From the NCBI GenBank assembly GCA_964475125.1, contig CAYYWP010000004.1:1-60438 (forward strand): a stretch of 60,438 nt of DNA. Reading direction: 5' to 3'. How positions within the stretch are numbered: the stretch's first letter is position 1; each line of letters starts with the position of its first letter. Below the pieces are notes generated by a model that saw only the letters and a program-made list of their open reading frames with translations, had not been told where the DNA came from and made no database searches. Source of the stretch: an uncultured Candidatus Binatia bacterium. GTDB taxonomy: Bacteria; Desulfobacterota; Binatia; HRBIN30; CADEER01. The translations under genes and the position numbers were made by a program. Shown here in pieces: positions 1 through 60,438 of the stretch.

Positions 1-106
1 ACCCGGCCCACTCGGCCCAACGTCCCCTTCCCTTCACCCTTCCCCCCCGAGCCGGTCGCCATGTGGAGTTGACCGCCGCGCGCGTGCGGAAGTAGGGTCG
101 GCCCCT

Positions 107-2491
107 ATGAAGCAGATCGGCAAGGGGTTCACCTCGCTCACCAACGCACAGCTGGCAGCCGGCAAGGGCACCTTCACCGCCGACTTCCGCCTCGATGGCA
201 TGCTGCACCTCGCCCTGGTGCGCAGTCCCTACGCGGCCGCGCGCGTGAAACGCATCGACACCAGCGCCGCCGAACGGCTGGCGGGCGTCGTCTGCACCAT
301 CACCGGCGAGGAGCTGAAGGCGCGCACCAAACCGATGATGGCGCCCTTGAATTACGACGCTCTGGGGGCCAAGGGCGTGCGGCCCTATGCCCTGGCGCTC
401 GACCGCGTGCGCTACGTCGGCGAGGCCGTCGCCGGGGTGGTGGCGGAGGACAAGTGGACGGCGCGCCAGGCCGCCGATCTGGTCGCGGTCGAGTACGAAG
501 AGCTGCCGGTGGTGAGCGATTCCGAACTGGCCCTCGAGCCCGGCGCGCAGCGCGTCGAGCCGGATTGGAGCGACAACGTCATCATCAGCCGCGACTTTCT
601 GAGCGGCGATCCGGACGCTGCCTTCGCCGCCGCCGACGGCACCATCTCCGGTCTGGTCAAACAACACCGCTACACCGGCGCGGCGATCGAGCCGCGCGCC
701 TATCTCGCCACCTACGATCCGTACCTCGACTTTCTGACCTTCTGGGCCTCGACCCAGAATCCGCATCCGCTGCGCGTCTACCTGGCCGAATCGCTCGGCA
801 TCCAGGAGAGCCGCATCCGCGTCATCCAGCCGTTCGTCGGCGGAGCCTTCGGGCTCAAGATCCCGACCTTCCAGGAAGAACCGCTGGTCGCCTACCTGGC
901 GCGCAAGCTCGAGCGGCCGGTGCGCTGGGTGGCGGAGCGCAGCGAGGATCTGCTGGCCGGGGGGCACGCGCGCGAGGAACGCATCCCCTACGAGGTCGCC
1001 TATAAGAAGGATGGCACGATCACCGGCCTGCGCGCCACGGTCATCGCCGACGTCGGGGCCCCCTCGGGGCTGCCCGGCTGGCCGATGTCGTTCGTCAGCG
1101 CCTACTGCATTCCGACTTCCTACCGGATCACCAACACGCGCGTGCAGCTCTTCTCCGTGGCCACCAACAAGTGCCCGTGGAACGCCTATCGCGGCTACGG
1201 CAAGGAGGCCGCCTCCTTCCTGATGGAGCGCATCATGGATCAGGTGGCGCGTGCCACCGGGCTCGATCGCGCCGCCGTGCGGCTGAAGAACTTCATCCCG
1301 CCCGACCAGTTTCCCTACTCGCAGATCTCCGGTGCCATGCTGGACAGCGGCGACTATCCGAAGGCGCTGCGCCGGGTGCTGGCGATGATCGACTACGAGA
1401 ACTTCGCCCCGCGGCGCGAGCAGGCGCGCAAGGAGGGCCGGCGCATCGGCCTCGGCCTGAGCTTCGAGCTCACGCCGGAGGGCTGCTCGATGCCGCAGTC
1501 GACCCTGATCGGCGGCTGGGACGGCGCCACGGTGCGGGTCAACCCTTCCGGCCAGGTGACCGTGCTGACCGGCGTCACCTCACCCGGCACCGGCAACGAG
1601 ACCGGCATCGCGCAGATCGCCGCCGAGATGCTGGGCGTCGATCTCGACCAGGTGCGGGTGATTCAGGGCGACACCGACACCTGCCCGTTCGGGCTCGGCA
1701 ACTACAGCTCGCGCAGCATCATCATGGGCGGTTCCGCCACCCAGGTCGCCGCCCAGGAGATCCGCGAAAAAATGTCGCGTGTCGCGGCGCGCATGCTCGA
1801 GGTGCGGCCGGACGAGGTGGACGTCGACGAGGGCCGCTTCTTCGCCAAGGGCGCGCCGGCGCGCCACGTGTCGTTCAAGGATGTGGCGAGTACCGCGTAT
1901 CGCGATTGCCACGGCGCCGCCGCCTGCGACGTCGAACCGGGTCTCGAGGCGACGCGCTACTTCCAGCATCCCAACGTCTACCACCAGCCGGAGACCCAGG
2001 GGCGCTTCAGCTCCTACCCGTCGTGGCCATACGGCGTGGCGGCCTGCATCGTCGAGGTGGATCCCGACACCGGCAAGTTCAAGATCCTGCGCTACTGCAT
2101 GGTCCACGACAGCGGCACGATCATCAATCCGCTGCTCGCCGAGGCCAACCTGCACGGCGGCCTGGCGCAGGGGATCGGCGGCGCGGTATTCGAGAACCTG
2201 GTCTACGACCAGGCCGGGCAGCTCCTGACCACGACGTTCATGGATTACACCTGCCCGACGGCGGTGGATCTGCCATCCTTCGAGATCGAACATCAGGAGA
2301 CGCGCTCGCCGTTCACGCCGCTCGGTACCAAGGGCGTGGGCGAGTCGGGGGTGACCGCGCCGCTGGCGGCCCTGTGCGGCGCCATCGAGGACGCCTTCCC
2401 GGACCTCGAGATGTCGCTGACCGAGCTGCCGCTGACGCCGAGCCGGGTGTGGTCGGCCATCCACGCGGCGCGGCCGCGCGCCGCGCGCTGA
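107..2491 (+). CDS. Molybdopterin-binding large subunit of the xanthine dehydrogenase / aldehyde oxidase / CoxL family (not form-I CO dehydrogenase)
   Basis: 794-codon ORF. N-terminal LHLALVRSPYAAARVKRID and C-terminal PLGTKGVGESGV are family landmarks. The active-site loop reads NAYRGYGK, not the form-I AYxCSFR signature. No 2Fe-2S or FAD subunit gene lies next to it inside the window. Confidence 0.85.
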   Translation: MKQIGKGFTSLTNAQLAAGKGTFTADFRLDGMLHLALVRSPYAAARVKRIDTSAAERLAGVVCTITGEELKARTKPMMAPLNYDALGAKGVRPYALALDRVRYVGEAVAGVVAEDKWTARQAADLVAVEYEELPVVSDSELALEPGAQRVEPDWSDNVIISRDFLSGDPDAAFAAADGTISGLVKQHRYTGAAIEPRAYLATYDPYLDFLTFWASTQNPHPLRVYLAESLGIQESRIRVIQPFVGGAFGLKIPTFQEEPLVAYLARKLERPVRWVAERSEDLLAGGHAREERIPYEVAYKKDGTITGLRATVIADVGAPSGLPGWPMSFVSAYCIPTSYRITNTRVQLFSVATNKCPWNAYRGYGKEAASFLMERIMDQVARATGLDRAAVRLKNFIPPDQFPYSQISGAMLDSGDYPKALRRVLAMIDYENFAPRREQARKEGRRIGLGLSFELTPEGCSMPQSTLIGGWDGATVRVNPSGQVTVLTGVTSPGTGNETGIAQIAAEMLGVDLDQVRVIQGDTDTCPFGLGNYSSRSIIMGGSATQVAAQEIREKMSRVAARMLEVRPDEVDVDEGRFFAKGAPARHVSFKDVASTAYRDCHGAAACDVEPGLEATRYFQHPNVYHQPETQGRFSSYPSWPYGVAACIVEVDPDTGKFKILRYCMVHDSGTIINPLLAEANLHGGLAQGIGGAVFENLVYDQAGQLLTTTFMDYTCPTAVDLPSFEIEHQETRSPFTPLGTKGVGESGVTAPLAALCGAIEDAFPDLEMSLTELPLTPSRVWSAIHAARPRAAR

Positions 2492-2516
2492 CCGAGAGGC
2501 ATTCGGAATCCCAGAC

Positions 2517-3374
2517 ATGGCGCTGGTCTTGCGCCCCGGGCGGAGCGAGGACGCCGAACGCTGCGGAACCATCTGCTGGGAGGCCTTCCAGCGCATCGGC
2601 GACCAACACCACTTTCCGCCGGACGTGCCGTCGGCGGAGGTCGGCATCAAGGTGGTCGGCGGCCTGCTGCGCCACCCGCGCTTCTACAGCGTCGTGGCCG
2701 AGCTCGACGGGCAGATCGTCGGCAGCAACTTCGCCGACGAGCGCTCGGCGATCGCCGGCATCGGCCCGATCACGGTGGCGCCCGCGGCCCAGGATCGGTC
2801 CATCGGTCGCCGGCTCCTGGTCGACACGCTCGAACGACAGGTCGCCCGCGGGACGCCGGGCACTCGCCTGGTGCAGAGCACCTATCACACGCGCTCCCAC
2901 AGCCTGTACACGAAGGCCGGCTTCGAGACGCGCGAGATGCTCTCGGTGATGCAGGGCTCGCCACCGGCGGTCAAGCTGCCCGGACACGCCGTGCGGGTGG
3001 CGCGTCGCGACGATCTGGCGGCCTGCAACCGCCTCTGCTTCGCCGTGCACGGCCACGACCGCGGCGGCGAGCTGGCGGAAGCGATCGACGGCGGCGCCGC
3101 TACGCTCGTCGAGCGCGATGGCCGCATCACCGGCTATGCCACGCGCATCGGCTGGACCGGGCACGCCGTGGCGGAGTCGAACCACGACCTCGAGGCGCTC
3201 ATCGCCGCCGCGCCCAACTATTCCGGGCTCGGCTTCCTCGTCCCGACGCGCAACGGCGAGCTGCTGCGCTGGTGCCTCGAGCACGGGCTCCGGCTCGTGG
3301 TGATCGCCACCCTCATGAGCGTCGGCCTGTACAACGAGCCGCGCGGCGCCTGGCTGCCGTCGATTCTCTTCTGA
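2517..3374 (+). CDS. GNAT-family N-acetyltransferase
   Basis: 285-codon ORF. VAPAAQDRSIGRRLL resembles GNAT motif A (acetyl-CoA binding). YTKAGFE follows, as is typical for the fold. Confidence 0.7.
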   Translation: MALVLRPGRSEDAERCGTICWEAFQRIGDQHHFPPDVPSAEVGIKVVGGLLRHPRFYSVVAELDGQIVGSNFADERSAIAGIGPITVAPAAQDRSIGRRLLVDTLERQVARGTPGTRLVQSTYHTRSHSLYTKAGFETREMLSVMQGSPPAVKLPGHAVRVARRDDLAACNRLCFAVHGHDRGGELAEAIDGGAATLVERDGRITGYATRIGWTGHAVAESNHDLEALIAAAPNYSGLGFLVPTRNGELLRWCLEHGLRLVVIATLMSVGLYNEPRGAWLPSILF

Positions 3375-3485
3375 GGCCAGCGGACCGCGCCGCCCCTCCG
3401 CGGCCGCCCATTTGGTGCGAGGTCATCCGTCAACACCGGCGACCCGCACGAGCCGGCACGCGCCTGGAACCAGTGCCGGCCGCGA

Positions 3486-4271
3486 TCACTTGGCGGGAAT
3501 CTTCCCGGCGTCGGCAAGTGGCCCGACCGTCTCCTCCACCGCCTTGGTAATGAGCACGTGCTCGCGCAGCCGTTCGGCGAGCGGCCGCACCGCTCGCGTC
3601 TGCGCGGCGTACGTCTCGATCGGTTCGAGGCCCTGGCGAATGCTGTACAGCTCTCTCCCTTCGAGGTCGTAGAGTACGGTGTTGAAACAGAGCACGACCG
3701 CAACGGTGGTTGGTTCGGTCAGGGGTGGGGCATCGGCTGGCCAGTAGATCGACGCCGTCGTCCCGCAGTAGCTCATCGTCACAGCGGGAAGGTCGACGGT
3801 GACGGCGGAGATGTAGACGTACAGCACCGCATCGACCTGGTGATCCTTGCCGAGCTCGCGAAAGACCGCTGCCTGAACGGTGTCGAAGCGCGTCTGGTCG
3901 ACTACCCCGGTGATGGGGTCGTACACGGGCCCGACATCTGCGGCGGCGCGACGCCAGTACTTCTCCATTTCGTCGGAGGGGAGGACGATGAACCCGCCCG
4001 CCTGCAGGCGCCCGGTGACGGCCGGCTCGATCTCGGCGCGGGCGGTCTCGCGGTCGGCGATTCTAGCGCCCACGATGAGGGGCGCGAGCGCGATGGTTTG
4101 AACGCGCTCCCGCACCGTCCCCGCGGGGGTCTTGAACGGGTCGTAGGGGGGCGGCGGGCGGACGCACGCGCTCAGCATGGACGCCACGGCGCAGCCGGTC
4201 AGGGCGCGGGCGATGCCGGCGACCCGTGGCACGCGGTGGTATGGCGCGCTTCCTCGTCGCCCGGGCGACAT
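3486..4271 (-). CDS. Uncharacterised lipoprotein (paralog of the 4289..5110 product)
   Basis: 261-codon ORF. The N-terminus has a basic region, then a hydrophobic stretch and the lipobox-like MLSAC. No catalytic motif recognised. Start uncertain, because it lies only 17 nt from the divergent neighbour's start. Confidence 0.6.
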   Translation of the reverse strand: MSPGRRGSAPYHRVPRVAGIARALTGCAVASMLSACVRPPPPYDPFKTPAGTVRERVQTIALAPLIVGARIADRETARAEIEPAVTGRLQAGGFIVLPSDEMEKYWRRAAADVGPVYDPITGVVDQTRFDTVQAAVFRELGKDHQVDAVLYVYISAVTVDLPAVTMSYCGTTASIYWPADAPPLTEPTTVAVVLCFNTVLYDLEGRELYSIRQGLEPIETYAAQTRAVRPLAERLREHVLITKAVEETVGPLADAGKIPAK

Positions 4272-4288
4272 GTTATGAATATCCTATC

Positions 4289-5110
4289 ATGCTGCGTCGC
4301 ATCTGTCGGGTGACGGTGCTGTGCACGTGTGTAGTCTCTGGCGTGGCGCGTGTCGAGGCCGCGGATGCGGCGCCACTCGCTCCGGGCTCGACGCTGTGCC
4401 TGCATAGCATCGGGTTGCCGCTGCCCGAGCAAGACGGCGAAGCCCGGCGAGCGAGCCTGAACAAGCGACTGCAGGACGCGCTGACCGCCGCCGCCTTCGC
4501 GGTACCCGAGCCGCAGGCCGTCTCCGATCTCATCGAGCGCGTCGAGAAGGACACCGGCGGCTTCATCGATGTCGCCACCGGACAGCGCGACCAGGCTCGC
4601 TATCAGATCTTTCAGCAGCAGCGCGCTGCCGCGTTGCGCAACGCGTTCGGCTGCGACGCGGAGATGACCGCCTACGTGGTGCGCGTGAAGGCGCGCTTTG
4701 ACGGGGCGTCGGCCATCTGGGACGGCACGTCCGACTCGGTGAGCTCGACGGGACGGTTGGTGCTGGCAGCCGTCGCCGGCGTCCGCGAGTCGGGCTGGGT
4801 CGCCGCGCTCTCGCTGTGGCTGCACGCCTTCGACCTGGAGGGCAACGATCTGGCGTTTCGCAGCGCCGGCATCGAGACCCTGGTGAGCCTGGCCGTGCTG
4901 AAAGACCAGGACATCCTTCCCGACGATCTCTGGCTGACCAACGCCGAAAAGCTCGACGCCGCCATCCGCTCCGCCCTCGGCCCGAACGGCGATGCCTTGC
5001 GACAGCGCGGGACGCCGCACGGCCTGACCAAGGCTCCGCCCGCTCCGCCGGCTCCCTACGACCGCTTTCGCTCACTGCCGGGGCGGCCGACACCATCGGA
5101 TCGACCCTGA
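4289..5110 (+). CDS. Uncharacterised secreted protein (paralog of the 3486..4271 product)
   Basis: Start moved to ATG 4289 (MLRRICRVTVLCTCVVSGVARVEA looks like a signal peptide). Shares collinear blocks with its neighbour, for example AFDLEGNDLAFRSAGIETLV versus LYDLEGRELYSIRQGLEPIE. Its stop overlaps the next start (TGATG at 5108..5112). Confidence 0.6.
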   Translation: MLRRICRVTVLCTCVVSGVARVEAADAAPLAPGSTLCLHSIGLPLPEQDGEARRASLNKRLQDALTAAAFAVPEPQAVSDLIERVEKDTGGFIDVATGQRDQARYQIFQQQRAAALRNAFGCDAEMTAYVVRVKARFDGASAIWDGTSDSVSSTGRLVLAAVAGVRESGWVAALSLWLHAFDLEGNDLAFRSAGIETLVSLAVLKDQDILPDDLWLTNAEKLDAAIRSALGPNGDALRQRGTPHGLTKAPPAPPAPYDRFRSLPGRPTPSDRP

Positions 5111-6204
5111 TGCGACGGCTGGCGTGCGCGGCACTGCTCATACTGTCCGCCTGCGCGACGGCACCGCCGGTGCCGTCCGTTCCGTCCTTGCATGACGCCA
5201 GCGGCGCCGGCGTGGCGATCGACGACGACGAACGCCGCCTCTGGGAGCGGGCGAAGGAGGAGCGGACAGAGCTGGCCGAGAAGGATCTGTTGGTGAACGA
5301 CCAGGCGTTGAACGCCTACTTGCAGGCGGTGTTGAACGGCCTGATGCCGACGCCGCTGCCCGAGCCCATTCCGAAGCCCGCGGTGTACGTGACGCGCAGC
5401 TCCGCGCGCATCGGCGGCGCCTTCGCCGACGGCGGCATCTGGGTCACGGTCGCGATGCTGGCGGCGATCGAGAACGAGGCGCAGCTCGCGGCCTTGCTCG
5501 GCCACGAGCTCGGCCACTTCACCGCTCGCCATCAGCTCATCGCGGCTCGTTTCGCCGCCACCAATGGCTCGCTGGTCGACCGCATGGAGCTCTCTCGCCA
5601 ACAGGAGAGCGCCGCCGACCAGTATGCGCTCATGGCCATGCGCCAGGCCGGCTACGACCCGCGCGAGGCAATGAAGCTGCTCGCTTTGGCCGGGGCGGAG
5701 GAAGAGGAGTGGTCGCCGGGGACGGAGGTATTTCGCAGCCATCCGTTCACGGCGGAGCGCATCCGCGATCTGAACGCCGCCATCGCCGCGGGGCACGATC
5801 AGGCCCTGCGCGTCGATGCCGAGCGCTACAACCAAGCGATCGCGTCGGTGCTTCCGCTCGCCGCCGAGGTCGAATTGAAGGCCGGCCAGCTCGATCGGGC
5901 CAACGCCTCGATCGCGCGCTTGCTCGCACTGCAGCCGCAGAACGGTCGTGCCTACTACCTCAAGGCTGAGCATGCCCGCCTGACCGAACGCGACGGGCGC
6001 AACTCGGCGCCGGCTCGCCAAGCCTACCAGCGCGCCGTCGAGCTGGCGCCGAACGATCCCGAGGTGGTCCGGGCGCTCGGGTTGCTCTACCAAGGCGACG
6101 GCAACATAGCGGCGGCAACGCCGCTGCTCGAGAAGTACCTGCAGCTCGCGCCGGACGCGGCCGATCGAAAACTGATCGAGCGCTACCTCGGCCGCCGTCA
6201 GTAA
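5110..6204 (+). CDS. M48-family zinc metalloprotease lipoprotein with C-terminal TPR-like repeats (BepA-like architecture)
   Basis: In-frame ATG at 5110 gives MRRLACAALLILSAC (lipobox). HELGH zinc motif (LLGHELGHFTARH). The C-terminal third is TPR-like (AYYLKAEHARL, AYQRAVELAPNDPEV, LLEKYLQLAPD). The 4816..5109 extension in the track is Arg/Pro-rich and not credible. Confidence 0.8.
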   Translation: MRRLACAALLILSACATAPPVPSVPSLHDASGAGVAIDDDERRLWERAKEERTELAEKDLLVNDQALNAYLQAVLNGLMPTPLPEPIPKPAVYVTRSSARIGGAFADGGIWVTVAMLAAIENEAQLAALLGHELGHFTARHQLIAARFAATNGSLVDRMELSRQQESAADQYALMAMRQAGYDPREAMKLLALAGAEEEEWSPGTEVFRSHPFTAERIRDLNAAIAAGHDQALRVDAERYNQAIASVLPLAAEVELKAGQLDRANASIARLLALQPQNGRAYYLKAEHARLTERDGRNSAPARQAYQRAVELAPNDPEVVRALGLLYQGDGNIAAATPLLEKYLQLAPDAADRKLIERYLGRRQ

Positions 6205-6323
6205 GACGCGCGCGGCCGCTGCGTCTCTGCGTTGACTGAGACCCGTCTACGGCTCACCTCGGCGAGCGGGACGCGAGCGTCAGTCCTGCGCTGAGCACCG
6301 CCCGTGCGAAGGGGCCCCGAGGA

Positions 6324-7592
6324 TCACCCGCCGCATCCGGCGGCGGCGCGCTCGACCGCGGCGACCAACTCGCTGACCGCTACCGTGGCGTCACCGTCGG
6401 TATCGAGCAAGCCGCAGGTGTCGGCCAGGTGGTGGCCGAGCGCGATGCCGACACCCCGGATCAGCTCGTCGACGGTGACGCGGCCGCTGCCGTCACAATC
6501 GCCTGGACACGCGGCGCCGCAACGCTGGAAGCCGCCGTGGTACTGCGCGGCATCGCCCGCGCGCGCGCCGCTGATGACGCCGAGCGTGAGCAATGATGGA
6601 AAGATGGGGCCGGCGCTGCTCGCGCCGGTGAAGGTCATCGGGAAGCTGAGCTGCTCGCCGCTGGCCAGCGACAGCGGGAATTGCACGTCGTCGAGGTCGG
6701 CGGTGAACCCGGTGCCGTACACGCCTCCGCCGTAGTGGAAGTGCAGATCGATGCCGAGGATGACCAATGTCTCACCCGCGCCGTCCGCATTCGTCACGGT
6801 GACGGTGAAGGTCGTCGCACAGTCGACGTCGACCTGCCGCGGTGCGATCTCGACGATGCCGCCGAGCGGGGCCAAGCCGAAATCGCGCCGGATGTCGCCG
6901 AGCACCTCAGCCGCGCTCAGGTACCCGACAAAAGGCGCGAAGCCGGACGCGCTGATCCTGAATTCGAGATAATCCTTCTCTCCGAGCGCTTGGGTGAAGG
7001 CGTAGCGACCGTCGGCGGTGGTCTGAAGCGTTCCCGGCACATCGGGAAACGCCTCGTTGTAACTGTGGTAGACGTACTCGATCTCGGCGCCGCCAATCGG
7101 TGCCGCGGGCCCGGCGGACGCATCGTAAACCAGACCGCCGATTGCCGTCGTGGCGCGTTCCGGGGCGGGCTCCAAGCCGACCGCCAGAGACGTCTGGCGC
7201 AGCTCGGGACCCGACGACCACTGGCGGAAAGGATAGAAGCCCGACGCGCTCACCGCCACGAAGACGTTGGCGTCGCCGCCAGGCGGCAGCGCCATCGCGA
7301 AGCGACCGTCGGCAGCGGTAGTGGCCGAGGTCTTTCCCCCGCTGGCACCCGGAATGGTGAGCTCGACCAACGCGAAGTGGATACCGGCGTCCGCTCCGCC
7401 TGCGGCATCGTAGACGCGACCCCGGATGATGTCCGAACCGCCGCCCGCTGCGGGCGCTGGAAGCGACGCGACCACCGCGAGGGCAAGGTCAATTACGACC
7501 AGGGATCGCAGGCCTGCGCGTGCGACGGCCAACGGAGCGATTCGCCTGCGATTGGCCTGCACCGGCAATGCCGAGTCGGGCGCACCACGCAT
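6324..7592 (-). CDS. Secreted protein with two carboxypeptidase-regulatory-like beta-sandwich repeats and a C-terminal dockerin-like double EF-hand module
   Basis: 422 codons with an N-terminal hydrophobic signal. Repeats IRGRVYDAAGG...TAADGRFAM and IGGLVYDASAG...TTADGRYAF. The C-terminus is GDCDGSGRVTVDELIRGVGIALG ... LDTDGDATVAVSELVAAV (about 6327..6509). Confidence 0.7.
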   Translation of the reverse strand: MRGAPDSALPVQANRRRIAPLAVARAGLRSLVVIDLALAVVASLPAPAAGGGSDIIRGRVYDAAGGADAGIHFALVELTIPGASGGKTSATTAADGRFAMALPPGGDANVFVAVSASGFYPFRQWSSGPELRQTSLAVGLEPAPERATTAIGGLVYDASAGPAAPIGGAEIEYVYHSYNEAFPDVPGTLQTTADGRYAFTQALGEKDYLEFRISASGFAPFVGYLSAAEVLGDIRRDFGLAPLGGIVEIAPRQVDVDCATTFTVTVTNADGAGETLVILGIDLHFHYGGGVYGTGFTADLDDVQFPLSLASGEQLSFPMTFTGASSAGPIFPSLLTLGVISGARAGDAAQYHGGFQRCGAACPGDCDGSGRVTVDELIRGVGIALGHHLADTCGLLDTDGDATVAVSELVAAVERAAAGCGG

Positions 7593-7734
7593 CTTCGAAT
7601 CTCCTCTGGCGTTACCGGTTGGGGTCTACCGGCGGGACCCACTCACCAGCGCGAGCTTGGCCCCGCCGCACGGTTGCGTCAAGCCCCAGCGCGGGAACCG
7701 AGGCCTCTCAGCCCGTTGCGGCACAAGCACTTCC

Positions 7735-7765
7735 CGCTCATCCTGAGCCCGTCGAAGGATGAGCG
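7735..7765. repeat. REP-like hairpin, family A (CGCTCATCC-TGAGCCCGTCGAA-GGATGAGCG)
   Basis: Perfect 9-bp stem with a 13-nt loop. The loop is the complement of the TCGACGGGCTC loop found at 27458 and 43716. Intergenic. Confidence 0.8.
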
Positions 7766-7844
7766 CGGCCTTTCTCAACGGATTGCTATCTCAAATCTCA
7801 TCGACCGGCGGACAGATGACTGCCAGCTGAGCGCGTGCCGAGGC

Positions 7845-9056
7845 TCAGCCGATCACGCCGTCCTGGGCGAGGCGAACCAGCTCCTCCTCGGTGACACCGA
7901 GCTCTTCGAGCAGTTCGAAGGTGTGCTCCCCGGCGGCGGGCGCGGGGCCGCGCGGGCCGATGTCGGCTCCGGCAACGTGGAACGGCGCGGCCAGCGTCTC
8001 CAGGCGGCCGAGCGTGGGGTGGTCGATGGTCGTGAACACGCCCATCTGGCGGGCTTGCGGATCGTCGATGACGTCGGTCAGCTTGGCCACCGGCGCCCAG
8101 ATGAGGCCGTGCGCATCGAGTCGTGCCGCCCACTCGGCGAAGTCGCGCTCGGCGAAGCGCGCGTCTATCGCGGCGGTCAGCGCCACCGTCTGGGCGCGCC
8201 GTTTGACGAGATTCTCGTAGCGCGGATCGCTCGCCCAGGCCGGCTCGCCGATGGCGGCGCAGAAGCGCGGCCAGTACGGGTCGGGATGCGGCATCACCAG
8301 CAGGATCCACTCGCCGTCGCGGGTGCGATACGAGTTCCAGATCGGGTTGGCGGGCTGCGTGCGGTCATGGCGCGTCGGCTGCTCGCGCGCGATCAACGCC
8401 GCCTGCAGATCGACGCCGATCGTCCACATGCCAGTGCCGAGGAGCGTCACCTCGACGAGTTGTCCTTCGCCACTGCGATCGCGCAGGCGCAGCGCCACCA
8501 GGATGGCGGCCAGCAAGTTGAGGGCGGTGGTGTGGTCGCCCTGGCCGCCGCGGCAGAGCGGCGGCGGCGAGGGCGGTTCGCCGAGCAGCCCCATCACGCC
8601 GGCGCGCGCCCAGAAGGCGGCGTAGTCGAAGCCGGGGCGATTCTGATCGGGGCCGCGGGTGCCGTAGCCGCTGAAGGAGGCGTAGACCAGGCGCGGATTG
8701 ACGGCGCGCAGGCCCTCGTAGGTGAGTCCGTAGCGCTCGCGGCGCGACGGGATCAGGTTGGTGATCACCACGTCCGTGCGCGCCGCCAGGCGCCGCACCA
8801 GCTCGGGCCCGCCCGGCTTGTCGAGCGCGACGGTCACCGAGCGCTTGCCGCGGTTATCGAGGTCGAAAGCGTAGTTGGTGGGGAAGTCGTGCTGATAGCC
8901 GAGCGAGCGCAGCACGAACTCGCGGTAGACGTCGCCGCCCGGCGGCTCGACCTTGACGACGTCGGCGCCGAGATCGGCGAGCAGCGCCCCCGCCGCCGGC
9001 GCGGCGAGCCAGTTTGCCACCTCCAGGACACGGATGCCGGCGAGCGGCGCGGTCAT
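7845..9056 (-). CDS. Family III CoA-transferase (CaiB/BaiF type)
   Basis: 403 codons. N-terminal LAGIRVLEVANWLAAPAAGALLADLGADVVKVEPPGGD is the canonical family III opening. Confidence 0.9.
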   Translation of the reverse strand: MTAPLAGIRVLEVANWLAAPAAGALLADLGADVVKVEPPGGDVYREFVLRSLGYQHDFPTNYAFDLDNRGKRSVTVALDKPGGPELVRRLAARTDVVITNLIPSRRERYGLTYEGLRAVNPRLVYASFSGYGTRGPDQNRPGFDYAAFWARAGVMGLLGEPPSPPPLCRGGQGDHTTALNLLAAILVALRLRDRSGEGQLVEVTLLGTGMWTIGVDLQAALIAREQPTRHDRTQPANPIWNSYRTRDGEWILLVMPHPDPYWPRFCAAIGEPAWASDPRYENLVKRRAQTVALTAAIDARFAERDFAEWAARLDAHGLIWAPVAKLTDVIDDPQARQMGVFTTIDHPTLGRLETLAAPFHVAGADIGPRGPAPAAGEHTFELLEELGVTEEELVRLAQDGVIG

Positions 9057-9059
9057 CCC

Positions 9060-9896
9060 TCAGCGCACCAGCGCGGCGTAGCGGTCGAGCAACGGCATGA
9101 CGGCGTCCTTGCCCTCGGACGGCAGTGGCAGGATGACGCGTTCGACCCCCATCGCTTCGTAAGCGTCGACCATGGTGCGATCGCCGCTGGCCCAGAAGAC
9201 ACTCACGCTGATCGAGCGCGGATCGCGACCCTGCTCGGCGGCCAGGCGCTGTAGGGTGGCGATGGCCTGCGCGAGGTCGCCGGCGGCGAAGGAGAGCGGC
9301 AGCCAGCCGTCGCAGTAGGCGGCGACGCGCTTCAGGCTCTTCTCGCCGTGGCCGCCGAGGAGAATCGGCGGATGGGGTTTCTGCTGCGGCTTGGGATACG
9401 ACCAGATCGCCTCGAAGCGGACGAAATCGCCCGCGTACGAGGCCTCGTCCTGTGTCCAGATGGCCTTCATCGCCTCGATGCGCTCGCGCAGCAGTTTCCA
9501 GCGCGTCGCAAAGGCGGTGCCGTGGTTCTCCATCTCCTCGACGTTCCAGCCGGCGCCGATGCCGAACAACACGCGCCCGCCCGAGAGCAGGTCGAGGCTG
9601 GCGACTTCCTTGGCGAGCACGATCGGATCGCGCTCGATCACCAGGCAGATGCCGGGCGCGAGCTTGATCGCGTTGGTCACCGCGGCGGCCATCGCCAGGG
9701 CGACGAAGGGATCGTAGGTGTGCGAGTACTCGCGCGGCAGCTCGCCCCCGGCCGGATACGGCGTGCGCCGGGAGACCGGGATGTGCGTGTGCTCGGGGAA
9801 GAACAGCGACTCGAAGCCGCGCGCCTCGGCCGCCCGCGCCAGCTCGTCGGGCCGTATCGCGTAATCGGTCGGAAACATGCTCAGGCCGTATTTCAT
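9060..9896 (-). CDS. LLM-class (luciferase-like) F420-dependent oxidoreductase
   Basis: Start set at ATG 9896 (MKYGLSMFPTDYAIRPDELARAAEARGFESLFFPEHTHIP). Typical LLM/F420 N-terminus. 3-nt gap to the downstream CoA-transferase. Confidence 0.8.
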   Translation of the reverse strand: MKYGLSMFPTDYAIRPDELARAAEARGFESLFFPEHTHIPVSRRTPYPAGGELPREYSHTYDPFVALAMAAAVTNAIKLAPGICLVIERDPIVLAKEVASLDLLSGGRVLFGIGAGWNVEEMENHGTAFATRWKLLRERIEAMKAIWTQDEASYAGDFVRFEAIWSYPKPQQKPHPPILLGGHGEKSLKRVAAYCDGWLPLSFAAGDLAQAIATLQRLAAEQGRDPRSISVSVFWASGDRTMVDAYEAMGVERVILPLPSEGKDAVMPLLDRYAALVR

Positions 9897-9933
9897 CGCA
9901 TCCCTCCGTCGCAGACGGTGCATACCAGACCGG

Positions 9934-10034
9934 GACGTCGGTTCCGAGTGTTCCGCCGAGTTGGTCCCGGCAGGTGAGAATCAGGGCGCCAGGCCGTCGA
10001 AGAAGACGAACTCGGAAGACTCGGAACCTACGTC
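9934..10034. repeat. Inverted-repeat element, family B (GGTTCCGAGT-TTCCG-AGTT arms)
   Basis: The left arm is 9934..9962 (gacgtcggttccgagtgttccgccgagtt). It pairs with the right arm 10009..10034 (aactcggaagactcggaacctacgtc) with few mismatches. Lies in a divergent intergenic region. Confidence 0.7.
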
Positions 10035-10120
10035 CCCTCTGGTGAGCCGCGAAGTCCGCATGTCGACCGGGGATGGCGGATCGGTCTAGTCTTTCGGCAA
10101 CCCCACCCCCCCGGCCCGTG

Positions 10121-11365
10121 ATGGCTTCAGAGCACCCCCCACCGCTCCGCGTACTCAGCCTGTGCACGGTCTTTCCCAACCCCACCGAGCCGGGCTGCGG
10201 CATCTTCATTGCGCGTCGCCTTCAGGCGCTCGCGGCACTCCGCAACGGGCCGCGCGTTACCGTCCTCGCGCCGGTTCAGCTGCTCGACTACGCGAAGCGG
10301 CGGCAGCGGCTGCTGCGAGCGCGTGGGGTCGTCTCGACACGCGAAGACGCGGCGATGCGCGTCATGCACCCCAAGTGGTTCTATCCCCCACTGAGCGGCG
10401 CAAGCAGCGCGGTCTTCCTGTTTGCTCGGCTCCTTCCCCTGTGTTGGCGGCTGCGGCGGCGCGGGTTTCGATTCGACCTCATCGACGCACATTTCGCGCA
10501 CCCCGAGGGCGTCGCGGCCGCCATGCTCGGTCGCGTCTTCCGATGCCCGGTCATCATCACGCTCAGGGGCAACGAGGTGGTGCATGCCAAGCGGCCGCTG
10601 CGGCGTTGGACGCAGCGCTGGGCGCTGCGACGTGCGACGCGGATCATTTGCGTGGCTCGTTGGCTGGAAGACTTCGCCGTCTCCGCGGGCGTGGCGGTGG
10701 ACCGGGTGATCACCATTCCCAACGGTGTCGACGCCGGGGTGTTCTACCGACGAGATCGGGCTGCGTGCCGCCGCATCCATGATCTGCCCATTGGTTCCCG
10801 CGTGATCTTGTCGGCCGGGTACCTGGTGGAAGGCAAGGGGCACCATGACGTGGTCGCCGCGCTGGCCACCTTGCACAGCCGTGGCATTGCGGCGCGGCTG
10901 GTGATCGCCGGCGGCAGCGGACGGGATGGAAATTTCGAGCCGGCGATTCGTCACAGCGTGCGCTCACGCGGTCTGAGCGACTACGTGCGCCTCACCGGCG
11001 CCGTGTCCCCGACGGCGCTCGCGGAGCTCATGGCGGCAGCCGACGTGCTCTGCCTCGCCAGTTTCACTGAGGGCTGGCCCAATGTCGTGCACGAGGCGCT
11101 GGCCTGTGGCACCCCGGTCGTGGCGACCGCCGTCGGCGCGGTTCCCCAACTCATTCCGGGACCTCGATACGGTCGTATCGTGCCGGTGCATGACCCGCAG
11201 GCCCTCGCGGATGCCCTCGGAGCCGCCTTGGAAACAGCGTGGGCGCACGACGAGATCGCGCGCTGGGGCCAGTCTCGGCAGTGGCGGCAGGTCGCCAAAG
11301 AGGTCCTGACCACGTTCAACGACGCGTGCCAGGGAGAGGCCCGAATCCGCGAACCGGCTGGATGA
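10121..11365 (+). CDS. GT4-family glycosyltransferase
   Basis: Start set at ATG 10121 (MASEHPPPLRVLSLCTVFPNP...). C-terminal GT-B signature SFTEGWPNVVHEALACGTPVVATAVG. Confidence 0.8.
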   Translation: MASEHPPPLRVLSLCTVFPNPTEPGCGIFIARRLQALAALRNGPRVTVLAPVQLLDYAKRRQRLLRARGVVSTREDAAMRVMHPKWFYPPLSGASSAVFLFARLLPLCWRLRRRGFRFDLIDAHFAHPEGVAAAMLGRVFRCPVIITLRGNEVVHAKRPLRRWTQRWALRRATRIICVARWLEDFAVSAGVAVDRVITIPNGVDAGVFYRRDRAACRRIHDLPIGSRVILSAGYLVEGKGHHDVVAALATLHSRGIAARLVIAGGSGRDGNFEPAIRHSVRSRGLSDYVRLTGAVSPTALAELMAAADVLCLASFTEGWPNVVHEALACGTPVVATAVGAVPQLIPGPRYGRIVPVHDPQALADALGAALETAWAHDEIARWGQSRQWRQVAKEVLTTFNDACQGEARIREPAG

Positions 11366-11379
11366 CCGCCCGGCAGGGC

Positions 11380-13332
11380 TCAGCGGCGCGGTGGCACGGG
11401 CGCACCAGGCGCTGAATGCGACGCCTCCGCGCCGGGCCAGAAACCGCGCCGGCCGGTGATGAAGCTGTCGCCCCAGACTTGCAGGGCGAGGAGGCGCCAC
11501 AGGCGCTCGGTGGCGTTCGTCTTGCCTGCCCGGTGTCGCTCGATCAGTTCACGGACCTTCGAGACGTCGAGGTACTCCGCAAGCAAGCCGTCCGGTTCAC
11601 ACAGGTAGGTCAGGATCGGGTCTGACCGGCGCTCTCTGAACCACCGCTCGAGAGGCGTGGAGAATCCTACCTTCGGGCGGTGAAGGATCTCGGCGGGCAG
11701 CAAATCTGCGGTCGCCAGCTTGAGGATGTGCTTCCCTCGCGACGGGAGTTTCATCGCGTCTGGTAGCCGCATCGCGAATTCGACCAAGGAGTGGTCGAGG
11801 AAGGGCACCCGGCTCTCGATCGACGCCGCCATGCTCATCCGGTCCTGCTTCATCAAGAGCTCGATGAGATACGTCTGATGGTCGACGTACAGCATTCGCG
11901 CCAACGTCGACTGTTGCGGCTCGACGGACCAGTGGCGCATGACATGCGCATACGGGTCGGCCGCCAAGACGGCGGCACGCCCGATCGCGCCAAGCTCAGC
12001 GCGCGAGAACCCGCCGGAAAAGTTCTCCAGATACAGCGATCGCACGTCCGAAGATCTGGCGAGAAAGGTGTGCCCCAGTTTGCGTCGCAGGGCGATCGAT
12101 GGCGTGGCCTCCAGCGCCCTGCGCAGCATCGCCGCGATCGGGCGTGGGACGGCGCCGAGCATGCGCGCTCCTCGCTCGTTGATCAGGTGATATCGATAGC
12201 GCTCGTATCCGGCGAAGAGTTCATCGGCGCCTTCGCCGGTGAGGACGACCTTGACGTGTCGAGCCGCCAGTGCCGACACGAAATACAGCGGAACGCCGGC
12301 GGGAAAGCACAGCGGCTCGTCGTGATGCCACGTCAGCCGTGGAAGCGCACCGAAAAACTGATCGAAGCCGATGACGATCTCGTGGTGGTCGGTGCCCAGG
12401 GCGGCACCCACCGCCGCCGCCCATTCGAGCTCTCCGTACGCCGCCTCGTCGTAGCCGACCGAGAACGTCTGTACGACGCCATCGCTGTGGCGGGCCGTCA
12501 GCGCGGCGATGCAACTGGAATCCAGGCCGCCGCTGAGAAACACCCCGAGCGGCACGTCAGCCATGAGGTGCGTTTGAACGGCCGTCTCGAGGCGGCTTCG
12601 GCATTCGCTCACCCAGGTCGCTTGGTCACCGTCCGCGGCGCGCTCGAGCAGCGGTGAGTGCCAGTACCGGGACACCGTCAAGTGAAACCGATCCCCCTCC
12701 CAGCTCAGTTCGAGCACGTGGCCCGGCGGGAGCTTCCGCACCGGCACGAGAAGCGTTTCGTCGCTGGAACCGTACCCGGCCGTGAGGTACTCCCCGAGCA
12801 CTGCTTCATTCACCCCGACGGACAGGCCGGGGTATGCCGAAATAGCCTTGATCTCCGAGCCGAAGACGAACGTCTGCCCGTCCCAGACGTAGTAGAACGG
12901 TTTGATGCCGTGGCGGTCTCGGACGCAATACAGCGAGCGTTCATCGCGGTTCCAAATCGCAAAGGCGAACATGCCAGCCAGGGCGGCCGCTGCCCGAACC
13001 CCGTCTTCAGCGAAGCTGTGCAGGACGGTTTCCGTGTCGCTGCGTGTGCGATACCGGTGGCCGGCGCGCTCGAGTCGAGGCCGAAGCGTGGCGTGGTTGA
13101 ACACTTCCCCGTTGAAGACGATGGTGTAGCGGCCATCGTCACTCGACATGGGTTGATGCCCGCCCGCGAGATCGACGACACTCAGGCGCCTGTGGCCGAG
13201 GAACGCGACGCCGCCATCGAAGAAACCCTCATCGTCAGGTCCGCGATGGCTGATCGCGGCTGTCATCCGCCGAAGGACGCGGTCTGCGTCGGCAGGTGGG
13301 CGATCGGTCACGAATCCGGCGATGCCACACAT
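11380..13332 (-). CDS. Asparagine synthase-type glutamine-hydrolysing amidotransferase (AsnB family), copy 1
   Basis: MCGIAGFV N-terminus, so the start is the second Met (13332) because the Ntn nucleophile Cys must follow the initiator. The synthetase domain has LSGGLDSS. Confidence 0.9.
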   Translation of the reverse strand: MCGIAGFVTDRPPADADRVLRRMTAAISHRGPDDEGFFDGGVAFLGHRRLSVVDLAGGHQPMSSDDGRYTIVFNGEVFNHATLRPRLERAGHRYRTRSDTETVLHSFAEDGVRAAAALAGMFAFAIWNRDERSLYCVRDRHGIKPFYYVWDGQTFVFGSEIKAISAYPGLSVGVNEAVLGEYLTAGYGSSDETLLVPVRKLPPGHVLELSWEGDRFHLTVSRYWHSPLLERAADGDQATWVSECRSRLETAVQTHLMADVPLGVFLSGGLDSSCIAALTARHSDGVVQTFSVGYDEAAYGELEWAAAVGAALGTDHHEIVIGFDQFFGALPRLTWHHDEPLCFPAGVPLYFVSALAARHVKVVLTGEGADELFAGYERYRYHLINERGARMLGAVPRPIAAMLRRALEATPSIALRRKLGHTFLARSSDVRSLYLENFSGGFSRAELGAIGRAAVLAADPYAHVMRHWSVEPQQSTLARMLYVDHQTYLIELLMKQDRMSMAASIESRVPFLDHSLVEFAMRLPDAMKLPSRGKHILKLATADLLPAEILHRPKVGFSTPLERWFRERRSDPILTYLCEPDGLLAEYLDVSKVRELIERHRAGKTNATERLWRLLALQVWGDSFITGRRGFWPGAEASHSAPGAPVPPRR

Positions 13333-13369
13333 CAAGGTTCCGCGCGTCGAGGTGATTGTCAGATCGAGG

Positions 13370-15259
13370 CTAATGTGGGCTAATGGTTCGCCGAGGCAGG
13401 AGGCCTGATCGCCCCGCTTCGGAGACGCCGTTCGATGGTAGGTCCTGCATCGGAATCTCGATGTCGCCGGGCAGCGTAAGCATCTCGAGGCGCAGCGACT
13501 TGGCCTTCACGGGTGGCGGGTTCGGATTCTCGTACAACAGCAGCTTCCGTCCCACCCAGTTACGGACGTTCGTTTCGATCGGAATCGTCGCCACGAGACG
13601 GAACGGCGGATCGTTGAGGACGTCGCGCAGAAGGTTCTGCGATGCAAAGCGCGTCTGACTATTGTCGACGAGCACGTAGCGAACGCCGTAGTCCGAGAGC
13701 AGGCGTTCGACCTCGGCGCGGGTGCGCACGAATTCCTTACTGCCGTACTCTGCCACGACTCGCGTAACATAGAGCGCCTTGCGGAGAATGACGGCCTGTC
13801 TCCGCGGGTCATTGGCGCGAACGTAGAAGACGAGATTGCCGTGCAATTCGCCATCGAACACCACCAATCCCGGACTGCCGTTCTGCATCAATCGCCGCGC
13901 CGCCTCCTCGTACCCGGAGACGAACGGACGCTGGTAGTGCCATGCCCACCACGTGTGGTGTCCGATCACCCCGAGCAGGACGGGAATCGTGACCCACTTC
14001 ATGCGCTTCGGAAACGCGTTGCTGGTCACACCCCCGACCGCGAAGAATATCCACGGGGGAAGCCAGTATAAAATGTAACGAGGGTCCTGCTGCGCGAAGA
14101 AGGAGAATGTCGCATAGCAGGCGACGATCCATAACACCCATGGCCGCACGCGACGGACGCTCGTCCACAGGGGCGAGATGAGGAACCCGACGACACTGAG
14201 CGCCAGCAACGGCCATCCGAGCTGTCGGGGCAGCGCCCGCGGATAGAACGTCCACGGATTCTCTCGAACCGTTCCCTGAAAGACGTCGGCGGCAATGGTC
14301 GGCAGATGGAGCGCCAGCGCCGCTGCATAGAACGGACCCGCGATGAGGATGATCATGCTGAGCGCCGCGATCATGCTCCGGCTCACGAGCAGCGAGAGTC
14401 TGCGCTCGGCGACCAACGTGAGCAGGCAGAACACCGCGAGATAGATGCTCTGTTGCTTGGTCAGCAGTGCCAGTGCCGCGAGCATGGCGAACCGGTAGAG
14501 GTCGCCGGCCGGCGCACAGTCGGACCGCAGCGCGCGCAACCAGTAGTAGGTCGCAGCGATGCACAGGCTGAGCGCCGGAAGCTCCAGCATGGCGGATTTT
14601 TCGAACAGCAACACCGCAGGCGAGAACGCGAGCAAGATCGTCGCTGCAGCGGCGGTGAGTTCGTCTTGTAGATCCGACACCAGTCGAAACCAGAAGCAGA
14701 GGCCGAAGAGCGCAAAGGCGAGCACCGCCAGACGTGCCGCGACTGCGGTCGGGCCGAGAATCAAGAAGAAGAGCGCTTCCACGACGTAGAAGAACGGCGG
14801 CCAATGGAGGAGTCCCAGGGCGGGATACTGCGCGAACCAGCGCGCCGTGTATGGTACCGGGTGGGTGATCGGCCAGTCGCGCAGCAGGTCGGCGACGAAC
14901 AACCCGCTGGCGGCGTGTACCGGCTCGTCGTGGTTGCCGAAAAACTCCCCGTGAGTGATACCCTTGATCAACACCGGGAGGATCAGGAGCAGGACTGCCG
15001 GCAGCAGCAGCCGGGCGTGTGCACGCGACGGAGTCGGTGCGGCGGACCTTGGGAGCGCACGGGCGTGGGCTACCGCGCCGGCGTCTGTCCTGGGCCAGGA
15101 GCCTCGGGTCGAACTCCATAGATGCTGCCCCACCGCAATTGCGGAGCAGGTGCTGCCCCACGCCGGGACCCGAGGCTCTCGCACCCCAGTCACCGGATTG
15201 GCCATCGCACTCCACATCATACCGCCGCCGGCGCTTGATAGCAGCGGGGATCGCGGCAC
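13370..15259 (-). CDS. Polytopic GT-C-like membrane glycosyltransferase (ArnT/PMT, GT39/GT83-like)
   Basis: Many hydrophobic segments. An early-loop acidic motif GNHDEPVHAASG comes before repeated TM helices. C-terminal soluble domain. The true start is probably downstream of 15259, since the N-terminal approx 60 codons are not membrane-like. Confidence 0.65.
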   Translation of the reverse strand: MPRSPLLSSAGGGMMWSAMANPVTGVREPRVPAWGSTCSAIAVGQHLWSSTRGSWPRTDAGAVAHARALPRSAAPTPSRAHARLLLPAVLLLILPVLIKGITHGEFFGNHDEPVHAASGLFVADLLRDWPITHPVPYTARWFAQYPALGLLHWPPFFYVVEALFFLILGPTAVAARLAVLAFALFGLCFWFRLVSDLQDELTAAAATILLAFSPAVLLFEKSAMLELPALSLCIAATYYWLRALRSDCAPAGDLYRFAMLAALALLTKQQSIYLAVFCLLTLVAERRLSLLVSRSMIAALSMIILIAGPFYAAALALHLPTIAADVFQGTVRENPWTFYPRALPRQLGWPLLALSVVGFLISPLWTSVRRVRPWVLWIVACYATFSFFAQQDPRYILYWLPPWIFFAVGGVTSNAFPKRMKWVTIPVLLGVIGHHTWWAWHYQRPFVSGYEEAARRLMQNGSPGLVVFDGELHGNLVFYVRANDPRRQAVILRKALYVTRVVAEYGSKEFVRTRAEVERLLSDYGVRYVLVDNSQTRFASQNLLRDVLNDPPFRLVATIPIETNVRNWVGRKLLLYENPNPPPVKAKSLRLEMLTLPGDIEIPMQDLPSNGVSEAGRSGLLPRRTISPH

Positions 15260-15402
15260 CCCCTCGCGGCGAAAGCGCCAGCGCGCCCCGAGACGACACG
15301 CATGCGACTCCCGCGATGCTCTCAGAAACGAACGCGTTCTGGAAGAACCCCGTGTGCGTCGCAGGGAGGCCCGAAGGGTTCGAGCGACCGGGTCCTGTCA
15401 CC

Positions 15403-15669
15403 ATGGCGCGGGATTTGATCGACTGGGTGGGCGGCTATCCATTCGAAGTGGTCCGCCCTGAAGCCATATTCGATTTCTATCGGGCCCGCGGTCTCCAATT
15501 GGAGCGGCTGGTTACCAGGGGGGCCGGGCTGGGCTGCAATGAGTCTTGCTTTCGCAGGACGGTCGACACCGGGAGGGGGGCGTCAGCCTCGCGCAGCGAC
15601 CACGCGCCTGCGAGAACGAACGAAGACCTCTGCCCGCGATTTGCCCGCCGGCAAGCTCCTGCGATATAG
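15403..15669 (+). pseudogene. C-terminal remnant of a class I SAM-dependent methyltransferase
   Basis: MARDLIDWVGGYPFEVVRPEAIFDFYRARGLQLERLV..GLGCNE matches the conserved tail (..DWLGGYPFE...GCNEFVF) of a methyltransferase family. No SAM-binding motifs occur upstream in any frame. Confidence 0.45.
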
Positions 15670-15693
15670 GCCGGCCGGCGAGCGGCGACCGCA

Positions 15694-16407
15694 ATGAGAT
15701 TCGACACCGACACCGCGTTGTTCGGGGACTACGAAGAGCGGCTCACGGCGGTCCCGGACGCGCTGCGGCCGGTGAGTGTGCCCGACGGCGCGATTCATTC
15801 GCCCGTGGCGCGGGCGCTGAAGAGAAGTATCGACATCGTGGCGGCGGTCGTCTTGCTCGTATTCGGCACGCCGCTGTGCGTGTTGGTGGGGCTGGCGATC
15901 TGGCTCGAGGATGGTGAGCCCGTCCTGTTCCGACAGATCCGCGTCGGGCGCGGCGGGGCGCTCTTCACGCTCTACAAGCTGCGCTCGATGCACAAGGACG
16001 CGGAAGCCGCTAGTGGGCCGCAGTGGGCTGCGCCGGACGATGCGCGCGCCACCCGGGTCGGCCGCTGGATCCGCGCCTTGCGCATCGACGAGATCCCGCA
16101 AGCGTGGAACGTGCTCGTCGGCGACATGTCCTTCGTCGGCCCGCGCCCGGAGCGGCCCGAGTTCGTCGGCCCGCTGCACGCCGCCATCCCCGGCTACGAC
16201 CAGCGTCATCGCATCCGACCCGGCATGACGGGGTGGGCGCAAGTCAACCAGCCGTACAGCGGCACCCTCGGCGACGCGCAGCGCAAGCACGTCTACGATT
16301 TGCACTACCTGCAGAACTGGTCGCTCTCCCTCGACGTGCTCATTCTGGCGCGGACGGCCAAGATCGTTCTGTTCGGCTGGGGCGGTCGCGCGGCCGCTCC
16401 GAGATGA
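15694..16407 (+). CDS. Small monotopic phosphoglycosyl transferase (bacterial sugar transferase family, PglC / WbaP-C type); priming enzyme
   Basis: KRSIDIVAAVVLLVFGTPLCVLVGLAIWLEDGEPVLFRQIRVG...LYKLRSM...DEIPQAWNVLVGDMSFVGPRPERPEF are hallmark blocks. Confidence 0.9.
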   Translation: MRFDTDTALFGDYEERLTAVPDALRPVSVPDGAIHSPVARALKRSIDIVAAVVLLVFGTPLCVLVGLAIWLEDGEPVLFRQIRVGRGGALFTLYKLRSMHKDAEAASGPQWAAPDDARATRVGRWIRALRIDEIPQAWNVLVGDMSFVGPRPERPEFVGPLHAAIPGYDQRHRIRPGMTGWAQVNQPYSGTLGDAQRKHVYDLHYLQNWSLSLDVLILARTAKIVLFGWGGRAAAPR

Positions 16408-17318
16408 GCCGCCCGGCGCCTTCGCCGCCGCCGATCGTCAATGCCCTCACCATCGACGTCGAGGAGTACTTCCACGCCAACGCGCTGGACGGCGCCGTCT
16501 CACCGGCCGATTGGAACAGCCTGCCGCAGCGCGTCGAGCACAATACGCTGCGCCTCCTCGATGTGCTCGACGAGCACGGCGCGCGCGCCACGTTCTTCAT
16601 GCTCGGCTGGGTGGCGGAACGCTGGCCGCAGCTGGTCACCGAAGTGGCGCGGCGCGGTCACGAGCTCGCCAGCCACGGCTACGCGCACCGCCTCGTCTAC
16701 CGGCAGGACCCGCAGCAGTTCCGCGCCGATGTCGTGCGCGGCAAGGCCATCCTCGAGGATCGGCTCGGCGCGCCGGTCTTCGGCTTCCGCGCCGCCAGTT
16801 ACTCGCTCGTCGCGCGGACGCTGTGGGCGCTCGACGTCTTGATCGAAGAGGGGTTCCGCTACGACTCCAGCATCTTCCCGATTCGACACGACATCTACGG
16901 CATCCCCGACTTCACCCGTTTCGCGGTGAAGCTGCAGCGCCCGGCGGGCGAGATCGTCGAGATCCCGGCCTCCACGCTGCGCTTCCTCGGCCGCAACTGG
17001 CCGGTGGGGGGCGGCGGCTACTTCCGGCTGTTTCCGTACGCGCTCACCCGCAGCGCCTTGCGCTACCTCAACCGACACGACCGCGCCCCGGCGATCGTCT
17101 ACCTGCATCCGTGGGAGCTCGATCCCGAGCAACCCCGGCTGGCCGCCGGCGTCCGGTCCCGCTTCCGGCAGTATACCAATCTCCACCGCACCGAAGCGCG
17201 CCTGCGGCGGTTGCTGCGCGACTTCCGCTTCGCACCCATCGCCGAGGCACTGCCGGCGTTCGGCCTGCCGCTCGTCGGTACCTTCCGCGGGCAGCCGCGC
17301 CACACGGCGGTGGCATAG
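16404..17318 (+). CDS. Polysaccharide deacetylase with DUF3473 C-terminal region (XrtA/PEP-CTERM-system type)
   Basis: ATGA overlap with the upstream gene at 16404. NALTIDVEEYFH...ATFFMLGWVAERWPQLV...GHELASHGYAH...GGGYFRLFPY...YLHPWELDPEQP are family blocks. Confidence 0.9.
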   Translation: MSRPAPSPPPIVNALTIDVEEYFHANALDGAVSPADWNSLPQRVEHNTLRLLDVLDEHGARATFFMLGWVAERWPQLVTEVARRGHELASHGYAHRLVYRQDPQQFRADVVRGKAILEDRLGAPVFGFRAASYSLVARTLWALDVLIEEGFRYDSSIFPIRHDIYGIPDFTRFAVKLQRPAGEIVEIPASTLRFLGRNWPVGGGGYFRLFPYALTRSALRYLNRHDRAPAIVYLHPWELDPEQPRLAAGVRSRFRQYTNLHRTEARLRRLLRDFRFAPIAEALPAFGLPLVGTFRGQPRHTAVA

Positions 17319-17349
17319 CGCCTCGCGGCGCGCTCGGAGGCGTGCTGAG

Positions 17350-18501
17350 GTGAAGATCATCAACGTCGCCGGCGCGCGGCCGAACTTCGTCAAGATCGCG
17401 CCGATCATGCGCGCCCTGGCGGGCGCCGGCGAGCGGCGGCCAGGGGCACGGATCGAATCCCTCCTGGTCGACACCGGACAGCACTACGACGATGTCATGT
17501 CCGCGGCGTTTTTTCGCGACCTCGAGATCCCGCGACCCGACCGGGCGCTCCGCGTCGGTTCGGGCTCGCACGCCGCGCAGACCGCCGCGGTGCTGTCCGC
17601 TTTCGAGGCGGTGCTGGTCGAGGAACGGCCCGACCTGGTGCTGGTCGTCGGCGACGTCAACTCCACGCTCGCCTGCGCGCTGGCGGCCGCCAAGCTCGGG
17701 GTCGCGGTGGCGCATGTCGAGGCCGGCCTGCGCAGCTTCGATCGCACCATGCCGGAAGAGATCAACCGGCGGCTCACCGATGCCCTGGCCGACGTCCTCT
17801 TCACGACCGAGGAAGACGCCGACCAGAACTTGCGGCGCGAAGGGGTGCCGGGCGAGCGGATCTTTTTCGTCGGCAACGTGATGGTCGACGCGCTGCGCTG
17901 GGCGCAACGCGCGGCGCGGCCGTCGACCATCCTCGAGCGTCTCGGGCTGCGGGATCGCGAACGCGGCGAGGGCTTCGCCCTTGTCACGCTGCACCGGCCG
18001 AGCAATGTCGACTCGCGCCGGACACTCGGCGGGCTGATCGATGCCCTCGGGCAACTGAGCCACGACCTGCCGGTGATCTTCCCGGCCCATCCGCGCACGC
18101 GCGCACGCCTGGAGGAATTCGGCCTGACCTCCGCGTTGCGGCCGGTCGCGTCTGGTCCCGACCCCACCCGGGTGCAGCGCGGACGGGTGTGCTTGCTCGA
18201 CGCGCTACCCTACGTCGACTGCCTGTGCGCGCTGGGCGCGGCGCGCTTGGTGCTCACCGATTCGGGCGGTGTTCAGGAGGAAACCACCTGCCTCGGCGTA
18301 CCGTGTGTCACGCTGCGCGACACGACGGAGCGACCCATTACCGTACGCGCCGGAACGAATGTCGTCGCCGGCACCGACCCCGAGCGCATTCTCCAGCTGG
18401 CGCGCCGGGCCCTGGCGAACGGCAGGCCGCCCGCGGTCGCGCCGCCCCTATGGGACGGCCACGCGGCGGAGCGCATCGTCGACATCCTCATCGATCGATG
18501 A
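17350..18501 (+). CDS. wecB: UDP-N-acetylglucosamine 2-epimerase (non-hydrolysing)
   Basis: GTG start 9 nt after GGAGG. MKIINVAGARPNFVKIAPIMRAL, DTGQHYD, VVGDVNSTLACALAAAKLGV.VAHVEAGLRS and DSGGVQEE blocks. Confidence 0.9.
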   Translation: MKIINVAGARPNFVKIAPIMRALAGAGERRPGARIESLLVDTGQHYDDVMSAAFFRDLEIPRPDRALRVGSGSHAAQTAAVLSAFEAVLVEERPDLVLVVGDVNSTLACALAAAKLGVAVAHVEAGLRSFDRTMPEEINRRLTDALADVLFTTEEDADQNLRREGVPGERIFFVGNVMVDALRWAQRAARPSTILERLGLRDRERGEGFALVTLHRPSNVDSRRTLGGLIDALGQLSHDLPVIFPAHPRTRARLEEFGLTSALRPVASGPDPTRVQRGRVCLLDALPYVDCLCALGAARLVLTDSGGVQEETTCLGVPCVTLRDTTERPITVRAGTNVVAGTDPERILQLARRALANGRPPAVAPPLWDGHAAERIVDILIDR

Positions 18502-18544
18502 TGAACGGCAGGCAACCGCCCGCGGCGGATTCGAGAGGCCCGTC

Positions 18545-19708
18545 TTGACGGCAACCGGTGGCGGAACACCGCGCCCGCGCGTGCTGCACGTGCTGGACAG
18601 CCTCGCCGTGGGCGGACTGGAACTGGCGCTTCTGGGGCTGATCGAACGAACCGGCGACCGTTTCGAGCACTCCGTCTGTTGCATCCGGGACCTGGGAGCA
18701 CTCATGGATCGATTCGCTAACGCCGGCGCCGGCATCACTCTCGTCGGCAAGCGAGTGGGGCGGGACAGAAGTGTGCCGTGGCGCATCGCGCGCCTGTGCC
18801 GCGCACTGCGGCCGCACATCGTGCACACCCGCAACTGGGCGACGATCGATGGAGTGGTGGCCGCCCGTCTGGCGCGCGTCCCGGTCGTCATCCACGGCGA
18901 GCACGGCCGCGACGACGCGGAAGACGCCGCGCCCAGCCGCCGGCAGGTGCGGATCTGCCGCCTTCTGTTCCGGTTCGTCAACCGCATCGTCGTGGTGTCG
19001 AAACGTCTGCAGCGCTGGTTGGTCGAAGAGCTGGCGGTGCGCCCGCGCAAGGTCGTGTTCATCCCGAACGGAGTCGACACGGAACGATTTCGCCCCAGCG
19101 CGCACCGCGACCGGTTGCGACGCACGCGCGGCTACGAGCCGGCGCACGTGCTCATCGGCGCGCTCGGCCGCCTGCAGGCGATCAAGGACTACGCCACGCT
19201 GATCGCCGCGTTCGAGACGGTGCTGCGCCGCCAGCCCGAGGCCAGGCTGGTCATCGTCGGCGACGGGCCGGAGCGGGCATCGCTCGCGGACGAGGTCGAC
19301 CGTCGCCGCCTGCGGCACGCGGTTCGGCTGGCGGGCCATCAGGACGACGTAGAGGAGTGGCTGGCGGCCATGGACCTCTTCGTGCACCCCTCGCTCATGG
19401 AAGGCACGAGCAACGCCCTCCTCGAGGCCATGGCGGTAGGTTTGCCGGTGGTGGCAGGGCAGGTGGGCGGGAATCCCGAGATCGTGGTCGACGGCGTCAC
19501 CGGTCGGCTGGTTCCCATACGCGATCCCGCGGCGCTGGCGGCGGCGATGCGGTTCTACAGCGTCGACGTCGACGCTCGCCGCCAGCACGGCGCGACCGGC
19601 CGCGCTCGCGTCGCGCAGGGGTACTCCATGGATGCGATGGTTGCCGGATACACGGCCGTGTATCAGCAGGCACTGGCGCGCCGGAGCTCGCGATGGTTGG
19701 CAGCCTGA
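18545..19708 (+). CDS. GT4 glycosyltransferase of the PEP-CTERM/EpsH1-associated sugar-transferase type (stp2-like)
   Basis: RVLHVLDSLAVGGLELALLGLIERTGDRFEH...IVHTRNWATIDG...IHGEHGRD...IPNGVDTERFRP. The only plausible in-frame start is TTG 18545, preceded by GAGAGG. The upstream part of the track ORF overlaps wecB out of frame. Confidence 0.8.
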   Translation: MTATGGGTPRPRVLHVLDSLAVGGLELALLGLIERTGDRFEHSVCCIRDLGALMDRFANAGAGITLVGKRVGRDRSVPWRIARLCRALRPHIVHTRNWATIDGVVAARLARVPVVIHGEHGRDDAEDAAPSRRQVRICRLLFRFVNRIVVVSKRLQRWLVEELAVRPRKVVFIPNGVDTERFRPSAHRDRLRRTRGYEPAHVLIGALGRLQAIKDYATLIAAFETVLRRQPEARLVIVGDGPERASLADEVDRRRLRHAVRLAGHQDDVEEWLAAMDLFVHPSLMEGTSNALLEAMAVGLPVVAGQVGGNPEIVVDGVTGRLVPIRDPAALAAAMRFYSVDVDARRQHGATGRARVAQGYSMDAMVAGYTAVYQQALARRSSRWLAA

Positions 19709-19795
19709 CCCGCATCGCGCCGCGAACCGCAGCGGTTGGGTTGCCCTAGTGTCCCGTCGCGGCGACGGGACACTAGCCCGTGAGTGATCTCTCCG

Positions 19796-21676
19796 ATGTG
19801 CGGCATCGCGGGCATGTACCATCGCGCCGGCGCGCCTTCCGGCGAGCGGCTGACGGTCCTGGAACAGATGACGCGCACGCTCATCCATCGCGGGCCCGAT
19901 GACGAGGGATACTTCATCGACGACTTCGTCGGTTTGGGCCACCGCCGCCTCAGCATCGTCGATGTCGAGACCGGCCACCAACCGATGGCGAACGAGGATG
20001 GCAGTGTGTGGCTGGTGTTCAACGGCGAGATCTACAACTTCCGCGAGCTGCGGCACCTGCTCGAGGGCAAAGGCCACCGCTTTCGCACCCACAGCGACAC
20101 CGAGGGGATCGTGCACGCCTATGAAGAGTGGGACACGGGGTGCCTCGACCGCCTGCGCGGCATGTTCGCCTTCGCACTCTGGGACGCGCGGCGTCGCCGG
20201 CTCTTCCTCGCCCGCGACCGCCTGGGCAAGAAACCGCTCTACTACGCGCGCGTCGGCGAGGCCCTGGTGTTCGGCTCGGAGATCAAAGCGCTGGCCGCCT
20301 TTCCCGGCCTCGATCGCAGGCTCGACCTCGAGGCCGTCAGCGACTACCTCTCCCTGCTCTACATCCCGCGCCAGAAGAGCATCTATCGCGGCGTCAGCAA
20401 GCTGTTGCCGGGGCATTACCTGCTGGCCGACGCCAGGCAGTGCGACGTGCGCTGTTACTGGGACCTCGACTTCACCCCCAGGGTGCACGACGGCCAGCGG
20501 GCGGCGCAGCACCTGGCGGAGCTGCTGCGCGACGCGGTGTCGGCACGGCTGCACAGCGAGGTTCCGCTGGGCGCTTTTCTCAGCGGCGGGATCGATTCGT
20601 CCGCCGTCGTCGGCCTGATGGCGCGGGCGGCCCCGGCGCCCGTCATCACGGCCTCGATCGGCTTTCCCGAAGAGTCCTTCGACGAGCTGCCGTACGCCCG
20701 CATGGCGGCGCAGCACTTTCGCACCGACCACCGTGAGGACGTCGTCACCGCGCGCGCCGTCGACGCGCTGCACGACCTCATCTGGCATTACGACGAGCCA
20801 TTCGGCGACTCGTCGGCGATCCCGACCTACTACGTCTCGAAGCTGGCGCGGCAGCGGGTAACCGTGGCGCTCTCCGGCGACGGCGGTGACGAGAGCTTTG
20901 CCGGGTATCGCCGCTACTACTTCGACGTGTGCGAGCAGAAGGTGCGCTCGCTCGTTCCCGCGGCCGTGCGGCAGCCCCTCTTCCGCGCCATCGGCGGGTT
21001 GTATCCGAAGGCCGACTTCTTGCCGCGGCTGTTTCGCGGCAAGACGTTTCTGAGCAACCTCGCGCGCACCCCGCCGGAGGCGTACCTGCACTCGGTCAGC
21101 GGCGTCACCGAGGCCGACAAGCTCCAGCTGCTGAATCCAGACGTGTCGCGCGCTCTGGGCGGATACCGCACCGCGGATCTGTTCGCCGACCTGTACCGAA
21201 CCGCCGCCGCCTGGGACCCGCTGGCGCGCATTCAGTACATCGACTTCAAGACGTACCTGCCGGACGACATCCTCACCAAGGTCGACCGCGCCAGTATGGC
21301 GCACTCCCTCGAGGTACGCTGCCCCCTGCTCGATCACCCAATGGTCGAGTACGCGGCCTCGTTGCCGTCGCACCTGAAGCTGCGCGGCACGCGTGCGAAA
21401 CTGATCCTGAAAGAAGCGGTCCGCGACTTCGTGCCGGCGGAGATTCTGCAGCGGCCCAAGATGGGATTCGCCATGCCGCTGGCGACGTGGTTGCGCGGCG
21501 AGCTGCGCCCGCTGGTCGAAGAGGAGGTCCTGCGCGCTCGCCACGGGCTGTTCGACGAGCAGACGATCCGGCGGCTGTGGCGCCAGCATCTCTCGGGCCG
21601 GCGCGAGCGCACGTCGGAGCTGTGGGGCGTGCTCATCTTCAACCTCTGGCACAAGCGTTTCGGAGCCGCGCCGTGA
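19796..21676 (+). CDS. Asparagine synthase-type amidotransferase (AsnB family), copy 2, exosortase-A-locus type
   Basis: Start at ATG 19796 gives MCGIAGMY. Contains FLSGGIDSS. Sits between the stp2-like GT4 and the O-antigen-ligase-like gene, as in XrtA-type loci. Confidence 0.9.
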   Translation: MCGIAGMYHRAGAPSGERLTVLEQMTRTLIHRGPDDEGYFIDDFVGLGHRRLSIVDVETGHQPMANEDGSVWLVFNGEIYNFRELRHLLEGKGHRFRTHSDTEGIVHAYEEWDTGCLDRLRGMFAFALWDARRRRLFLARDRLGKKPLYYARVGEALVFGSEIKALAAFPGLDRRLDLEAVSDYLSLLYIPRQKSIYRGVSKLLPGHYLLADARQCDVRCYWDLDFTPRVHDGQRAAQHLAELLRDAVSARLHSEVPLGAFLSGGIDSSAVVGLMARAAPAPVITASIGFPEESFDELPYARMAAQHFRTDHREDVVTARAVDALHDLIWHYDEPFGDSSAIPTYYVSKLARQRVTVALSGDGGDESFAGYRRYYFDVCEQKVRSLVPAAVRQPLFRAIGGLYPKADFLPRLFRGKTFLSNLARTPPEAYLHSVSGVTEADKLQLLNPDVSRALGGYRTADLFADLYRTAAAWDPLARIQYIDFKTYLPDDILTKVDRASMAHSLEVRCPLLDHPMVEYAASLPSHLKLRGTRAKLILKEAVRDFVPAEILQRPKMGFAMPLATWLRGELRPLVEEEVLRARHGLFDEQTIRRLWRQHLSGRRERTSELWGVLIFNLWHKRFGAAP

Positions 21677-21869
21677 TCTCGCCGCCGCCCCGGAGGTCGG
21701 CGATCCGGTCACTTCCACCAGGCGCTGCGGATCTGGGGCCTATGATACGGAGAGCATCGTGACCGCCCATCTCGCGTCCATGCTGGCCACCGTCGCGACC
21801 GCGTACCGGTTGTTGCTTTGGCAGCGGCCGTCGGCCATGCCCGCGGAGGCGACGCCTGTCGCGTGAGTC

Positions 21870-23201
21870 GTGTTCGGTGTCGACATCCTGCTCATCGCAC
21901 TCGTCGTCGCGTCGCTCCCAGTGTGCATCTGGAGGCCGTGGATCGGCGTGCTGGTCTTCACCTGGCTCGGCTGCATGCACCCGCACCGGATCGTCGGCGG
22001 GCTGGCGGACGACCTGCCGTTGTCCAGGCTGGTCGCGCTGGCGACGTTGCTCGGCCTGCTGTTCACCAGACAGCGTTACGCGCTGCCGCGACGGCGCGAG
22101 CTCTACCTGCTGGGCGGGTTGTGGCTGACGTTCCTGGCCTCGACGATGCTGACCGCCCTCGAGCCGCAACGGGCCTGGAGCGACTTCGTCGAGGTCTCCA
22201 AGATCATGGTGATGGCAGGTGTGACCATGGTCTTGTTCCAGGACCGCGCCAAGCTGCACGCCCTGCTCCTGGTCATCGCGCTGTCCATCGGCATCGTCGG
22301 TATCGGCGGCGGCCTGTGGGGCTTCTACACCGGTTTTCACGCCCCGCTCTTCGGACCACCCCACTCGAATATTTCCGACAACAACGGGCTCGGATTCGTG
22401 CTGGTCGTGGTCCTGCCCCTGCTCGCCTACGTCCGTCAAGCGGAGGAACGCGCGCCGCTCCGCGCGCTGCTGCTGATCGCCTTCGGCCTGTCGATCATCG
22501 CCCTATTCGCCACCTATTCGCGCGGTGCCTTCGTCGGCTTCTGCCTCGTCTTGGCGCTCATCGCCGTGCAGATCCGGACCAAGGACCTGGCCCTGTTGGG
22601 CACTGGGCTCGCGGCCTGCCTGGTGTTCTATCTCTTCGCTCCGCAACAATGGGTCGAGCGGATCGAAACGATCACGCCGACGGCGTACCGCACGGATCCC
22701 TCCGGCGTGAAGCGGATGAAGTCGTGGTACGTCGCCCTGCGCCTCGGCGCCGACCATCCCTTCCTCGGCGCCGGTTTTCGCCCCTTCTCGCCCGCCGTGT
22801 ACCAGCGCTATCTCGCCGGCTACTCGGACGACCATGACGCACACAGCCATTTCCTGCAGGTCTTCGCCGAGCACGGGTTGATCGGGTTGGGGCTGTTCGT
22901 CGCGCTCCTGGTGTCGGTCCTGCTCCGTCTCTGGCGTCTGGCACGCCTGACCCGCGGCGACCCCCACCGCGAATGGATCGGCCGCTGCGCGCAGTCGGTC
23001 GGCGTCGCCGTGATCGCCTATGTCGCCGGAGGGATGTTCATCAACCTGCCGTACTTCGACCTCTACTATGAACTCGTGGCGGTGGTGGTCATCCTGCAGG
23101 AAATCGCCACCTCCGCGGACGGCCGCGCCTGCGCTCCACTCGACGAGGGCTGGGTTACGGCGGTGATCCGGCGCGCCCAGGGCATCACGCGGCAGGCGTA
23201 G
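21870..23201 (+). CDS. O-antigen ligase / Wzy-like polytopic membrane protein (exosortase-A-locus type)
   Basis: GTG start. MFGVDILLIALVVASLPVCIWRPWIGVLVFTWLGCMHPHRIV matches the conserved N-terminus of the PEP-CTERM-associated O-glycosylation ligase family. HSHFLQVFAEHG lies in the Wzy_C-type loop. Confidence 0.85.
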   Translation: MFGVDILLIALVVASLPVCIWRPWIGVLVFTWLGCMHPHRIVGGLADDLPLSRLVALATLLGLLFTRQRYALPRRRELYLLGGLWLTFLASTMLTALEPQRAWSDFVEVSKIMVMAGVTMVLFQDRAKLHALLLVIALSIGIVGIGGGLWGFYTGFHAPLFGPPHSNISDNNGLGFVLVVVLPLLAYVRQAEERAPLRALLLIAFGLSIIALFATYSRGAFVGFCLVLALIAVQIRTKDLALLGTGLAACLVFYLFAPQQWVERIETITPTAYRTDPSGVKRMKSWYVALRLGADHPFLGAGFRPFSPAVYQRYLAGYSDDHDAHSHFLQVFAEHGLIGLGLFVALLVSVLLRLWRLARLTRGDPHREWIGRCAQSVGVAVIAYVAGGMFINLPYFDLYYELVAVVVILQEIATSADGRACAPLDEGWVTAVIRRAQGITRQA

Positions 23202-23239
23202 CGCCCTGCAACGCCCTGGTTCTCGACCCGCGGCCCGGC

Positions 23240-25081
23240 TCAGCCTGAAGGCGGCGGCGCACTCTCGACGAGCTCAAACGAAGTCAGATAGAGCCCCTCT
23301 ACGCTCCGCTGCGCCGTGCGCCGAACGCCGTGCGTTCTCAGCTCGCCAACCTCGACCGGGCTGAGGCTGGCAAAGGTAAAGCGCCTGACGCCGGTGGCCG
23401 TGGCCAACTGAATCCAGCGTGCGGTGTGTGCGCGGTCCGCGACGAAGAACATCTCGCGCTCGGCGTAGGCCACTGCGACGGCGGATGGAAGCCACCAGAC
23501 GTCGGTGACGATGACCTCCTCGGCCCGCAGGGCAGCATCCCAGGTCGACAGCGCCTCCCGGGTGGTGTGCAGCATGGTCAGGCCGCGGATCTCCAGTCCC
23601 ACGCCGACGACCATCATCGCCGCGACGGCGAGGCTGAAGACTCGTCTCAGCCAGAGCGGGCGCTCCGATCTCCCGTAGCTCCGCAGGCCCGCCAGCATCG
23701 CGATCGACAACAGCGGATAGAGGACCAACAGCAGCCGTTGTCCCCACTCCATTCCGGCCTCGAGTTTGCCATTCCAGAGATACGACATCGCGATCGCGAA
23801 TGCGCCGATGACGAGATAGCCGAGCGACACATTCGCCAACGCCATCGGGACATAGCGGCGCTCCCGCCACGCCTCCCGCAAGGCGTATGGCCACACGATC
23901 AGAAACGGCGCGACGGGGAACAGACCGTGCAGGGCGCGATAATTCTGCGCGGTGCACAAGAGAAAAAGGCTGAAGCCGAGCATGACGACGCAGCCGGAGA
24001 GGACCAAGGCTGCCTCGATGCGCGTAGACCTTGCGAAGGCGGCGACCCAACACGACAGCAGCGCGAGCGCCACCGCGACCGCGAGCCCGTCGCCAACGAC
24101 TGCGCCCTCGCTCACCTGGCTGTGAACCAAGACCTCGACGAGGCCACCGGGATGCTCCAGGAGCCCAGTTGCAGCCGTTTCGATCCGCGCCGGTACGGAC
24201 GCCAGGAGGTTGCGGTGGCGCAGCGTCAGTGACGCCTGGAGAACGAAGAGCAAGCCGGCGGTCAGTCCGGCGAGCAGCAGGGGAAGGGCAACGCGCCGGA
24301 GCGGCCTCGACGCCGGCCGGCTGCTCGGCGGCGCCGTGGGCCGCGGGCGGGCGGCGAGGCTGGAGACACCCCAGCCCGAGAAAACGGCCACCGCAAGCGC
24401 CGACATCTCGAAGCGCAGGATCCACGCCGCCGTCAGGGCGGCGGCGGCCGCCAACACGGCGGCCGGGCGCCAACGCGGCGAGGCGGTGACGACGTAGACG
24501 GCGAGCAGCGCCAGGAAACCCGCCGCGCTGTGCTCCCAGAAGACCATGCCGTAGAACCACACCGGCGTGGCCAGGCCCACCAGGAGCACGGCGAAGGGCG
24601 CCCAGCGCGGGTCTATGCGCGCCATCAGCATCCCGCTCACGATGGCGATGCCCCAGGCGCTCAAGAGCGGGAGCAGGTACAGGCCGGTCAGACCGAACCA
24701 TCGCAGCGGCACGCGGTTGACCAGCGGGAAGAGGACGGGGGTTTGGAACGGGAGGTAGGTACTGCCGTCATCGGCGACCACCGGAGGAGGGAAAATCACC
24801 GGGGGCGGAAGAAATTCGAAGCCGGGATCGATGCGCCGGGCCGGGAACGGCACCTCGTAGCGGACGTCGCCGGCCCAGTTCACGCTGACACTGCGCAGCT
24901 CCAGGTAATTGGCACCCTCATCGGGCATCCAGAACACATGCTTCGGCAGGACGCTCAGACTCACGGCGTAGATCGCCAGCACGGCGAGCGCCGCCAGAAG
25001 GGTCCACCCGTGGCCTCGGATCCGCGTCACGCCTCTCCAGGGGGCGGGCGCCTGGCCCAGAGGCGCTGGCCTTCCCGGCAA
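23240..25081 (-). CDS. Large polytopic membrane protein, GT-C-like candidate glycosyltransferase (family not recognised)
   Basis: 613 codons with at least 10 hydrophobic helices. Early-loop acidic motif FWMPDEGANYLEL. C-terminal approx 100-aa soluble region. Co-oriented with the SGNH hydrolase gene upstream. Confidence 0.55.
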   Translation of the reverse strand: MPGRPAPLGQAPAPWRGVTRIRGHGWTLLAALAVLAIYAVSLSVLPKHVFWMPDEGANYLELRSVSVNWAGDVRYEVPFPARRIDPGFEFLPPPVIFPPPVVADDGSTYLPFQTPVLFPLVNRVPLRWFGLTGLYLLPLLSAWGIAIVSGMLMARIDPRWAPFAVLLVGLATPVWFYGMVFWEHSAAGFLALLAVYVVTASPRWRPAAVLAAAAALTAAWILRFEMSALAVAVFSGWGVSSLAARPRPTAPPSSRPASRPLRRVALPLLLAGLTAGLLFVLQASLTLRHRNLLASVPARIETAATGLLEHPGGLVEVLVHSQVSEGAVVGDGLAVAVALALLSCWVAAFARSTRIEAALVLSGCVVMLGFSLFLLCTAQNYRALHGLFPVAPFLIVWPYALREAWRERRYVPMALANVSLGYLVIGAFAIAMSYLWNGKLEAGMEWGQRLLLVLYPLLSIAMLAGLRSYGRSERPLWLRRVFSLAVAAMMVVGVGLEIRGLTMLHTTREALSTWDAALRAEEVIVTDVWWLPSAVAVAYAEREMFFVADRAHTARWIQLATATGVRRFTFASLSPVEVGELRTHGVRRTAQRSVEGLYLTSFELVESAPPPSG

Positions 25082-25203
25082 GCGCCTTCAACCAGGCCAC
25101 GCATGGCGGAGGTCATGGCAGCATCGCGGCGAGCGAGCAAGATCCACTGACTTGCCGGCAGCGAGCGGCCGGCGCGGCGCCACGCAGCCGAGAGGTATCG
25201 CCG

Positions 25204-26286
25204 CTATCGGCCAGCGCGCGCAGACACCAGCTCCCGAAACGGCGGCGCGTCGAGAAGCGCCTGGCTCACGCGCGCCGCCATGGCGCGGCTTCCGGTATCG
25301 CGAAAGTGCACGGAGTCGTTGTAGTGCACGTCATCCGCCGGGATTTGCTCCTCGCCACCGATGAGCACGGCTCCAGTTTCGGCGGCCACCGACCGGATGA
25401 CGCGATTGTACTCCTCGTAGCCGGCTACCAGTCCGTCGAGGGTCATGTACGGCATGTAATACAACGAGGTGACGGCCGCCTGCTTTCGCTCCGCGACCGA
25501 CTGGCCGCGCCGGATGCGGGGCGAAAAGGTCACGACCGCAACCACTTCGGCGACCTCTTGGGCTGCGTGGATGGTGTTGCGCAGCCGTTGCTCGAAGCCG
25601 CGTGACAGCTCGCGTGGGTCGAAGACGAGCTTTCCAGCGTCGCTCTCAGCAGTGGCCTGGAGGCGTCGGATCGACAGGTTCATGTCGACGAGGAACCACA
25701 ACAGGGAATATCGCGCCAGCCCGCCGGCCTGCGTCGGCACGTCAGGGATGAGCTGCCGGTCCCGCGCCAGCCGACGGCTGTCCAGGGAGAGGTCATTGGT
25801 CGCTTCGTAGATCACGACGACGTCGGGCTCCAAGCGCTGGACCCGCAGCGTGAAGGTGCGCAGAATCGCCTCCAGGCCGTAGCCCGGGACGCCGGTGTTC
25901 ACGTAGTCGAACTGGACGTCCGGAAGCGCTTCCTCGAGGGATGCCCAGACCAGATGTGGCCAGGTCACCTCGTTGCCGCCGACCTCTGCACAGAAAGTGG
26001 TTGATCCGCCGAGAAAGGCCAGGCGAACCACCCCGGGCGGCTTTGGCATCACCAGCTCCGGGCCGCGGAATCCGAGTGAATTGACGCGGATCTTGCCGTG
26101 AACGCGATTCGGAATGAGAACGCGCAAGCCGGTCTCGGGATCGATCGCGAGCGCCTCGTCGATCGGACTTGCGGTGCCGTGTCTCACCCATTGCCGGAAT
26201 CTGACCGCACCTTCGGCGAGCAGCGCGCTCGCAGCGCCGAGGGCGAGGAGGGCGGCGACCATGCGGAGCACACGCCCCGGCTTCAT
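25204..26286 (-). CDS. SGNH/GDSL-family hydrolase or acyltransferase with N-terminal membrane anchor
   Basis: Signal/anchor MVAALLALGAASALLA. Block I-like LAFLGGSTTF, block III-like IYEATNDL, block V-like DSVHFRDTG. Confidence 0.65.
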   Translation of the reverse strand: MKPGRVLRMVAALLALGAASALLAEGAVRFRQWVRHGTASPIDEALAIDPETGLRVLIPNRVHGKIRVNSLGFRGPELVMPKPPGVVRLAFLGGSTTFCAEVGGNEVTWPHLVWASLEEALPDVQFDYVNTGVPGYGLEAILRTFTLRVQRLEPDVVVIYEATNDLSLDSRRLARDRQLIPDVPTQAGGLARYSLLWFLVDMNLSIRRLQATAESDAGKLVFDPRELSRGFEQRLRNTIHAAQEVAEVVAVVTFSPRIRRGQSVAERKQAAVTSLYYMPYMTLDGLVAGYEEYNRVIRSVAAETGAVLIGGEEQIPADDVHYNDSVHFRDTGSRAMAARVSQALLDAPPFRELVSARAGR

Positions 26287-26435
26287 CGGCAGCGCCTCCG
26301 GGAGCGGGCCGCTGACCGACGGGGCATCGCCGGATGTTTGCCGCTGCGCGCGTCTCGCCAGTAGCCAACCACGAAGGATATGCTACGGGTGACGGACGAA
26401 ACGGTCCAGGACGGGGACGAGATCGAGGGAGCAGT

Positions 26436-27218
26436 GTGAGCAGTACGGCAGGTTCGTCCGAGGCGGGCATCGCGCAGGTGCTGCGCCTCAAATACGGGGA
26501 CCCGCCGACGGGCTGGGGCCCGCTGCTGCACCAGCGCTTCGGCTACCGGACACCCGATGACCTGTACGAGGCCGCGGTGGCAGAGCTGGTGACTCCGGGC
26601 TGCGCGTGGGCCGACATCGGCTGCGGCCATGAGCTGTTCCCGAGCAACCGAGCCCTCGCGCGCCTGCTTGCCGCCCGCGCCGGCCTGCTCGTCGGCGTCG
26701 ACCCCGACGCGACCATCGAGGAGAACCCCTACGTCCATCGCAAGGTGCGTGTGACGCTCGCGGACTTCCAGCCGGACCGGTCCTTCGACCTCGTGACGCT
26801 GCGCATGGTGGCCGAACACCTCGCCGACCCGGAGGCGGCGGCCGCGGCGCTGGGGCGTATCGTGCGGCGGGGCGGCACCGTACTCATCTACACGGTCAAC
26901 CGCTGGGCGCCGGTCTCGCTCGCGGCGAAGTGCGTGCCCTTCCGCTTGCACCAGCCGATCAAGCAGGTGCTCTGGGGCACGCAGGAGCAGGACACCTTCC
27001 CCACCTACTTCCGCATGAACACGCGGCGGCAGCTGCGTGCGCTGCTCGACCGCCACGGCCTCCGCGAGGTCTCCTTCCGCTACCTCGATGACTGCCGCAC
27101 GCTGCAGCGCATCCGCTTGCTCGCCCGCCTCGAGCTGATCACCTGGCGCGTCCTGCACGCCGTCGGCCTGCCCTACCCCGAGACCTGCCTGCTCGGCACC
27201 TATCGGAAGGGGACGTAG
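26436..27218 (+). CDS. Class I SAM-dependent methyltransferase
   Basis: Start placed at GTG 26436, 5-6 nt after GAGGGA. Motif I-like WADIGCGHE. VAEHLADP post-motif II block. Confidence 0.65.
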   Translation: MSSTAGSSEAGIAQVLRLKYGDPPTGWGPLLHQRFGYRTPDDLYEAAVAELVTPGCAWADIGCGHELFPSNRALARLLAARAGLLVGVDPDATIEENPYVHRKVRVTLADFQPDRSFDLVTLRMVAEHLADPEAAAAALGRIVRRGGTVLIYTVNRWAPVSLAAKCVPFRLHQPIKQVLWGTQEQDTFPTYFRMNTRRQLRALLDRHGLREVSFRYLDDCRTLQRIRLLARLELITWRVLHAVGLPYPETCLLGTYRKGT

Positions 27219-27328
27219 TTTCAAGTGTTCCGAGTTACCCCCCACGGGCCCCAATGCGGCCATTCCGGGGAGGGGGTCGGCCATGACGGAACGCTCGGAA
27301 GCCATCCTTGATCTGACAAAACCTCAAC

Positions 27329-27540
27329 GCAGAGACCCAGAGTACGCAGAGGACCCGGAGGCTGCGTGCATGAGTTCGAGCGCTGACTCATGGTCATCGT
27401 CAATTGGGTCTGGGGGTCAATCTCTCGCAGGATGCTGAACAACCCGCCGCTCACCCTTCGACGGGCTCAGGGTGAGCGGAACCGCGGGTTTTTCAGCATC
27501 CTGCTCGACCCTCGTACTCCGCGTTCTCTGCGGTCTCCGC
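27329..27540. repeat. Composite nested palindromic element: outer family C arms, inner 76-nt palindrome carrying a family A hairpin
   Basis: The outer arms are 27329..27355 (gcagagacccagagtacgcagaggacc) and 27510..27540 (ccctcgtactccgcgttctctgcggtctccg), in inverted orientation. The inner palindrome is 27428..27503 (caggatgctgaa..aacccgc..gctcaccct / agggtgagc..gcgggtt..ttcagcatcctg), with core hairpin 27449..27477. Confidence 0.75.
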
Positions 27541-27670
27541 GCCTCGGCTTCGAATTTCTCTTGTCCGATCAAGGCTATGTCCCGCATGCTTTGCTTGTCT
27601 TCACCCGTGCCGGGCGGCATTCTGGCGCCGTGCCTGGGGGGGAGCAGTGTAACCGTCTCGCCGGGCGGCG

Positions 27671-29059
27671 TTGCGGATTCCCGTCGAACGCCGGGGCGGA
27701 GGCCTGCTCACGCTCGTGACCACGCCAGACTGGATCGGTCTCTTCGCCTCGCGCCGCGCCCGGGTGGGGGTGCTCGGCCTCGGCTATGTCGGCCTGCCGC
27801 TGGCGGTGACGATCGCGGAGGCGGGGTTTGCCACCCTCGGCTTCGATACCGACGGTGAAAAGATCGCCATGCTCGAGCGTGGCGAGTCGTACATCCGCCA
27901 CGTGCCGAGCGATCGGTTGGGTGCTGTCCTCGGCACTCGGCCGCCGGCGAACGCTGATGCCGCCGGGCTGTATCCGAGCCGGGAATGGGGGGACCTGCGG
28001 GCATGCGACGTCGTCGTGCTCTGCGTGCCGACGCCGCTGACCGCAAACCGGGAGCCCGACTTGTCGTATGTCGTCGGCACGACGGAAACCGTCGCGGCCC
28101 ACCTGCGTCCGGGTCAGCTCGTGACGCTCGAGAGCACGACCTATCCAGGCACGACGGAGGAGGTGCTGCGCCCGATTCTCGAGCGCAGCGGGCTGCGCGC
28201 CGGGCGCGACTTCCACCTCGCCTTCTCGCCCGAGCGCGAGGATCCGAACAACCCCGCCTTCACCATCCGCACGATCCCCAAGCTCGTCGGCGGCGTCACG
28301 CCGGAATGCGGCCGCGTCGCGGCGGCCTTCTACGGCGCCGTGGTCGAGCACGTGGTCCCGCTCTCGAGCGCCGCCGCCGCCGAAGCGGCCAAGCTGCTGG
28401 AGAACATCTATCGCAGCGTCAACATCGCGCTCGTCAACGAGCTCAAGGTGCTCTTCGAGCGCATGGGGCTCGACACGTGGGAGGTCATCGACGCCGCCGC
28501 CACCAAGCCGTTCGGCTTCACCCCCTTCTACCCGGGCCCCGGCCTGGGCGGGCACTGCATCCCGATCGATCCATTCTATCTGACCTGGCGGGCACGGCAG
28601 TTCGATCTCAGCACGCGCTTCATCGAGCTCGCCGGCGAGATCAACGTCGGCATGCCGAGCTACGTGATCGAACGCCTGGTCGGTGCCCTGAACGAGCGCG
28701 GGCGCGCCCTCAAGGGCGCCAAGATTCTCATCCTCGGCGTTGCCTACAAGCGCGATGTCGAGGACGACCGCGAATCACCGGCGGTGAAGCTGATCGAGAT
28801 CCTCCGCCACAAGCACGCCGAGGTGAGCTATCACGATCCGTTCGTCGCAGTGCTCAAGCCCGGCCGTCGCCACAACCTCGGCCTGCGTTCGGTGCCGCTG
28901 ACCGCGGCGACGCTTGCCGCGGTCGACGCGGTGGTCATCGCCACGGACCACAGCGGCGTCGACTACGAGCTCGTCGTGCGCCATGCCGCGTTGGTGGTGG
29001 ACGCCCGCAACGCCACCCGCAACGTGCGTACGGCGCGGGACAAGATCGTCCGCGCCTGA
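27671..29059 (+). CDS. UDP-sugar 6-dehydrogenase of the UDP-glucose/GDP-mannose dehydrogenase family; probably UDP-N-acetyl-D-mannosamine dehydrogenase (WecC-like), given wecB in the island
   Basis: VGVLGLGYVGLPLAVTIAEAG Rossmann opening, CVPTPL, the catalytic-Cys block GPGLGGHCIPIDP, and ILGVAYKRDVEDDRESPA. The start may be an internal GTG. Confidence 0.85.
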   Translation: MRIPVERRGGGLLTLVTTPDWIGLFASRRARVGVLGLGYVGLPLAVTIAEAGFATLGFDTDGEKIAMLERGESYIRHVPSDRLGAVLGTRPPANADAAGLYPSREWGDLRACDVVVLCVPTPLTANREPDLSYVVGTTETVAAHLRPGQLVTLESTTYPGTTEEVLRPILERSGLRAGRDFHLAFSPEREDPNNPAFTIRTIPKLVGGVTPECGRVAAAFYGAVVEHVVPLSSAAAAEAAKLLENIYRSVNIALVNELKVLFERMGLDTWEVIDAAATKPFGFTPFYPGPGLGGHCIPIDPFYLTWRARQFDLSTRFIELAGEINVGMPSYVIERLVGALNERGRALKGAKILILGVAYKRDVEDDRESPAVKLIEILRHKHAEVSYHDPFVAVLKPGRRHNLGLRSVPLTAATLAAVDAVVIATDHSGVDYELVVRHAALVVDARNATRNVRTARDKIVRA

Positions 29060-29086
29060 TGAACTGCCGCGAGTACGTCGGCGGCG

Positions 29087-30643
29087 TTGCTGGTCGAGAC
29101 CGGATGCCGAGCCGTCGACGACCATGACGCAAGACGACGCGCGAGTCTGGAGCGCCCGGCGTTGAGCGCGGTCTCTGCGAGCCCCCGCGACCGACGGGCG
29201 CACGGCTACCGCGACGCGGCGTGGAGTGTACTGGCCGCGGCGCTGCCCTTCCTGGTTTTCCTGCGCACGATGGCGCCGACGGTCTACGGCCTCGACAGCG
29301 CCGAGCTCAGCACCGGCGCGTATGCGCTCGGCATCGTGCACGCCCCGGGCAGCCCGACCTACATGCTGCTCGGCCATCTCTTCTCCCGCTTGCCGATCGG
29401 CGACGTGGGCTACCGCTTGAACCTCATGTCGGCGGTCGCGGCGGCGCTCGCCGCGCTCTTCCTGTTCCGCGTCCTGATGCGCCTCACCGGCGAGCGAGCC
29501 CTGGCCCTCGCGGGCAGTTGGTTTACCGCCTTCACCTACTACTTCTGGGTGAGCGCGCTGGCGGCGGAGCTGTACGCGCTGCATGCCGCATTCGTCGCCG
29601 GTCTGCTGCTGTTGGCGCTGCGCTGGCGCGAAGAGGCCCGTGCGTCCTCGCTCTGCCTGCTGGCGCTGCTGTTCGGCATCGGCGCCGGCAATCACATCGC
29701 CATGGTCCTGCTTCTCCCCGGCTTCGCCTGGCTCGCCGCAACCGGGCGCGCGGTGCCGTGGCGCCCGCTCTGGCTGGCGTCGGCGGCGGTCGCCTGCGGC
29801 CTCGTCGGTGCCGCCGTCTATCTGTATCTGCCTCTGCGCTACCTGTCGGACACGCCACTCAACTATGCGCGTACGTATTGGCACGTCGACCTCACCACCG
29901 CCGAGGGCTTGCGCTGGATGGTCACGGCGCGCCTGTTCAAGTCTTCGCTCTTCGGGGTGCTGGCGGCGGACCTGCCCGGCGAAGTGGCCACCTACCTGCG
30001 GCGGCTGTGGAGCAACTTCGCCGGCCTCGGTGTGTTGCTCGGCCTATTGGGCCTCATCGGGGACTTTCGCCGCCGGCCTTCGCTGCACATCGGCCTCGGG
30101 CTTCTCTTCGCGGCCCACCTCGCCTTCTATCTGTGCTACCGGGTCGGCGACAAGGAGCTCATGCTGTTGCCCACCTATTTGGTCTGGGCCGTATGGGCCG
30201 CGCTGGGGGCGCGAACGCTCTGTCGCCTCCTCGATCCATGGCTCGCCCCGCGCTGGTCGATCCCTGCCGCGGCGCTGCTGTTGGCCTTGGCGGCGGCGTG
30301 TCTGGTTGAGAACTTCGACCGCGTCGACCTCAGCCGCGACTGGTCGGCCCGACAGCGCGGGGAACGCATCCTCGCCAGCCTCGAGCCCGGCGCCGTCTAC
30401 CTCGGGACGTGGGCCGACGTGCCGATTCTCGAATACCTGCAGATCGTCGAGCGCGTTCGACCCGACGTGCGCACGGTGAACCTGTTCTTCACGCCCGGGC
30501 AGGGCGCGAGTATCGCCGGCGAGATGCTGCGCGGCCGCCGAGCCGTCTACACATCGGCGCCGCGTGTCCTCGCCGGCAGCGGACTCGGCCTCGATCCGGT
30601 GGCGGCATGCGGCTGCTACCGGGTATACCCGGCGGCCTCATAG
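29087..30643 (+). CDS. DUF2723-family polytopic membrane protein (TMEM260-type, GT-C fold; named GT117 in some annotations)
   Basis: FLVFLRTMAPTVYGLDSAELSTGAYALGIVHAPGSPTYMLLGHLF is the characteristic DUF2723 opening. About 11 TM segments, then a soluble C-terminal domain. Confidence 0.75.
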   Translation: MLVETGCRAVDDHDARRRASLERPALSAVSASPRDRRAHGYRDAAWSVLAAALPFLVFLRTMAPTVYGLDSAELSTGAYALGIVHAPGSPTYMLLGHLFSRLPIGDVGYRLNLMSAVAAALAALFLFRVLMRLTGERALALAGSWFTAFTYYFWVSALAAELYALHAAFVAGLLLLALRWREEARASSLCLLALLFGIGAGNHIAMVLLLPGFAWLAATGRAVPWRPLWLASAAVACGLVGAAVYLYLPLRYLSDTPLNYARTYWHVDLTTAEGLRWMVTARLFKSSLFGVLAADLPGEVATYLRRLWSNFAGLGVLLGLLGLIGDFRRRPSLHIGLGLLFAAHLAFYLCYRVGDKELMLLPTYLVWAVWAALGARTLCRLLDPWLAPRWSIPAAALLLALAAACLVENFDRVDLSRDWSARQRGERILASLEPGAVYLGTWADVPILEYLQIVERVRPDVRTVNLFFTPGQGASIAGEMLRGRRAVYTSAPRVLAGSGLGLDPVAACGCYRVYPAAS

Positions 30644-30787
30644 ACCGCGCCGGCGGTCCCGGGAGCGACTCGGCCGCCATTTTGGAAGGGTGACAGCGGG
30701 TTACTCGGGTGCCATCGGCCTCGCCATCTGGTGCTGGATCCGGCCGAGACACGCCTCGGGGACGTGAAGTTTTTACCTTGATCAGAC

Positions 30788-30814
30788 TGGACAGGCGCGC
30801 CGCGTGAGTATAAG
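30788..30814 (+). promoter_or_regulatory. Candidate sigma70-like promoter for the small Cys-rich protein gene
   Basis: TGGACA (30788..30793) and TATAAG (30809..30814) in an unusually AT-rich patch. The spacer is only 15 nt, so this is weak. Confidence 0.25.
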
Positions 30815-30841
30815 AGCAGGCGGCGGACTGTAGGAGAGAGA

Positions 30842-31282
30842 GTGTTGCTTTCTGCAGTGGCCATGCATGGCCGAGGATCACTGCTCGCGGCTGCGATCGT
30901 GGCCGTGAACTTCGCTCTGGCGCTCGATCTCACCGGCCTTTCTTATGGCCGCTACCAGTGGACTGCCTACGCCCTGATCGCCTACACACCGACCAATACA
31001 CCGACCAACACACCGACCGCGACGCCCACCAATACACCAATCCCGATCGGCGGGAGCTGTACGGCTGGAACGGAGTGCACCTCGACGTTCTGTGTCGACG
31101 GTGTGTGTTGCAACGAGATCTGCGACCAGCCGGGCGAGTTCTGCAACCTCCCGGGGAACGCGGGTACCTGCTCGATGCCCACGGCCCCCGCACCGACGCT
31201 GCGTGGTCCGTGGCTGGCGGTGACGGTGCTGCTGCTCGCCGCCATCGCGCTCTTCGCTTTACGCGCGCGACGAACCCGTTAG
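30842..31282 (+). CDS. Small secreted Cys-rich protein with a TPTN-repeat linker and a C-terminal TM-plus-basic tail (sorting-signal-like)
   Basis: GTG 30842 follows GGAGAG; the alternative ATG 30863 gives MHGRGSLLAAAIVAVNFALA. The linker is TPTNTPTNTPTATPTNTPIP. The 8-Cys module is CTAGTECTSTFCVDGVCCNEICDQPGEFCNLPGNAGTC. The tail is PTAPAPTLRGPWLAVTVLLLAAIALFALRARRTR. Confidence 0.6.
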   Translation: MLLSAVAMHGRGSLLAAAIVAVNFALALDLTGLSYGRYQWTAYALIAYTPTNTPTNTPTATPTNTPIPIGGSCTAGTECTSTFCVDGVCCNEICDQPGEFCNLPGNAGTCSMPTAPAPTLRGPWLAVTVLLLAAIALFALRARRTR

Positions 31283-31442
31283 CACCCCGAGGTTCCACCT
31301 CGCAGACCTGGCCGCGGGTGTCACTCGGTCCGATCGAGGGGGCGTGCCGTCGGACGGGCAGACGCAAGCGTCGCCGGGTGACAGGCATGTGCACGGTGCC
31401 TCGCACGACACCTGATTGCGTCGGCGTGCGAATGCACTCGCC

Positions 31443-32639
31443 GTGAAGATCCTGCACGTTCTCAATCACTCGCTGCCCCATGTCGACGGCTACAGCGTGC
31501 GCAGCGCCAACGTCTTGCGGCTGCAGTGCGAGGATGGGCTCACTCCGATAGCCCTGACCTCACCGCGACAGGAACCGGTCTCTTCCGTCGCTTCGGAGCG
31601 CATAGACGGCATCCTGCACTACCGTACCGCGCCGCCCCGGGCGGCGCCGCCGGCCGTGCGGCCGCTGCTCGACGCCAAGACCGTGTACCAGCGCATCGCG
31701 GCGGTCCTGCGCTGCGAGCAGCCGAGCGTGATCCACGCCCACTCCCCGAGCCCGTGGGGCGCCGCGGCGGCGGTTGCGGCGCGACGCCACCGGCTGCCGT
31801 TCGTCTACGAAGTGCGCGGCTGTTGGGAGGACGCCGCGGTCGACGCCGGCACGACGCGGCCCGCATCCGTACGCTACCGCCTGACGCGGGCGCTGGAGAC
31901 CTGGGTGTTGCGCCGCGCCGCGGCGGTCACGACGATCTGCGCTGGACTGGCATATGAGATCTCAGCCCGCGGGATTTCGAGCCCGAAGCTCTTCCTGACC
32001 CCGAACGGCGTCGACGGCGAGCGCTTCGCCCCGCTGCCGCGCGACGCCGCGCTGGCCGCCCGCCTCCAGCTGCCTCCCGATGGCCCCACCGTAGGGTTCG
32101 TCGGCTCGCTGCTCGCCTGCGAGGGCGTCGAGGACCTCGTGGCGTCCGTGCCGGTGATCATGCGGCGTGTCCCAGGCGTGCATGTCATCGTCGCGGGAGT
32201 TGGGCCACGCCTCGACCCGGTGCGCATGCTGCAACAGCGGCTGCCGCAACCGGATCGGGTCCATATCGTGGGCGCCGTGCCGGCCAGCGAGGTGCGGCGC
32301 TACTACTCCCTGCTCGACGTCGTGATCTATCCGCGCCGGCCGACCCGTCAGACCGAGATGGTGACACCGCTGAAACCGCTGGAAGCGATGGCGATGCAGA
32401 AAGCCGTGTTGGTCGCCGACGTCGGCGGGCTGCGGGAACTGGTCGATGCGGCCGTCGGGGCCACGTTCCGCGCCGGCGACGTGGAACACCTGGCCGAGCA
32501 GTGTATCGCGCTGCTCTCTGACCCAGCCCGCCGCGCCGAGCTGGGACGCGAGGCGCGCCGGCACGTCCTGGCGACGCGCTCCTGGCGTCGGCTGGCGCCG
32601 ATCTACCGCGCCGCCTACGCGGCGGCGAGCGATCGCTGA
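31443..32639 (+). CDS. GT4 glycosyltransferase of the PEP-CTERM/exosortase-A-associated type (Daro_2409-like)
   Basis: GTG 31443 gives VKILHVLNHSLPHVDGYSVRSANVLRLQ..., matching that family's opening. C-terminal GT-B block EMVTPLKPLEAMAMQKAVLVADVGG. Confidence 0.8.
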   Translation: MKILHVLNHSLPHVDGYSVRSANVLRLQCEDGLTPIALTSPRQEPVSSVASERIDGILHYRTAPPRAAPPAVRPLLDAKTVYQRIAAVLRCEQPSVIHAHSPSPWGAAAAVAARRHRLPFVYEVRGCWEDAAVDAGTTRPASVRYRLTRALETWVLRRAAAVTTICAGLAYEISARGISSPKLFLTPNGVDGERFAPLPRDAALAARLQLPPDGPTVGFVGSLLACEGVEDLVASVPVIMRRVPGVHVIVAGVGPRLDPVRMLQQRLPQPDRVHIVGAVPASEVRRYYSLLDVVIYPRRPTRQTEMVTPLKPLEAMAMQKAVLVADVGGLRELVDAAVGATFRAGDVEHLAEQCIALLSDPARRAELGREARRHVLATRSWRRLAPIYRAAYAAASDR

Positions 32640-32679
32640 CCGTCGAGCAACCGAATCTCGCCACGCCTTGACTGCGTTC

Positions 32680-33795
32680 TCATCGCGTCCCGCGCTCGTG
32701 CCGGCTCGGTGACGCGCTGACCATCTCGACGAGGATCCCCACCCCCGCCCCGGCGTGGATCGTCACGATGGCCGCGAGCAGCCAGGGCAGCAGGCGCCAA
32801 CCGCACCGTCGCGCCAACCAGATCGCCTGCACGGCGACGACGCCGAGGTACAGCCCAGCGCCGAGGGCGTACGCCGCGGCAAGAGCGTTCGACAGCGCAA
32901 GCAGCGGCAGCGTCGCGATGGCGCTCAGCACGAGGAGCGCGGGCAGGAACGTCGCGAGCGCAAACGTGCCGGGATGGCGGCGCAGCAGGCGCAGGCGCCC
33001 GCGCCCGTAGCGCACTTGCTGGCGGAAGAGCGCCCGCAGGCTGGTGCGGGCGTAGTAGGGCGTCGACAGCTCCGACGTGTAATAGCAACGGAAGCCACTC
33101 CGTGCGACGCGGAGGCTGAACTCCAGGTCCTGACAGGCGTCGAACGATTCGTCGAAACCGCCGACGCGCTCGAAGACGGCGCGGCGATAAGCCACGGCGG
33201 CGGGGTGGGGTGAGACGAAGCCGGACTCGGCCGCGTAAGTGACCGAGGCTGGGTGGCGACCCAGAGCAGAGGCTCGCGCCGCGACGACGGCCAGCTGGAT
33301 CTGGTCGCCCGACTCACTCGTGAGCGGCTGCGGGTAGCCGACACAGTCGGCGCCGGTGCGCTCGAAAACCTCGGCCAGCCGCGACAGGAACTGCCGGTCG
33401 TGCACGTCGGTGTGCCCGTCGACGATGGCCACGATGTCGCCGCGACACGCGGCGATACCGGCATTGTGTCCCGCGCTCGCCCAGCGCTTCGGATTGTGCA
33501 GGAGGCGTACGCGCCGCTCGCGTTGCGCCACCGCCGCGGCGATCGCGGCGGTGGCATCGGTCGACTGCCCGTCGACGACGAGCACCTCGAAGCGGTCGGG
33601 CGGATAGTCCTGATGCAGCAGCCCGTCCAGCGTCGCCGCCAAGTAGCGCGCTTCGTTCCACACCGCGATGATCACGGACACGAACGGCCGCGCCACGACG
33701 TTCGCCTTCGCACCGACCTCGGCAGGCGCTCCAACAGTCCCGAGTCCAGGCAAGGGGTCCGCATCTGCCTGCAGGTTGATCCGCGTCGGGTCCAC
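32680..33795 (-). CDS. GT2-family glycosyltransferase with C-terminal transmembrane helices
   Basis: VSVIIAVWNEARYLAATLDGLLHQDYPPDRFEVLVVDGQSTD. The C-terminal approx 100 aa are hydrophobic. Confidence 0.85.
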   Translation of the reverse strand: MDPTRINLQADADPLPGLGTVGAPAEVGAKANVVARPFVSVIIAVWNEARYLAATLDGLLHQDYPPDRFEVLVVDGQSTDATAAIAAAVAQRERRVRLLHNPKRWASAGHNAGIAACRGDIVAIVDGHTDVHDRQFLSRLAEVFERTGADCVGYPQPLTSESGDQIQLAVVAARASALGRHPASVTYAAESGFVSPHPAAVAYRRAVFERVGGFDESFDACQDLEFSLRVARSGFRCYYTSELSTPYYARTSLRALFRQQVRYGRGRLRLLRRHPGTFALATFLPALLVLSAIATLPLLALSNALAAAYALGAGLYLGVVAVQAIWLARRCGWRLLPWLLAAIVTIHAGAGVGILVEMVSASPSRHERGTR

Positions 33796-34096
33796 TCCGG
33801 CCGCTTCTCGTCGTCGCCCTGTTATCCGCGGTGGGTGGGAAGATCAAACCTCGCCGGCGGCTGCAGGGGCGACCTCGAGCGCCGCGTGGCGCGCCGCAGC
33901 CGCGGGGACAGGCGTGACGTTTCAGGCGCTGCGCCGGTGGTCAGCGGTCGGTCTTCGACGCGCCGGCGGCGTCTGGTTTCAGCCTGGGCGGCCGCGGTCG
34001 CCGCCAGCTCGGCGAGCCGTGCGCAGCCGCCGCGCTTCGGCGGCGCGGTAGAGAAGTCGGCACGGTCACGGTAGAAGCTCAGGCGACGGGCTGGCC

Positions 34097-35428
34097 ATGG
34101 AGGTGCACTCGGAGCGGCGGAATGACCCGCCACCCCCTGCCGCCGATCGGCACCGTGCCGCCGCTCGGCGGCGGGTGCTGATCGTTACCCTCTATTACGC
34201 TCCCGGCAACACCAGTGGCAGCCTGCGCATGGTCAAGTTGACCAAGTATCTGGCGCGCTACGGTTGGGACGCCAGCGTGCTGACGGCGCCGACCGCGCGC
34301 TACGCGACGACCGACCCCGCTCTCCTGCTCGAGCTGCCGCGCAGCACGCGCATCTATCGCGCCCCGTGCTGGGATGCGCGGGTGGCGTTCGGCGTGCGCG
34401 GAAAGTACCCGGCCCTCGTCGAAGTGCCCGACCGCTACATCTCCTGGCTGCCGGGTGGCGTGTGGACCGCGCTGCGTGTCATGCGCGCCGATCGAGTCAG
34501 CGCCGTGCTGTCCACCAGCCCGGTCCCCACGGCCCATCTCATCGGGCGCATCGTCACGGCGCTCCGCCGCACGCCGTGGATCGCCGACTTCCGCGATCCG
34601 TGGCCATATGCGGAGCACCGGACGCGGCTGCGCCGCGGAGTCGAACGACGCTTGGAAGCGCTCGTGCTCCGCCACGCCGACCGCGTCCTCGCCAGCACGC
34701 CGGAGATTCTCGCTGCCCTCACCGCAGACGAGCCGCGGGTGGAACCGAAGGGCCAGGTGCTGTACAACGGCTACGACGAGGACGACATCGGCAGCGCCGA
34801 TGCGTCGGCCGATGCGGAGAGCGACTTCGTGCTCTTGCACGCCGGGCTGCTGCATCGAGACTATCGCAACCCCCGCGCCCTGCTGATCGCGGTGCAACGC
34901 TGTCTGCAGCGGGGGGGGCTGCCGCCGAGCACCCGGGTGAACCTGATGGCCGGCGGCGAGGATGGCATGGCCGCACTGGTCGAGGATCTGCGCCTCACCC
35001 TCGGCCTCGCCGACCGCGTGCACATCGGTGGGCGTCTGCCGCATCGACAGTCCGTCGCCGCCATGTCGGCAGCCTCGGTCCTGGTGCTGCTGCAGGGCGA
35101 GCGCATGCTGCCGCAAATTCCCGCCAAGGCCTTCGAGTATCTGCGCAGCGGACGGCCCATCCTGGCACTGGCGCCGGCGCACAGCGCCACGGCGCAGTTC
35201 GTACGCGGATTCGCGGGGGTCTACCTCGCCGCTCCAGATGATGTCGCGGCGATCGAACAGCGACTCGGAGAGATCGCCGACGCCTGGCGCGGTGGCCTGC
35301 GCCTCTTCGATCGGCGCGACGCCGTGCGGCGCTTCACCCGCGAAGCCGCGGCGCGCGAGTTGGCGGAGATGCTCACCGCGGTCAGCGGCGAGGTGAACGG
35401 CGCGCCGCTTGCCCGCCGAACGGTATGA
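34097..35428 (+). CDS. GT-B fold glycosyltransferase (GT4-like)
   Basis: RVLIVTLYYAPGNTSGSLRMVKLTKYLARYGWD opening. C-terminal KAFEYLRSGRPILALAP block. Confidence 0.7.
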   Translation: MEVHSERRNDPPPPAADRHRAAARRRVLIVTLYYAPGNTSGSLRMVKLTKYLARYGWDASVLTAPTARYATTDPALLLELPRSTRIYRAPCWDARVAFGVRGKYPALVEVPDRYISWLPGGVWTALRVMRADRVSAVLSTSPVPTAHLIGRIVTALRRTPWIADFRDPWPYAEHRTRLRRGVERRLEALVLRHADRVLASTPEILAALTADEPRVEPKGQVLYNGYDEDDIGSADASADAESDFVLLHAGLLHRDYRNPRALLIAVQRCLQRGGLPPSTRVNLMAGGEDGMAALVEDLRLTLGLADRVHIGGRLPHRQSVAAMSAASVLVLLQGERMLPQIPAKAFEYLRSGRPILALAPAHSATAQFVRGFAGVYLAAPDDVAAIEQRLGEIADAWRGGLRLFDRRDAVRRFTREAAARELAEMLTAVSGEVNGAPLARRTV

Positions 35429-36570
35429 CCATGCCATCGGGCCCGGCCGATACGGCGCCGGTGGCAGCGGTGCCGGCGGGCCGCGTCGATGTGAGCATTC
35501 ACGTGGTCGAACAACCCGATGCACAGGTACACGGACAGGTGCGTGCGTTTCTCGCCGCTGCGCCGGCCGGCTCGATCGCCTTCGCCGAGCACGATCCGGG
35601 CTGGTTGGACGTCCTCGCGGCGGGCCTTAGGCATCGTCCATACGCCGTCATCGCGCGGCGCGAGGGAGAGACGGCGGGGGAGGGGATCGTCGGCTATCTG
35701 CCGTTGGCCCTGACCACCAGCCGCATCTTCGGCCGCTTTCTGGTCAGCCTGCCGTACCTGGATCGGGCCGGGATCGTCGCCGCGGATTCGACCGTCGCCG
35801 CCGCGCTCATCGACGCCGCCGTTCGCCTTGCCGCAGCAGTGGACGCCGACTACCTCGAGCTGCGGCAGGAACGCGTACACGTACACCCGGCGCTGACGGC
35901 GCAGCGATCCGACAAGGCGCGCCTGGTGCTGGGGCTGCCGGCGACGGCCGACAACTTGTGGCAGCAGGTCGGTAGCAAGGTGCGCAATCAGGTGCGCAAG
36001 GGCGAACGAAACGCGCTGACGGTTCACTGGGGCGGCGCGGAGCTGGTCGACGAGTTCTACACCGTATTCGCCGCCACCATGCGCGACCTCGGCACGCCGG
36101 TGTTTTCTCGGCGGCTTTTCGATCAGCTTCTGGAGCGCTTTGCGACCGCAGCCGAGCTCGCTGTGGTGCGACATCGCGGACGCCCGCTGGCCGCGGCGCT
36201 GCTCATCCACACCCGCGGCGGCGGTCTCACGCCACAGACACACGTCCCCTCTGCGGCCAGCCTGCGGCGGGCGCGCAGCATGAACGCCAACATGTGGATG
36301 TACTATCAGCTCCTGGTGCGCGCCATCGAGCGCGGCAGTCATCTGTTCGACTTCGGGCGTTCCACCGTCGACTCGCCGACCTACCGTTTCAAGCAGCAGT
36401 GGGGCGCGCACGCGCAACCGACGGTCTGGCAGTACCACGTGCGCCGCGGCACCATCGACGCCGCGCGCCCACACGACCCGCGTTTCGCACTGGCGCGTGC
36501 GCTGTGGCGTCGCTTGCCGGTCGCGGTCACGCGGTGGCTCGGTCCGCCCCTCGCCCGCGGCCTCCCCTGA
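35425..36570 (+). CDS. FemAB-family protein, PEP-CTERM-system-associated type
   Basis: ATGA overlap at 35425. GYLPLALTTSRIFGRFLVSLPYLDRAGIVA...DYLELRQ...MRDLGTPVFSRRLF...MWMYYQLLVRAIERGSHLFDFGRS are family blocks. Confidence 0.8.
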   Translation: MTMPSGPADTAPVAAVPAGRVDVSIHVVEQPDAQVHGQVRAFLAAAPAGSIAFAEHDPGWLDVLAAGLRHRPYAVIARREGETAGEGIVGYLPLALTTSRIFGRFLVSLPYLDRAGIVAADSTVAAALIDAAVRLAAAVDADYLELRQERVHVHPALTAQRSDKARLVLGLPATADNLWQQVGSKVRNQVRKGERNALTVHWGGAELVDEFYTVFAATMRDLGTPVFSRRLFDQLLERFATAAELAVVRHRGRPLAAALLIHTRGGGLTPQTHVPSAASLRRARSMNANMWMYYQLLVRAIERGSHLFDFGRSTVDSPTYRFKQQWGAHAQPTVWQYHVRRGTIDAARPHDPRFALARALWRRLPVAVTRWLGPPLARGLP

Positions 36571-36586
36571 GGGCCGCGGCGCCTCG

Positions 36587-37213
36587 TCAGGCCAGGTGCC
36601 GGTGCGGTGTATCCATCACCGTCACCTCGAAGTAGGGCTTGGAAGAACCGCGGACTTGAACTGCGGCACCGAGCTCGGCCTGCCAGCGCCGTGCGGCGGC
36701 GCGCTCTTCGTCCCGACCAGCATCATCGAGGAGGATGACGCAGCCCGGCCCGAGCCGTTCCTGCATGATCGGGACCAGGCCGTATCGCCCTCCTTTGGTG
36801 TCGGCGGGAGGGCCATCACAGATGACCACGGAGAAACTGTCGGGCATCGCTGCCAAGGGGGCGTCGTACCAACAATAGGGACCATGGTCGCTGAGAGGAT
36901 CCGTGCACAGGACGACGCGATCGAGCTGGTACCTCTTCAGACATCGCTGCACTTTGGCGGCCCACTCCGGTTTGTGCTCGAGCGCCCAGTGGCTTCGGCC
37001 GCGCTTGGTCGCGATCGCCCCAACCAAGATCGTGGACAGCCCGGAGCCGCATTCCAATATCGGCCCGCGCGCGGTCAGCGCGTGCTGCAGGCACGCGGCG
37101 AGGTACTCGTCCTGAGCACTCCAAGCCTCATTCCCCCACCCGTAGATCAAATCGATCAGGACGGGGTGTCCAGGATGGGAACAGGCGGCGGGATCTCGCA
37201 GGAACCGCGTCAT
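36587..37213 (-). CDS. Putative class I methyltransferase-fold protein
   Basis: ATG 37213 gives MTRFLRDP...LIYGWGNEAWSA...ILECGSGLSTILVG (motif I-like)...VVICDGPP. The longer track ORF runs antisense through the RHH gene and is rejected. A GTG at 37282 is an alternative start. Confidence 0.5.
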   Translation of the reverse strand: MTRFLRDPAACSHPGHPVLIDLIYGWGNEAWSAQDEYLAACLQHALTARGPILECGSGLSTILVGAIATKRGRSHWALEHKPEWAAKVQRCLKRYQLDRVVLCTDPLSDHGPYCWYDAPLAAMPDSFSVVICDGPPADTKGGRYGLVPIMQERLGPGCVILLDDAGRDEERAAARRWQAELGAAVQVRGSSKPYFEVTVMDTPHRHLA

Positions 37214-37406
37214 GGCTCGCGAGAAAACGAACTGGCGGTGTGCCGTCCGAAGAAGCCGTCGAATTCGAAAGAGTGATTTCACCTCTTTGAGAATGCGGCA
37301 AACCGCGTGATCTTGTCGATCGTCGGGCGTCGGCGCTCTGCGGCGCCATCTCCGCCAGGGCGCGGTGTGTCTTGCGGTGCCGTCGCAGCGTATTACACGA
37401 TGGATC

Positions 37407-37661
37407 ATGAAATCGCTGACCGTGCGCCTGCCGGAGCCGTTGGTGCGCGAGATCGAGGCCGAGTCATGGGCCCGCGGCGTGTCCAAGTCCGACGTCGTGC
37501 GCGAGCGCCTGGCGCGGGCGCCGGAAGGCCGCGGCGCGGCCGATCCGGCGGCGGCAGTCGCCGACCTCATCGGCGCCGTCGACGGGCTTCCGGCTGACAT
37601 GAGCGGCCGGCGCAAGGCCTCCCTGCGTTCCACCGGGTATGGTCAGAAGCGTCCTGGTTGA
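37407..37661 (+). CDS. Ribbon-helix-helix (CopG/MetJ-type) antitoxin-like protein
   Basis: ATG 37407 gives MKSLTVRLPEPLVREIEAESWARGVSKSDVVRERLA, the classic RHH beta-alpha-alpha opening. Overlaps the following PIN-like ORF by 23 nt. Confidence 0.75.
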   Translation: MKSLTVRLPEPLVREIEAESWARGVSKSDVVRERLARAPEGRGAADPAAAVADLIGAVDGLPADMSGRRKASLRSTGYGQKRPG

Positions 37662-37863
37662 CGCCGGCTATCTGGTTCGCCCTCCTCAGCCGCCGAGATC
37701 GGCACCACGGTTCGGCCGCCGCGCTGGCACGGCGCTACCCGCCCCCCTGGCGGACCTGAACGCGGCGCGTCTTGCCGCCGGTCGGCACACTTTCGCTTCC
37801 CCCACGGGCTTCGTGCTATTCGCGGCCGCATGCGACAGCGCGACGACTCGCCGGCCCCGGTGA
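37639..37863 (+). pseudogene. Decayed PIN-domain (VapC-like) toxin gene
   Basis: It starts MVRSVLVDAGYLV. The next PIN-like stretch ALLSRRDRHHGSAAALARRYPPP is only readable in the +1 frame. The total open length is far below the usual approx 130 aa for a PIN domain. Confidence 0.5.
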
Positions 37864-37900
37864 GTTGTCGTTCCGCTTGTTCGCCCGGAAGGAGCACCGC

Positions 37901-39127
37901 ATGGACTTCGCCCTGACGGCCGACCAGGAGAGGATCCGCGAGGTCTCTCGCGCGCTGGCGGTGGGTCTCGCCAGCCGCGCCGCGAAGTACGACCGCGACG
38001 GGTCGTCTCCGCTCGAAGACTACGCCGCGCTGCGCGATGCCGGACTGTACGCATTGGTGGTGCCGAGGGAGTTCGGTGGCTGGGGCAGCGGCTTCCTCGG
38101 CTACACCATCGCCGCCGAGGAGCTGGCGCAAGGCTCGCCGGCGACGGCGCTGTCGTACAACATGCACTGCGTCGCGCTCCTCATCCTGCTCACCAAGTCG
38201 GTGCTGTCGACCGAGAGGAAGCGCTGGGTCGCGGAGCTGGCGGTCGAACGGAAGCAGCTCATCTGCGCGCTGCTCTCCGAGCCGGGTACCACCGGGCTGC
38301 TCTACTCCACCCGGGCCTGCGGAACGCGCGTGCGGCGCACGCCGGAGGGCCACGTGCTGAACGGCAAGAAGGCCTTCTGCAGCATGGTCGAAGCCTCCGA
38401 CTACGGCGCGCTCTTCGCCTGCCCGGAGGGCGCCAGCCGCACGGCCGCGATCCCCGTGCTGTTTCCGCTCAACCTCAAGGGGCTGCGCATCGAGAGGGTC
38501 TGGGACACGCTCGGCATGCGCGCCACGCGCAGCGACAACCTCATCCTCGAGGACTGCCTGGTGCCGAGCCAGGGGGCGCTGGAGGAAGTGTTCTTCCCCG
38601 ACATCGGCGACTTCGTCAGGGACTACGAGCCGATCATCAACCTGCCGTACACCGCCACCTACCTCGGCGTCGGTCTGGCCGCGCTCAACGCCGCCGCCGC
38701 CGCCGTCAAGCAACGCGTGCCGAAGGGCTACCGCCATTCGCTCGCCTACCACCCGGACGTGCGCCGCCGCATCGGCACGATGAGCGCACAGCTCGAGGCG
38801 GCGCGGCACCTGCTCTATTACGCCGCCTGGCTGATCGACATCGACGCGCCGCTGCGCGACCAGTTGAGCGCGTTCCTGCAGGCCAAGTACGTGGTCGGCG
38901 AGGCCGTCGCCGGCGCCACGCGCTCGGCCCTCGAGATCGGCGGCGGGCACGCGTTGTTCAAAGGCTCGACCATCGAGCGGCTGTTCCGCGACGGCGCCAC
39001 CGCCACGATCATGCAGCCGCCGAGCGACGTCTGCCTCGGCCAGATCGGCACGCTTGCGCTCGGGCTCGAACCGTCGGACATTCCTTCACCGTTGCTACCG
39101 GTCGAGGCGGAGGTGGCGCGGAAGTAG
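37901..39127 (+). CDS. Acyl-CoA dehydrogenase family protein
   Basis: ATG 37901 follows GGAAGGAG. MDFALTADQERIRE...LYALVVPREFGG... has ACAD N-terminal, middle and C-terminal domain organisation. Confidence 0.85.
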   Translation: MDFALTADQERIREVSRALAVGLASRAAKYDRDGSSPLEDYAALRDAGLYALVVPREFGGWGSGFLGYTIAAEELAQGSPATALSYNMHCVALLILLTKSVLSTERKRWVAELAVERKQLICALLSEPGTTGLLYSTRACGTRVRRTPEGHVLNGKKAFCSMVEASDYGALFACPEGASRTAAIPVLFPLNLKGLRIERVWDTLGMRATRSDNLILEDCLVPSQGALEEVFFPDIGDFVRDYEPIINLPYTATYLGVGLAALNAAAAAVKQRVPKGYRHSLAYHPDVRRRIGTMSAQLEAARHLLYYAAWLIDIDAPLRDQLSAFLQAKYVVGEAVAGATRSALEIGGGHALFKGSTIERLFRDGATATIMQPPSDVCLGQIGTLALGLEPSDIPSPLLPVEAEVARK

Positions 39128-39137
39128 GGAGAAGAAT

Positions 39138-39276
39138 CCACAGATGAACACGGAGCGCCCATCCCCCATTCGGCCCCCGCTGCCGATGAACACAGTGCGA
39201 CCCATCCCTCTCTTCGGAGATCGAGCGCCTTGTTTGTCGGCGAGGTGGCAGGTGGGGGCTCCGTGTTCATCTGTGG
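39138..39276. repeat. Inverted-repeat element, family D (CCACAGATGAACAC core)
   Basis: Perfect 19-bp terminal inverted repeats, ccacagatgaacacggagc (39138..39156) and gctccgtgttcatctgtgg (39258..39276), separated by 101 nt. There is an internal partial copy gatgaacac. Confidence 0.85.
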
Positions 39277-39318
39277 TGTTCTGACACAGCGCCGAGGTCC
39301 GGCGAGCGAGGGATCAAC

Positions 39319-40338
39319 ATGAAACGCATGGGCGTGACGCTGCCGGTGTACAACACTTCGATGGCCAGGCTGGCCGAGATGGCGGAGTGGGCGGAGGCGG
39401 CGGGCTTCGACGGCGTGTGGCCGTACGAGATCTGCCGCAATCCCTTTCTGACGCTCGCCGCCGCCGCGGCGACCACCAAGCGCATCCGGCTCGGCACGGC
39501 GATCGCGCTCGCCTTCAGCCGCAGCCCGTTCGTCACCGCCAACGCGGCGGCGGACGTGGACGAGCTGTCCAACGGCCGCATGGTTCTCGGCCTCGGCCCC
39601 GGCGAGGGCCAGCACCTCACCGGCCTGCACAACACCGACCTCGCCCACGCCATTCCGCGCATGCGGGAGTACGTCGACTGCGTGCGGCTGGCCTGGGACT
39701 CCCTGGCGACCGGCGAGTCGGCGACCTACGAGGGCCGCTTCTACCGCCTGCGACTCGACGAGGGGCTGCGGCGCCCGCTCGCCCGGCCGCGCATTCCCAT
39801 CTATCTCGCCGCCATGGAGTCGAAGAAGATGATGGCGCTGGCCGGGGAGATCGCCGACGGGCTGCTCGCCTTCTTCTTCTCGGCCCGCTACCTGCGCGAG
39901 GTCGGCCGGCCGCAGCTCGCCGCCGGCGCGCGCCGCGCCGGGCGCGATCCCGATCAGGTCGATCTGTGCTCGTACATCATCTGCTCGGTGTCGAAGGACC
40001 GCGCCGAAGCCCTGCGCCGCGCCCGCATTCAAGTCGGCTTCTACGCCTTCCTGCACTCGAGCGACGCGATCATCCGCTTCCACGGGTTGGAGCAGGAACA
40101 GGCGGCCGTGCGCGCCGGGCTGGAGAGAGACGGCCCCGGCGCACTCGAGCAGGTGACGGACGACAAGCTGGTCGAGGCGTTCAGCATCGCCGGCACACCG
40201 GACGAATGCCGGCGCCAGTTCGAAGCCTACCGCGACCTGGTGCCGCTGCCGTTGATGCACGTGCCGTACTTCGCGCCGCTCGGCGCGGCGGAGAGTGAGG
40301 ACGCGTTCCGCAATCTGCTAGACACGTTCGGGACCTGA
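39319..40338 (+). CDS. LLM-class flavin/F420-dependent oxidoreductase
   Basis: 339 codons with GAGGGA 5 nt upstream. MGVTLPVYNTSMARLAEMAEWAEAAGFDGVWPYE is luciferase-like monooxygenase family in appearance. Confidence 0.75.
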   Translation: MKRMGVTLPVYNTSMARLAEMAEWAEAAGFDGVWPYEICRNPFLTLAAAAATTKRIRLGTAIALAFSRSPFVTANAAADVDELSNGRMVLGLGPGEGQHLTGLHNTDLAHAIPRMREYVDCVRLAWDSLATGESATYEGRFYRLRLDEGLRRPLARPRIPIYLAAMESKKMMALAGEIADGLLAFFFSARYLREVGRPQLAAGARRAGRDPDQVDLCSYIICSVSKDRAEALRRARIQVGFYAFLHSSDAIIRFHGLEQEQAAVRAGLERDGPGALEQVTDDKLVEAFSIAGTPDECRRQFEAYRDLVPLPLMHVPYFAPLGAAESEDAFRNLLDTFGT

Positions 40339-40386
40339 GCGCGGCGCCGCCGCCGACGCGCGCCGGAGCCGAGGGAGGTGAAGCGC

Positions 40387-41397
40387 ATGGAGCCGACCAG
40401 TGAGCAGCTGCTCTGGATGTACAAGACGATGCTCGTCATCCGCGACCTGGAGGAGACGCTGGCCAAGGTCTACCTCGAGGGCAAGCTGCCGCCCCACATT
40501 CAGAAGGGCCTGGCCTTCGACATCGGCAGCGGCCCGGTGCCGGGTGAGATGCACCTCGCCGCCGGCCAGGAGCCGGTCGCGGTCGGCGTGTGCGCGCACT
40601 TGCGGCCCGAGGACACGGTGACGGCGCCGCACCGCCCGCACCACTTCGCCATCGCCAAGGGCGTGCCGCTCGACCGCATGGTGGCCGAGATCTTCGGCAA
40701 GGTGACGGGCCTCTGCCGCGGCAAGGGCGGCCACATGCACCTCTTCGATCCGGCGCACAAGTTCTCGTGCAGCGGGATCGAAGGCGCCGGCATGCCGATC
40801 GCCTGTGGCGCCGCGCTGGCGGCGAAGAAGAAAGGGAAGGATTGGGTGGCGGTCGCGCTCTTCGGCGAAGGCGCCGCCAACCAGGGCACCTTCCACGAGT
40901 CGCTCAATCTGGCGGCGCTGTGGCAGCTGCCGGTGGTGTTCGTCTGCGAGGACAACAAGTACGCCATCTCGGTGGAGAAGAGTATGTCGACGGCGGTGGC
41001 CTCGAACGCCGAGCGCGCCGCGGCCAACGGCGTGCCCGGGGTGAACGTGGAGCGCAACGACCCGGTCGAGATCTTCCGCGCCGCCGGCGCGGCCGTGCAG
41101 CGGGCGCGCGGCGGCGGCGGGCCGACGCTGATCGAGGTCAAGACCGACCGCTACCTGGGGCACTTCGAGGGCGACGCGCAGGCCTATCGCCCCAAGGGCG
41201 AGAGCGAGGAGCTGCGCCGGCGCGATCCCATCCCGGCGCTCGCCGCGCACCTGCGCGAGCGCGGCATCATGCCGGCGCAGGAGGAGGAGGCGTTTCGCCA
41301 GCAGGCCCGAGCGCGCGTCGCCGCGGCCATCGAGTTCGCCCGCACCAGTCCGTATCCGGATGCGCGCGAGGCGCTGCAGCACGTCTTCGTCGGCTAG
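40387..41397 (+). CDS. TPP-dependent 2-oxoacid/acetoin dehydrogenase E1 alpha subunit
   Basis: ATG 40387 lies 8 nt after GGGAGG; the track uses GTG 40378. Contains GEMHLAAGQEPVAVG, GKGGHMHL, and the TPP-binding GEGAANQGTFHESLNLAALWQLPVVFVCEDNKYA. Confidence 0.9.
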   Translation: MEPTSEQLLWMYKTMLVIRDLEETLAKVYLEGKLPPHIQKGLAFDIGSGPVPGEMHLAAGQEPVAVGVCAHLRPEDTVTAPHRPHHFAIAKGVPLDRMVAEIFGKVTGLCRGKGGHMHLFDPAHKFSCSGIEGAGMPIACGAALAAKKKGKDWVAVALFGEGAANQGTFHESLNLAALWQLPVVFVCEDNKYAISVEKSMSTAVASNAERAAANGVPGVNVERNDPVEIFRAAGAAVQRARGGGGPTLIEVKTDRYLGHFEGDAQAYRPKGESEELRRRDPIPALAAHLRERGIMPAQEEEAFRQQARARVAAAIEFARTSPYPDAREALQHVFVG

Positions 41398-41426
41398 CGG
41401 ACAAGTCGGGTGAGAGGAGATCCGCC

Positions 41427-42461
41427 ATGACGACCACCAACCGCACCCTGACGATGGCCCAGGCGATCGCCGAGGCATTGGGGCAGGAAATGGAACGCGA
41501 TGCCGACGTCTTCGTCATGGGCGAGGACGTCGGCCGCTACGGCGGCATCTTCGGCGCCACCGGCGGGCTGCATCAGCGCTTCGGCTCCGAGCGCGTCATG
41601 GACACGGCGATCTCGGAGGCGGGCTTCATCGGCATGGCGATCGGCGCCGCCGCCGAGGGCATGCGCCCGGTCGCGGAGCTGATGTTCGTCGACTTCTTCG
41701 GCGTCTGCATGGACCAGATCTACAACCACCTGGCCAAGAACACGTACATGTCGGGCGGTGCGGTGCGGCTGCCGGTGGTGCTGATGACCGCCATCGGCGG
41801 CGGCTACAGCGACGCCGCCCAGCACTCCCAGTGCCTGTACGCGACTTTCGCCCACGTGCCGGGCCTCAAGGTCGTCGTCCCGTCCACTGCCTACGATGCC
41901 AAGGGGCTGATGATCCAGGCGATCCGCGACGACAACCCGGTGATGTACTTCTTCCACAAGGGCATCATGGGCCTGCCGTGGATGGCCTACTTCGAGGGCA
42001 GCCGCGGCGACGTGCCGGCGCAGGCCTACGCGATCCCGTTCGGGCAGGCGGCGGTGCGGCGCGAGGGGAGCGACCTGACGCTCGTCAGCCTGAGCCAGAT
42101 GGTGCACAAGGCGGCGCTGGCGGCGGAGGAGGTGGCGAAGGAGGGCATCAGCGTCGAGATCATCGACCTGCGCACGCTGGTGCCACTCGACACCGAGGCG
42201 GTCGTGCGCTCGGTGGCCAAGACCGGCCGGCTGTTGATCGCCGACGAGGATTACCTGTGCTTCGGCCTGAGCGGCGAGATCGCCGCGCTGATCGCCGAGC
42301 GCCTGGATGCGATCCGCCTCAAGGCACCGATCCGGCGCCTCGGCGTGCCGAGCGTACCGATTCCGTACAGCCGCCCGCTCGAGCAGGCCGTGATCCCGCA
42401 GGTCGCCCACATCGCCGAGGCGATCCGCGCCACCGTGCGCGCCCGCGTCGCCGCTCCGTAG
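41427..42461 (+). CDS. 2-oxoacid/acetoin dehydrogenase E1 beta subunit
   Basis: ATG 41427 follows GAGAGGAG. LTMAQAIAEALGQEMERDADVFVMGEDVG.YGG.F. is the transketolase-like pyrimidine-binding and C-terminal domain pattern. Confidence 0.9.
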   Translation: MTTTNRTLTMAQAIAEALGQEMERDADVFVMGEDVGRYGGIFGATGGLHQRFGSERVMDTAISEAGFIGMAIGAAAEGMRPVAELMFVDFFGVCMDQIYNHLAKNTYMSGGAVRLPVVLMTAIGGGYSDAAQHSQCLYATFAHVPGLKVVVPSTAYDAKGLMIQAIRDDNPVMYFFHKGIMGLPWMAYFEGSRGDVPAQAYAIPFGQAAVRREGSDLTLVSLSQMVHKAALAAEEVAKEGISVEIIDLRTLVPLDTEAVVRSVAKTGRLLIADEDYLCFGLSGEIAALIAERLDAIRLKAPIRRLGVPSVPIPYSRPLEQAVIPQVAHIAEAIRATVRARVAAP

Positions 42462-42522
42462 CTCGCTCGTCGGCGGCCTACCTCATGGTTACAGCTCGCT
42501 CCGGGCACTCACTGGCTGGGCG

Positions 42523-43524
42523 ATGATTGAGATCAGTCTGCCCGACGAGGCGTGGACGGACGTCGAGGAGGGCACGGAGGCGCTGCTCGATCAGTGGTTG
42601 GTGGCGGAGGGCAGCGCGGTGGCGCGCAGCCAGGCGGTCGCGCTGGTCGTGCTCGTCAAGACCAGTTACGAGGTGAGCGCGCCGGCCGACGGGCGCATCG
42701 CCCGGATCCTGGTGGCACCAGGGGAGACGTTCGCACGCGGGCGAGCGCTCGCCGAGCTCGAAGGAGCCGCGGCGTCGGCGCCGACTGGCGCTGCGGCACC
42801 CGTTGCGGCGCCGCCGGCGGCGGCAGAAGAAGCGCCGGCCAGCACCGTGCTGGAGCGCATTCCGTTTACCGGCCTGCGCGGCGCCGTGGTCCGCACCATG
42901 GCGTCGACCTGGCAGACGGTGCCTCCGGTGGCCCTCTTCGCCGAGGTCGAGACTTCGGCCGGCGATCGCCGCCTCGAGACGCTGCAGCGCGAGGTGGGTG
43001 GCGAGCCGCGCCTCTCGCTCACGCATCTGATCCTGCGCGCTGTGGCCCTGACGCTGCGCGAGCATCCGCGGTTGAACGCGCGCGTCCATGCCGATGGCAT
43101 CGAGGTGTTGCGCGAGATCCACCTCGGCCTCGCCGTCAATCTCGAGGATGCCCTGGTCGTGCCGGTGATTCGCGGCGCCGACCGCAGGTCGATCCCCGAG
43201 CTGGCGCGCGAGGCGCAACATCTGGCCGCCGCGGCGCGCGCCGGCCAGCTCGCGCCGGCGGCGTTTCAGGGCGGCACGTTCACGGTGAGCAACCTCGGCG
43301 CCACCGGTATCGATGCGTTCACGCCGATCATCAATCCGCCGCAGGTCGCCATCCTCGGCGTCGGGCGCCGGGCCCTGCGCGCCATCGTGCGCGACGGCCG
43401 GGTCGTCGCCGCGCCGACGCTCGTGCTGACGCTGGTCTTCGATCACCGCGCCATCGACGGTTTTCCCGCCGCGACCTTCTTGGCCGCGCTGCGCGCGCGG
43501 CTCGAGCGCGCCGCCGATCTCTGA
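42523..43524 (+). CDS. Dihydrolipoamide acyltransferase (E2), short form: lipoyl domain plus catalytic domain, no recognisable subunit-binding domain
   Basis: Lipoyl domain with VVLVKTSYEVSAPADG (lipoyl-Lys context). Ala/Pro linker. Catalytic domain ending in DHRAIDG. Confidence 0.85.
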   Translation: MIEISLPDEAWTDVEEGTEALLDQWLVAEGSAVARSQAVALVVLVKTSYEVSAPADGRIARILVAPGETFARGRALAELEGAAASAPTGAAAPVAAPPAAAEEAPASTVLERIPFTGLRGAVVRTMASTWQTVPPVALFAEVETSAGDRRLETLQREVGGEPRLSLTHLILRAVALTLREHPRLNARVHADGIEVLREIHLGLAVNLEDALVVPVIRGADRRSIPELAREAQHLAAAARAGQLAPAAFQGGTFTVSNLGATGIDAFTPIINPPQVAILGVGRRALRAIVRDGRVVAAPTLVLTLVFDHRAIDGFPAATFLAALRARLERAADL

Positions 43525-43531
43525 CCGTACC

Positions 43532-44563
43532 GTGTCGTTCGCGCTGCGCTGTGTCACCGCCGCCGAGGAACAGGCGTGGAACGACCGCCAGCTCGCCACA
43601 CCGGTCACTGCCCCGCGCCTGGCGTTCTGGACGTATCGCGACACGGCCGTCGTGGTCGGACGGTCGCAGCGCCACGGTGCGGGCACCGACTGTCCCGCCG
43701 CGTTCCGCTCGCCCTTCGACGGGCTCAGGGCGAGCGGAACGCTCGACGGCGGATGTCCCTTTCCGCTCGCGCTGAGCCCAGCCAAGCATGAGCGCGCGCT
43801 GCTTCCACCGCCTGCTAGCCCTTTCCTGCTCACGCTGAGCCCCCCCAAGCATGAGGGCGCGCTCCTTGCACCGCCCGCTAGCCCTTTCCCGCTCATGCTG
43901 AGCCCGTCGCAGCATGAGCGCGCGCTCTTTCCACCGCCTGCGAGTCCTTTCCCGCTCATGCTGAGCCTGTCGAAGCATGAGCGCGCGCTTTCTCGGACGC
44001 CTGCTCGGGTGCCGATCGTTCACCGCCGTTCCGGCGGTGGCGCGGTGCTGGTCGGGCCCGAGGTGCTCGGCGTGTCCGTGCTGCTACCGCTGGAACACCC
44101 GTTCGCCGTCTCGGGACTCGTGTCTTCTTATGAATGGTTCGGATGCGCGCACGCGCGCGCCTTGCGGCGCCTGGGAGTGCTATGTGAGGCCGTCAGCCCC
44201 AAGGCACTGCCCCGCGCCGCCGCCGACCCGATTGCGGCCTGGGCTTGCTTCGGTGCGGTATCGCCGTGGGAAGTCGTGACACTCACCGGTCGCCGCAAGC
44301 TCGTCGGCCTGGCCCAGCGGCGCACGCGCACCGGCGTGCTGCTCGTCAGCGGCACTTTGATCGAGGACCAGCGATGGGACGTCCTCTGCGATGCCCTCGG
44401 CCAGTCGGTCGAAGCCGCCGCCATCCTGCGGGGATCGACATCGTCATGCCGCCGCGAGCTCGGGAAGTCGATCGCCGTCGCCGACGTCGCCCGACGGGTT
44501 GCCCGCGAGCTCGACGTCGCACTGCGCTTCGAGATGCCACCCGGCGCGCAGGGCGAGCCGTAG
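43532..44563 (+). CDS. Lipoate-protein ligase family protein (BPL/LplA/LipB catalytic domain) carrying an approx 100-aa in-frame repeat-derived insertion
   Basis: GTG start. Landmarks VVVGRSQ, HRRSGGGAVLVG and GRRKLVGLAQRR (catalytic Lys context). Residues between the first two landmarks are encoded by the repeats at 43702..44007. The stop codon lies inside the 56-bp repeat 44555..44610. Confidence 0.7.
   Translation: MSFALRCVTAAEEQAWNDRQLATPVTAPRLAFWTYRDTAVVVGRSQRHGAGTDCPAAFRSPFDGLRASGTLDGGCPFPLALSPAKHERALLPPPASPFLLTLSPPKHEGALLAPPASPFPLMLSPSQHERALFPPPASPFPLMLSLSKHERALSRTPARVPIVHRRSGGGAVLVGPEVLGVSVLLPLEHPFAVSGLVSSYEWFGCAHARALRRLGVLCEAVSPKALPRAAADPIAAWACFGAVSPWEVVTLTGRRKLVGLAQRRTRTGVLLVSGTLIEDQRWDVLCDALGQSVEAAAILRGSTSSCRRELGKSIAVADVARRVARELDVALRFEMPPGAQGEP
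43702..43740. repeat. REP-like hairpin, family A, inside a coding sequence
   Basis: gttccgctcgccct-tcgacgggctc-agggcgagcggaac: perfect 14-bp stem, 11-nt loop identical to the loop at 27458..27468. Confidence 0.85.
43756..44007. repeat. Tandem array of four 63-nt family-A-related hairpin units inside a coding sequence
   Basis: Units start near 43756, 43819, 43882 and 43945. Units 3 and 4 keep perfect stems (cgctcatgctg..cagcatgagcg). Units 1 and 2 are decayed. The period of 63 nt equals 21 codons. Confidence 0.9.
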
Positions 44564-44610
44564 CCGTGGAACCCGTGCCCGCCGGCAGCGCCGCGCGCTG
44601 CCCGGTGGGG
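44555..44610. repeat. 56-bp GC-rich palindromic element, family E, copy 1
   Basis: gagccgtagccgtggaacccgtgcccgccggcagcgccgcgcgctgcccggtgggg is 53/56 identical to 56951..57006. It contains the stem ccggcagcgc/gcgctgcccgg. Both copies lie at gene 3' ends. Confidence 0.85.
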
Positions 44611-44669
44611 TAATCACTCGCCAGAAAAATCCCCTTGTTCCTTATGCTCGGGCTGGCAGGCTAGAGGGA

Positions 44670-47600
44670 ATGACGGACGGGCGTAGTGAAATGAGACGGG
44701 TGTCGGGCGGGAGAATTGGTTTGCTCGCGGCGTTGGCCGCGCTCGGGCTGGCGGCGTGCGGTGGCGGCGGTGGAAAGAGCCCGACACCGGGCGCACCGGT
44801 GCTGGATCCGATCGAAGATCAGCAGATCGAGCCGACCCGCTCGCTCGTCCTGGCGCTGACGGCCACCGACGCCGAGGGCGATCGCCTCGTCTATTCCAGC
44901 ACGGCGCTGCCCGCCAATGCCGCGCTCGTCCCGTCGACCGGCTTGTTCGTCTTCACCCCCGATGCGAGCCAGGCCGGCACGAGTCAGACCATCACCTTCA
45001 CCGTCAGCGACGGCGAGCAGGAGGACCACGAGCGCGTCCGCATCCGCGTCACTCGCTCCGTGCCGCCCACCAATCTCAGTCCCGATCTGGCGCCGATCGG
45101 CGACCACACGGTGCGCGCCGGTTCGACGCTGACCCTGCAGCAGAGCGCTACCGACCCGGAAAACGATCGGATCACCTTCAGCGTCCACCCGGCGCTGCCG
45201 CCCAATGCGACCTACGACAGCCACACGGGCCGCTTCACGTTTGCCCCGTCGGCGGCTCAGAAAGGGACGTACCCGTTCAGCTTCGTCGCCAGCGACGGCA
45301 ACAGCGCCGATTACGAAACCGTGCACATCGCCGTCACCGACGGCGACACGCCGTGCGCGGTGAGCACGCCGGCCGGGTGCGCGCCGCTGCCGACCGCCAC
45401 GCCGAGCACGCCAGCGCCCCCGTCCGCCACCCCGGCGACGCCGCCCAATCTCGTCATCACCAACCAGTGCTACACAGTTTCGTCCGGCAGCTACACGTAC
45501 AACTACGTCAACGTCGCCGAGGGTGGCCAGCTCATCTTCCTCGACGACGGCGGCACCATCGACTTCCGCGTCAGCTCGATGCTGGTGGAGCAGGGCGGCT
45601 CGGTACAGGCCGGCTCGCTCGAGTGCCCCTTCGGCTCGGCCGACGGCAAGCTGAAGATCGGCCTCTGGGGTACCGATCCGACCCAACAAGGAACGGTATT
45701 GAGCCCTACGCCGGCGGGGATCACCTGCGTCGGGACGACGATGAACCCGGGCGAGTGCTTCGATCCGGCGCTGACCGAATCGCCGCACTACTGCATGGAA
45801 CCCGATCCATCCGGGACGTGGAGCCCGAGTGACCCGTGCAACGTCACCCTGCCGAGCGATCAGCAGCAGGCCAACGGCAATGCCCTCTTCGAAGGCTACG
45901 ACGCCCTGAACTTCGACTACGGCGAGAACTACTTCGGCTACAAGGTGTTCGCCGTCAGCTATGGCGGCAGCGTGCAGTTCTTCGGTCGCAAGGGCGTCGC
46001 CGACGCGGACCTGTCGCCGACGCCGCCGACCACCTGCGACACGCCGGAGAATCAGTACGACGTCAACCAGTGGGCGGCGCTCAGCGGCTCGAGCTGGGCG
46101 CGCCTCGACCAGACGGTCAGCGCCGGCCAGACGATGGTGACGCTCGACCGCCCGGTCGATTGGGAAGAGGGCGATCAGGTCGTCGTGGCGACGACGGACT
46201 GGTACCCGAGTCACTCCGAGCTGATGGAGGTCCAGTCGGCGTCCACCACCGGCGGGCAGACGACCCTGACGCTCGACGGGCAGTTCTCATACGCTCATAA
46301 CGGGCAGACCTATGCCGTGCCGGAGACGCTGCGCACCAACGCGGGCAACCCCAACACCGAGGTCGAGCTGCGCGCCCCCGTCGGCCTGCTGACGCGCAGC
46401 ATCGTCATCTACTCGCTCGGCGAGACTCCCGACCAGCCGTTCCCGAGCCCGCCGTCGGGAAACGAGCAGCCGAGCCAGGAGTGGCTCAACTGCAGCTACG
46501 CCAACAACGGCGCGACACCATCGCCCGCTGCAACACCGTCGGCGACACCATCGGCGACGTCGTCGCCGACGGTGGCGCCCCATCCCGAGTGCTACTTCGG
46601 CGGTCACGTCATCGTGCGCCAGGGGTTTGGCACCTTCCAGGCACAAGGCGTCGAATTCCGCCAGCTCGGCCAGGGCGGCCGCATGGGGCACTATCCCATG
46701 CACTTCCACCTGGCGAAGTCGACCGACTACACCGATGCCTTCCTCAAGGACAGCTCGATCTGGGATTCGATGAACCGCTTCGTGGTCCTGCACGCCTCCC
46801 ACGGCATCACCGTGGCGCGCAACGTCGGCTTCCTCTCGATCGGCCATGCCTACTACCTCGAGGACGGCTCGGAGATCGAGAACCTGCTCTGTCACAACCT
46901 CGCCGTCTCCGTGCGCGGCGCGCTGAACGAGTTCTTCGCGGCCCAGCCGGTGCAGGATCCCTCGTACCGATTCGTGCCGCCGATCCTCGACGCCACCGAA
47001 GAAGAGGCGGGTGGGACATGTGCGTTCGGCGGCGACACGCTCCTTCCCACCGCGTTCTGGACCATGAACACCTGGAACGAGCTGGTCGGCAACGCCGCAT
47101 CCGGCGTGTACGGCTTCGGCTCCTGTTACTGGCTGCTGGGCTCGGGGGTGAGCGGACCGAGCAACAGCCCAGATTTCACCTGGTCGAAGAACACCGACTC
47201 GCCGGCCGACTACGCCGACTTCAACCTCGCCGGCACCCAGCAGGCTCCCCTCAAACGCTTTCGCGGCAACTCGTGCAGCAGCGCCGGCTACGGTCTGCAG
47301 AGCACGCTCCAAATCGAGCCGGTGGGCAACACGCCGCTGCTCACCGGCTTCACGCCCTCCACCAATCCTTACCTCACCAACAATCCGACGCAGTTCGACC
47401 GGCCGATGGTCACCGGCAACTATCTGCCGGTGAAATATGGCACCAACCCGAGCTGTGCGAGCGGCTATCCGGAGGAGAGCCAGTTCGCCTCCAACCCCGA
47501 CTACTGCGTCACCACGGTGATCGACCGCTTCACCACCTCGTTCAATCGCGCCGGCGCCAACTTCGCCGCGGTGTGGCTACGGCCGGAGTGGTTCGTGTTC

Positions 47601-50102
47601 ATGAACGGTGCGGTGACCGACCAGCTTGCCGGCGGCCTCACTTTCGTCACCGGTGGGAGCTGGACGCAGACCCCGCCCGGGTATTTCGCCATCACCAAGA
47701 ACAGCGTCTTCGTCGGCTCCACGCAGCCCGACAATCCTGACGCGGCGCCGATCGGCCCGGCCGTGTGCCCGAGCCCGACGCCGTCGACGACCTGCGCGCA
47801 AGCCTGCAGCGGCGGGGTCTGCCCGTTACCGGCCGATGGCATCGGCCTGTTCACCGGCGGCCTCAATCCGAAGCGCATGATCAGCATCTACGACGGGCCG
47901 TTCTACGCCGACGGCACGGTGTTCACCGACACGTCGCCGTTGACGTGCAACACGACGGGGCCGGCGCCGTACAACGACCCGAACGGTTGCCAGATCTACT
48001 CCTCGACTACTCAGCCGGAATACCAGAATCCGAACCCGACTCCGGGCGCGACCCCGCAGCCGCAGATGAACGTCGTCAATGCGGCGGTGGGCTGGAAGCA
48101 GCCGAACGGCTTCTATTATCCCCCGGCATTCGCCTTCCGGAAGTCCGCCTTCGATACCGCCACCTTCCGCCACAACGTCATCGATCAGTACGCCAACTAC
48201 TTGCAGGGGTCGCTGGCGGCTCCCGACTGCACGACGACGCCTTCCGGATGCCCGGCGCGCTTCGTGCCGCTCGGCGAGACGTACCCGGGCATCACGCCGA
48301 TCGACTTCTCCACCATCCTCAACGACATGGACGGCAGCTTGACCGGCTGGGTGCCGCAGGGCGGCACGCGCACTTCCTCGGTGAGCAAGAACGTCTTCTT
48401 CGACGCCCCCTCGCAGGATGCCGAGTGCCAGTCGTTCGGCGTGCAGACCGCGCCCTACGAGTTCGTGTCTTCGGTGATCGCCCCGCTCGGCGGTACGAGC
48501 CCGAATCAATACGTCGACCCCACGGTGTGGGGGATCGCCAACCTCCCCGCGGTGCCGATCTACCGCCAGCTCGCCCTGCCGGATGACCAGTGCCTGGGCG
48601 ACCAATCGGTGTGCTGCGCCCCCGGCCAGCAGGACTGCCCGGTCGGCACCGTCGGCTGTACGCGCGCCAGCTTCATGCTCGGCGGCCAGAACGGCCAGGC
48701 GCCGTACCTCACCTCGAACAACGGCGTCTACTACATCGACACCAACAAGCAGGAGGACAACCCGAGCTGCTTCATGCAGGCGCAGGTGTTCGAGCCCGGC
48801 TTCGCGGCCGATCAGTCGTACGTGCTCTACAACCTGTTCGCCAACGAGAACACCAAGGTCACCTATCAGCTTTACGTCGGCGACGGCTTCCAAGCCTCGG
48901 CCGGCCAGTGGGTGTTGGTGCAGCCGCATGTCTTCAGCACCTCCTCCGGACAGGGCGGCAATGCCACGGTGGTCACGCCCATCACCGATGCGCCGACGCT
49001 CGCCACCCTGAACGCCGGCGTGAGCGTGAGCAACGGCATCCTGCAGGTGGTCCTCAATCACTCCGCCATCGCCGACGACTATCTGTTCTCCAGCCGTCCG
49101 GACTACGACGTCTGCCTGCCGCGCGATATCTGTCAGATCGACACCAGCTCGCCGACACCGACCTCCTGCACCATCCAGGCGCAACCCAGCTTCCTCGACG
49201 GCAACGCTACCGACTACGCCGACTATCAGGCCGCCGTGACCGACATCTGCGAATACTGGGCGACTGCGACCGCCGGCCGCACCTCGCTGCCCAACACGCC
49301 GGGCGACGATGCCGACGATCCGATCTTCGCCGACTGTCCCACCGGCGGCTGCCTCGGTTACGCCTTCACCCTGCCGTCGAGCTTCACGCCCATGCCGTAT
49401 GCGGCCGTCGCGCCGACGCCCGGCTGCTTTGAGGCAGGCACCTGGAACATCTCGATGAGCTCGATCGACCCGGACTGCCCGACGCCGGCGCCTCCCGATC
49501 CCAGCGCGTTTTGCTCCGGCGGCACGCCGACGCCGACGCCAGGGACGCCCGGCGCGACGCCGACGGCTACGGCGACGAACGGCCAATTGGCTACCGCAAC
49601 TGCGACCGGTACCGGACCTGCCGCCACCGAAACGCCGACCGTTCCGCCAACCACGGCGGCCGCGACCGCGACGGCAACTCCCGGGATCGCGACGCCGACT
49701 CCCACCGGGTCGCTTCCGGAAGCAACCCCTACTCCGACACCACTCACGACTCCGACCGGCTCGCTCGTCTGGGTCTTGAACGGCAGCACCACCACGGCGA
49801 CGCTCACCGGGATATCGACCAGCGGCACGACCTATACGCAGGGGCAGCTCGCGCTGCAGGACGCGCAACAGCGCTTCTGCACCGCGACCGGAACGTTCCC
49901 GGTCCTCCAGGTCGTCGTCTCCTCGACCGACCTGCAAACGATCGGCCTATTCCCGGTCACCAGCATGGAGACCGTCGGCATCAGCGCGCTTCCCGCCGTG
50001 TCGGCCGGCACCTACGACGTGCAGATCCAGACCTTCCCCGGCTGCGACAGCACCAAACCGCCCATCTTCATCACTATGCCCAGCGCGATCATGTACGAGT
50101 GA
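44670..50102 (+). CDS. Giant lipoprotein (approx 1810 aa): two He_PIG-type Ig-like domains, a G8 domain, a CEMIP/TMEM2-like parallel beta-helix core, a long Cys-rich region, a Thr/Pro linker and an unknown C-terminal domain
   Basis: - Start: ATG 44670 or 44691 gives the signal LLAALAALGLAAC (lipobox). The 44391 start in the track is an Arg/Ser-rich artefact that overlaps the previous gene.
- Ig-like repeats: about 44796..45054 and 45087..45342 (TATDAEGDRLVYSSTALPANA... / SATDPENDRITFSVHPALPPNA...).
- G8-like region: about 45444..45675 (VNVAEGGQLIFLDDGGTIDFRVSSMLVEQGGSVQAGS...KLKIGLWG).
- Core block: GRMGHYPMHFHL...SIWDSMNRFVVLHASHGITVARNVGFLSIGHAYYLEDGSEIEN (about 46680..46880). It parallels the LGRYPIHFHL...GHCFFTEDGPEE block I recall from CEMIP. 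Confidence 0.8.
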   Translation: MTDGRSEMRRVSGGRIGLLAALAALGLAACGGGGGKSPTPGAPVLDPIEDQQIEPTRSLVLALTATDAEGDRLVYSSTALPANAALVPSTGLFVFTPDASQAGTSQTITFTVSDGEQEDHERVRIRVTRSVPPTNLSPDLAPIGDHTVRAGSTLTLQQSATDPENDRITFSVHPALPPNATYDSHTGRFTFAPSAAQKGTYPFSFVASDGNSADYETVHIAVTDGDTPCAVSTPAGCAPLPTATPSTPAPPSATPATPPNLVITNQCYTVSSGSYTYNYVNVAEGGQLIFLDDGGTIDFRVSSMLVEQGGSVQAGSLECPFGSADGKLKIGLWGTDPTQQGTVLSPTPAGITCVGTTMNPGECFDPALTESPHYCMEPDPSGTWSPSDPCNVTLPSDQQQANGNALFEGYDALNFDYGENYFGYKVFAVSYGGSVQFFGRKGVADADLSPTPPTTCDTPENQYDVNQWAALSGSSWARLDQTVSAGQTMVTLDRPVDWEEGDQVVVATTDWYPSHSELMEVQSASTTGGQTTLTLDGQFSYAHNGQTYAVPETLRTNAGNPNTEVELRAPVGLLTRSIVIYSLGETPDQPFPSPPSGNEQPSQEWLNCSYANNGATPSPAATPSATPSATSSPTVAPHPECYFGGHVIVRQGFGTFQAQGVEFRQLGQGGRMGHYPMHFHLAKSTDYTDAFLKDSSIWDSMNRFVVLHASHGITVARNVGFLSIGHAYYLEDGSEIENLLCHNLAVSVRGALNEFFAAQPVQDPSYRFVPPILDATEEEAGGTCAFGGDTLLPTAFWTMNTWNELVGNAASGVYGFGSCYWLLGSGVSGPSNSPDFTWSKNTDSPADYADFNLAGTQQAPLKRFRGNSCSSAGYGLQSTLQIEPVGNTPLLTGFTPSTNPYLTNNPTQFDRPMVTGNYLPVKYGTNPSCASGYPEESQFASNPDYCVTTVIDRFTTSFNRAGANFAAVWLRPEWFVFMNGAVTDQLAGGLTFVTGGSWTQTPPGYFAITKNSVFVGSTQPDNPDAAPIGPAVCPSPTPSTTCAQACSGGVCPLPADGIGLFTGGLNPKRMISIYDGPFYADGTVFTDTSPLTCNTTGPAPYNDPNGCQIYSSTTQPEYQNPNPTPGATPQPQMNVVNAAVGWKQPNGFYYPPAFAFRKSAFDTATFRHNVIDQYANYLQGSLAAPDCTTTPSGCPARFVPLGETYPGITPIDFSTILNDMDGSLTGWVPQGGTRTSSVSKNVFFDAPSQDAECQSFGVQTAPYEFVSSVIAPLGGTSPNQYVDPTVWGIANLPAVPIYRQLALPDDQCLGDQSVCCAPGQQDCPVGTVGCTRASFMLGGQNGQAPYLTSNNGVYYIDTNKQEDNPSCFMQAQVFEPGFAADQSYVLYNLFANENTKVTYQLYVGDGFQASAGQWVLVQPHVFSTSSGQGGNATVVTPITDAPTLATLNAGVSVSNGILQVVLNHSAIADDYLFSSRPDYDVCLPRDICQIDTSSPTPTSCTIQAQPSFLDGNATDYADYQAAVTDICEYWATATAGRTSLPNTPGDDADDPIFADCPTGGCLGYAFTLPSSFTPMPYAAVAPTPGCFEAGTWNISMSSIDPDCPTPAPPDPSAFCSGGTPTPTPGTPGATPTATATNGQLATATATGTGPAATETPTVPPTTAAATATATPGIATPTPTGSLPEATPTPTPLTTPTGSLVWVLNGSTTTATLTGISTSGTTYTQGQLALQDAQQRFCTATGTFPVLQVVVSSTDLQTIGLFPVTSMETVGISALPAVSAGTYDVQIQTFPGCDSTKPPIFITMPSAIMYE

Positions 50103-50151
50103 GCCAGCAGCCTGACGCTTGCAGGTCATGCCGTGGGCGGAGGAGGAAGGT

Positions 50152-50273
50152 ATGCCGGCGACCAAGATCGCGGTCAGCGTGCCGAGTGATCTCAGGTCGA
50201 GCGTATCCGGCGTCGCAAGGGAGTGACGCGCAGCGCCGCGGTCGAGAGCGGGCCGCGCGCCCATCGGGCGTAG
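50152..50273 (+). pseudogene. Frameshifted ribbon-helix-helix gene remnant
   Basis: GGAGGAGGAAGG precedes ATG 50152. MPATKIAVSVPSDL stops after 24 codons. The continuation VERIRRRKGVTRSAAVE (typical RHH helix region) is readable only from 50196 in another frame. Confidence 0.4.
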
Positions 50274-50282
50274 GGAAGAGAT

Positions 50283-51444
50283 GGGGACGTAGGGCCGGGG
50301 AGGCCGGGTGTGACGGACTCACCGTGGATCGGATCTGCGCAGCCAGTGCGTGCAGCGAGTGCGAAGTGAAGGGTCCTCGGCTATCCGTAACGGATGCCGC
50401 GGGGTCCGCGTCTCGATTTCAGTGGCGCCCTCCATCACGTCATCGTCCGCGGTATCGAGCGCGGGCGCATCTTCCGTGACGGTCGCGACCGCGCCGAGTG
50501 TCGCGAGCGGCTGGGCCGGGCGCTTCGTGACGGCGGCGCGGCGCTGTACGCTTGGTGCTTCATGCCCAACCATGCCCATGCGTTGGTGCGCACGGGGGCG
50601 GTTCCCCTCTCGCGGGTGATCCAGCGCTGGCTCGGTCACTACGCGGTGCGCTTCAATCTCCGCCATCGACGCGCCGGTCATCTGTTCCAGAATCGCTTTA
50701 AGAGCACCCTGGTCGAGGAGGAGCGGTATTTTCTCGAGCTGGTGCGCTACATCCACCTCAATCCTGTCCGCGGGCAACGGCCGCTTGTCACGCTCGACGG
50801 GCTGGACAACTACCGCTGGAGCGGGCACGCAGTCTTGCTCGGTCGCCAGAGTTTCGCGGCGCAAGACACGGACTTCGTCCTGCGGCAGTTTGCTGCCCGT
50901 GCCGGACCAGCGCGCAGTGGCTACCGCGCCTTCGTGCGCGCCGGAAACGGTCGGCACGCGGCGCTTGACCTGGACGGCGGCGGGCTGCGGCGCAGCGCCG
51001 GCGGTTGGTGGATGGTGCGCGTGCTGGCACGCGGCCGTGAGCGTTGGGCGCACGACGAACGGGTGCTCGGCGACGGCGAGTTCGTCAATCGCGTCGTGCG
51101 CGAATCGATCAGTGCCTTCGCCCCGCCAGCGGCGAATCCGGCAGAGCTCGTGACCAACCTGTGCGGCCGATTCGCCTCGCGGTTCGCCCTCACCCCGGCG
51201 GAGGTGGCTCGGCCGAGCCTGCGCGCCCCCGTGCTCGATGCACGTGCACTCGTGAGCGAGGCGGCCGTGCGCGAGCACGGTCTGCCCCTGACCACAGTCG
51301 GACGGCAGCTTGGCGTGTCCAAGCAGAGCATCGCTCGCGCCCTTCTGCGCGCTGCCAGGCTGCGCCACGGGCGATGACAGACCGCGGAGGCATACGCGGG
51401 TTGGCGCTCTATCCTCACCCCGGCCGACCCGGCCCTACGTCCCC
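50283..51444. mobile_element. RAYT-type unit: HUH transposase gene bracketed by 17-18-bp perfect inverted repeats
   Basis: ggggacgtagggccgggg (50283..50300) is the exact reverse complement of (c)cccggccctacgtcccc (51428..51444). Confidence 0.7.
50394..51377 (+). CDS. IS200/IS605-type Y1 HUH transposase, REP-associated (RAYT-like), with a C-terminal DnaA-domain-IV-like HTH
   Basis: MPRGPRLDFSGALHHVIVRGIERGRIF. HUH motif HAH at 50571..50579 (FMPNHAHALV). Catalytic Tyr context LVRYIHLNPV. C-terminal LPLTTVGRQLGVSKQSIARALLRA. Confidence 0.85.
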   Translation: MPRGPRLDFSGALHHVIVRGIERGRIFRDGRDRAECRERLGRALRDGGAALYAWCFMPNHAHALVRTGAVPLSRVIQRWLGHYAVRFNLRHRRAGHLFQNRFKSTLVEEERYFLELVRYIHLNPVRGQRPLVTLDGLDNYRWSGHAVLLGRQSFAAQDTDFVLRQFAARAGPARSGYRAFVRAGNGRHAALDLDGGGLRRSAGGWWMVRVLARGRERWAHDERVLGDGEFVNRVVRESISAFAPPAANPAELVTNLCGRFASRFALTPAEVARPSLRAPVLDARALVSEAAVREHGLPLTTVGRQLGVSKQSIARALLRAARLRHGR

Positions 51445-51517
51445 TTGTGGTACCCCCCCCTACGTCCCCTTGTGGTACCGCCCCTTGTGGTACCCGCTAC
51501 GTCCCCTTGTGGTACCC
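51435..51517. repeat. Tandem short repeats (CTACGTCCCCTTGTGGTACC, 3 full units plus 1 partial)
   Basis: Full units at 51435..51454, 51460..51479 and 51497..51516. Partial unit at 51481..51495. They immediately follow the right inverted repeat of the RAYT unit. Confidence 0.85.
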
Positions 51518-51762
51518 GCCAGCGGATCCTCGCCGCGCTCGAAGGCCAGGTCGTTGACGTGTTCGTCGGCGAAGGTGTTGTAGGTCTCCGGTGAGCCGGT
51601 GGCAGATCACCTGGAGGGCGCCGCGGCCCACCAGGGCCGGTCTTCCGTGCCGACTCTGGACACGGCACGCCTCTCGGTGCCAGAAAGTACCCTTCGGGTC
51701 GGGCCGTCAGGCCGGCCCGGCCACCCACGACAGCGCGACCACATCACCAAGGAGGAGCGAAG

Positions 51763-52233
51763 GTGAAGATTACCGTGACGGTAAACGGCGAGCGCCACGA
51801 GGACGACGTGCCGCCGCGCTTGTTGCTCGTCCACTGGCTGCGCGAGCAGCTGGCGCTGACCGGCACGCACATCGGCTGCGAGACGACGGTGTGCGGGGCT
51901 TGCACGGTGCACCTCGACGGCCGAGCGGTGAAGAGCTGCACGATGTTCGCGGTGCAGGCCGACGGCCGCGCCGTGACGACCATCGAAGGCCTCGGCGGCG
52001 ACGAGCTCCACCCGCTGCAGATGGGCTTCTGGGAGAAGCACGGCCTGCAGTGCGGCTACTGCACGCCGGGCATGATCATGACCGCCGCCCAGCTCCTGCA
52101 GGACGATCCGGATCCGAGCGAGGAGGCGATCCGCGCCGCGATCGAGGGCAACATCTGTCGCTGTACGGGCTACCAGCAGATCGTCGACGCGGTCCAATAC
52201 GGCGCCGCGCTGGCACGGGAGAAGCGCTCATGA
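51763..52233 (+). CDS. (2Fe-2S)-binding small subunit of a Mo-hydroxylase (CoxS-like)
   Basis: GTG start after AAGGAGGAG. Cys clusters [11 protein letters not shown] and [10 protein letters not shown]...[10 protein letters not shown]. Confidence 0.9.
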
Positions 52234-54578
52234 CCGCCAGACCTTCGCTGATCGGCGCCCCGATCAAACGGCGCGAGGATCCGCGCTTGATCCGCGGCCT
52301 CGCCACCTACACCGACGACCTCAAGCTGCCGCGCATGGTGCACGCCGCCTTCGTGCACAGCCAGCACGCCGCCGGCCGCATCCGCCGCGTCGACACTGCG
52401 CGCGCCCGCGCCCGCCGCGGCGTGCTCGCCGTCTACACCATCGACGACATCCGCGGCCACGTCGGCCCCACGCCACTGCTCGTCCCCCTCCCCGAGGATC
52501 GCAAGGTCGAGCACCCGCTGCTCGCCGATGGCTTCGTGCGCTACGTCGGCCAGCCGATCGCGGTGGTCATCGCCGAGGACCGCTACCTGGCGCGCGACGC
52601 CGCCGCCGAGGTGGAGGTGGACATCGATCCCGCCCCAGCCGTGGTCGACGTCGAAGCCGCTCTCGCCCCCAACGCCCCGCGCGTCTACGCCGAGCTGCCG
52701 GACAACGTCTGCTCGCGCCTGGGGGCCGAGAACCCGATGGCGGATCAGCTGTTCGCCGCCGCGGCGGGCACGGTCAAGCTCCGCCTGGTCAATCAGCGCG
52801 TCGCGCCGGTGTCGATGGAGCCGCGCGCCGTGCTGGCGCAGTGGGACGAGGGTCAGCAGAAGCTGACCATGTGGACGTCCAACCAGGCGCCGCATGGCGT
52901 CAAGCAGAACGTCGCCGTGTGCCTGGGGATTCCCGAGATGCGCGTCCGCATCATCGCCCCCGAGGTCGGCGGCGCCTTCGGGTGCAAGATTCCCACCTAC
53001 CCGGAGGAGTGCCTGCTGCCGTGGATCGCGCGCAAGCTGCGGCGGCCGGTCAAGTGGGCCGAGACGCGCACCGAGAACCTGCAGAACACCACCCACGGCC
53101 GCGGCCACGTCGAGTACATCGAGGCGTCCTACACCGCGAGCGGTGAGGTGACGGCGCTGAAGATGAAGACCATCGCCGAGATCGGCGGCTATCCGTCGAT
53201 GATCGGGCCCGCGATCGCCGGCTTCACGCTGCTCTTGGTGCCGGGCTGCTACCGCCTGCAGGCGGTGTCGTTCGAGATCATCAACGTCTACACCAACACC
53301 ATGGCCACCGAGGCCTACCGCGGCGCCGGCCGGCCGGAGGCCGCCTATATCATCGAGCGCGTGATGGATGAGGTGGCGGTGGCGCTCAAGCTCGATCCGG
53401 TCGAGGTGCGGCGGCGAAACTTCATCCCCCCCGATGCGTTCCCGCACGCCACCATCACCGGCGCGGTGTACGACAGCGGCAACTACCAGGCCGCGCTCGA
53501 CCGCGCCCTGACGCTGTTCGACTACGACCAGGCGCGGCGCGACCAGGCCGAGGCGCGCCGCGCCGGGCGCCTGGTCGGCATCGGCGTCGCCTCCTTCACC
53601 GAGATCTGCGGCATCGGACCGAGCACCGGCGCCTCGGATATCGAGCGGCGCGGCTTCTGGGAGAGCGCCGAGATCCGCGTCGAGCCGACCGGCAACGCCA
53701 CCGTGATGACCGGCACCTCGCCGCACGGCCAGGGTCAGGAGACGGTCTTCGCGCAGATGACCGCCGACGCCCTCGGCATCGACATCGACGACGTGGTGGT
53801 GGTGCATGGGGATACCGACATGGTCACGCACGGCGTCGGCACCTTCGGCAGCCGCGGCCTCAACGTCGGCGGCACGGCGGTGCAGATGGCGCTCGACAAG
53901 ATCATCGCCAAGGGCAAGCGCATTGCCGGGCACCTGCTCGAGGTCCACGACCGCGACATCGAGTTCAAGGACGGCGTCTTTTCCGCCGTCGGCGGCGGGC
54001 CGCAGATCGGTTTCCGCAAGGTGGCACTGGCGGCGCACGTGTGGAACCGGCCGATGGCCGGCGAGGAGCCGGGCCTGGAGGCGTTGGCGCGCTTCGAGCC
54101 GACCGCCACGACCTTCCCGTTCGGCACGCATCTGTGCGAGGTCGAGGTCGACCGCAAGACCGGCGAGCTGACCATCCGCCGCTACGTCGCCGTGGACGAC
54201 TGCGGCACCGTCATCAACCCCCTGCTGGTCGACGGCCAGCGCCTGGGCGGCATCGTCCAGGGCCTCGGGCAAGCGCTGTGTGAAGAGGTGCGCTACGACG
54301 AGGCCGGGCAGCTGCTCTCCGGCACGCTCGCCGAGTACGCCGTGCCGCGCGCGCCGATGTTCCCGCGCATGGTGCTCGACCGCACCTGTACGCCGACCAA
54401 GGTCAACCCGCTCGGCGCCAAGGGCATCGGCGAGCTCGGCACCATCGGTGCCACCCCCTGCCTGGTGAACGCCGTGATCGATGCGCTGCGTCCGCTCGGC
54501 GTCACCCACCTCGACATGCCGCTCAAGCCCGAGCGCCTGTGGCGCGCCATGCGCGATGCCGAAGGGAGGCGGTCATGA
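52230..54578 (+). CDS. Molybdopterin-binding large subunit, form-II CoxL-like
   Basis: ATGA overlap at 52230. [23 protein letters not shown] opening. The active-site loop is [11 protein letters not shown] (form-II AYRGAGR, not form-I AYxCSFR). Confidence 0.9.
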
Positions 54579-55432
54579 TTCCGGCCGAGTTCAACTACCA
54601 GGTGCCGCGCTCGCTCGACGAGGCGCTGCGCCTGCTCACCGCCTCGGAGGCCAAGATCGTCGCCGGCGGCATGAGCCTCATCCCGGCGATGAAGCTGCGC
54701 CTGGTGGCGCCGCCCGCCCTGATCGACATCGCGCGCGTCGCCGAGCTGGGCGGTGTGCGGCGCGACGGCGGCGCCGTGCGCGTCGGCGCCTGTGTCACCC
54801 ACGATCAGCTCATGCGCAGCGCCGAGCTCGGCGGCGCGCACGTGGTCGCCGAGGCGGCGGGCGCCATCGGCGACCTGCAGGTGCGCAACCGCGGCACGAT
54901 CGGCGGCAGCCTCGTGCACGCCGACCCGGCCGCCGACTGGCCGGCGGTGTTCCTCGCCCTCGACGGTGAAGCTGTGCTGCGCGGTCCGCGCGGCGAGCGC
55001 CGCCTGCCGGCGGCCAAGTTCTTCACCGGCCTGCTGCAGAGCGCGACGGCCGCCGACGAGATCCTCACCGAGGTTCGACTCGCCATGCCCGCCGGGCGCA
55101 GCGGGACGGCCTACGCCAAGATGCGACATCCGGCCTCGGGCTTCGCCGTCGTCGGCGCCGCTGCCGTGCTCACCCTCGACGCCAAGGGCCGCTGCGAGCG
55201 CGCCGCCATCGGCGTGACCGGCGTCAACGCCAGCGCGTTCCGCGCTCACAGCGTCGAGAAGGCGCTGCAGGGAACGGGGCTCGACGCCGCCGCGGTCGAG
55301 AAGGCCTGCGCCACCATCGCCGAGTGCGACGCCCTCGGCGATGCCTTCGCCTCGGCCGAGTACCGCCGCCATCTCGCCGGCGTGTACATCGGCCGCGCCG
55401 TCGCGCGCGCCAAGGAGCGAGTGAAGAATTAG
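54575..55432 (+). CDS. FAD-binding medium subunit (CoxM-like)
   Basis: ATGA overlap at 54575. [18 protein letters not shown]...IVAGGMSLIPAMKLR is the PCMH-type FAD-binding pattern. Confidence 0.9.
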   Translation: MIPAEFNYQVPRSLDEALRLLTASEAKIVAGGMSLIPAMKLRLVAPPALIDIARVAELGGVRRDGGAVRVGACVTHDQLMRSAELGGAHVVAEAAGAIGDLQVRNRGTIGGSLVHADPAADWPAVFLALDGEAVLRGPRGERRLPAAKFFTGLLQSATAADEILTEVRLAMPAGRSGTAYAKMRHPASGFAVVGAAAVLTLDAKGRCERAAIGVTGVNASAFRAHSVEKALQGTGLDAAAVEKACATIAECDALGDAFASAEYRRHLAGVYIGRAVARAKERVKN

Positions 55433-55452
55433 CCCTCGTTCGAAATGCCTTG

Positions 55453-55603
55453 AAACCACGAAGGCCACGAAGAGGACGAATGGCAAGGGTTGCTGGGCCG
55501 TGCGAGGCAGGGCGAGAGGCTCACAGCTATGAGAATGATCCATGCGTCGCTGCCCTGCGCCGTGATCTTCGCCGGCTTCGTGTTCTTCGTGGTGAAAGGT
55601 TTT
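55453..55603. repeat. Inverted-repeat element, family F (CCACGAAG.ACACGAAG arms)
   Basis: Arms aaaccacgaaggccacgaagaggacgaa (55453..55480) and cttcgtgttcttcgtggtgaaaggttt (55576..55603) are imperfect reverse complements. There is an inner gcagggc/gccctgc stem. Confidence 0.65.
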
Positions 55604-55623
55604 TTCGGATTGGGGCTCGTTAG

Positions 55624-55702
55624 CCACGGATGAGCACCGATGGACACAGCGCCTCGTCGCCAGACTCTGTGTTCATCCGTGGTCATTGGTGTTCATCTGT
55701 GG
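55624..55702. repeat. Family D hairpin plus an extra half-site
   Basis: ccacggatgagcac (55624..55637) pairs with gtgttcatccgtgg (55669..55682). A third half-site gtgttcatctgtgg lies at 55689..55702 and is identical to the arm of the 39138..39276 element. Confidence 0.8.
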
Positions 55703-55731
55703 TTTCTCAACCAACTGCGTGAGGAGGAACC

Positions 55732-56928
55732 ATGGCGCCGAAGAAAACCATCTACACCGCTCCGAGTCTCAAGTGGACCGATTCGCTGCCCACCGGCAGC
55801 GCCTGCGTGCGCGTCGGCGACCTGCTCTGCATCAGCGGCCAGGTCAGCCTCGATGCCAAGTTCCGCGCCGTCGCCGCGGGCGACGTCAAGGCGCAGGCGC
55901 GCAACATCTTCAGCCAGATCCAGGCCGCCGTCGAAGCGGCCGGCGGATCGCTGGACGACGTCCTCGACCTGCTCTCGTTTCACAAGGACTGCCGCCAGCT
56001 CATGGACGTGGTGGAGGTCGCCAGGGAGTTCTTCAAGAAGGACTATCCGGCGTGGACGGCGATCGGCACCACGGGCACCTATGACCCCGACCTGCTGGTG
56101 AGCATCAAGGCGATCGCGCACCTCGGCAAGGAAAAGAAGCAGTGCTACACCCCGGACTCCGTCAAGTGGTTCCGCAGCCTGCCGCTGTCGGCCGCCTGCC
56201 GCAAGGGCAACCTGATGTTCCTCTCCGGCCAGGTGTCGGTCGATCCGGACGGCAACATGGTGGCGCCCGGCAATCACGCGCTGCAGGCGCGACAAGCGTG
56301 GGTGAACATCAAGTCCGTCATCGAGGCCGCCGGCGGCACGCTCGATGACGTCATCGAAACCCTGTCGTTCCACGTCGACCCGCGCGGCATGGAGATCGCC
56401 GGCGACCTGGTCCTGGCGGAGGTCTGGGGCCAGACCCCGCTGGCAAACGCGGCCTCGTGGACGGCGATCGGCACGCCGGCGCTGTATGCCCTGGGGATCA
56501 TGGGCGAGTACCGCACGATGGTCGATTTCAGCCCCGGCAAGCGCATCGCCCACACACCCGACACGATCTGGTGGCGTGTCATCCCCGTCTCCGGCGGCAG
56601 CAAGAAAGAGGGCGGCACCCTGATCGCCGTCTCCGGCCAGGTCTCCTCGGACGGCGACGGCAACATCCTGCACGCCGGCGACGTCGCCGGGCAGGCGCGC
56701 TACGACTTCAAGCAGATCCGCAGGATCCTGGCCGGCTTCAACGCCACGCTCGATAACATCGTCGAGATCACCTCCTTCCACAAAGACATCCGTGCCTGGG
56801 AGACCGTGATGAAGGTCGGCGCCGAGCACTTCCGCAAGGGCGAGGCGCCGGCGTGGACGGCGGTCGGCATGTCGGGCATGTGGAAGGAAGGCTACCTGCA
56901 CGAGATCCACGCCCTCGCGGTGGTGTGA
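55732..56928 (+). CDS. Triple-domain RidA/YjgF/UK114-family protein (three tandem Rid domains in one chain)
   Basis: GAGGAGGAAC precedes ATG 55732. Three collinear approx 130-aa repeats each have the pattern [LI]xxSGQV...A[QG]xQA...I...AGG[ST]LD[DN][IV]...[ST]FH...[PS][AS]WTA[IV]G. Confidence 0.85.
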   Translation: MAPKKTIYTAPSLKWTDSLPTGSACVRVGDLLCISGQVSLDAKFRAVAAGDVKAQARNIFSQIQAAVEAAGGSLDDVLDLLSFHKDCRQLMDVVEVAREFFKKDYPAWTAIGTTGTYDPDLLVSIKAIAHLGKEKKQCYTPDSVKWFRSLPLSAACRKGNLMFLSGQVSVDPDGNMVAPGNHALQARQAWVNIKSVIEAAGGTLDDVIETLSFHVDPRGMEIAGDLVLAEVWGQTPLANAASWTAIGTPALYALGIMGEYRTMVDFSPGKRIAHTPDTIWWRVIPVSGGSKKEGGTLIAVSGQVSSDGDGNILHAGDVAGQARYDFKQIRRILAGFNATLDNIVEITSFHKDIRAWETVMKVGAEHFRKGEAPAWTAVGMSGMWKEGYLHEIHALAVV

Positions 56929-56950
56929 GCGGGGAACGAGCGACCGCGAC

Positions 56951-57006
56951 GAGCCGTAGCCGCGGGACCCGTGCCCGCCGGCAGCGCGGCGCGCTGCCCG
57001 GTGGGG
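56951..57006. repeat. 56-bp GC-rich palindromic element, family E, copy 2
   Basis: 53/56 identical to 44555..44610. Starts 23 nt after the stop of the RidA-triple gene. Confidence 0.85.
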
Positions 57007-57134
57007 CGGGGCCCGGCAACGGTGCGCCGGACGCAGGAGTCCAGCACCGGCGGTGATCCTCCGGCGACATTCCCCGCCAATCCCGGACGCACGCATCGCG
57101 CGGGCACAATACGGCGCGCCCCGCCTCTCCGCGC

Positions 57135-57427
57135 GGCGCACGCCGTGCGCCCCGACGCGGAATGGATGTGTGCCACGCGTGCCGACACGACTCGCGCCGT
57201 GGGTTCCGACGCACCGCGCGCCGCACGGGGCAATGTGGTGTGCCCGCCGCCCCCCCCCGCCGGGCGCACGCCGTGCGCCCCTACGCGGAATGGATGTGTA
57301 CCACGCGTGCCGATACGACTCGCGCCGCGTGGGCGCGTGCCGTGGGCCCTTCACGCGCCCACCGGATTGGGGCACGGCGTGGGTTCGGGGTGCTACCTGC
57401 ACCGTAGGGGCGCACGGCGTGCGCCCG
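57135..57427. repeat. Family G repeats (GGCGCACGCCGTGCGCCCC-ACGCGGAATGGATGTGT.CCACGCGTGCCGA.ACGACTCGCGCC): two direct approx 70-nt copies plus one inverted partial copy
   Basis: Copies at 57135..57203 and 57263..57333 (128-nt period, few mismatches). The inverted core ccgtaggggcgcacggcgtgcgcccg lies at 57402..57427. The core GCGCACGCCGTGCGC has 6-bp self-complementary arms (GCGCAC / GTGCGC) around a central GCC. Confidence 0.85.
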
Positions 57428-57580
57428 AGCGACCGCGCCCATGGCGCCCGACCGCGAGAATGACGTGGTAGTTCTGGCCGGTGTCGGCGATCGGCCAAAT
57501 GTTCGTTTGTGCCGCCTCCACGGCGCCGGGAAACCCGCAGAATCGGCATAGGGAGTGATGTACAAGCGCGGGTTAGGCAG

Positions 57581-58930
57581 CTAGCCCCGCCCGAGCCCGG
57601 CGCTGCGCTGCGCCCACACGGCGGTGAGGGCGATGGCGACGGCGACCAGGCCGATGCAGAGGCCGATCCACAGGCCGACCACGCCCCAGCCGGCGCTGAA
57701 ACAGAGCGCCGCGCCGATCGGCAGGCCGAACAACCAGTGCCCGCCGAGGTTGGCGAGAAACGCCGTGCGCGTGTCGCCGAGCCCGCGCAGCGCACCCGTG
57801 GCGACGACCTGGATGCCGTCGAAGAGCTGGAAGGCGGCGGCGACGGAGAGCAGCGTGACGCCGCTCGCCAGGACGGCGGGCACGTCGGTGAAGATCGCCA
57901 GGATGGCGCGCGGCGCGGTGAGAAACACCGTCGCCGAGATGCTCATCGCGGCGACGCCGAGCGCCAGCGCGGTCCAGCCGGCGCGCGCCGCCGCCGCGGG
58001 GTGACGGCGCCCGAGCGCGTGGCCCACCCGCACCGCGGCAGCCGACGAGATACCGAGCGGGATCATGAAGGTGAACGATGCCGCGCTGAGGGCGATCTGG
58101 TGGGCCGCCAGGGCGTCAGTGGTCAGCCGGCCGGCGAGCAGCGTCGCGGCGGTGAACACCCCGCTCTCGAGCAACAGGTGGAATGCCGCCGGCGTGCCGA
58201 GGCGGACGACCTCGATGAAGCGCGCGATCTCGAAGCGCAGCGGCAGCCGCCAACCGCGCCCGGCGCGCGCCTCGCAGCGCAGCACGTAGGCGAGGATGAC
58301 GACAAACATGTAGACCCGCGAGGCGCAGGTCGCCCACCCGGCGCCCTCCGCGCCGAGCGCCGGAAGCCCGAAGGAGCCGAAGATCAGCACCCAGGCGACG
58401 GCGGCGTTGATGACGTTGGCGCTCACCAGGGTCACCATGATGATACGCACGTGGCCGAGGGCCTGGGCGTAACGCCGCAGGGTCGCATAGAGCAGCAGCG
58501 GCAAGAGGCTCCAGGTGACGGCGCGCAGGTACGGATGCGTCGCCTCGGCCACCGCCGGCTGAATGCCGAACCAGGTGAGGTGCGCATCGATGATGAGCAA
58601 GACGGGCGTGAGCAGCGCGGCCAGCGCGACGCTCAGATACGCACCGTGCACCAGGGCGCGGCGCGCATCCTCCAAGCGCCCGGCGCCGAAAGCGTGCGCC
58701 ACCAGGTAGTCGAGCCCGAGCAGCATGCCGATGCCGAACAGGCCGACGGTGAAGTACACGTGGCTGCCGATACTCACCGCGCCGATCGCCTCGGCGCCGA
58801 TGCGGCCGACCAGAATGGTGTCGACCAGCCCCATCGCCATCCAGCCGAGCTCGGCGAGCGCGACCGGCCAGGCCAGCGCGAACATCGCCGGCAGCTCGTT
58901 GCGCCAGGCGCGCAGGGTCTTGCTGGTCAT
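57581..58930 (-). CDS. MATE-family efflux transporter
   Basis: 449 codons. LRAWRNELPAMFALAWPVALAELGWMAMGLVDTILVGRIGAEAIGAVSIG is a typical MATE N-terminus. 12 predicted hydrophobic segments. Confidence 0.85.
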   Translation of the reverse strand: MTSKTLRAWRNELPAMFALAWPVALAELGWMAMGLVDTILVGRIGAEAIGAVSIGSHVYFTVGLFGIGMLLGLDYLVAHAFGAGRLEDARRALVHGAYLSVALAALLTPVLLIIDAHLTWFGIQPAVAEATHPYLRAVTWSLLPLLLYATLRRYAQALGHVRIIMVTLVSANVINAAVAWVLIFGSFGLPALGAEGAGWATCASRVYMFVVILAYVLRCEARAGRGWRLPLRFEIARFIEVVRLGTPAAFHLLLESGVFTAATLLAGRLTTDALAAHQIALSAASFTFMIPLGISSAAAVRVGHALGRRHPAAAARAGWTALALGVAAMSISATVFLTAPRAILAIFTDVPAVLASGVTLLSVAAAFQLFDGIQVVATGALRGLGDTRTAFLANLGGHWLFGLPIGAALCFSAGWGVVGLWIGLCIGLVAVAIALTAVWAQRSAGLGRG

Positions 58931-59020
58931 CGGTCAGCGCACCTCTTGCCCGGCCCGAGCGCCGAGCGCCAGTCCTGCGCGCGGTCGACGAGCGCCGGCG
59001 GCGACAGCCCCTCGCAGGCG

Positions 59021-59189
59021 CGCTAGTGTCCTGAGTCCGAAATTCGCTGCATATCTCGGCGAGGCATCGGCGGCCCTGGCCAGGCGGCCGACGCAGGAAT
59101 ATCTGGCTATATTCCGAGGAGGCCAACGCCGCCAGGGGCGCTGAGGACCGCCGCGATATGCAGCGAATTTCGGACTCAGGACACTAGCG
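59021..59189. mobile_element. 169-bp MITE with perfect 35-bp terminal inverted repeats
   Basis: cgctagtgtcctgagtccgaaattcgctgcatatc (59021..59055) is the exact reverse complement of 59155..59189. CTAG sits at both ends. There is no coding capacity. The right arm contains the stop codon (59184..59186) of the EEP gene. Confidence 0.9.
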
Positions 59190-60221
59190 GCAGTTGAGAT
59201 CCATCTCGACGCCGGTGTGGTCCGACGGCCAGCAGATCGGCTGCGGTGCTGGTCCGCAGCTGGCGGCGAACGGGTTCGGCAGCTCGGCGAAGAGACGCGT
59301 CGCCGTACCGTCGCCGTCGCGGTCGGCGGCGGGATCGAGCCCGACGCGACAGGGAAAGCCCTCGCCCGCGGGAACGAGAAAGATGAAATCGATGCGTTGG
59401 GTCTCGCCGCTGGCCGGCGACTCCAGCTCTGCCAGCGAGGCGTCGTCGCGTCCCGACGTACAGCCGGTACCGGAGGTCGGATCGCACTCGGCGTTGCGTG
59501 CGGCGAGGTAGACATCGCGCCAGCCGCGCTCGGTGAAGAGCCGATGCACGAAGCCGCCCGGCGGGCTGTTGAAGTCGCCGCCGATCAGCGCCGGCGCCGG
59601 GCCCATGCGCGTCGCGTCGATGAAGTCCATCATCTCGAGGGCCTGGCAGTCGCGGCGGACTTGTGCCCCCCGTTCCGTGCAATGGGCCGGGCAGGGTGGG
59701 CTGCCGGCATCGCAGGGCAGCGGCCCGCCGTCGGAGCCCGAGGCGAGGTGCGTGGTGTAGACGTCGAGCGCACCGAGGGGGTGGTCGACGCGCACGTGCA
59801 GCACCTTGCGAAAACCGGGGAACAGCGCCTGGCGCTCGACGAGCAGCACCGGGTAGCGGCTCAGCACCGCTTCGTCGTCGACGCCGAGCCGCTGGCTGCC
59901 CAGCGCCACCTCGTAGGGGAACGGGCAGGCGGTGAGGGCGTGCGCCTCGAGCAGTGGCAGCCACTCCCGCCACACTTCTTGCAACGTCACCACATCGGGG
60001 CAGCCGCGTTCGGCGATCCATTGAAAGAGCAGCTCGGCGCGGTCGGCGAGGCGGCAGTTGTCCAGGGTCGCGCAAGCGCCGGTGATGCCGTGCAGCACGT
60101 TGAGCTGCGCCATGGTCAGGTCGCGTTCGCCCGCCGAGCCGTCACCGTCATCGCCGCAGCCGGCGAGCAGTGCCAGTCCCAGCGCCACGACAAGCCGTTG
60201 GATGCGAAACAGGCGTCCCAT
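59184..60221 (-). CDS. Endonuclease/exonuclease/phosphatase (EEP) family lipoprotein
   Basis: ATG 60221 gives MGRLFRIQRLVVALGLALLAGC (lipobox). EEP blocks LNVLHG, VVTLQEVW, IGGDFNSPPG and WPSDHTGV. Confidence 0.8.
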   Translation of the reverse strand: MGRLFRIQRLVVALGLALLAGCGDDGDGSAGERDLTMAQLNVLHGITGACATLDNCRLADRAELLFQWIAERGCPDVVTLQEVWREWLPLLEAHALTACPFPYEVALGSQRLGVDDEAVLSRYPVLLVERQALFPGFRKVLHVRVDHPLGALDVYTTHLASGSDGGPLPCDAGSPPCPAHCTERGAQVRRDCQALEMMDFIDATRMGPAPALIGGDFNSPPGGFVHRLFTERGWRDVYLAARNAECDPTSGTGCTSGRDDASLAELESPASGETQRIDFIFLVPAGEGFPCRVGLDPAADRDGDGTATRLFAELPNPFAASCGPAPQPICWPSDHTGVEMDLNCR

Positions 60222-60308
60222 GCTGGTGCCAACCTCACCGACCAGAGGCTGCAATTGCAAGCCTTGCTCGGGATCGGTTTCCGAGTCGGCACACTCTTTG
60301 GCCAAGCT

Positions 60309-60340
60309 CCGACACCTGGCCCCTGACACCCGACACCTGG
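60309..60340. promoter_or_regulatory. Direct repeats CCGACACCTGG x2 (21-nt spacing) with a central GACACC, upstream of the cysteine-synthase-like gene
   Basis: ccgacacctgg occurs at 60309..60319 and 60330..60340, with ctgacacc between them. Located 20 nt before ATG 60360. Confidence 0.3.
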
Positions 60341-60359
60341 TGTGATAGCCACCGCGCCG

Positions 60360-60438
60360 ATGGCGATCGCCTCCGGTTTCGTCGACTTGGTCGGCAACAC
60401 TCCGCTGGTCCGCCTGCGCGGGGCCTCGGCCCGCACCG
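60360..60438 (+). CDS. PLP-dependent cysteine synthase / cystathionine beta-synthase family protein (5' fragment, runs off the window)
   Basis: MAIASGFVDLVGNTPLVRLRGASART contains the family-typical GNTPLVRL opening. Only 26 codons are visible. Confidence 0.55.
   Translation, partial: MAIASGFVDLVGNTPLVRLRGASART

Follow-up and report, generated by a model that had tools for sequence, protein, structure and literature searches.

The window, a stretch of 60,438 nucleotides from an uncultured Candidatus Binatia bacterium, contains a gene for a 327-residue protein which is framed by inverted copies of a short repeat and followed by a tandem reiteration of the outermost part of the right copy; the window also harbours other, dispersed copies of this repeat (Table 1). 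The protein consists of an N-terminal Y1 HUH nuclease domain (ca. residues 10–125; Pfam Y1_Tnp, 2e-10), a conserved middle part (residues 130–240) and a C-terminal HTH domain resembling DnaA domain IV (ca. residues 245–327). The key catalytic elements are H60-A-H62 (nucleotides 50571–50579) and Y119 within RYIHLNP (50748–50750), which an earlier note made from the letters alone had recognized as an HAH motif and a tyrosine in RYIHLNPV. H60, H62 and Y119 are unchanged in a family alignment of 30 sequences, and conservation is strong along the whole 327-residue protein. The C-terminus found no match in a Pfam search with the single protein; among 30 relatives, Bac_DnaA_C is matched by 17, HTH_23 by 9 and HTH_28 by 2. 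Moreover, the family profile yields a match to DnaA domain IV of 2z4r (E 2.7e-4), and the predicted fold superimposes onto the DnaA DNA-binding domain 3pvp (TM 0.67, rmsd 2.0), in line with the DnaA-like HTH that had been suspected. The top fold match of the predicted structure is E. coli TnpA_REP (4er8; E 1.3e-5, TM 0.70), followed by the TnpA structures of ISDra2, IS608 and IS200. The sole NCBIfam match is REP_Tyr_transpos (NF047646), which covers residues 6–126 only and with 58.7 bits does not reach the curated cut-off of 80. Relatives of the protein were found in the thousands. A tnpB-like ORF adjoining the gene was not found in the ORF list.

Table 1. Features of the locus and of the dispersed repeat copies; positions refer to the window and scores in bits to the repeat model R1.
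Feature	Position	Strand	Description
Right-end-type copy at contig start	1..30	-	GGGGACGTTGGGCCGAGTGGGCCGGGT; 25/28 positions match the right repeat; 29 bits
Gene-less inverted doublet, 111 bp, heads outward	9929..10039	.	9929-9964 (+) and 10007-10039 (-); TTCCGAGT-type tails
Solo copy	27206..27238	+	GGGGACGTAGTTTCAAGTGTTCCGAGTT; 24.4 bits
Degenerate outer head copy	50266..50275	+	GGGCGTAGGG; 17 nt outside the left repeat; read from the sequence
Left terminal inverted repeat	50283..50308	+	Head GGGGACGTAG, then tandem 9-nt units GGCCGGGGA, GGCCGGGTG; 26.7 bits
TIRYT gene	50394..51377	+	327 aa
Right terminal inverted repeat	51419..51444	-	Minus-strand reading GGGGACGTAGGGCCGGGTCGGCCGGG; 30.2 bits
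Array of tandem copies of the right end's outermost ~20 nt	51435..51520	-	GGTACCACAA + GGGGACGTAG; 3 full + 1 partial unit

The inverted repeat comprises 26 nucleotides, of which 24 are complementary between its left and right copies, and, as originally stated, the gene indeed lies between inverted copies of its motif. Upstream, GGGGACGTAGGGCCGGGG (50283–50300) is separated from the ATG by 93 nucleotides, which corrects the distance of 94 given before. The inverted copy downstream, previously taken for an exact complement 51 nucleotides past the stop codon, is real but exact for only 17 nucleotides (51428–51444), begins 50 nucleotides past the stop and is mismatched at its 18th base. Both ends of the gene carry GGCCGGG tails. 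Folding of the flank repeats into hairpins is no better than that of shuffled sequences (z −1.7 to +1.7). A REP hairpin model was tried and rejected: a stem of 4 bp (GGCC-N5-GGCC) could form in three copies, again no better than in shuffles, and is missing from the TTCCGAGT-type copies. As the GTAG of the head is, in addition, specific to the lineage of this gene, the designation of the flanks as REPs could not be upheld; they are terminal inverted repeats and not REP hairpins.

About 60 relatives were compared with respect to their repeats. A strong inverted repeat between the upstream and downstream flanks is present in 58 of the 71 loci with sufficient flanking sequence, and the repeats are built like the left repeat described here, with a head followed by tandem units. 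GGACG is found in 57 of these 58 inverted repeats and GGGACG is invariant, the head conserved at each end throughout the family being GGGGACG(T/C); the bases following the invariant ACG vary among the relatives. The tail is lineage-specific, its type follows the protein lineage, and it usually contains two tandem 8–9-nt direct repeats. Such a tandem repeat (offset 8–9 nt, at least 7 of 8 matches) was detected in 28% of the tails compared to 5% of shuffles; its period of 8–9 bp fits no helical turn. Tail similarity correlates equally with the similarity of the HUH, middle and HTH regions (Spearman 0.54–0.58 each, with similar partial correlations), so that the HTH domain is not singled out as the reader of the tail. 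At the inner edge, TTGA[CT] occurs in 16 of 51 left repeats versus 2 of 51 right repeats, the spacing between head and ATG is exactly 57 nucleotides in 24 of 51 loci, and the left repeat adjoins a −35-like TTGACA box in many low-GC relatives. For the locus in the window, no sigma-70-like promoter was predicted in the interval from the left repeat to the ATG, a promoter and terminator scan of 50100–51800 yielded nothing, and Rfam and tRNA scans gave no matches.

The array behind the right end had already been described as three full copies and one partial copy, which could now be located: the unit CTACGTCCCCTTGTGGTACC occupies 51435–51454, 51460–51479 and 51497–51516, and the partial unit CCCCTTGTGGTACC 51481–51494. 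Similar junction arrays were found in six relatives (L197, L160, L127, L143, L152 and L169), and another one (L180) contains stacked full-length repeats. Outside the head, the array unit is similar to the sequence bordering other repeat ends of the window on their outer side, whereas arrays of relatives have a different, local sequence in this part; the idea that the TGTGG-containing units serve as DnaA-box-like sites for the HTH domain was rejected for this reason.

The motif GGGGACGTWG occurs 7 times in the window, where shuffling predicts 0.30 occurrences; in 100 shuffles a count of 7 was never attained. A lack of enrichment away from the gene, which the earlier note had named as an argument against its reading, was thus not observed. 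Besides the ends of the gene, the 60 kb harbour three repeat sites: one at the start of the contig, a clear doublet and one solo copy. The related copies noticed before at 12..29 and 10027..10038 are both real, their positions being given here as 16–27 and 10026–10037; additional copies were located at 27209–27236 and 9929–9964. Any element body belonging to the contig-start copy would lie outside the contig; the depth there is 11 versus 5, in X3, one of the sand-filter and biofilter metagenomes X1–X4 that contain the organism, two unitigs start with the copy and then diverge, and the search for sequence to the left returned only 31-nt overlaps. The two halves of the doublet, recorded by R1 with 17.3 bits (E 3e-4, outside the training set) and 28.9 bits, lie in the intergenic region of two divergently oriented genes, one luciferase-like and one for a GT4 glycosyltransferase. 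The TAG of the solo copy is the stop codon of a methyltransferase gene (26334..27218), and a decayed partner may be present at ca. 27283–27318 on the minus strand, as judged by eye in the alignment; R1 detects none. The majority of the dispersed copies end in tails of the TTCCGAGT type, which differ from the GGCCGGG tails at the ends of the gene; these copies may belong to another paralog. Because of this difference, the TIRYT gene may not mobilise them. Dispersed copies are also present in relatives, among them L144. A depletion of the head motif outside the repeats is too weak for an interpretation: GGGGACGC is absent (0 occurrences versus a median of 6 for permutations of the same composition), and GGGGACGT occurs twice outside the repeats (versus a median of 3). 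A scan of reference genome contigs with GGGGACGTAGGKKCCGRG proved too loose a pattern: nearly all of the 119 matches listed are chance matches inside coding DNA, and no homologous gene was found near them. The window also contains other repeat families, namely a hairpin family at 7734, 27448 and 43706 and GTAG palindromes at 57261 and 57403; no sign of a link between them and the gene was noticed.

Read depth over the element amounts to 5.6–6.9 versus 5.4 in the flank; in four runs the depth of the element equals that of the flanks, with unitigs passing through both ends, and no paralog of the gene is present in the 60-kb contig. These data support the single-copy state claimed at the outset and, within the window, reveal nothing of the many identical 1.16-kb units which had been specified as counter-evidence. 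Neither an empty site nor extra copies were found in eight metagenome runs, and a direct sign of movement, be it an empty site or a second context, was not seen. In X2 and X4 a contig leaves the window exactly at 50266, and nothing in the window matches its continuation. Identical proteins of three relatives, recovered from 4, 5 and 3 samples (12 contigs), always have the same neighbours; sharing one genomic context in this way, they do not behave as parts of a proliferating insertion sequence.

Based on the published class description, the protein domains and the repeat architecture, we consider the locus to be probably a TIRtron, i.e. a single-copy TIRYT gene of subclass 2.1 with its cognate terminal inverted repeats, functioning in the manner outlined below. 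The class was introduced by Di Nocera, De Gregorio and Rocco in 2013 (PMC3733652) and, according to Quentin et al. 2018 (PMC6006769), constitutes subclass 2.1 of the TnpA_REP-like Y1 proteins, subgroup 2.1.2 having a Bac_DnaA_C-like C-terminus. Since the family was already described in these years, the locus illustrates a known kind well and does not represent a new one. TIRYTs and TIRtrons share with the locus a long protein whose Y1 HUH/Tyr core is nearest to TnpA_REP and whose C-terminal domain resembles Bac_DnaA_C, HTH_23 or HTH_28, as well as flanking terminal inverted repeats that begin with GGGG, are similarly spaced from the gene and lack REP-type hairpins; the families are moderately abundant and their copies sometimes form dimers or clusters. 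In contrast, the head GGGGACG(T/C), found at the locus and as the consensus of the 57 relatives surveyed, agrees only in part with the GGGGWSAS published there, to which GGGGACGT conforms at 6 of 8 positions. The portions consulted of the two papers do not mention the tandem 8–9-nt repeats of the tail, the reiterated outer junctions, the fixed 57-nt spacing to the ATG or the −35-like box.

The description as a RAYT-like HUH transposase, given in the earlier note, is correct, but the protein is no classical RAYT: it falls below the NCBIfam cut-off and has about twice the length of TnpA_REP. A classical RAYT/REPIN system, in which a domesticated TnpA_REP reads GTAG-guided hairpin REPs in single-stranded DNA and disseminates REPIN doublets, would account for the top structural match, the sole NCBIfam match, the single-copy gene, the GTAG within the head and the one inverted doublet of ca. 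110 bp. Indeed, the locus resembles RAYTs (4er8; PMC3333891, PMC3479197, PMC8266576, PMC3116915) in the single-copy gene between inverted cognate repeats, the short gene-less inverted doublets elsewhere and the short conserved motif at the head of the repeat. However, its repeats are non-palindromic, show no folding beyond that of shuffles and lack the GGCC stem in the TTCCGAGT-type copies, GTAG is not kept across the family, the copy number is apparently low, and the protein contains ca. 160 more residues including the DnaA-like HTH domain. [quoted passage not shown] On this evidence a classical RAYT appears improbable.

It is likewise hardly to be expected that the protein was recruited by the host for DNA binding or nicking, is no longer a mobile element and uses the repeats as operators or recognition sites in regulation or replication-linked processing, the dispersed copies being its regulon or targets. 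Such a role would agree with the fixed, vertically stable loci, the strong conservation of all 327 residues, the −35-like box adjoining the left repeat in many relatives and the DnaA-type domain, for which targeting to the replication fork was suggested by Quentin et al. (PMC6006769). Yet the HUH and tyrosine residues of the catalytic site are invariant. Moreover, single, paired and stacked copies of the repeat are found in diverse surroundings, with one copy overlapping the stop codon of a gene, and this pattern looks like transposition debris rather than a regulon.

With the IS200/IS605 TnpA proteins (IS608, ISDra2) the TIRYT protein shares the HUH-Y1 fold, a presumed 5'-phosphotyrosine chemistry and the lack of an evident target-site duplication; those proteins, in contrast, comprise only ca. 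130–150 residues without an HTH domain and belong to multi-copy elements often accompanied by tnpB. An ordinary autonomous insertion sequence of this type copying the whole 1.16-kb unit genome-wide, as might be read from the matching ends around a transposase gene, the contig beginning within a right-end repeat copy, the metagenome contigs of some relatives that stop at or near repeats and the second repeat pair at a distance of ca. 1.1 kb in L144, is very unlikely in view of the flank-like depth and the unitigs crossing both ends, the window free of a paralog and of an adjacent tnpB gene, the constant neighbours of the identical proteins and the ends, which are inverted repeats and not the different subterminal hairpins on one strand typical of IS200/IS605.

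For the TIRtron we propose the following mechanism, in which we infer by analogy with characterized enzymes where cleavage takes place, which strand is cut and what the HTH domain does. As in TnpA_REP (PMC3333891, PMC3479197, PMC8266576) and IS608 TnpA, Y119 and an HUH-bound metal would nick one strand at or beside the invariant head, thereby forming a 5'-phosphotyrosine link. The specificity of the enzyme would be set by the variable tail, which is probably read by the HTH domain as duplex DNA, since tails form no hairpins. The C-terminal ca. 80 residues have the fold of DnaA domain IV (3pvp, 2z4r, 1j1v), which reads 9-bp boxes, and the tails hold 8–9-nt units. However, the units GGCCGGGNN are unlike the DnaA box TTATNCACA, and the protein has no AAA+ or other DnaA domains. 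The enzyme would rarely move its own gene and would mainly mobilise short repeat-bounded segments in trans, as RAYTs do with REPINs. The tandem array might have arisen as a side effect at the outer junction, either from repeated rounds of nicking and rejoining or from slippage on the template. As the left repeat adjoins a −35-like TTGACA in many low-GC relatives, binding there would also repress the gene. More tentatively, and as a possibility we rate below an even chance, TIRYTs might represent a mechanistically separate Y1 HUH branch that recognizes its ends as duplex DNA, the HTH domain on two tandem 8–9-bp units setting the nuclease onto GGGGACG, with repression of the own promoter in many lineages and outer junctions as scars of nicking and rejoining. 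Such a recognition would contrast with that of IS200/IS605 TnpA and classical RAYTs, which use hairpins and guide sequences.

For the source genome by itself, the finding is an ordinary annotation. TIRYTs are abundant and yet form the branch of the RAYT/IS200 superfamily that is understood least; none of these enzymes has so far been assayed. The locus and its approximately 60 relatives provide the material for a first biochemical test, the head, tail units, 111-bp doublet and junction arrays defining oligonucleotides and mini-elements for TIRYT assays, and they bear on the question left by the work of 2018, namely what the DnaA-like domain binds.

The 327-aa protein combines an IS200-like transposase domain with a DnaA-like C-terminus. 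Pfam Y1_Tnp (IS200-like transposase) was matched at residues 14–121 (2e-10), and the sole NCBIfam match was REP_Tyr_transpos, at 58.7 bits below the curated cut-off of 80. Across 30 aligned relatives, N59-H60-x-H62 and Y119-x-H-L-N-P show no variation, and the whole protein length is conserved, including the C-terminus and the middle region GGGLRRS..GGW..GRExW..DERxLG. The AlphaFold model calculated from this 30-sequence alignment (mean pLDDT 81.6) is structurally closest to the E. coli REP-associated tyrosine transposase with bound REP hairpin (pdb-code: 4er8; E 1.3e-5, target TM 0.70), followed by the ISDra2, IS608 and IS200 transposases, and a further match, to the DnaA DNA-binding domain (pdb-code: 3pvp; TM 0.67, rmsd 2.0 Å, 78 columns), covers its C-terminal helices. 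At the sequence level the family profile matched DnaA domain IV of 2z4r with E 2.7e-4 and 4er8 with E 0.05, while Pfam Bac_DnaA_C was found in 17 of the 30 relatives and HTH_23 or HTH_28 in others. The HUH motif, the tyrosine context and the DnaA-domain-IV-like C-terminal HTH claimed in the earlier note were therefore all correctly recognized. Metagenomes contain thousands of relatives of ca. 337 aa; the sources annotate several as RayT or transposase, and one derives from a Candidatus Binatia MAG.

The gene is enclosed by a 26-nt inverted repeat with 24 matches (50283–50308 versus 51419–51444). The previously noted inverted pair thus stands, but its exact complementarity 3′ of the stop codon extends over 17 nt (51428–51444) instead of 18 nt. 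The flank motif is enriched, as GGGGACGTWG occurs seven times in the window versus 0.30 expected. Single-strand folding of the window repeats is no better than that of shuffles (z −1.7, −0.8, −0.7, +1.7 and +1.1); they are terminal inverted repeats and not REP palindromes. A weaker head copy (GGGCGTAGGG) is located outside the left end at 50266–50275. A contig in two of the filter metagenomes (X2 and X4) departs from the window exactly at 50266, the start of this degenerate outer head, and continues as TCCCGTGGCAACGCCGGCAGTCGATTCCCC, which has no match anywhere in the window; this alternative junction may represent a strain variant or a rearrangement at the left border of the element. The alternative head form GGGGACGC has no occurrence on either strand of the window (median of same-composition 8-mers, six; lowest 3%), which is too weak for interpretation.

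Coordinates of the element and of repeats in the window
Feature	Position	Strand	Details
TIRYT gene	50394..51377	+	ORF, 327 aa
Left repeat motif GGGGACGTAGGGCCGGGG	50283-50300		93 nt 5′ of ATG
Array unit CTACGTCCCCTTGTGGTACC	51435-51454, 51460-51479, 51497-51516		three full copies
Partial array unit	51481-51494		one partial copy
New repeat copy	9929-9964	+	R1, 17.3 bits, E 3e-4
Inverted doublet, heads outward	9929-9964 with 10007-10039	+ / -	111 bp, no gene
Solo copy	27206-27238		provides stop codon of methyltransferase gene
Right-end-type copy at contig start	1-30		contig begins inside copy
Separate hairpin family CCGCTCATCCTGAGCCCGTCGAAGGATGAGCG	7731-7786, 27448-27479 (-), 43706-43737 (-), 43757-44004		includes 63-nt tandem array, 3.7 copies, 43757-43989, just 5′ of 1903-aa ORF
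Intergenic cluster, classic-looking GTAG-headed palindromes CGTAGGGGCGCACGGCGTGCGCCCG	57114-57427		perfect 25-nt inverted pair 57261-57285 / 57403-57427; 86-nt direct repeat 57114-57199 / 57242-57327
Inverted repeat	59021-59061 / 59149-59189		41 nt, 98% complementarity, 87 nt between
Inverted repeat	39138-39168 / 39246-39276		31 nt, 87%, 77 nt between
Direct repeat	44554-44610 / 56950-57006		57 nt, 95% identical, separated by 12.4 kb; one near start of 1903-aa ORF, other intergenic beside GTAG palindromes

Di Nocera et al. 2013 (PMC3733652) introduced the names TIRYT for a RAYT-like gene with terminal inverted repeats on both sides and TIRtron for the whole unit, and described a shared GGGGWSAS motif, similar gene distances and moderately abundant repeat families occurring as dimers or clusters. 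Quentin et al. 2018 (PMC6006769) assigned most TIRYTs to subclass 2.1 of TnpA_REP-like proteins, with a Bac_DnaA_C, HTH_23 or HTH_28-like C-terminus and no REP-like sequences nearby; they did not settle the role of the DnaA-like domain, since the head bears no resemblance to a DnaA box. The locus fits the class in every feature that could be tested; its head matches six of the eight positions of the published motif. It is a well-preserved TIRYT/TIRtron and belongs to a known class on which a literature search found no experiments. The RAYT-like reading of the earlier note was close, but the supposed REPs are inverted repeats, the subclass differs and the dispersed copies carry a different tail type. 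The window, in which the GTAG palindromes at 57114–57427 lie, contains no classical RAYT gene.

Two relatives at 61% identity, L001 and L005, share the flank layout of the window gene. The comparison was extended to 80 further, more distant loci (38–57% identity). A motif-free search for the best upstream/downstream inverted repeat in the 71 loci with sufficient flank gave a strong one in 58, in 57 cases containing GGACG. Across the relatives' repeats GGGACG is invariant, 77% have a fourth G, and T (79%) or C (19%) follows. Beyond GGGACG(T/C) the sequence is variable, and the GTAG of the window is therefore a lineage trait. The tail following the head varies by lineage and commonly contains a tandem pair of direct repeats at an offset of 8 or 9 nt, namely GGCCGGGGA and GGCCGGGTG in the window and two copies each of TCCGAGTTG in L005, GTTGAC in L137, ATTAAACT in L161 and GACAATTC in L202; a tandem match of at least 7/8 at an 8–9-nt offset was found in 28% of tails versus 5% of shuffled tails. 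Tail similarity correlates about equally with that of all three protein regions, the HTH included (Spearman 0.56, 0.54 and 0.58; partial correlations similar), and does not single out the HTH. In left flanks (L125–L204) the head lies exactly 57 nt 5′ of the ATG in 24 of 51 loci, many of them low-GC, and a TTGA[CT] box occupies the inner edge of the left repeat in 16/51 versus 2/51 for the right one. Box and spacing suggest promoter overlap and autoregulation in many low-GC relatives; no sigma-70-like promoter was predicted between the left repeat and the ATG in the high-GC window. In L134, inspected by eye, TTGACA lies ca. 35 nt 5′ of the ATG with little or no space for a leader or ribosome-binding site, suggesting near-leaderless transcripts in such relatives.

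An unfiltered scan with R1, a sequence-only model built from 11 high-GC repeats, recovered the five known copies, among them the two related copies noted earlier, plus a new one at 9929–9964. The resulting gene-less doublet, with a luciferase-like gene on one side and a GT4 glycosyltransferase gene on the other, corresponds in the TIRYT system to a REPIN. The solo copy may have a decayed partner, seen by eye only, ca. 75 nt 3′. The contig-start copy has twice the depth of the following stretch, and two unitigs of run X3 begin with it and then diverge. The doublet and the solo copy carry TTCCGAGT-type tails, as in L005, the gene's own ends GGCCGGG-type tails and the contig-start copy an intermediate type; owing to this difference, the dispersed copies may belong to a different paralog outside the window. 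Relatives likewise have additional copies in their vicinity, as in L210 (four within 6 kb). In L144 another pair of repeat-like sequences (GGGACGTTGGTGCAGAG...) lies in inverted orientation at 5512 (+) and 6607 (−), ca. 1.1 kb apart and 1.8 kb from the first TIRYT gene, and probably marks a second TIRtron at this locus that differs in its tail.

The downstream array of three full and one partial units is present as noted. Each unit corresponds to the outermost ca. 20 nt at the right end and joins GGTACCACAA to the head GGGGACGTAG; of these, GGTACCACAA is similar to the sequence outside the doublet ends (CACCAGAG, TACCAGACC). Comparable repeats of outer flank, head and part of the tail occur in six relatives (L197, L160, L127, L143, L152 and L169), and in L180 each side bears a stack of five full repeats; in several of these arrays the borders between units show short microhomologies. 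The array is therefore a family trait of the junction rather than a series of conserved binding sites, and may have arisen through slippage or through recurrent nicking and rejoining.

In run X1 the depth of unitigs over the element (5.6–6.9) equals that of the left flank (5.4), and unitigs run through both repeats into the flanks. The short stretch 51948–52081 of the CoxS-like [2Fe-2S] gene reaches a contig depth of 150–900x, likely due to cross-matching of a conserved motif from many metagenome organisms and not a genome feature. Metagenomes from sand filters, biofilters, bioreactors and drinking water contain the organism. None of eight runs yielded a contig that skips the element. The many identical whole-unit copies of an ordinary insertion sequence, which the earlier note had set against its reading, were not found: the 60-kb window, which is a complete contig, contains no second homolog, and for three relatives whose identical proteins recur in different samples (4, 5 and 3 contigs) the neighbouring genes never differ. 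The TIRYT family therefore behaves like fixed single-copy genes and not like a proliferating IS.

Biochemical data exist for classical TnpA_REP only, comprising single-stranded REP recognition, a GTAG guide and cleavage at CT (PMC3333891, PMC3479197, PMC8266576). For the TIRYT we propose that Y119 would nick at or beside the head, the part of the repeat that is as invariant as the catalytic core. Specificity would be set by the lineage-specific tail, which the HTH probably reads in duplex form, and the enzyme would chiefly mobilise short repeat-bounded segments in trans.

Follow-up and report, generated by a model that had tools for sequence, protein, structure and literature searches.

What can a protein do in which three Rid domains are joined in a single chain and tryptophan stands at the position of arginine 105 in each of them? 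The question is raised by a gene in the window, the 60,438-nucleotide stretch of DNA analysed here. Few small proteins of unclear function are as widespread as the Rid proteins, the Rid4-7 subfamilies are without assigned chemistry, and the names that pipelines give to such genes ('RidA', 'enamine deaminase', 'Rid family detoxifying hydrolase') are made doubtful by the missing arginine. The gene, its ribosome-binding signal and its three domains, the latter delimited by single-domain HMM envelopes, are as follows.

55732..56928 including the stop codon, + strand: triple-Rid gene, an intact open reading frame of 398 aa with no internal stop
55721..55727, + strand: Shine-Dalgarno-like GAGGAGG, read from the sequence, 4 bases before the ATG
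55738-56124, + strand: Rid domain 1 (aa 3-131), with W108 (nt 56053-56055), R88 and S124
56131-56529, + strand: Rid domain 2 (aa 134-266), with W243 (nt 56458-56460), R218 and E259
56536-56925, + strand: Rid domain 3 (aa 269-398), with W375 (nt 56854-56856), R354 and E391 (nt 56902-56904)

Nothing points to a gene split into three by stop codons or frameshifts: the reading frame is uninterrupted, and the independent contigs from four sand-filter or biofilter metagenomes that cover it carry substitutions only (indels = 0), and so give no sign of a frameshift. Pfam PF01042 (Rid/YjgF/YER057c/UK114) matches the protein in three stretches with 195.1 bits, where the gathering score is 27.3, and the domains match one another by BLASTP at 35-44% identity (E = 7e-24 to 2e-29), far beyond chance. 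By this profile and by the chorismate-mutase-like Rid fold modelled for each domain, the 398-aa protein belongs to the Rid superfamily. When aligned with PH0854 and ST0811, Arg-bearing proteins of known structure that read K-P-A-R at the Arg105 position, the domains read P-A-W (W108), A-S-W (W243) and P-A-W (W375). Three collinear domains with tryptophan in all three is what the first-pass annotation had described, and it is confirmed here, with domain boundaries that agree with the HMM envelopes to within a few bases.

The same annotation had proposed that the fusion makes a pseudo-trimer out of one chain, and structure prediction supports this. The AlphaFold2 model is one rigid body (pLDDT 95.8, pTM 0.94, no segments with pLDDT below 50), and each third of it repeats the same beta-alpha-beta-alpha-beta-beta pattern. 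Chorismatases are pseudo-threefold YjgF-like monomers, and in Foldseek searches with the whole chain the only PDB matches are chorismatases (Hyg5, FkbO and related proteins), which align over 358-404 columns with TMq 0.53-0.58, TMt 0.63-0.67 and probability 1.00. Single Rid chains superpose more closely (TMt 0.85-0.92, rmsd 1.5-3 A) and cover one third of the model (TMq ~0.28). The protein thus very probably folds, according to the model, as a single-chain pseudo-trimer with its domains packed like a Rid homotrimer.

How new is such a protein? Niehaus et al. 2015 (BMC Genomics 16:382) described '3x-RidA' fusions as 'presumably covalently linked trimer units' and reported the Arg-to-Trp replacement as typical of Rid4 and Rid7; the novelty that had been attached to the fusion, to the covalent trimer and to the tryptophan was therefore overstated, all three having been in print since 2015. 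Our literature searches for later work on triple-Rid or pseudo-trimeric Rid proteins returned only that paper. Their 3x-RidA proteins, for example EF_0115 of Enterococcus faecalis V583, which we compared by description, likewise carry three tandem Rid domains in one polypeptide of ~400 aa, but they were placed in the RidA subfamily, whose defining residue is Arg105 (Ser in ~10%), whereas the protein of the window reads Trp/Trp/Trp and is YjgH-like; it shares the tandem triple domain with 3x-RidA and lacks the Arg or Ser of the subfamily. The triple fusion and the Arg-to-Trp replacement were each already known singly, and what is added here is the inequality of the pockets, a Glu120 equivalent in domain 3 only, and arginine at the position of Asn88.

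Among known structures the nearest is YjgH, the Rid7 protein of E. coli (PDB 1pf5), which ranks first among PDB matches for the family profile (1.4e-23) and for domains 2 and 3 (2.3e-12 and 4.8e-12, respectively) and second for domain 1. YjgH also has tryptophan at the Arg105 position and shares the motifs SFHxD and WTA(V/I)G with the domains of the window; it differs in being a single domain of 131 aa that reads TDPE, without arginine, at the Asn88 position, where the protein of the window has three fused and non-equivalent domains. The three domains therefore appear to be YjgH-like (Rid7-like), although tryptophan is found in Rid4 as well, and their placing in Rid7 rather than Rid4 is tentative.

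Full-length homologues of the protein are 46-89% identical to it, the nearest relative standing at 89%, and the orthologous family counts at least 229 clusters when sequences are grouped at 90% identity, with members in Binatia, Chloroflexota, Alphaproteobacteria, Actinomycetota and Acidobacteriota. Culturable carriers include Amycolatopsis jejuensis NRRL B-24427, Kibdelosporangium aridum DSM 43828 and Marinibaculum pumilum KCTC 42964. Every residue that is invariant in the family is retained in the window, whose gene is an ordinary member of a widespread Trp-type triple-Rid family. When domains are scored against one another across the family, domains of the same index match at 129, 131 and 154 bits against 74-84 bits off the diagonal, domain 3 being the most conserved of the three with the highest of these scores. 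Because same-index scores lie above the off-diagonal ones, the triplication is ancient, older than the radiation of the family. The survey also held triple-Rid proteins of other types, Arg-Arg-Arg in 15 clusters and Ser-Ser-Ser in 10, none with same-index correspondence to the Trp family, which suggests that these arose by separate triplications.

A fusion of this kind would free each pocket to diverge, as the first-pass annotation had supposed, and conservation within the family bears this out. Among 81 family members, W108 in domain 1 is invariant, as are W375, R354 and E391 in domain 3 (81/81 in each case). Position 243 in domain 2 is variable (W in 30/81, T in 23/81 and Y in 15/81), as is position 259 of the same domain, of whose pocket residues R218 is invariant. 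At the Glu120 position domain 1 has Ser (S124), domain 2 varies, and domain 3 alone keeps Glu. The Asn88 position is arginine in all three domains (R88, R218 and R354), and at the Tyr17 position alignments inspected by eye show Gly, Leu and Val in domains 1, 2 and 3. The three pockets are unequal in conservation.

In TdcF the side chain of Asn88 hydrogen-bonds Arg105 within the pocket, and Glu120 acts across the subunit interface (PMC1884159). Using this description to place residue 88 beside residue 105 and to choose among the clefts, we suggest that the guanidinium of the arginine at position 88 probably still faces the cleft, from an adjacent site where it stacks on the tryptophan, so that small anionic ligands of the carboxylate type could still bind the predicted clefts. 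Since a Glu120 equivalent is kept in domain 3 only, and since Glu120 acts across the interface, there is probably a single cleft with the full set of Trp, Arg and Glu. We predict the main active site to be the cleft where domains 3 and 1 meet, and the remaining clefts to be degenerate or of changed specificity.

That a full conserved set is possible in only one of three pockets would also fit a chorismatase-like lyase or hydrolase, in which the pseudo-trimer, remodelled around a single active site, would cleave or rearrange a larger cyclic substrate with a carboxylate group instead of only quenching a reactive intermediate. Among solved single chains, only the chorismatases of the FkbO/Hyg5/XanB2 type (PDB 4bps, 5ag3, 5a3k) can be aligned with the model over its three domains, and the neighbours of the family, given below, include ring- and amide-cleaving enzymes. 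The sequence relation of the chorismatases to the protein is negligible, however: identity in the Foldseek alignments is 14-17%, the chorismatases are ~60 residues shorter, the family profile reaches chorismatase 5a3k in one stretch at E = 0.076, and no chorismatase model is among the NCBIfam matches. The genomic context also differs, with no shikimate or secondary-metabolite setting, and TM values of 0.53-0.67 indicate that the arrangement is alike, not that the enzymes are the same. The modelled likeness would not imply a shared substrate or chemistry, and we regard a chorismatase-like function as unlikely.

A more conventional reading is that the protein is a canonical RidA-type enamine/imine deaminase, merely fused three times. 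Database names ('enamine deaminase RidA', 'Rid family hydrolase') say as much, the protein passes the cutoff of NCBIfam TIGR00004 ('Rid family detoxifying hydrolase'), with 137 bits against 106.25, and the 15 Arg-Arg-Arg clusters show that triple-Rid proteins with arginine in every domain exist. The TIGR00004 score is, however, summed over three domains, and the match to the enamine/imine deaminase equivalog NF008490 stops at 67.9 bits, short of its cutoff of 222. Of the residues that mark the RidA subfamily, Arg105, Asn88 and Tyr17 are replaced and Glu120 is present only in domain 3. An Arg105Ala change nearly abolishes RidA activity, and STM1549 of S. enterica, the sole Rid7 protein assayed, which bears the tryptophan, had no imine deaminase activity even at 100 uM (PMC4433059). 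The exchange of Arg105 for tryptophan suggests that the protein is not a 2-iminoacid deaminase of the RidA type; with arginine absent and the assayed Rid7 inactive, a canonical imine deaminase role is plausibly to be discounted, and we think a thrice-fused RidA distinctly improbable. We return to the proposed YjgH-like pseudo-trimer with one complete cleft and ask what its genomic surroundings say about its work.

The first-pass annotation had drawn a hint of function from the molybdenum hydroxylase operon that precedes the gene. The genes of this operon, and the repeats on either side of the triple-Rid gene, are as follows.

51763..52233, + strand: CoxS-like molybdenum hydroxylase small (2Fe-2S) subunit; best NCBIfam match glyceraldehyde dehydrogenase gamma, at 231.8 bits short of its cutoff of 290
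52230..54578, + strand: CoxL-like molybdenum hydroxylase large subunit, with the form II motif AYRGAGR in its translation
54575..55432, + strand: CoxM-like molybdenum hydroxylase FAD-binding subunit; NCBIfam match of 260.9 bits, short of its cutoff of 350; shares 88% identity with the gene that lies upstream of the triple-Rid gene in relative L089
55436..55643, no strand assigned: multicopy repeat element in the 299-nt gap between coxM and the triple-Rid gene; contig depth ~5-18x that of the adjacent upstream coxM bin in all four metagenomes
56929..57580, no strand assigned: repeat-rich non-coding stretch downstream, with direct and inverted repeats and depth up to 756x

The best NCBIfam matches of the CoxL-like gene are likewise all below cutoff (glyceraldehyde dehydrogenase alpha, 657.7 against 790; CO dehydrogenase large subunit, 631 against 991), and the CoxS-like orthologue in a Binatia relative, L083, carries Fer2 and Fer2_2. 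The link between operon and triple-Rid gene is weak. It holds in the closest relatives, which keep the order coxSLM-3xRid with gaps of 9 nt (L083) and 23 nt (L089), but a CoxL-like gene lies within 5 kb of the triple-Rid gene at only 4 of 78 species-level loci, which rules out a family-wide association with molybdenum hydroxylases. In the window itself the gap measures 299 nt at 57.5% GC, against 69% for the window as a whole, and with the repeat element inside it co-transcription of coxM and the triple-Rid gene is uncertain. A search for riboswitches or other known RNAs in 55350-57650 gave only a chance-level match (E = 0.16), a promoter scan of 55300-57700 gave nothing, three terminator-like sites were within chance, and no RNA-seq runs holding the gene were listed. 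The tie to the operon is limited to the lineage of the window.

Repeat DNA on both sides raises the question of whether the gene is a decaying remnant in this genome, stranded between insertions after losing its paralogue, its partner and its expression with the cox operon. The downstream stretch matches by synteny the site where L089 has a second triple-Rid paralogue and a gene for 217 aa; the closest syntenic relative reads coxM-3xRid-3xRid-217aa-MatE, and the window is without the second triple-Rid gene and the 217-aa gene. Close relatives have, beside the triple-Rid gene, a gene for ~200 aa without Pfam match, which neither the window nor most of the loci contain. Against decay stand the intact frame, the 89% identity to the nearest relative, the full complement of invariant residues, the strong ribosome-binding site and the strain variants in four metagenomes, which are substitutions only. 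We consider a remnant highly improbable.

Elsewhere in the family the neighbourhoods are heterogeneous. Counted by targeted tblastn with Pfam-verified queries over the 78 species-level loci, adjacent genes on the same strand encode S15 CocE/NonD hydrolases (23), SDRs (13), Amidohydro_1 (7), Amidohydro_2 (7) and 2-Hacid_dh (5); 13 of the 78 have none of the neighbour types sought. In L083 an amidase, an amidohydrolase and an isochorismatase-family hydrolase are also nearby. These neighbours bear on a non-metabolic role, in which the protein would be an endoribonuclease or regulator, or a ligand-binding or chaperone protein. Rid7C of Nonomuraea, itself a Rid7 member, is reportedly an endoribonuclease. 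Chaperone or RNase activity has been reported for other Rid proteins (PMC4433059). The same-strand neighbours in many phyla are catabolic enzymes and transporters, however, which points to metabolism, and the invariant residues fall at small-molecule cleft positions; a role outside metabolism seems to us distinctly improbable.

A known Rid-fold enzyme with an accessory role in metabolism is RutC. This 3-aminoacrylate deaminase, encoded with the other genes of pyrimidine utilisation, clears a reactive enamine in nitrogen-heterocycle catabolism. RutC is the second-best NCBIfam match of the protein (TIGR03610, 126.3 bits where the cutoff is 169.1) and, among single domains, the top Foldseek match. 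RutC keeps arginine at the Arg105 position. It is a single domain encoded in the rut operon, whereas the protein of the window has three, and no rut genes lie near the triple-Rid gene in the window. A precedent for such a role is an Arg-less Rid6 gene in a nicotine catabolic cluster, where it is predicted to remove an enamine or imine (PMC7688666).

We therefore arrive at the following account. An ancient triplication would have given three YjgH-like domains packed as a Rid homotrimer, with the inter-domain clefts covalently fixed and no longer equivalent. The protein may be an accessory enzyme in the breakdown of nitrogen compounds and may accelerate there the hydrolysis or tautomerisation of a labile intermediate, for instance an enamine or an imine; this we offer as a tentative possibility, and since STM1549 is without imine deaminase activity an enamine or imine role is not assured. 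Its pathway partners would be the form II CoxL-type molybdenum hydroxylase in the lineage of the window, and amidohydrolases, CocE/NonD-type hydrolases, SDRs and 2-hydroxyacid dehydrogenases elsewhere. For the account as a whole, a pseudo-trimeric YjgH-like protein with an accessory role in nitrogen-compound catabolism, we judge the chances to be evenly balanced. A bolder version, that of a distinct ancient enzyme family, rather than a fused RidA, in which the pocket arginine has moved from 105 to 88, one cleft of three is complete, and an undescribed reaction is catalysed in amide or N-heterocycle catabolism, is doubtful. If true, it would be the first time that a biochemical function is assigned within the 'mysterious' Arg-less Rid4-7 group, and the chorismatases would no longer be the only case in which a Rid trimer has been reshaped as a monomeric, asymmetric enzyme.

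A fused trimer breaks threefold symmetry, and evolution may thereby mark which pocket residues matter. Marked here are the invariant pair of Trp and Arg in domains 1 and 3 and the single surviving Glu, which would make the triple-Rid family a convenient entry point to the ligands of Arg-less Rid pockets.

The 398-aa protein is encoded by an intact ORF (55732..56928, forward strand), with a ribosome-binding site, GAGGAGG, four bases 5' of its ATG. The Pfam model PF01042 (Endoribonuclease L-PSP / Rid) matches it in three stretches (195 bits in total), and the limits drawn by a single-domain HMM lie within a few bases of those proposed in the first-pass annotation:

Rid domain 1: aa 3-131, forward strand, single-domain HMM
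Rid domain 2: aa 134-266, forward strand, single-domain HMM
Rid domain 3: aa 269-398, forward strand, single-domain HMM

The thirds share 35-44% identity with one another (E = 7e-24 to 2e-29). W108, W243 and W375 align with the Arg of K-P-A-R in PH0854 (2dyy) and ST0811 (1x25), confirming the original observation of three Rid domains with Trp in place of Arg; E. coli YjgH, like all three domains, carries Trp at that position. A split by frameshift or stop into three genes is not borne out, because contigs assembled independently from 4 sand-filter/biofilter metagenomes cover the ORF and differ by substitutions but never by indels.

From an 81-sequence family alignment, AlphaFold2 gave a model with a mean pLDDT of 95.8, a pTM of 0.94 and no segment of pLDDT <50, in which a beta-alpha-beta-alpha-beta-beta pattern recurs in each third; with such a pTM for a three-domain chain, the prediction of how the domains sit relative to one another is a confident one. 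The only whole-chain PDB matches found by Foldseek were chorismatases (Hyg5 5ag3, 5a3k and FkbO 4bps), aligned over 358-404 columns with TM-scores of 0.63-0.67 per target and 0.53-0.58 per query, while RutC, PH0854, YabJ, UK114, YjgH and other single-domain Rid proteins each covered one third of the model (TMt 0.85-0.92). Chorismatases are pseudo-threefold monomers made of YjgF-like units, and a single chorismatase chain accommodates all three domains in the alignment, which points to the same arrangement in the window protein. A chorismatase-like lyase, the function that this match might suggest, is nevertheless unlikely, chorismatase 5a3k appearing in PDB sequence searches only at E = 0.076. 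These searches returned no solved structure with three recognisable Rid sequence domains, all matches at E <0.05 being at most 165 aa long. The model and the whole-chain alignment together uphold the proposed single-chain pseudo-trimer, and it is well supported, and in our judgment very probable, that one chain is one built-in Rid trimer with non-equivalent clefts.

YjgH (1pf5), the Rid7 prototype, ranks first among PDB sequence matches for domain 2 (2.3e-12), domain 3 (4.8e-12) and the family profile (1.4e-23), second for domain 1, and has the motifs SFHxD and WTA(V/I)G in common with the window domains. These domains thus appear closest to Rid7, a class assignment that rests on PDB similarity, the Trp being shared with Rid4. 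The protein misses the NCBIfam equivalogs for RidA (67.9 bits vs cutoff 222) and RutC (126.3 vs 169.1), and passes the cutoff of TIGR00004, "Rid family detoxifying hydrolase" (137 vs 106.25), only as a three-domain sum, which accounts for labels like "enamine deaminase RidA" in the databases. Such labels imply a fused but ordinary RidA deaminase, a reading that the missing Arg speaks against and that we regard as improbable; S. enterica Rid7 STM1549 gave no imine hydrolysis even at 100 uM (PMC4433059).

The pocket residues of TdcF are Tyr17, Gly31, Asn56, Asn88, Arg105, Pro114 and Glu120 (Burman et al. 2007, PMC1884159), of which six were mapped onto the family via the domain alignment and Tyr17 by eye. 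At the Arg105 position, Trp is invariant in domains 1 and 3 (81/81 each) and domain 2 is variable (W30, T23, Y15 of 81). The Glu120 position holds Ser in domain 1 and varies in domain 2, where the window protein has Glu; only in domain 3 is it an invariant Glu (E391). Tyr17 is kept in none of the three domains, and the Asn88 position is Arg in all of them, R218 and R354 being invariant and R88 present in at least 90%; a wider set of 134 proteins has this Arg in 123, 133 and 132 cases for domains 1, 2 and 3. In TdcF, Asn88 hydrogen-bonds Arg105 within the pocket, and Glu120 acts across the interface (PMC1884159). An Arg at position 88 would still bring a guanidinium into the cleft, next to the Trp. 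Since only one Glu survives, the full conserved set would be possible in only one of the three clefts, and we predict that E391 of domain 3 and W108/R88 of domain 1 come together to form the fully invariant site. The unequal conservation of Trp and Glu supports the earlier suggestion that pockets joined by fusion are each free to diverge.

Among 5.8 billion proteins searched, at least 229 clusters matched at E of 1e-5 or better; the best 120 of these are nearly all 388-432 aa long and 46-89% identical, with most or all of the query aligned. Carriers among the matches listed include Binatia, Chloroflexota, Nitrospinota, Alphaproteobacteria, Actinomycetota (Amycolatopsis, Gaiella, Gordonia) and others. 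GTDB species genomes, when scanned, yielded 79 loci; isolates among them include Amycolatopsis jejuensis, Kibdelosporangium aridum, Marinibaculum pumilum and Rhodococcus rhodnii, whose match is partial and spans about 100 residues. Of 1.84 billion representatives searched with a profile, 216 proteins reached E of 1e-30 or better; these are mostly 380-420 aa long and matched in two or three stretches. The survey of triple-Rid architectures that had been suggested allowed 225 triple-domain proteins to be typed by their Arg105-position residues in domains 1, 2 and 3: WWW was commonest (57), followed by WTW (30), WYW (22), RRR (15), SSS (10) and many rarer patterns. Each domain of the Trp-x-Trp family is most similar to the same-numbered window domain (129/131/154 bits; off-diagonal 74-84), indicating that the triplication is older than the family's spread. 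Arg-Arg-Arg and Ser-Ser-Ser proteins lack this domain-by-domain correspondence and so probably stem from separate triplications. Niehaus's RidA subfamily has Arg, with about 10% Ser (PMC4433059), and these two types are presumably the 3x-RidA described there, from which the window protein differs as a Trp-type lineage.

Two metagenomic proteins depart from the usual form: P0147 (803 aa) has six Rid domains in one chain and may be a covalent double trimer, and P0250 (398 aa, Arg-Arg-Arg) has an apparent N-terminal signal peptide which, if true, would imply an extracytoplasmic Rid trimer. Loci L051 and L053-L057 (Terriglobia / Acidobacteriota and one betaproteobacterial MAG) carry two Trp-type paralogues about 7 kb apart; at L051, the one looked at closely, the paralogues are flanked and separated by amidohydrolase genes and an MFS transporter gene.

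Upstream of the triple-Rid gene are three genes with successive four-base overlaps:

51763-52233: coxS-like
52230-54578: coxL-like, form II motif AYRGAGR
54575-55432: coxM-like

All three Mo-hydroxylase subunits fall below every NCBIfam equivalog cutoff, glyceraldehyde dehydrogenase being the best match; for the large subunit, CO dehydrogenase scores 631 bits vs 991. A second CoxL-like large-subunit gene (107-2491) is 38% identical to that at 52230-54578. The suggested Mo-hydroxylase link holds for the closest relatives, where the Rid gene directly follows coxM (gap of 9 nt in Binatia MAG L083, 23 nt in relative L089), but not for the family, only 4/78 species-level loci having a CoxL-like gene within 5 kb. 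Around the L083 gene are an amidase, dienelactone hydrolase, amidohydrolase, second Mo-hydroxylase, isochorismatase-family gene and PEP-mutase/ICL-family gene. Same-strand adjacent genes elsewhere are mixed:

S15 CocE/NonD-type hydrolase: 23 of 78 loci
SDR: 13 of 78 loci
Amidohydro_1: 7 of 78 loci
Amidohydro_2: 7 of 78 loci
2-hydroxyacid dehydrogenase: 5 of 78 loci
Luciferase-like monooxygenase: 3 of 78 loci

Amidases, M24 peptidase/creatinase-like genes and hydantoinase A/B occur within 5 kb at other loci, and 13/78 have none of these neighbour types. What these catabolic clusters have in common is oxidation and the hydrolysis of C-N bonds. An accessory role acting on an unstable nitrogenous intermediate would fit this, RutC and the Rid6 gene in the nicotine cluster of Agrobacterium S33 (PMC7688666) being precedents. 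From the missing and relocated residues and these mixed neighbourhoods, we tentatively suggest that the protein is not a RidA deaminase and perhaps serves nitrogen-compound catabolism as an accessory enzyme with a single site. A role as RNase or regulator, as reported for the Rid7 member Rid7C, seems improbable given these catabolic neighbours.

In the window, the gap between coxM and the triple-Rid gene is 299 nt (GC 57.5% vs 69% for the window). In four metagenomes, contig depth at 55436-55643 is higher than in the coxM bin immediately upstream by a factor of roughly 5-18, so this segment appears to be a multicopy mobile repeat that has inserted at a point where relatives have a gap of 9-23 nt. 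Such a gap in the window makes co-transcription with the cox genes uncertain. It might also mark the gene as a stranded remnant in this genome, which its intact ORF renders very improbable.

The spacer 3' of the gene (56929-57580) is also repeat-rich, with depth up to 756x around 56892-56995, an 86-nt direct repeat, a 57-nt copy at 44554-44610 (95% identical), and the palindrome GGGCGCACGCCGTGCGCCC three times (57134, 57262, 57408) vs 0.03 expected by chance; these may be REP-like elements. The ORF at 50394-51377, whose N-terminal part matches a REP-associated tyrosine transposase model (58.7 bits, below the cutoff of 80), may be related to them. Upstream of it, the ORF at 44391-50102 encodes 1903 aa, with linkers rich in Thr and Pro and, probably, a membrane/secretion segment at the N-terminus. 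L089 (83% identical; 576-3756 compared with 55732-57580 of the window) carries coxM, the triple-Rid gene, a second paralogue (67% identical) and a 217-aa gene, followed by MatE and an endonuclease/exonuclease/phosphatase gene. The window retains the last two (57581-58930 and 59184-60329, both reverse strand) but neither the paralogue nor the 217-aa gene, a pattern suggestive of deletion or of replacement by repeats. Within the closest subclade, the triple-Rid gene is directly followed by one for a partner protein of about 200 aa, 56-81% identical between lineages, which has no Pfam match but a conserved Cys-x-x-Tyr-His stretch and is absent from the window and most other loci:

L087, 11240-11848: partner gene
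L081, 11224-11835: partner gene
L002, 11224-11829: partner gene
L089, 3103-3756: partner gene

Both halves of the finding have precedents: in the scheme of Niehaus et al. (2015, PMC4433059) the family comprises RidA and Rid1-7, with Rid4-7 lacking Arg105 and Trp replacing it in Rid4 and Rid7, and 3x-RidA fusions such as EF_0115 are described as "presumably covalently linked trimer units". Full-text searches of later literature turned up no work on a triple-Rid protein. Although real, the finding is a variant of a published architecture, and the gene is an ordinary member of a large unstudied family, whose fresh interest lies in an ancient independent triplication, asymmetric conservation and the Arg at position 88.
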